This document shows positions 1 through 16,205 of a DNA stretch of 16,205 nucleotides, in pieces (within the stretch, counting starts at the first letter, position 1; the number at the start of each line of letters is the position of its first letter). The translations under genes were made by a program, and so were the position numbers. The DNA is from Endomicrobiales bacterium (lineage in GTDB: Bacteria; Elusimicrobiota; Endomicrobiia; Endomicrobiales; JALOBY01), in assembly GCA_963796955.1 (NCBI GenBank), contig CAWCNJ010000001.1, positions 1-16,205 of the forward strand, given 5' to 3'. The notes under the pieces are model-generated. The model was given only the letters and a program-made list of their open reading frames with translations, was not told the origin of the DNA and made no database searches.

Positions 1-23
1 CCTTTACAGATGGAGTTCAACGT

Positions 24-280
24 TTAATTTAGCTGGGTACTCCTCCATGCCGCTGGGCAACTTTTTTCGCTTCTTGCTATGGCACGCCCGAGATTTTTTT
101 ACGGCCTGCTGAATGCAGCTGAGCAATTTTTCTCAACTTTGTCCGGGCCCCTGGGCCAGCAAGTCGGGGTAGGTTTAATTTCGTTTGCACTTTGAAGATC
201 TTGCTTTTAAGCACTTTTTCCATCTCTGCAAGTCTGCCGCGCATCGCCATTGCTTCTTTTGCCATTTTAAATAATTCCAT
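24..280 (-). pseudogene. ybaB: Degraded mirror copy of ybaB/ebfC (probable artifact)
   Basis: Reads MELFKMAKEAMAMRGRLAEMEKVLKSKIF, then a deletion and frameshift relative to 1205..1504. Confidence 0.8.
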
Positions 281-281
281 G

Positions 282-544
282 TTACTCTCCCTTTCTATAA
301 TAAAAAAGTGCGCAAACGGTAAGCCTGTAAATAATACTATATTCGCCACGCAAAATGTTTTCCAGACTATATCGTGTGAATGAAGGCCCGAAGGGACACG
401 GCCGCAAGACACACCCAATACGCCCATGGTCCCGTTGACCACTGGAAATAATCTCAGAAGACTTGCGCTTAACGATTTTATGATCATGGGTATATTGGTA
501 AGCGGCAGCGCGATGGAGGCGACAAGAGCTATGGTTTCTATCAT
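282..544 (-). pseudogene. Degraded mirror copy of the SemiSWEET/PQ-loop gene (probable artifact)
   Basis: MIETIALVASIALPLTNIPMIIK and PSGLHSHDIVWKTFCVANIVLFTG are identical to the right-arm copy, interrupted by frameshifts. Confidence 0.8.
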
Positions 545-751
545 CCCTTTATCTGATCCGGGTACTGTTCAAGTTCGTCGTGGATTACCGACAATTCCTC
601 ACAATCCCGGCTTCTGCAACTGGTGCTATAATGCGCGGCGTGATACTGTTTTTCCGCCACAACGCGCTTTATGCCGCGTTAATTATCATTTTAGTGCAAA
701 CCAGGCAGGTCGAACAGCACGGTCCCGCTGCACGGGTGTGTTTCCACCAAC

Positions 752-940
752 GGCGGGACCATCGATAAAAAACTCAGTTGCGGGCTGGTATGCACTAAAA
801 TGATAATTAACGCCGGCATAAAGCGCATTGTGGCCGAAAAACGGTATCACGCCGCCGCATTATCGCGCCAGTTCCTGCAGGAAGCCGGCATGGAATTGTC
901 GGTAATCCACGACGAACTTGAACAGTATCCGGATCAATAA
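752..940 (+). CDS. dCMP deaminase (ComEB-like cytidine/deoxycytidylate deaminase), C-terminal part only; 5' end lost at the fold-back point
   Basis: 791-940 reads CTKMIINAGIKRIVAEKRYHAAALSRQFLQEAGMELSVIHDELEQYPDQ*. The mirror arm supplies the preceding CLVC, giving the zinc-binding (P)CxxC followed by KMIINAGIKRIV, typical of dCMP deaminases. Not in the ORF track. Confidence 0.8.
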   Translation, partial: GGTIDKKLSCGLVCTKMIINAGIKRIVAEKRYHAAALSRQFLQEAGMELSVIHDELEQYPDQ

Positions 941-944
941 AGGG

Positions 945-1203
945 ATGATCAGAAACCATAGCTCTTGTCGCTTCCATCGCGCTGCCGCTTACCAATATAC
1001 CCATGATCATAAAAATGGTTAAGCGCAAGTCTTCTAAAGATATTTCCATGATCTGGGCAGTCGGCGTGTGGGTGTGTCTTGCGGCCATGCTGCCTTCGGG
1101 CCTTCATTCACACGATATAGTCTGGAAAACGTTTTGCGTGGCGAATATAGTATTATTTACAGGCGTTACCGTTTGCGCACTTTATTATAGAAAGGGAGAG
1201 TAA
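945..1203 (+). CDS. SemiSWEET / PQ-loop (MtN3) family small transporter, ~85 aa, with an apparent 1-nt insertion at ~950
   Basis: Removing the C in ATGATCAGAA gives MIETIALVASIALPLTNIPMIIKMVKRKSSKDISMIW...ANIVLF...YRKGE, as read in the mirror copy. It has three hydrophobic helices, a P-x-I-I-K..K-S-S-K-D-I-S motif and a conserved AN in the last helix. Confidence 0.8.
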
Positions 1204-1204
1204 C

Positions 1205-1504
1205 ATGGAATTATTTAAAATGGCAAAAGAAGCAATGGCGATGCGCGGCAAGCTTTCAGAGATGGAAAAAGTGCTTAAAAGCAAGATCTTCGAAGTCAAC
1301 GCCGACGGCCTTACTGTAAAGGTGAACGGTAAATCTGAATTCCTTGAAATTAAACTTACCCCAGAACTGCTGGCCCAGGGCCCGGACAAAGTTGAGAAAA
1401 AATTGCTCAGCTGCATTCAGCAGGCCGTAAAAAAATCTCAGGATGCCATGGCCGAAGAAGCGAAAAAAGTTACCGGCGGCATGAAGATACCCGGCTTAAA
1501 TTAA
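1205..1504 (+). CDS. ybaB: YbaB/EbfC family nucleoid-associated protein
   Basis: 99 aa with an N-terminal helix, GLTVKVNGK..LEIKL.PELL and a C-terminal AVKKSQ..MAEE..KVTGGMKIPG. RBS GGGAG upstream. Confidence 0.93.
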   Translation: MELFKMAKEAMAMRGKLSEMEKVLKSKIFEVNADGLTVKVNGKSEFLEIKLTPELLAQGPDKVEKKLLSCIQQAVKKSQDAMAEEAKKVTGGMKIPGLN

Positions 1505-1509
1505 ACATT

Positions 1510-1544
1510 AAACTCCGTCTGTTAAAGCAGCCGGAGTTTCTTTT
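1510..1544 (+). terminator. Rho-independent terminator after ybaB
   Basis: AAACTCCG-T-CTG...CAG-C-CGGAGTTT stem followed by CTTTT. Confidence 0.75.
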
Positions 1545-1547
1545 ACC

Positions 1548-1576
1548 TTGACAAGGATACATTTGTATCCTATACT
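1548..1576 (+). promoter_or_regulatory. Sigma70 promoter of lexA cassette
   Basis: TTGACA (1548-1553), 17 nt spacer, TATACT (1571-1576). Confidence 0.88.
1554..1571. promoter_or_regulatory. Palindromic operator, candidate LexA (SOS) box
   Basis: AGGATACA-TT-TGTATCCT is a perfect 8-bp inverted repeat filling the -35/-10 spacer of the lexA promoter. Confidence 0.75.
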
Positions 1577-1613
1577 AACCATAGAGCGTTTATCGTATAG
1601 AATGGAGATGAAC

Positions 1614-2201
1614 ATGGAACAAGTTTCAGGACGGCGTAAGGATATCTTAGATTTTGTTACTGCCCATACCGCGGAAACCGGCTCAGCACCCACCTTGCGC
1701 GAGATAGCCAGCCATTTCCGTATCACGGTAGGGCCGGTGCAAAGGCATCTGGCCGCGCTTGTTGGCGGCGGTTACCTGCAGCATGTTGCGGGTCGTTCCC
1801 GGGGGCTTGTAGCAGCAGGCCATAAGCCTATGGCCCGCCTGCCGGTCCTGGGCCGCGTTCCCGCAGGTATGCCCATGGAGGCTGTGGAAAGCATAGAAGA
1901 TTATATCTACGTTGACAAAGCCATAGTTAAAGCCGGCACCTATTTCGCCCTGCGGGTAAAAGGCGACAGCATGATAAACGCCGGCATTTACGATGGCGAC
2001 ACCGTAGTAGTGCGTCACCAGTCCACCGCCGAAGACGACGAGATAGTAGTAGCCAAAATAGACGGTGAAGCAACGGTCAAGCGCCTGCGCAAAAAAAATG
2101 ATACGGTTTTCCTTCAACCCGAGAACCCCCATTACCCCATCATCCGCGCCGATAACATAGAAATAGTAGGCAAAGTTGTTTATTTGACGAGAAAGATATA
2201 G
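1614..2201 (+). CDS. lexA: LexA SOS repressor (winged HTH plus S24 peptidase)
   Basis: PTLREIA helix-turn-helix, Ala-Gly cleavage site in GRVPAGMP, catalytic Ser in VKGDSM and catalytic Lys in ATVKR. Start placed at ATG 1614 after GGAG (1604-1607), not at the ORF-track TTG 1548, which is the -35 box. Confidence 0.96.
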   Translation: MEQVSGRRKDILDFVTAHTAETGSAPTLREIASHFRITVGPVQRHLAALVGGGYLQHVAGRSRGLVAAGHKPMARLPVLGRVPAGMPMEAVESIEDYIYVDKAIVKAGTYFALRVKGDSMINAGIYDGDTVVVRHQSTAEDDEIVVAKIDGEATVKRLRKKNDTVFLQPENPHYPIIRADNIEIVGKVVYLTRKI

Positions 2202-2210
2202 CAGGTATTT

Positions 2211-2459
2211 ATGGATTCGGAAATAATTGATGAAGTTATTGATGTGGGGGCGGTGTTCGGGAAGGCTGGGATAAAACCGAAATGGTTCGTATGGGAAGGG
2301 CGCAAATACGCCCTTAAAGAAGTGGCCTACACCTGGAAAGATACCGAGGGAAATTCGGTGATCATGCATTTTTCGGTAACAGACGGTGCGACTCAATTCG
2401 AACTCACCTTTAACCAAAAATCAATGGTTTGGCGATTGGCTCGAACTGCTGTGGTTTAG
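2211..2459 (+). CDS. Small beta-rich protein, DUF6504-like, associated with Y-family polymerases
   Basis: 82 aa with the pattern P.WF.WEGRKY...EV...W......HFSV.....FEL.F......W.L. It lies 9 nt after lexA, with AGG upstream. Family assigned from memory of the motif, not from a search. Confidence 0.7.
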   Translation: MDSEIIDEVIDVGAVFGKAGIKPKWFVWEGRKYALKEVAYTWKDTEGNSVIMHFSVTDGATQFELTFNQKSMVWRLARTAVV

Positions 2460-2526
2460 AATTTAGAGACTGTTCGTGGCCTCTCGGCTTGAATGCTTAT
2501 ACTACGTATGCGAGTTGGCTGTATAT

Positions 2527-2724
2527 CGTGAAGGGTGTCCAAGTTTTTCCCGGCCTCGGTAGATGCACTTCGATCGGCATATTCTGCGGTCGCGAACTTG
2601 CCCCGTACCCCTCTTCAACAGACTTTGGAACGGGGCTTCAAACAGGCGCGACCGAAGGAAAGAATATGCCTCACTCGTTGACGCATCAAGCTCGGCCTAC
2701 GGAAAAACTCGGACACCCTTCACG
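2527..2724 (-). ncRNA. Rod-shaped structured element, copy A (unknown RNA or ssDNA motif)
   Basis: Nested stems 2527-2550/2701-2724 (23 of 24 paired), 2552-2555/2694-2697, 2562-2566/2683-2687, 2576-2584/2662-2670, 2587-2594/2647-2654 and 2600-2606/2630-2636. The single A-C mismatch in the outer stem is G-U on the minus strand. Confidence 0.65.
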
Positions 2725-2741
2725 GGTGTTTACAATGTATG

Positions 2742-2930
2742 CGGCGGAGTTGCTTGTGCGTAGTAAATCCCTCTAGCCGACAATGAGGTGAGCGATCTTC
2801 ATTCCTTCGGCTCAGCTGTTTGAGCCCCACTCCAAAGTATTTTGAATGGGGTGTGGGGCGAGTTCTGAGCCGGCGAAGATAGCGATCCGAAATGGCTAGC
2901 CGGATTTACGAAGCACAAGCAACTGCGCCG
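2742..2930 (+). ncRNA. Rod-shaped structured element, copy B (inverted homolog of copy A)
   Basis: Nested stems 2742-2746/2926-2930, 2748-2759/2913-2924, 2763-2770/2902-2909, 2773-2778/2894-2899, 2792-2800/2875-2883, 2808-2815/2865-2872 and 2824-2830/2853-2859. Includes a GUA/GAA internal loop and tandem GA pairs. Confidence 0.7.
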
Positions 2931-2988
2931 GACCAAACTTTTGTTAAGCGCGAGAGGTGTAACAAGTAGGTGTATGAGGTGTTAAATT

Positions 2989-4311
2989 ATGGAAAAAACA
3001 ATTGTCTTGCTTGATATGAATGCATTTTTTGCCTCGGTGGAACAGGTTTGTAATCCGGCTCTAAAGGGGAAGCCTATTGGGGTGTGCGGCGAACGGGTTC
3101 GGCGCTCTGTGGAGGGGGCGGACGGCAAGGTTCATACGGTGGGTGTGCCGATCCGCAGTATAATCACTACCTGTTCTTATGAGGCGCGGGCGCGCGGCGT
3201 AAAGACCGCCATGAGCATTTATGAGGCTCTTAATGCATGCCCCGAACTTATACTGGTGCCCGGTAATATGGATAAATATATTGATACTTCCCGGCGCATT
3301 CACGCGGCGCTGCTGGAATTTACCGATCAGGTTGAAGTGTATTCGATCGACGAATGTTTTATGGATATAACGCATCTGGTAAAAGGGCCTGAGGATGCGA
3401 AGAACGTTTGCCGGGATATTAAAAGACGTATAAAAGAAGAAACCGGTCTGCTTTGTTCCATCGGCGTCGGCCCCAATAAAATGCTGGCGAAGCTGGGCAG
3501 CAAGATGCAAAAGCCCGACGGGCTGGTGGAACTGCACGCAGAAGATGTGCCTGAGAAAGTTTGGCCACTGCCGCTTGAAAAGTTGCAGGGTGTGGGCATT
3601 GGTCCGCGCCTGTGCGAACGTTTGAACCGGCTTGGGATACGTAGCGCGGGAGATCTTGCCCGTACCGATGCAAGGCAGATGGTGGTGCATTTCGGCATAT
3701 ACGGGCATACGCTGCGCGATATAGGCCTCGGCCTGGGCAGCGACCATGTGCGGGGATATTATGAATATGACCAGGCCAAATCCGTTGGACACAGTTATAC
3801 CCTGCCGCGCGATACCTCGGACCTTAAGGTGATAAAGGCATATTTACGCACGCTTTCAGAGCGCGTGGGGGTGCGCATGAGGGAGGCGGGCCTGGTGGGG
3901 CGGACCGTCAGCTGTTATTTGCGGTTTGGGGATTTTTCGGGCATAGGTCGTCAGCATGCGTTAAAGGCCTGTATTAGTTCCGGTGTTGATATATATACGG
4001 CCGCTTGCGGGATATTAAGAGAGTTTCTGCCGTTGAACCAGCCGGTAAGGCTGGTGGGCGTAACCATGTCGGAAGTCGTGCTGGATGGCGGTCAGCAGTT
4101 GTTGTTCGAGGATATGCGAAAACGGGAAACCTTTGAGCACGCGGTGGACGAGATAAATAAGAAGTACGGCGAGTTCACCGTTAAACCAATGGCCGTCATG
4201 GTCTCTGATAATTTTGGCGATGATAAGAAAGTAGGGGCCTTCGGCAAATATTTCATGGGCGGCCCCCCGAAGGATTATCTGGGCGGATTGATAAAGCCGA
4301 AGATCAAATAA
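2989..4311 (+). CDS. dinB: Y-family translesion DNA polymerase IV (DinB)
   Basis: Motifs LDMNAFFASVE, CSYEAR..GVK..M, YSIDECF, SIGVGPNKMLAKLGS...KPDG, HhH GIG and little finger KSVG. RBS GAGGTG upstream. Confidence 0.96.
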   Translation: MEKTIVLLDMNAFFASVEQVCNPALKGKPIGVCGERVRRSVEGADGKVHTVGVPIRSIITTCSYEARARGVKTAMSIYEALNACPELILVPGNMDKYIDTSRRIHAALLEFTDQVEVYSIDECFMDITHLVKGPEDAKNVCRDIKRRIKEETGLLCSIGVGPNKMLAKLGSKMQKPDGLVELHAEDVPEKVWPLPLEKLQGVGIGPRLCERLNRLGIRSAGDLARTDARQMVVHFGIYGHTLRDIGLGLGSDHVRGYYEYDQAKSVGHSYTLPRDTSDLKVIKAYLRTLSERVGVRMREAGLVGRTVSCYLRFGDFSGIGRQHALKACISSGVDIYTAACGILREFLPLNQPVRLVGVTMSEVVLDGGQQLLFEDMRKRETFEHAVDEINKKYGEFTVKPMAVMVSDNFGDDKKVGAFGKYFMGGPPKDYLGGLIKPKIK

Positions 4312-4492
4312 CCCGTTTTTTTATTTTCCAGTTTTTATAGGCGATAAGACCGAAGTGCACAAGCCCAAAACCAAGGGTAATGAAAGCGATTACAATATGA
4401 AAGGGGAACACGTGAAAAATGCCGGCCGCAAAGGTCAGCAGCAATGAAATTCCCGCCAGAATACCCGTAAAATTGATCAATTTAAAAAGCAT
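4304..4492 (-). CDS. Small two-helix membrane protein with His residues (hypothetical)
   Basis: 62 aa, two hydrophobic segments, H-x13-H in the second, basic tail. Starts 2 nt after the rubredoxin stop and overlaps the dinB 3' end by 8 nt convergently. Confidence 0.7.
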   Translation of the reverse strand: MLFKLINFTGILAGISLLLTFAAGIFHVFPFHIVIAFITLGFGLVHFGLIAYKNWKIKKRVI

Positions 4493-4494
4493 TG

Positions 4495-4653
4495 TTATTG
4501 TTTAGAGAATTCCGATTTAGGAGCGCCGCAGACCGGACAAACCCACGTATCGGGTATTTTGTCGAACGGGGTGTTCGGCGCCACGTGATTATCCGGATCT
4601 CCTTCGGCAGGGTCATAAACGTAGCCGCAGACATTGCAAATGTATTTGTCCAT
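4495..4653 (-). CDS. Rubredoxin (52 aa), missed by the ORF track
   Basis: [52 protein letters not shown], with CxxCGY and WxCPxCG motifs. RBS GGAGGA at 4658-4663. Confidence 0.97.
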
Positions 4654-4665
4654 TTTATCCTCCAT

Positions 4666-5181
4666 TCAGCTGAGTGCCGGCGCTGCATAGGTTGCCGCGT
4701 TCTTCGGTGTTTTTCCGCCCTTTATAAGATGGTAATCGCTATAGGTAAGGGGCGCGGCCGCGCTCACTATTTTTGCTTCTGTTACATCGGCGATAAATAA
4801 CGTGTGGCTGCCGGCATCGGCGGTCTCTATCACCGACGCTTCAATATAGCCTGTGCAATAGTCCGTCGGGATGGGGCAGCCGTTCACGCCGACGATAGAC
4901 TGTATCCCGTCGAATTTTTTTATGTCCCTGCCCGTTTTAAAACCGAACCGGCCTATGAATATAAGAGGTGTGTCTATCGATAAGATCGATGCGGAGAACT
5001 TGCGGCTTTTAATAAGAAGATCGTGGGTATAATTGAGCTTGTTGATGCTGGTTAAAACCCGTACCGGCTGCGCGGTAACCTGGAACATGGTGTTAACGAT
5101 CTGGCCGTTCGAGATGCCGTCCACCGAAGTGCTGACAATATACATTCCATAATTCAGTTTATGCAGTGCTTGAAGGTCCAC
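4666..5181 (-). CDS. Flavin reductase-like (flavoredoxin) protein, N-terminal domain of high-molecular-weight rubredoxin type
   Basis: Motifs YGMYIVS, NGQIVNT.FQVT..P, SINK.NYTH, FGFKTGRD..KF, GSHTLFIA.V and PLTY..YH..KGGKTPKNA.TY. GTG start with GGGAG RBS. Confidence 0.92.
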   Translation of the reverse strand: MDLQALHKLNYGMYIVSTSVDGISNGQIVNTMFQVTAQPVRVLTSINKLNYTHDLLIKSRKFSASILSIDTPLIFIGRFGFKTGRDIKKFDGIQSIVGVNGCPIPTDYCTGYIEASVIETADAGSHTLFIADVTEAKIVSAAAPLTYSDYHLIKGGKTPKNAATYAAPALS

Positions 5182-5217
5182 GGGCTCTCCCAGGTTGCGT
5201 CTGTTGGTACCGCCATA

Positions 5218-5246
5218 ATTGTAGTTTTTAAGGAGGATACTGTCAA
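5218..5246 (-). promoter_or_regulatory. Sigma70 promoter for the flavin reductase-rubredoxin operon
   Basis: Minus strand TTGACA (5246-5241), 17 nt spacer, TACAAT (5223-5218). Confidence 0.8.
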
Positions 5247-5248
5247 GG

Positions 5249-5277
5249 TTGACATTTTCAAAAAGTTATTGTAAACT
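5249..5277 (+). promoter_or_regulatory. Sigma70 promoter for the lacI-glucanase operon
   Basis: TTGACA (5249-5254), 17 nt spacer, TAAACT (5272-5277). Confidence 0.8.
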
Positions 5278-5283
5278 CATGAT

Positions 5284-5297
5284 TGAAAGCGGTTACA
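5284..5297. promoter_or_regulatory. LacI-family operator (cre-like)
   Basis: TGAAAGCGGTTACA fits TGWAANCGNTNWCA with a central CG. It lies at the predicted transcription start, directly upstream of a LacI-family gene. Confidence 0.85.
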
Positions 5298-5324
5298 TTC
5301 AGCCTGAATTTTGAGGAATGTCAG

Positions 5325-6344
5325 ATGAGCATAACGATAAACGAGTTAGCCGATAAATGCGGTGTTTCCACGGCAACAGTTTCACGCGTTCTTAACAACA
5401 GTACGCTGGTGCGCGAAGATACGCGCAAGCGTGTGCTCGACGAGATAAGGTCAAGCAATTATCAGCCGAACTTGATGGCGCGCGCCTTAAGCCGTAACCG
5501 GACCGATACCATCGGTCTTTTCATTCCGCCTGAAACCGTATTGTTCTCTTCGGACTATTTCGCCGGTATCATCCACGGCATGGGCGACGCCGCCCGTATT
5601 CACCGTTTTGATCTGCTGCTGAGCATTCCGCCCGAAGGCGTTCCCTACAGCTATTCGCAGGCCTGGGAAATGAAGCGCTGCGACGGAGTGCTGCTGATAG
5701 CCCCTCTGAAGAACGATCCGAACCTGGCCAGGCTCAAAGACATGAATATCCCGCTCGTGCTGATCAATACCACCTCGGATGATTTTTCCTGTGTCGACGT
5801 TGACAACGTTTCCGGCGCCTACCGGGCCGTTGAGCGCCTGATAGCCCTGGGCCACCGCCGCGTCGCGATAATAAACGGATTGCTGCAGGGTACCAACGGC
5901 ATGGACCGGTTCACCGGCTATCGCAACGCCCTTAAGGCGCACAATATAAATTTTGACACCGATCTTGTTACCGAGGGCGATTACGACCAGGCGAGCGGTT
6001 ACCGTGCCATGAGAAAGCTGCTGGCGCTGCAAAAGCGGCCCACGGCGCTGTTCGCCGCTAACGACAATATGGCCCACGGCGCCCTTATGGCGATCAGGGA
6101 CGCCAGGCTCAAAGTGCCGGAAGATATCGCGGTTATCGGTTTCGACGATCTGCATATCGCATCTCTGTCCACGCCGCGCCTTACCACCATGCGCCAGCCT
6201 CTGTATCAGCTGGGCAAGGCCGCCGTCAGCCTGTTATCCGAAAGGATCAGCGATGTTAAAGCGAAACCCCGCAAAATAATAATAGAACCCGATCTGATAG
6301 TACGGGAATCGTGCGACCCGGCACGGAGAGAGCATCATGCGTAA
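5325..6344 (+). CDS. LacI/GalR family transcriptional regulator
   Basis: [34 protein letters not shown] hinge, and a sugar-binding domain with [21 protein letters not shown] and PRLTT. ATG 5325 follows GAGGA. Confidence 0.96.
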
Positions 6345-7755
6345 AGCAGCGAAAGCCCTTGTTCTTTCGCTGACTATTTTTATCCTGTTTTCCATCGTAT
6401 CCGCAACGGCACATGCAGGTGATTTCCCTGATAACGAAACGCAGCGCGCACGCCTGATGCATTATGAACACGCGGGTACCCAGGACCTGGATACCAAACT
6501 TCCTGACAAAGATTTCCTGCTGCTGATCGCCAGTGATACCTGGGGATATTTTCGCGACATAGTTGACAGAGAGAACGCCCTCCCGCTGGATAACATCCTG
6601 GTTTTCAAAGACCACACCAACCCCAACAGTTATACTTCAGTGACCAACGTCGGCCTGTATCTCATGTGCGTTGTCTCTGCCTATGATCTTAAGTTCATAA
6701 CGCGCCAGCAAGCCCTTGACCGTATCACCAATACCATCAAAACGCTGGACCGCCTCACCACCTGGAACGGTTTGTTCTATAATTATTACGAAACCATCAC
6801 TCTAAAGAACAGCGGAAGTTTCATCTCATCCGTCGATAACGGCTGGCTTTTAGCGGGTCTGATCGTCGCGGGATCGGCGTTCAATGAAGTTGCGCCCGCT
6901 ACCGACAGGATCGTCAAGAGCGCTGATATGGGTAAACTCTACGATAAGTTCGAAGGACAGCTTTTTCTCGGCTACGACGTTGAAAAAGAAAAACTTTCGC
7001 CGTATCATTACGGGACCTTCTATTGTGAGCCGAGGCTTGCCTCCTATGTAACCATAGCGAAGGGCGATGCGCCGCCGCAGCACTGGTTTAAAATGTACCG
7101 CAGCATGCCGGAAAGCTGGACCTGGCAGAGCCAGCAGCCGGCCAAAGGCAAAGAGCATACGTACGAAAATGTAAAGGTGCAGGAAAATTATTACCAGCAC
7201 GATAAATTTAAATATCTGCCCAGCTGGGGCGGCAGCCTGTTCGAGGCATTGATGCCAACACTCGTGCTTAAAGAACAGGAGCTTGGTAAAAAAGGCCTGG
7301 CCATAAATAACAAAACCATGGTGGATGCGCATATCTGGTACGCGCTTAATGAAAAAAAATATAAGCTGTGGGGCATGTCCCCGTGCGCGATACCCGGCGT
7401 CATGACGGGGTATACGGAATACGGTGTGCCGTTCCTGGGCGTAAAAGGGTACGAAGACCTGCAGGTGGTAACCCCCCATGTAAGTTTCCTTGCTCTTTCA
7501 GTGAACCCTAAAGAAGCTCTGAAGAATATCCGCAATTTCGCGGCGGTGCCCGACATGTACGGCCTCTACGGTTTTTACGATGCCTATAATATGAAAAACG
7601 ATGTTATAGCCACTAAATATCTGTGCCTCGACCAGGCTATGACCTTGATCTCTATAAACAATTATCTTAATAAAGGTGCCATACGAAGCCGCTTCCATCA
7701 GGCCTCAATGATAAAGGCAAAAGAATATTTACTTGAAATTGAAGACATTTTTTGA
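6337..7755 (+). CDS. Secreted DUF3131/Glycoamylase-domain glycoside hydrolase of the beta-1,2-glucanase clan, resembling the middle domain of cyclic beta-1,2-glucan synthase
   Basis: Signal peptide (..TAHA). Motifs TWGYF, YTSVTNVGLYL, FYNYY, SSVDNGWL, EPRLASY, SWGGSLFEALMP, WGMSPC, VVTPH, YGFYDA and LDQAM. Confidence 0.85.
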   Translation: MRKAAKALVLSLTIFILFSIVSATAHAGDFPDNETQRARLMHYEHAGTQDLDTKLPDKDFLLLIASDTWGYFRDIVDRENALPLDNILVFKDHTNPNSYTSVTNVGLYLMCVVSAYDLKFITRQQALDRITNTIKTLDRLTTWNGLFYNYYETITLKNSGSFISSVDNGWLLAGLIVAGSAFNEVAPATDRIVKSADMGKLYDKFEGQLFLGYDVEKEKLSPYHYGTFYCEPRLASYVTIAKGDAPPQHWFKMYRSMPESWTWQSQQPAKGKEHTYENVKVQENYYQHDKFKYLPSWGGSLFEALMPTLVLKEQELGKKGLAINNKTMVDAHIWYALNEKKYKLWGMSPCAIPGVMTGYTEYGVPFLGVKGYEDLQVVTPHVSFLALSVNPKEALKNIRNFAAVPDMYGLYGFYDAYNMKNDVIATKYLCLDQAMTLISINNYLNKGAIRSRFHQASMIKAKEYLLEIEDIF

Positions 7756-7778
7756 TAAAAGGTACAGATGGGGCACTC

Positions 7779-9815
7779 ATGAAAAATGGTATTCTCCTTT
7801 CCTTAGCTCTTGTCGCGACCTTAGTTACTTGTGCGCCCGCTCAGGTGATAGACCCTTTAATAAGCACGGCTACCTGGATAGCGTACGGTGATACGAACGG
7901 CGACACAGCGTCCCGTGTCGCAGCGAATATTACGCGCGATGGGATCAATTTGACGTATATGCTCTCCGGCGGCAGCTGGGCTGTTATCAGCAACGATTGT
8001 ACTTCCCTGAATTTTCTTGACGGCGACAGCGTTCGTTTTCTGTACAAAGGCGACGGCACCGATAACGACCTCCATGTCCAGCTGGTAGATCGCGACGGAA
8101 CGGTAAGTGTCGCCGTGTTGCCGCATGCTCTCGCCCACACCGAATGGACCGAAGAAACCCTGAACCTGCCCTATATGACCGACGGTGATTTTCCCTACGC
8201 AGGCTATGTGGCTACCGGCACGGTGATAGGCTCAGGCCTTCCGTTCTCGCCTCAGAGCGCTGCAGGCCAGCAGTCCCTGGACCGCCAGCGCATTCTGGCA
8301 ATGGGATTCGTTGAAAGTTCCGTTACCTGGAACTCCGGTTCTTTTACAATAGACAACATCCGCCTTATGTCCCACGGTAAAAATCTTATCTATGTAGAAG
8401 ATTTTGACGGCGTGCCGGGGACAAATAAGATCGCCCCCAATATCATGGTCGGAACGACCCCGGTTTCAGTGAACGGCGCTTTTAATTCCACCGCGCCCGA
8501 TTTCGGATTGGGCTATTGCGCGGCCGCGCGTGTTACCCAGGCGGCTTCAGGTAATGCGGCGTTGAGGCTTGACTACGATGTTACGAACGCCAGCAGTTTT
8601 TCAGGGTTTTTCACGAACCTGGTCAACACCGATATCAGCCGCACTAAATTTCTTTCATTTAAGGTCCGTGGTTTTTCCGGCGGGGAAAAATTCAACATAA
8701 AGCTGCGGCCGAACCCGGTGACCGCCCATGTGAGCATCACGGACTACGTTACGGTCAGTCAACAATGGCAGCAGGTCCTTATCCCGCTCACCGATTTTGT
8801 GAACCTTATTACTACCGGCTCCCTGAGCGGCGGGACTACCACTTCGAATGCCGATCAGCTGATCTTTGAATTCAATCACGACCTGCTCGCACCGTTCTCC
8901 GGGACTATTTATCTGGACGACATAAAGTTCGTGAACGCGGCAATGGACGATGCGGCGCTCGTCTCGACGATCGACGGTATGGATGACCAGCCCAATGCGC
9001 TCGGTCCCTGGCAGCGTTTCGGTGATTATGCAAATTCGCTGGCGAGCGTCCCGGGTGCCTCCGGCAGGCTTGGCGATAATGCAGTACGCTTTGATTACAG
9101 TTACAATCCGGCCGGCGCTCAAAATAACAATGGCTGGGCCGCATTGCAACGATACCTTAAACCGAATTTTACGCAGATCAATTCCTTCAGCTTTAAGTAC
9201 GCGGGCACCGGCGGGCCGGATGACATTGAATTCAATGTAAAAGATCTAAACGGCGTGTCCTATTGCCGTAAGTTTTTCGGGGTCAGCAACACCGGCGGTC
9301 AATGGGTCAGCGCTACCGTGCCTATCAACGAACTCGCCCTGCTTGTTTCCAGCGGTACTACCAAAACGCTCGATCTCAGGAATATCGCGAAAGTGGAACT
9401 GGGTATCAGTCGCGGCGGCGCTTCTTCCGGCAGGGGTTCTGTCGCGTTCAAAGATCTGGAGAATTCGGACAACTCGTTACAGTCGGCGTCCGGCAATGCC
9501 GTGCTCGACAGTCTCCAGGTACCGGATAATCCGTTCTCGCCGAACGGCGATGGTTTGAAAGATAAGGCGCGATTCATTTATAAACTGAAACAGAGCGCGA
9601 CGGTGAAACTGGAGATATACGCGCTCAAAGGCGAGAGGGTACGCCGTATAGAGGCGGGTAACATCGGCGATCTTGACGTTCATGTTATAGAGTGGGACGG
9701 TACGGACGACAGCGGCACCCGGGTTAATAACGGTTTGTATCTTTACCGCTTTTTTGTCGATAATAACTTCGGGCAGACGGATAAGGTGATAAACCTTATA
9801 GGGGTGATACGCTAA
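7779..9815 (+). CDS. Secreted protein with three CBM11/CIA30-like beta-sandwich modules and a C-terminal FlgD-Ig / T9SS type-B-like sorting domain
   Basis: Repeated pattern L..Y....F..(K/R)G.G....W....(I/L)P....G.(I/F)..D.I.(F/L) three times. The C-terminus has NPFSPNGDG.KD...F.Y.L....V.LEIY...GE.VR.....WDG.D.SG..V.NGLYLY. Confidence 0.8.
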   Translation: MKNGILLSLALVATLVTCAPAQVIDPLISTATWIAYGDTNGDTASRVAANITRDGINLTYMLSGGSWAVISNDCTSLNFLDGDSVRFLYKGDGTDNDLHVQLVDRDGTVSVAVLPHALAHTEWTEETLNLPYMTDGDFPYAGYVATGTVIGSGLPFSPQSAAGQQSLDRQRILAMGFVESSVTWNSGSFTIDNIRLMSHGKNLIYVEDFDGVPGTNKIAPNIMVGTTPVSVNGAFNSTAPDFGLGYCAAARVTQAASGNAALRLDYDVTNASSFSGFFTNLVNTDISRTKFLSFKVRGFSGGEKFNIKLRPNPVTAHVSITDYVTVSQQWQQVLIPLTDFVNLITTGSLSGGTTTSNADQLIFEFNHDLLAPFSGTIYLDDIKFVNAAMDDAALVSTIDGMDDQPNALGPWQRFGDYANSLASVPGASGRLGDNAVRFDYSYNPAGAQNNNGWAALQRYLKPNFTQINSFSFKYAGTGGPDDIEFNVKDLNGVSYCRKFFGVSNTGGQWVSATVPINELALLVSSGTTKTLDLRNIAKVELGISRGGASSGRGSVAFKDLENSDNSLQSASGNAVLDSLQVPDNPFSPNGDGLKDKARFIYKLKQSATVKLEIYALKGERVRRIEAGNIGDLDVHVIEWDGTDDSGTRVNNGLYLYRFFVDNNFGQTDKVINLIGVIR

Positions 9816-10693
9816 TGCGACCTTTGGGTATGCGAAGCCTGTTGGTTATAGCGGGGGTGCTGGGCGGCTGTTTCACCGCGGTTTTTGCTTCGGCGCTCGG
9901 CGGCGCTTTCGATGATATTCCCGTCGGCGCCCGCGCCCGCGGCATGGGTGGCGCCTACACCGCCGTCTGCGACGACGCCAGCGGCATATACTGGAACCCT
10001 TCGGCGCTCGGGCGTATGCACAAAAGCGAATTGACGCTGTTCAACCAGGACCTGTACTCCCTGGGTCTGGTCAACTATTCGTTCGTAGGCTTTGCCTATC
10101 CCCATTTAGGCAACGGGACCATGGGGTTCGGCTGGATACGGCTCGGCACGACCCAGGGCGCCAGTATCCAAAATTACGCCGAAAATACGTACATAATCTC
10201 TTACGGGCAAAACATGAGCCGTAACACATACATCGGGTTAAGCATAAAATATTTTTCGGTGGATTATGATGTCAAGGCCGCCGGCTACGGCGCGGACGCG
10301 GCGATAACCTGCGACGTGATACCGAAACGACTGTCTTTCGCGTTTGCTCTGCAAAATATCAACCGGCCGGAGATCCGCTGGAATAGCGGTGCGTCCGATA
10401 ATCTGGAAAGCGTCGCGCATCTCGGCGCGGCCCTTAAAGTCGGCAGTGACCATACGCTTTCGGCTGACGCCAGTCAGAAGTACGGTCAGGATATGGAGTA
10501 TTCCCTCGGCTGGGAGTCGTTGTTGTTCAGCCGGCTGTTGGCGGTACGTTTCGGCGGCAACGAACTTAACGGCGTGCTGGATCCGTCGTTCGGCATCGGG
10601 GTGCGCTACCAGCAGGTAAAACTCGATTGCACCTTTGAAGAGAACAATGATCTGGGCCAGAGCATATTACTCGGTTTATCTTATACATATTGA
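9815..10693 (+). CDS. PorV/PorQ-like (FadL-related) outer-membrane beta-barrel
   Basis: VGARARGMGGAYTAVCDDASGIYWNPSAL signature, alternating beta strands and C-terminal LSYTY. Start overlaps the upstream stop (TAATG). Confidence 0.85.
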   Translation: MRPLGMRSLLVIAGVLGGCFTAVFASALGGAFDDIPVGARARGMGGAYTAVCDDASGIYWNPSALGRMHKSELTLFNQDLYSLGLVNYSFVGFAYPHLGNGTMGFGWIRLGTTQGASIQNYAENTYIISYGQNMSRNTYIGLSIKYFSVDYDVKAAGYGADAAITCDVIPKRLSFAFALQNINRPEIRWNSGASDNLESVAHLGAALKVGSDHTLSADASQKYGQDMEYSLGWESLLFSRLLAVRFGGNELNGVLDPSFGIGVRYQQVKLDCTFEENNDLGQSILLGLSYTY

Positions 10694-10790
10694 TCCGGAC
10701 GCGTAATTGAAGAAAAGGAGGTAACGGGAAGTACCCTTCGACGAGCTTCGATATTTTTGCAGTAATAATCCCAGAAAAAGGAGTCGTGAC

Positions 10791-11444
10791 ATGCGTAAAG
10801 TATCCATGTTGGTCCTGTGTCTTGCAGTTGGCTGTTCGTTGGTAAGCGTTGCAGACGCCGCACGCCGTAAAGCCGCAAAAGGCGATGACGCCGCCGCTCC
10901 TGCTGCTGCAGCCGCATCAGCTCCGGCCGCAAAGTCCCCGGATGTGCTTGGGGTCGCTGATTTCGACAGCGGTGCAAAGCCGAACGATATCGGCGGAGAT
11001 TTTGGCGCGTGGGATAAAGACCCTAATGATGATACCCAGGGTTGCCGCGAAGCTTTCTATTCACCGGGAGCGGACGGCAAGGGTAAATGCATTAAGCTTA
11101 CCTACGATGTTGATTCCCCGAACCCGGCGTATAACGGTTTCTGGATGAAGCTGGTGGACCGCGATCTGCGCCCCTACAACAAGCTGGTGTTCTATGTTAA
11201 GGGTGACAAAGAAGCCGGTTTTACCACCAAGATGAAAGTTGAGCTGAAGAACGGTTCAGAAGTAAGCCCGTACTACATCGACAACATTACGGACACCTGG
11301 CAGAAGATAGAACTGCCCCTGAAGTCCTTCAAACGCATCACCGACTGGAGCAAGATGAAAGAACTGGTGCTGGTGTTCGAAGATTCGCAGGCGACGGTAA
11401 AGAGCGGCGTGATCTACTTCGATAACGTCTCGTTCGAAAAATAA
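10791..11444 (+). CDS. Secreted single-module CBM11/CIA30-like carbohydrate-binding protein
   Basis: Signal peptide, Ala-rich linker, then VADFD...GG.FGAW...YDVDSPNPAYNGFWMKL...FYVKGD...WQKIELPL..F..ITDW...GVIYFDNVSF. Strong AAGGAG RBS. Confidence 0.85.
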   Translation: MRKVSMLVLCLAVGCSLVSVADAARRKAAKGDDAAAPAAAAASAPAAKSPDVLGVADFDSGAKPNDIGGDFGAWDKDPNDDTQGCREAFYSPGADGKGKCIKLTYDVDSPNPAYNGFWMKLVDRDLRPYNKLVFYVKGDKEAGFTTKMKVELKNGSEVSPYYIDNITDTWQKIELPLKSFKRITDWSKMKELVLVFEDSQATVKSGVIYFDNVSFEK

Positions 11445-11458
11445 GCCTATAGTACTAT

Positions 11459-11495
11459 AGCCATGGGCCGGAGGGTAACCCTTCGGCTCATGGCT
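11459..11495 (+). promoter_or_regulatory. Intercistronic 17-bp stem-loop (mRNA stabiliser or partial terminator)
   Basis: AGCCATGGGCCGGAGGG-TAA-CCCTTCGGCTCATGGCT. Both non-Watson-Crick pairs are G-U on the + strand. No U tract follows. Confidence 0.8.
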
Positions 11496-11504
11496 CAGCT
11501 TATT

Positions 11505-12557
11505 ATGAATAAAGGATCATTTATCTGCGCCATGATGGTAATAATGTCCCTGGCCTGTTCGGCAGAGGCGAAGCTTTTGTTGATAGATGATTTTAATTCC
11601 GGCGGCAACAAGAACAAGCTCGGTGGTATGCAGGGAGATTGGCAGGCGGACCCCAACGATGAGACGCAGGGCAATGAATGTATCTACACCTCCAGTGATA
11701 ATTTCATGGGCAGCGCTGGAAAAAGCCTGCGCATTACCTATGACGTGGATTCAAAGAACCCCGCCTACAACGGTTACTGGATGAAGCTCAACGGGGTGGA
11801 TGCACGGCCCTATAATCAGGTGATCTTCTTTGCCCGCGGGGATGAGAGTTACGGTTTCCCGACCCGCTTCAACGTAGAGATCAAGAACGACTCCCAGGTC
11901 GGCAAATATACGGTACGCGGGATAGACCCGAAGTGGCGGAAGTTCGTTATACCTTTTGATTCCTTTGAAGGTATTACCGACTGGTCGTCACTGAGCGAGT
12001 TCGTGCTTGTTTTCGCCGATACCAGCATAGACCAGAAGGTCGGGCGCATTTATTTTGATGACCTTTATTTCAGCGACGGAGAGGCGCCCGAGGCCCCAAA
12101 GCCTGCACCCGCGCCGCCTCCCCAACCGGTCGTTACCGGCGCGCCGCTTAACATGGATTCCATTTTGCTGGCAGCGCAAAAGGAAAAACTTGAAGTGAAG
12201 ATGGAAGATAACGCGGTCGTTATAACGGTACATATCAATTTTGCCTCTAATAGATCCACTCTGGACGGTGCTGAAAAAGACAAGCTTGCCTCTGTTGTCG
12301 ATATTTTAAACAAGTATCCTGATCTGAAAGTGCGCGTGGAAGGCTATACAGATAACGTCGGTGATGAGAAGATCAATCAGAAACTTTCACTTTTGCGCGC
12401 CCGGACCGTCGGGAAGACCCTGACGGTCGCGGGGGTTAATAAAACGCGGATAATTGCCATTGGGAAAGGGAAAACGGATCCCATAGCACCTAATTCAACG
12501 GCTGAGGGAAGGGCGAAGAACCGCCGTGTGGTCTTTGTTATCGAGAAGCAGAAATGA
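11505..12557 (+). CDS. CBM11-like module plus Pro-rich linker plus OmpA-like peptidoglycan-binding domain
   Basis: Signal peptide (..SAEA), module paralogous to 10791..11444, and PEAPKPAPAPPPQP linker. OmpA motifs INF, VEGYTDNVG...NQKLS..RA, GKG...P and NST.EGRAKNRRV. Start uncertain; ATG 11463 and 11490 lie within the hairpin. Confidence 0.88.
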   Translation: MNKGSFICAMMVIMSLACSAEAKLLLIDDFNSGGNKNKLGGMQGDWQADPNDETQGNECIYTSSDNFMGSAGKSLRITYDVDSKNPAYNGYWMKLNGVDARPYNQVIFFARGDESYGFPTRFNVEIKNDSQVGKYTVRGIDPKWRKFVIPFDSFEGITDWSSLSEFVLVFADTSIDQKVGRIYFDDLYFSDGEAPEAPKPAPAPPPQPVVTGAPLNMDSILLAAQKEKLEVKMEDNAVVITVHINFASNRSTLDGAEKDKLASVVDILNKYPDLKVRVEGYTDNVGDEKINQKLSLLRARTVGKTLTVAGVNKTRIIAIGKGKTDPIAPNSTAEGRAKNRRVVFVIEKQK

Positions 12558-13798
12558 AGCGGATAATTAAACGGGTGCTTGGTTTGCTGCCGCTGTTGGT
12601 GCTGATCACGACAGGCGTACCCTCACAGGCCGCGCTGTCGCTGCTGATCGATGATTTCAACAACGCCAAAGCGATAAACAAGATCGGCGGCAACACCGGC
12701 TGCTGGTCGTGTAACCCGCAGGACATAAACCAATATTGTGATGCCACTTTCGTTACGGACCCGCGGGTCGGCGGCGAAGGGTATGCCTTACGGCTTGATT
12801 ATAACCAGACGACGCCGAACGATTATATCGCCGGGTTCCCGAAACTGGCTTATAACGGGTATTTCAGCCAGCTCAAGCTGAAAAAATTCACCAAGATGAA
12901 ATTTCTGGTCATCAGTATCAAAGGGGATGAAGCGCTGGGTTACACGCACAACCTTACCCTGCAGTTGAAGAATAGCAACCAGGTAGGCAATTATAAGCTG
13001 GAAGGGATCAGCGAAAAATGGCAGCGCTTTGTGATACCGTTGAAAAGGTTTGACGGTATAACCGATTGGTATTACATGAAAGAACTGGTGATAGTATTTG
13101 ATGAAAAAGCCACCAGGCATACCGGCACGATCTACATTGACGATATATCTTTTACCGACAGTCCGTTCCCCCGGAGCGCGGTGGCGCTTTACACGAAGCC
13201 GACGAAAAAAGGGCCAGGTATACTTATAGATGGTGATAACGCGGACTGGCACGGATCGAAGATCGAGTTTTCGGCGTCAGATGATCTTCAGTCGGGTGCC
13301 GTAAAAGACCCTCAGGCGGCATTCGCCCGGTGCACGTTCCAGTGGGATGAAGACTATCTGTACCTGTTCGCCAATGTCAACGACCGGGAGCTGGTATGCA
13401 CGAAATCCGGCTCGGACATAGGCTTCGACGATTGTCTGGAACTGTTCATATCTTCGCGCGGTACGACGGGCGCCCGCAAAGAGGAAGAATTCCTTCATTT
13501 TGGGTTCTCTCCCGCAGGGCCTGAAGTATGGGAATGGAAAAGCAATACAGAGCCGGATGAAGACGCGGTTCATTTGGCCGCAAAGACCGGCGCCTGTCAG
13601 GGCTTAAAAGGCTACCAGATAGAAGCCGCGATACGCTGGAAATATCTGGGCATAACGCCTGTTGAGGGTACAAAGATAAGCCTGAGCCCTGCGGTGCATG
13701 ATTTCGACCTGAAAAACGATTCGAATGGTAAATATACCTGGTTCTATATGCACGAAGGCGACAAAGTGCAGCTTGGCGAATTGATACTGAAAAAATAA
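12554..13798 (+). CDS. Secreted CBM11-like module plus CBM9/DOMON-like sugar-binding domain
   Basis: Third paralogous module (LLIDDFN..NKIGG..AYNGYF..KGD..WQRFVIPL..F.GITDW..GTIYIDDISF), followed by IDGD..DW, WDEDYLY....VND, DCLELF and GYQIEAAI.W..LG. ATGA overlap with the upstream gene. Confidence 0.85.
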   Translation: MKRIIKRVLGLLPLLVLITTGVPSQAALSLLIDDFNNAKAINKIGGNTGCWSCNPQDINQYCDATFVTDPRVGGEGYALRLDYNQTTPNDYIAGFPKLAYNGYFSQLKLKKFTKMKFLVISIKGDEALGYTHNLTLQLKNSNQVGNYKLEGISEKWQRFVIPLKRFDGITDWYYMKELVIVFDEKATRHTGTIYIDDISFTDSPFPRSAVALYTKPTKKGPGILIDGDNADWHGSKIEFSASDDLQSGAVKDPQAAFARCTFQWDEDYLYLFANVNDRELVCTKSGSDIGFDDCLELFISSRGTTGARKEEEFLHFGFSPAGPEVWEWKSNTEPDEDAVHLAAKTGACQGLKGYQIEAAIRWKYLGITPVEGTKISLSPAVHDFDLKNDSNGKYTWFYMHEGDKVQLGELILKK

Positions 13799-13808
13799 CG
13801 GAGGGCGC

Positions 13809-14468
13809 ATGGCACCGGATGAGAAGGCCTTTAAACGCACCAACTACCTGGTAGACAAAAGTATGCAGCTGCGTTACATAGCATACAATGCGGGTTCCAC
13901 GCTTGTGTTCTCTCTGGTGATCGCGCTCGGCATCTATTTCGGTATCTGGTATTCGGTCACCAAAGAGTTTTCAACGATACGGTTCAGCGAAGACATGCAG
14001 ACCATCAACCGGCTGCAGCAGTATGAGAGCGTGCGCACGCGTCAGGCGATCATGAACATGCCCTTTGTCGGCGAGCAGGTGAAAGCCCTGAGTGACCATC
14101 AGCAGCAGGTGCTTAGTGATATCCTGGCAAGGACCAACCGCAGGCTTATTCCCGTGATAGTCGCCTTGTTCGTTTTTGTGTTGTTGTCCACCCTGTTGTT
14201 AACGCACAGGATAGCCGGGCCCATGTACCGTATGCGCAAGAACCTGGAAATGATCTCCGGCGGCAACCTGAAAGTTAATTTCATTCTCCGTGAAAAGGAT
14301 CAGGGCAAGGAACTGGCCGCGGGGTTAAGCCGTATGGTAGGCGATTTTTCTGCGACACTTAAAAAGGTCTCTGGTGCCACAGCCTTGATAAAAACCGCCA
14401 AAACCGAAGAGGAAAGGAACCGTCTGACAGCGGAAATAGAAGCGGCTCTTTCGCGTTACACCATCTAA
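13809..14468 (+). CDS. Two-TM inner-membrane protein with HAMP domain and no output domain
   Basis: R..YLVDK.MQLRY, TM1, ~60 aa helical loop, TM2, then THRIAGPMYRM...L..I..GNL......R.KD...ELA and a short coiled tail. GGAGG RBS. Confidence 0.82.
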   Translation: MAPDEKAFKRTNYLVDKSMQLRYIAYNAGSTLVFSLVIALGIYFGIWYSVTKEFSTIRFSEDMQTINRLQQYESVRTRQAIMNMPFVGEQVKALSDHQQQVLSDILARTNRRLIPVIVALFVFVLLSTLLLTHRIAGPMYRMRKNLEMISGGNLKVNFILREKDQGKELAAGLSRMVGDFSATLKKVSGATALIKTAKTEEERNRLTAEIEAALSRYTI

Positions 14469-14470
14469 CT

Positions 14471-15721
14471 ATGCCCAAACGTATACTTGCCGCACTCATG
14501 ATGCTCGCGATCTTTCTTACCTCCGCCCCCGCGGCGTCTTCTCCCGACAACGAATTTCTGGAGATGATCTCCCGGGATTCCTTTAATTTTTTCATCGATA
14601 ATACCAGCCCATCCAACGGCCTGGTGCGCGACAGCTCGGCCCCGAACTCACCCTGCAGTATCGCTTCCGTCGGTTTCGCGCTCGCGGCCTTTTGCATCGG
14701 TGCTGAAAATAAATGGATCACCCGCAACGAAGCGTATAACCGCTGCCTGCTGACCCTGCAGACCTTCCGCGACCGGGTGCCGGAAGAGCACGGATTTTAT
14801 TATCATTTCCTCAGCATGAACAACGGCAAGCGTATCTGGAGCTGCGAACTTTCCAGCGTGGATACGACCCTGTTCCTGTGCGGCGCATTGTTCGCCGCCG
14901 AATATTTCAAAGGCACGGACGTGGACGATATCGCCAACGAACTGTATGCCCGCGTGGACTGGCCCTGGATGATGAACGGCCAGCGCGTCCTGTGCATGGG
15001 CTGGAAACCTGAATCGGGATTTTTGCCGTATTACTGGGACACATATTGCGAATCGATGATCATCTACGCGCTGGCGATCGGCGCGCCGACCCACCCTATA
15101 GAAAGCGCCGCCTGGAATTCCTTTACGCGCCCGAAAGGTAATTACGGCGGCTACAACTTTATTTACTGCGGCACCGGCAGTTACTGTTGCGTTCATCAAT
15201 ACAGTCATGCCTGGATAGATTTCCGTAACATCAAAGACGGCTATGCGAATTACTGGGACAATTCGGTAAAGGCGACGATGGCCAACCGGCAGTATTGCCA
15301 TCGATAATGCCCAGTCCCATAAAGGGTATAGCGAGAACTGCTGGGGTCTTTCGGCCTGCATCGGTCCCGACGGCTACAAAGGATACGGCGGTGGTGTGCC
15401 GGGTATACCTTTGAACGACGGTACTATCGCTCCTTCCGCGATGCCGGTTCCGTACCGTTCGCTCCCAAAGAATGCATAAAAGCCCTTCATTATATTTACG
15501 ACACGTACGGTACCCGCCTGTACAGTTCCGACGGTTTCTATAACGGGTTCAATATCGATCACGACTGGTTCGCCACCGAGTCTCTTGGCATAGACCAGGG
15601 TATAAGCCTGCTGATGATAGAGAATTACCGTTCACAGGCTGTGTGGAAATATTTCATGCGTGTGCCTGCAATAAAAAGATGGTTGTCGCAGTGTATGAAA
15701 AGCGACAACAGGGAAAAATAA
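14471..15721 (+). CDS. GH144-like endo-beta-1,2-glucanase (Glycoamylase family), ~416 aa, with apparent sequencing frameshifts at ~15299 (+1) and ~15443 (-1)
   Basis: Motifs SIASVGFAL, GFYYHF, ELSSVDT, VDW.WM, MGWKPESGF, HQYSHAWIDFR and NYWDNS. It continues in a shifted frame (WGLSAC.GPDGY, DGTIAPSA) and returns to the original frame (SVPFAP, LGIDQG..LLMIENYR..VWKYFM) to TAA at 15719-15721. Confidence 0.9.
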
Positions 15722-15748
15722 TAACAGACAAACCCACTTGGAGGGGTC

Positions 15749-16205
15749 ATGTACCGTCGCTTATCGCTTCCGGTCCTTACTTTAATGCTGCTTTCAGTTA
15801 CGCTGCCTGCCGGTGCCGCAATGATAGACGATTTTGATTATGTAAAGCAGAGCGCCTTTCAGTTCAAGGACGACGCCGGTTCAACGTTGTCGGCGGGCGC
15901 CAAACCCGCCGAGGCCGACCGGGGCCGCGTCATGGTTCTGGATTATGATATAAAGCCCAAAGGCTGGGCGGGTTGGGGCCTGAACCTGGGCGGGCTGAAC
16001 GTTACCGACAGCGATTTCCTGTCTTTTATGGTCAAGGGCTCTGCTGAAGGAGAAAAATTCGATATCGGCCTTCTGGATAAAAAGGCGCTGAAAAAAATGG
16101 ACGCCTCGGCCTATCTGGAGGTAACGAAGGAATGGCGGTACTGTAAAGATCCCTCTTACCGCTTTTGCCGGTGTTGATACCAGAACCGTGGATTCTTTTG
16201 TGATA
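15749..16205 (+). CDS. Secreted CBM11-like protein, 3'-truncated by the window, apparent frameshift at ~16139
   Basis: Signal peptide, MIDDFD...LDY...GWAGWG...LSFMVKG...GEKFDIGL. Removing one base gives EWRTVKIPLTAFAGVDTRTVDSFVI, the expected W..V.IPL..F motif, open to the end. Confidence 0.8.

Follow-up and report, generated by a model that had tools for sequence, protein, structure and literature searches.

Two back-to-back rod hairpins in an Endomicrobiales SOS cassette as copies of a dispersed hairpin repeat absent from Rfam

Two rod hairpins between DUF6504 and dinB

What are the two long hairpins that stand back to back in the SOS cassette of an Endomicrobiales bacterium, and do they have anything to do with the genes around them? 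The window, i.e. the whole stretch of 16,205 nt that was analysed (CAWCNJ010000001.1, positions 1 to 16,205), had been described in an initial annotation as carrying an unrecognised structured ncRNA family or a REP/REPIN-like element, placed where it could control dinB. The features concerned are listed below. The favoured strand of each rod was assigned from folds, mismatch polarity and DNA-parameter folds.

1548..1576 (+): sigma-70-like promoter TTGACA-17-TATACT, context
1614..2201 (+): lexA (PF01726 and PF00717), context, outside the element
2211..2459 (+): DUF6504 gene (PF20114, E 3e-5), 5' flank of the insertion
2527..2724, favoured folded strand (-): copy A rod hairpin, A subfamily
2595..2644 (-): conserved core of A, consisting of TGTTTGAAGC (2644-2635), apical hairpin and GCAAGTT (2601-2595)
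2725..2741, no strand: 17-nt spacer between the 5' ends of A and B
2742..2930, favoured folded strand (+): copy B rod hairpin, B subfamily
2817..2864 (+): conserved core of B, consisting of TGTTTGAGC (2817-2825), apical hairpin and GCGAGTT (2858-2864)
2989..4311 (+): dinB / Y-family polymerase (PF00817 and PF11799), 3' flank

Both hairpins are real and fold far better than shuffled sequences. The minimum free energy is -98.9 kcal/mol for copy A (z -9.44) and -89.9 kcal/mol for the reverse complement of copy B (z -9.19), and none of 200 shuffles equalled either value; the opposite strands are more stable still, with -107.9 (copy A) and -96.2 kcal/mol (copy B). The outer arms were also detected as inverted repeats, I11 (24 nt, 96%) and I7 (37 nt, 86%). 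The unpaired blocks said to be shared by the two copies, and the stems quoted with them, are present in the order claimed, and the outer stems are unrelated in sequence between the two subfamilies, as had been noticed. The stems had also been called fully covarying and paired; the covariation holds, but the pairing is not complete, as there is one T-C mismatch in the B stem GCTATCTTC/GAAGATCGC. Each window copy folds with one apical hairpin whose large loop has no GNA tip. Inside the rods, the core of A has the GAAG/CAAG form of an internal motif and the core of B the GAG/CGAG form, and the latter may be read as tandem G-A pairs. A strict kink-turn was rejected on inspection, the bulge length and flanking pairs not fitting, and an outward -35 hexamer (TTGACG) in A was dropped as a promoter for lack of a -10 box.

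The start of the contig (C1, window 1-1525) holds a separate structure, a degenerate 1.5-kb inverted repeat with its centre near 745. The alignment of its arms reaches 82% with 83 gaps, and the frames of the left arm are broken; a fold-back artefact of assembly at the contig end is the probable cause.

Copies, favoured strand and spread

The host genome (G000, 2.1 Mb, 81% complete) contains 10 copies according to BLAST, nhmmer and a covariance model, R1. Six of them form three A+B doublets (in the window and on contigs C7 and C6); of the other four, one is of A type and three are single B copies. The neighbouring genes are unrelated to each other, e.g. queA, glnS and sugar-nucleotide genes. 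A similar core is also found in two more distant rods (C6:44016 and C10:50287). The two other doublets have spacers unlike that of the window pair. B copies are 0.86-0.93 identical to each other and A copies 0.64-0.77, compared to only 0.59-0.66 between A and B; therefore a doublet brings together members of two old subfamilies and did not arise by local duplication, in agreement with the earlier statement that the pair is no recent duplication. An origin of the outer stems as inverted copies of neighbouring gene ends was rejected, since the A arms resemble each other from copy to copy and are situated outside genes.

Some individual copies have features of their own. Copy C7A has a 57-nt insert in one arm (G000:C7, about 74295-74350) with two small hairpins; the insert carries GTGCC(GCA)GGCAC, with the C(GCA)G tip on the folded strand. 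Directly after copy C6c there is a separate perfect REP-like palindrome (GAGGTCTCGTCTGGTTGTCCCC..., G000:C6, about 98145-98190). Upstream of copy C8a, a glycosyltransferase-like ORF (G000:C8, 229638-230798) appears to run into the element and to have its stop inside the 5' arm.

Covariation was evaluated on two alignments. RNAalifold on nine genome copies gave two-sided change in 22 of the 34 consensus pairs. With 23 matches, which are related sequences fitted to the model, so that the alignment leans towards structure, two-sided change was found in 31 of 34 pairs, 91.1% of cells were paired, and the covariation score was 0.655 compared to 0.201 for shuffled and at most 0.108 for slid alignments.

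The strand on which the rods are selected is indicated by isolated mismatches. On the AACTC strand, which is the strand aligned in the initial annotation, A-C mismatches outnumber G-T mismatches, by 10:0 among the 12 local rods and by 61:19 among 98 rods of other genomes. The reverse strand also folds better in all 10 copies with RNA parameters, and in both window copies with DNA parameters. We therefore take the folded strand to read TGTYTGA...GAGTT. The earlier claim of selection on single-stranded structure is supported, the favoured strand being opposite to the one aligned there. G-T polarity is equally compatible with RNA and with DNA. A change on one side of the internal loop goes with a change on the other (GAG/CGAG 104, GAAG/CAAG 12, mixed 1+1), counted over lineages which are not independent, and such coupling would fit non-canonical tandem G-A pairing.

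Since the favoured strand is (-) for A and (+) for B, the window pair points outward. The same arrangement, already proposed as a divergent doublet, dominates elsewhere: among 150 of the 156 matches listed, neighbouring pairs within 2 kb were divergent in 10 cases, convergent in one and tandem in none (n=11), or divergent in 7 of 8 when the host genome is left out. On inspection, three doublets in another genome (G011) likewise join two different types. The folded strand lies mostly on flanks of negative GC skew (34 of 49; 15 of 20 for singles within the order). Elements of the IS200/IS605 type act on the lagging-strand template. The skew observed here is the opposite of what action on that template predicts, which argues against it.

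Plain BLAST of the doublet gave no match in 40 relatives, in plasmids or in phages, so that outside the host genome it was the covariance models alone that reached homologues. Building and searching such a model had been proposed at the outset, and it did recover further homologues in this genome and others. Model R1 matched in 7 of 150 genomes of the phylum. The broader model R2 was positive in 20 of 40 genomes, the own genome included, with 0-40 copies per genome; these counts are lower bounds, with 75 candidates per genome scored, and the copies used in training match by construction. R2 has a poor consensus structure (16 pairs) and works mainly as a sequence profile. The core pattern TGTYTGA-hairpin-GAGTT was found at at least 122 loci in many phyla which, by genome labels, include Pseudomonadota, Bacteroidota, Thermodesulfobacteriota, Omnitrophota and Patescibacteria. 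The rod cut was passed by 92 of 125 distinct core-pattern matches. This energy cut admits GC-rich false positives (22 of 106 passed in a looser viral scan, with about three true rods by eye), and therefore the 92-98 rods of the genome scan may include a few false ones. In viral contigs the strict core pattern had no match, and two looser ones gave mostly chance matches.

Known repeat families and the search for a mobiliser

The window gave no family match in Rfam 15, apart from one chance match far off (RgsA, E 0.39). Twenty homologous loci gave none on the rods, and only tRNA and Flavo-1 RNA outside them, so the novelty claimed for the element stands with respect to Rfam. 6S RNA (RF00013) was rejected, as the host has its 6S RNA elsewhere (C8:104536-104687) and the element has 10 copies. 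We found no matching description of the element or its short core in searches of one open-access library, although the supplement of preprint 10.64898/2026.09.22.753630 may hold such variants. In summary, the element is real and absent from Rfam, and is of a kind already known, namely dispersed hairpin repeats, with extended TwoAYGGAY as next of kin.

Extended TwoAYGGAY (RF01731; PMC2864571; 10.64898/2026.09.22.753630) has, as far as the accessible part of the preprint describes it, an elongated basal stem, a 3' pseudoknot and variable copy number; its doublets are divergent in 68.4% of cases and its mobility is left unresolved there. Like it, the present element occurs as rods scattered between genes, each with a long basal stem; in both, copy number varies strongly, doublets are divergent and mobility is unexplained. 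In addition, a U-rich GGTTAC/GTRAC hairpin module follows 36 of 98 related rods on the folded strand and is present in most of the order relatives shown. When viral contigs were scanned for this 3' module, it was found behind TwoAYGGAY elements (with an RF01731 match in L297) as well as behind loop rods. The differences are also clear. The present element is a single rod with the TGTYTGA/GAGTT motif in place of AYGGAY-loop hairpins, it occurs in many phyla, its relatives have DNA-type tips, and the 3' module was not found at any of the ten local copies. Membership of the host copies in RF01731 was rejected, with a single apical hairpin in the folds and no model match in the host genome at E<=10. 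Judged by sequence, the window copies, which have no AYGGAY loops, would be relatives of extended TwoAYGGAY by a chain of homology rather than members. Judged solely from 47 versus 48 copies, R200 of Pseudomonas fluorescens SBW25 (PMC2718517) is probably extended TwoAYGGAY.

The viral contigs gave several further observations on the module. Five of them abut it, namely L281, L309, L312 and L317 (all four at about 1480-1540) and L403 (about 2850-3040); four junctions are 13-16 nt before TTTGGTTAC and one is inside the module hairpin. Mu-like genes (MuF, Ner) are present in four of the five, L309 being judged by its end sequence only, and a Mu transposase family search was weak. It is possible that transposable phages target these repeats. 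Divergent element pairs also surround a single gene in two cases, a DUF2971 gene (L303/L403, one viral contig) and a 195-aa ORF with no Pfam match (L105), which could represent cargo capture.

REP/REPIN/BIME elements with TnpA-REP (RAYT, Y1 HUH; PMC8266576) are likewise non-autonomous, strand-specific imperfect hairpins with conserved mismatches and inverted doublets. Unlike them, the element is about 190 nt compared to 16-42 nt, it is conserved in the inner loop and not in the outer arm, and it shows neither linkage to nor co-occurrence with Y1_Tnp. Formal membership was rejected, there being no conserved GTAG/CGTC foot (GTAG is at the 5' foot in 1 of 6 B and 0 of 4 A copies), and so was a cognate RAYT flanked by repeats: the four Y1_Tnp matches in the host genome have their own short end repeats, and each is 20 kb or more away from every one of the ten copies. 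Of the initial annotation's two alternatives, the structured, uncatalogued and dispersed REP/REPIN-type character is thus retained without formal REP membership, and the ncRNA alternative is weakened by evidence given below. Contig C4 begins with a tandem duplication (G000:C4, 1-820) of the first 410 bases of a RAYT-like gene.

Bacterial MITEs include ERIC, Correia/NEMIS, RUP and bcr1. In the accessible part of PMC3184786, MITEs are short, non-coding and dispersed, form long hairpins and are often near gene ends, as is the case here. The terminal arms of the present element, on the other hand, are not conserved between subfamilies, and no cognate IS with the same ends is in the genome. A MITE with terminal inverted repeats common to an IS was therefore rejected, the A and B arms being unrelated and no IS end having been found in the host genome (BLAST word size 7; 81% complete). 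An IS91/ISCR or IS110 end was also rejected. Y2_Tnp occurs in 1 of 40 genomes, an element-free one, and in 0 of 14 control genomes, and the IS110 family Transposase_20 was not found in the host genome.

The search for a mobiliser gave no candidate. No transposase, reverse transcriptase or nuclease was among the Pfam matches of 16 main window ORFs, as had been stated, and the proposed tabulation of flanking genes (93 nearest proteins) gave a mixed, mostly housekeeping set with one phage integrase and no recurring mobility gene. Y1_Tnp, RVT_1 and Y2_Tnp do not track with copy number across genomes: all three families are missing from G001 (13 copies, 99% complete) and from G038 (15 copies), and Y1_Tnp is absent in G001, G008, G035, G038 and G039 despite 6-15 copies each. 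Single element copies were found near Y1 genes in G005 and G006. A stand-alone GIY-YIG gene was rejected as mobiliser, as it is inside an operon with no element copy nearby. As for the ends, GA...GA flanks 3 of 4 B copies with GCAGTTG/CAAYTGC ends and is possibly part of the element, with no close empty site for comparison; no filled and empty sites were found that were similar enough to show where the element ends or whether there is a target duplication.

DNA-type tips and the competing explanations

The apical tips bear on whether the folded strand is DNA or RNA. On the folded strand there are 19 C(GNA)G triloops, compared to 4 in reverse, and such triloops occur in 18 of 94 elements versus 11 counts in 325 flank windows; RNA tetraloops are not enriched (GNRA 3, cUUCGg 0). 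The order-level set has two strict C(GNA)G hairpins in 28 elements, and C(GAA)G is its commonest apical tip at 3-bp stringency. The copies in Ralstonia and Variovorax have the short form TGTTTGA-GCG(A/C)AGC-GAGTT. In viral contigs, a GNA loop on the TGTYTGA strand was found in 115 stretches (60 distinct contexts, 26 with a rod), compared to one stretch for an equally specific flipped-loop control.

Some of these 60 contexts stand near phage origins: seven follow a Vibrio inovirus origin-like hairpin and two are near a rolling-circle-like nonanucleotide. In all three annotated Vibrio inoviruses examined, an origin-like hairpin is followed at a distance of about 65 nt by TGTTTGA-GCG(N1-2)AGC-GAGT, with a tip of 3 or 4 nt, which reads on the rstA-sense strand. 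The rstA-sense strand is the one that is packaged. A rod-less short core motif was also observed in many small AT-rich viral contigs (L491, L536, L548, L555 and L609; L547 and L631), in 15, 14 and 10 near-identical contexts; a plasmid search with L491 and a phage search with L631 gave no match covering the motif.

According to the accessible parts of the two sources, GCGNAGC is an extra-stable DNA mini-hairpin, the RNA form of the related GCGAAAGC is much weaker than the DNA form (both PMC13037366), and a Vibrio inovirus has a 167-bp ori(+) with several inverted repeats (PMC4439123); in those parts neither gives a role for the inovirus motif. The core in its short form, TGTYTGA-GCGNAGC-GAGTT, is like the GCGNAGC/GCGNNAGC mini-hairpins of G4, St-1, alpha3, RSF1010 ssiA and N4 (PMC13037366), and a near-identical motif follows the origin-like hairpin in the three inoviruses (compare PMC4439123). 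The element differs from these sites in being chromosomal, multicopy and inside a long rod, in having no initiator gene or nick site near it, and in having a longer hairpin in place of the tip in the host genome. The loop grammar appears to lean to DNA, on evidence borrowed from relatives, as the window copies lack the GNA tip.

We consider it somewhat more probable than all alternatives together (about 0.6) that the element is non-autonomous, that its folded DNA strand shows a motif to an ssDNA-handling protein, and that it spreads through an ssDNA intermediate. A and B are two diverged subfamilies of a widespread non-autonomous intergenic element and sit back to back at the DUF6504-dinB junction in this lineage. 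Selection acts on the element to fold as one particular single strand, most likely of DNA. The rod displays the conserved internal motif, in which TGTYTGA stands across from GAGTT and tandem G-A pairs may form, and most short relatives have the extra-stable mini-hairpin GCGNAGC as a cap. Under this explanation the motif may be a docking site for an ssDNA protein, either a host priming factor or an HUH-type enzyme acting in trans, and copies would spread through the ssDNA intermediate.

Alternatively, the element may be a multicopy structured RNA, a sister of the extended TwoAYGGAY RNAs with a different apical domain, which binds a protein via its internal motif or shapes mRNA processing (as an RNase III-type substrate) and spreads by an RNA step. 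The A-C/G-U polarity and tandem G-A pairs are compatible with RNA, the 3' module and divergent doublets are common to both (see above), and 5 of 6 B copies are on the sense strand between co-oriented genes. We nevertheless hold this explanation to be unlikely. It appears weakened because the loop grammar in relatives is DNA-type, with GNA triloops and not RNA tetraloops enriched. Furthermore, there is no RVT_1 in the host genome or most carriers, no sigma-70-like promoter was found in the spacer (2725-2741), and the host genome lacks both AYGGAY loops and an RF01731 match.

A bolder proposal goes the other way and has the whole superfamily, extended TwoAYGGAY included, consist of parasitic miniature ssDNA replicons and not RNAs. 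Each would have a host-recognised complementary-strand priming motif, common to the filamentous-phage origin region, on interchangeable rods, and the A+B doublet would be the working unit with one site per strand. We offer it as a speculation that is distinctly unlikely.

It is improbable, in our estimate, that the element is instead a chromosomal ssDNA signal useful to the host, i.e. a single-strand initiation or primosome-assembly-type site for replication re-priming or restart which multiplies slowly by recombination with no dedicated enzyme. Heterotypic back-to-back pairs would be left unexplained, the skew points away from the lagging-strand template, and the distribution is patchy, with 0-40 copies among close kin and none found in 20 of the 40 genomes searched. 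What speaks for it is the near-identical motif beside inovirus origins, the GCGAAAGC/GCGTTAGC mini-hairpins that mark the priming sites of G4, St-1 and alpha3 (PMC13037366, accessible part), the presence of PriA and the failure to find a cognate enzyme. To these may be added the orthologous Ralstonia site, the sole one tested; both species have the element there, and compensatory changes have accumulated at the site, which favours ongoing selection at the locus or arm-to-arm repair.

Repair of this sort is the basis of another explanation, in which the rods are neutral palindromes and only seem to covary, one arm being corrected from the other by template switching (quasi-palindrome correction). 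Hairpins are reported to arise and persist through template switching (10.1101/2021.04.15.439925, accessible part). The outer stems are near perfect yet unlike between copies, and template switching may contribute to them. As a full account it is very improbable and largely refuted by polarity and loop conservation: it would erase internal loops, which persist across phyla, and it predicts neither strand polarity nor the coupled loop forms (GAG/CGAG, GAAG/CAAG) nor divergent pairing.

Finally, the position of the doublet had suggested a cis-regulator of dinB, be it an attenuator, a processing switch or an SOS-linked RNA, and this hardly deserves credence: the nine other copies are beside unrelated genes, no terminator-like site was found on the sense strand, and the junction has no element in all other dinB loci examined. 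In its favour, the doublet is in a LexA-controlled operon and ends 58 nt before dinB. A perfect palindrome, AGGATACATTTGTATCCT (about 1554-1571), overlaps the lexA promoter, occurs once in the genome in its strict form, and is a candidate LexA operator of this lineage. The gap between DUF6504 and dinB is 530 nt here. Thirteen other dinB loci of the order were compared: nine retain the lexA-DUF6504-dinB arrangement with a gap of about 2-94 nt, and the remaining four have no lexA or DUF6504 within 1.5 kb. Model R1 had no match in the junction among 93 other dinB loci; in the closest dinB relative (89%) the sequence ends before the junction. Two other genomes have copies near the same cassette. 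In G002 (17 copies), the lexA-DUF6504-dinB cassette lies between two inward-facing copies (C129, 40006-43405), and G006 (at least 40 copies) has copies upstream; in both genomes they are within about 2 kb of the cassette. This speaks against wholly chance placement, and may reflect crowding in variable regions instead. The doublet is a passenger in the SOS cassette, and its effect on dinB, if any, is incidental, as two long stems in a LexA-controlled transcript.

The example carries a warning that covariation by itself does not prove RNA. For a known kind of repeat, the present analysis adds a strand polarity, the finding that doublets are divergent and heterotypic, a dinB junction that is empty in relatives, a tip of DNA type and the likeness to inovirus origins. 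How REP-like or TwoAYGGAY-type repeats multiply is an open question, and is still so in the accessible part of 10.64898/2026.09.22.753630. For one cross-phylum family missing from Rfam, we can now state the polarity, a short invariant core and a resemblance to a motif of inovirus origins, and this raises a testable question: does the folded DNA strand prime synthesis, or does it bind a specific protein?
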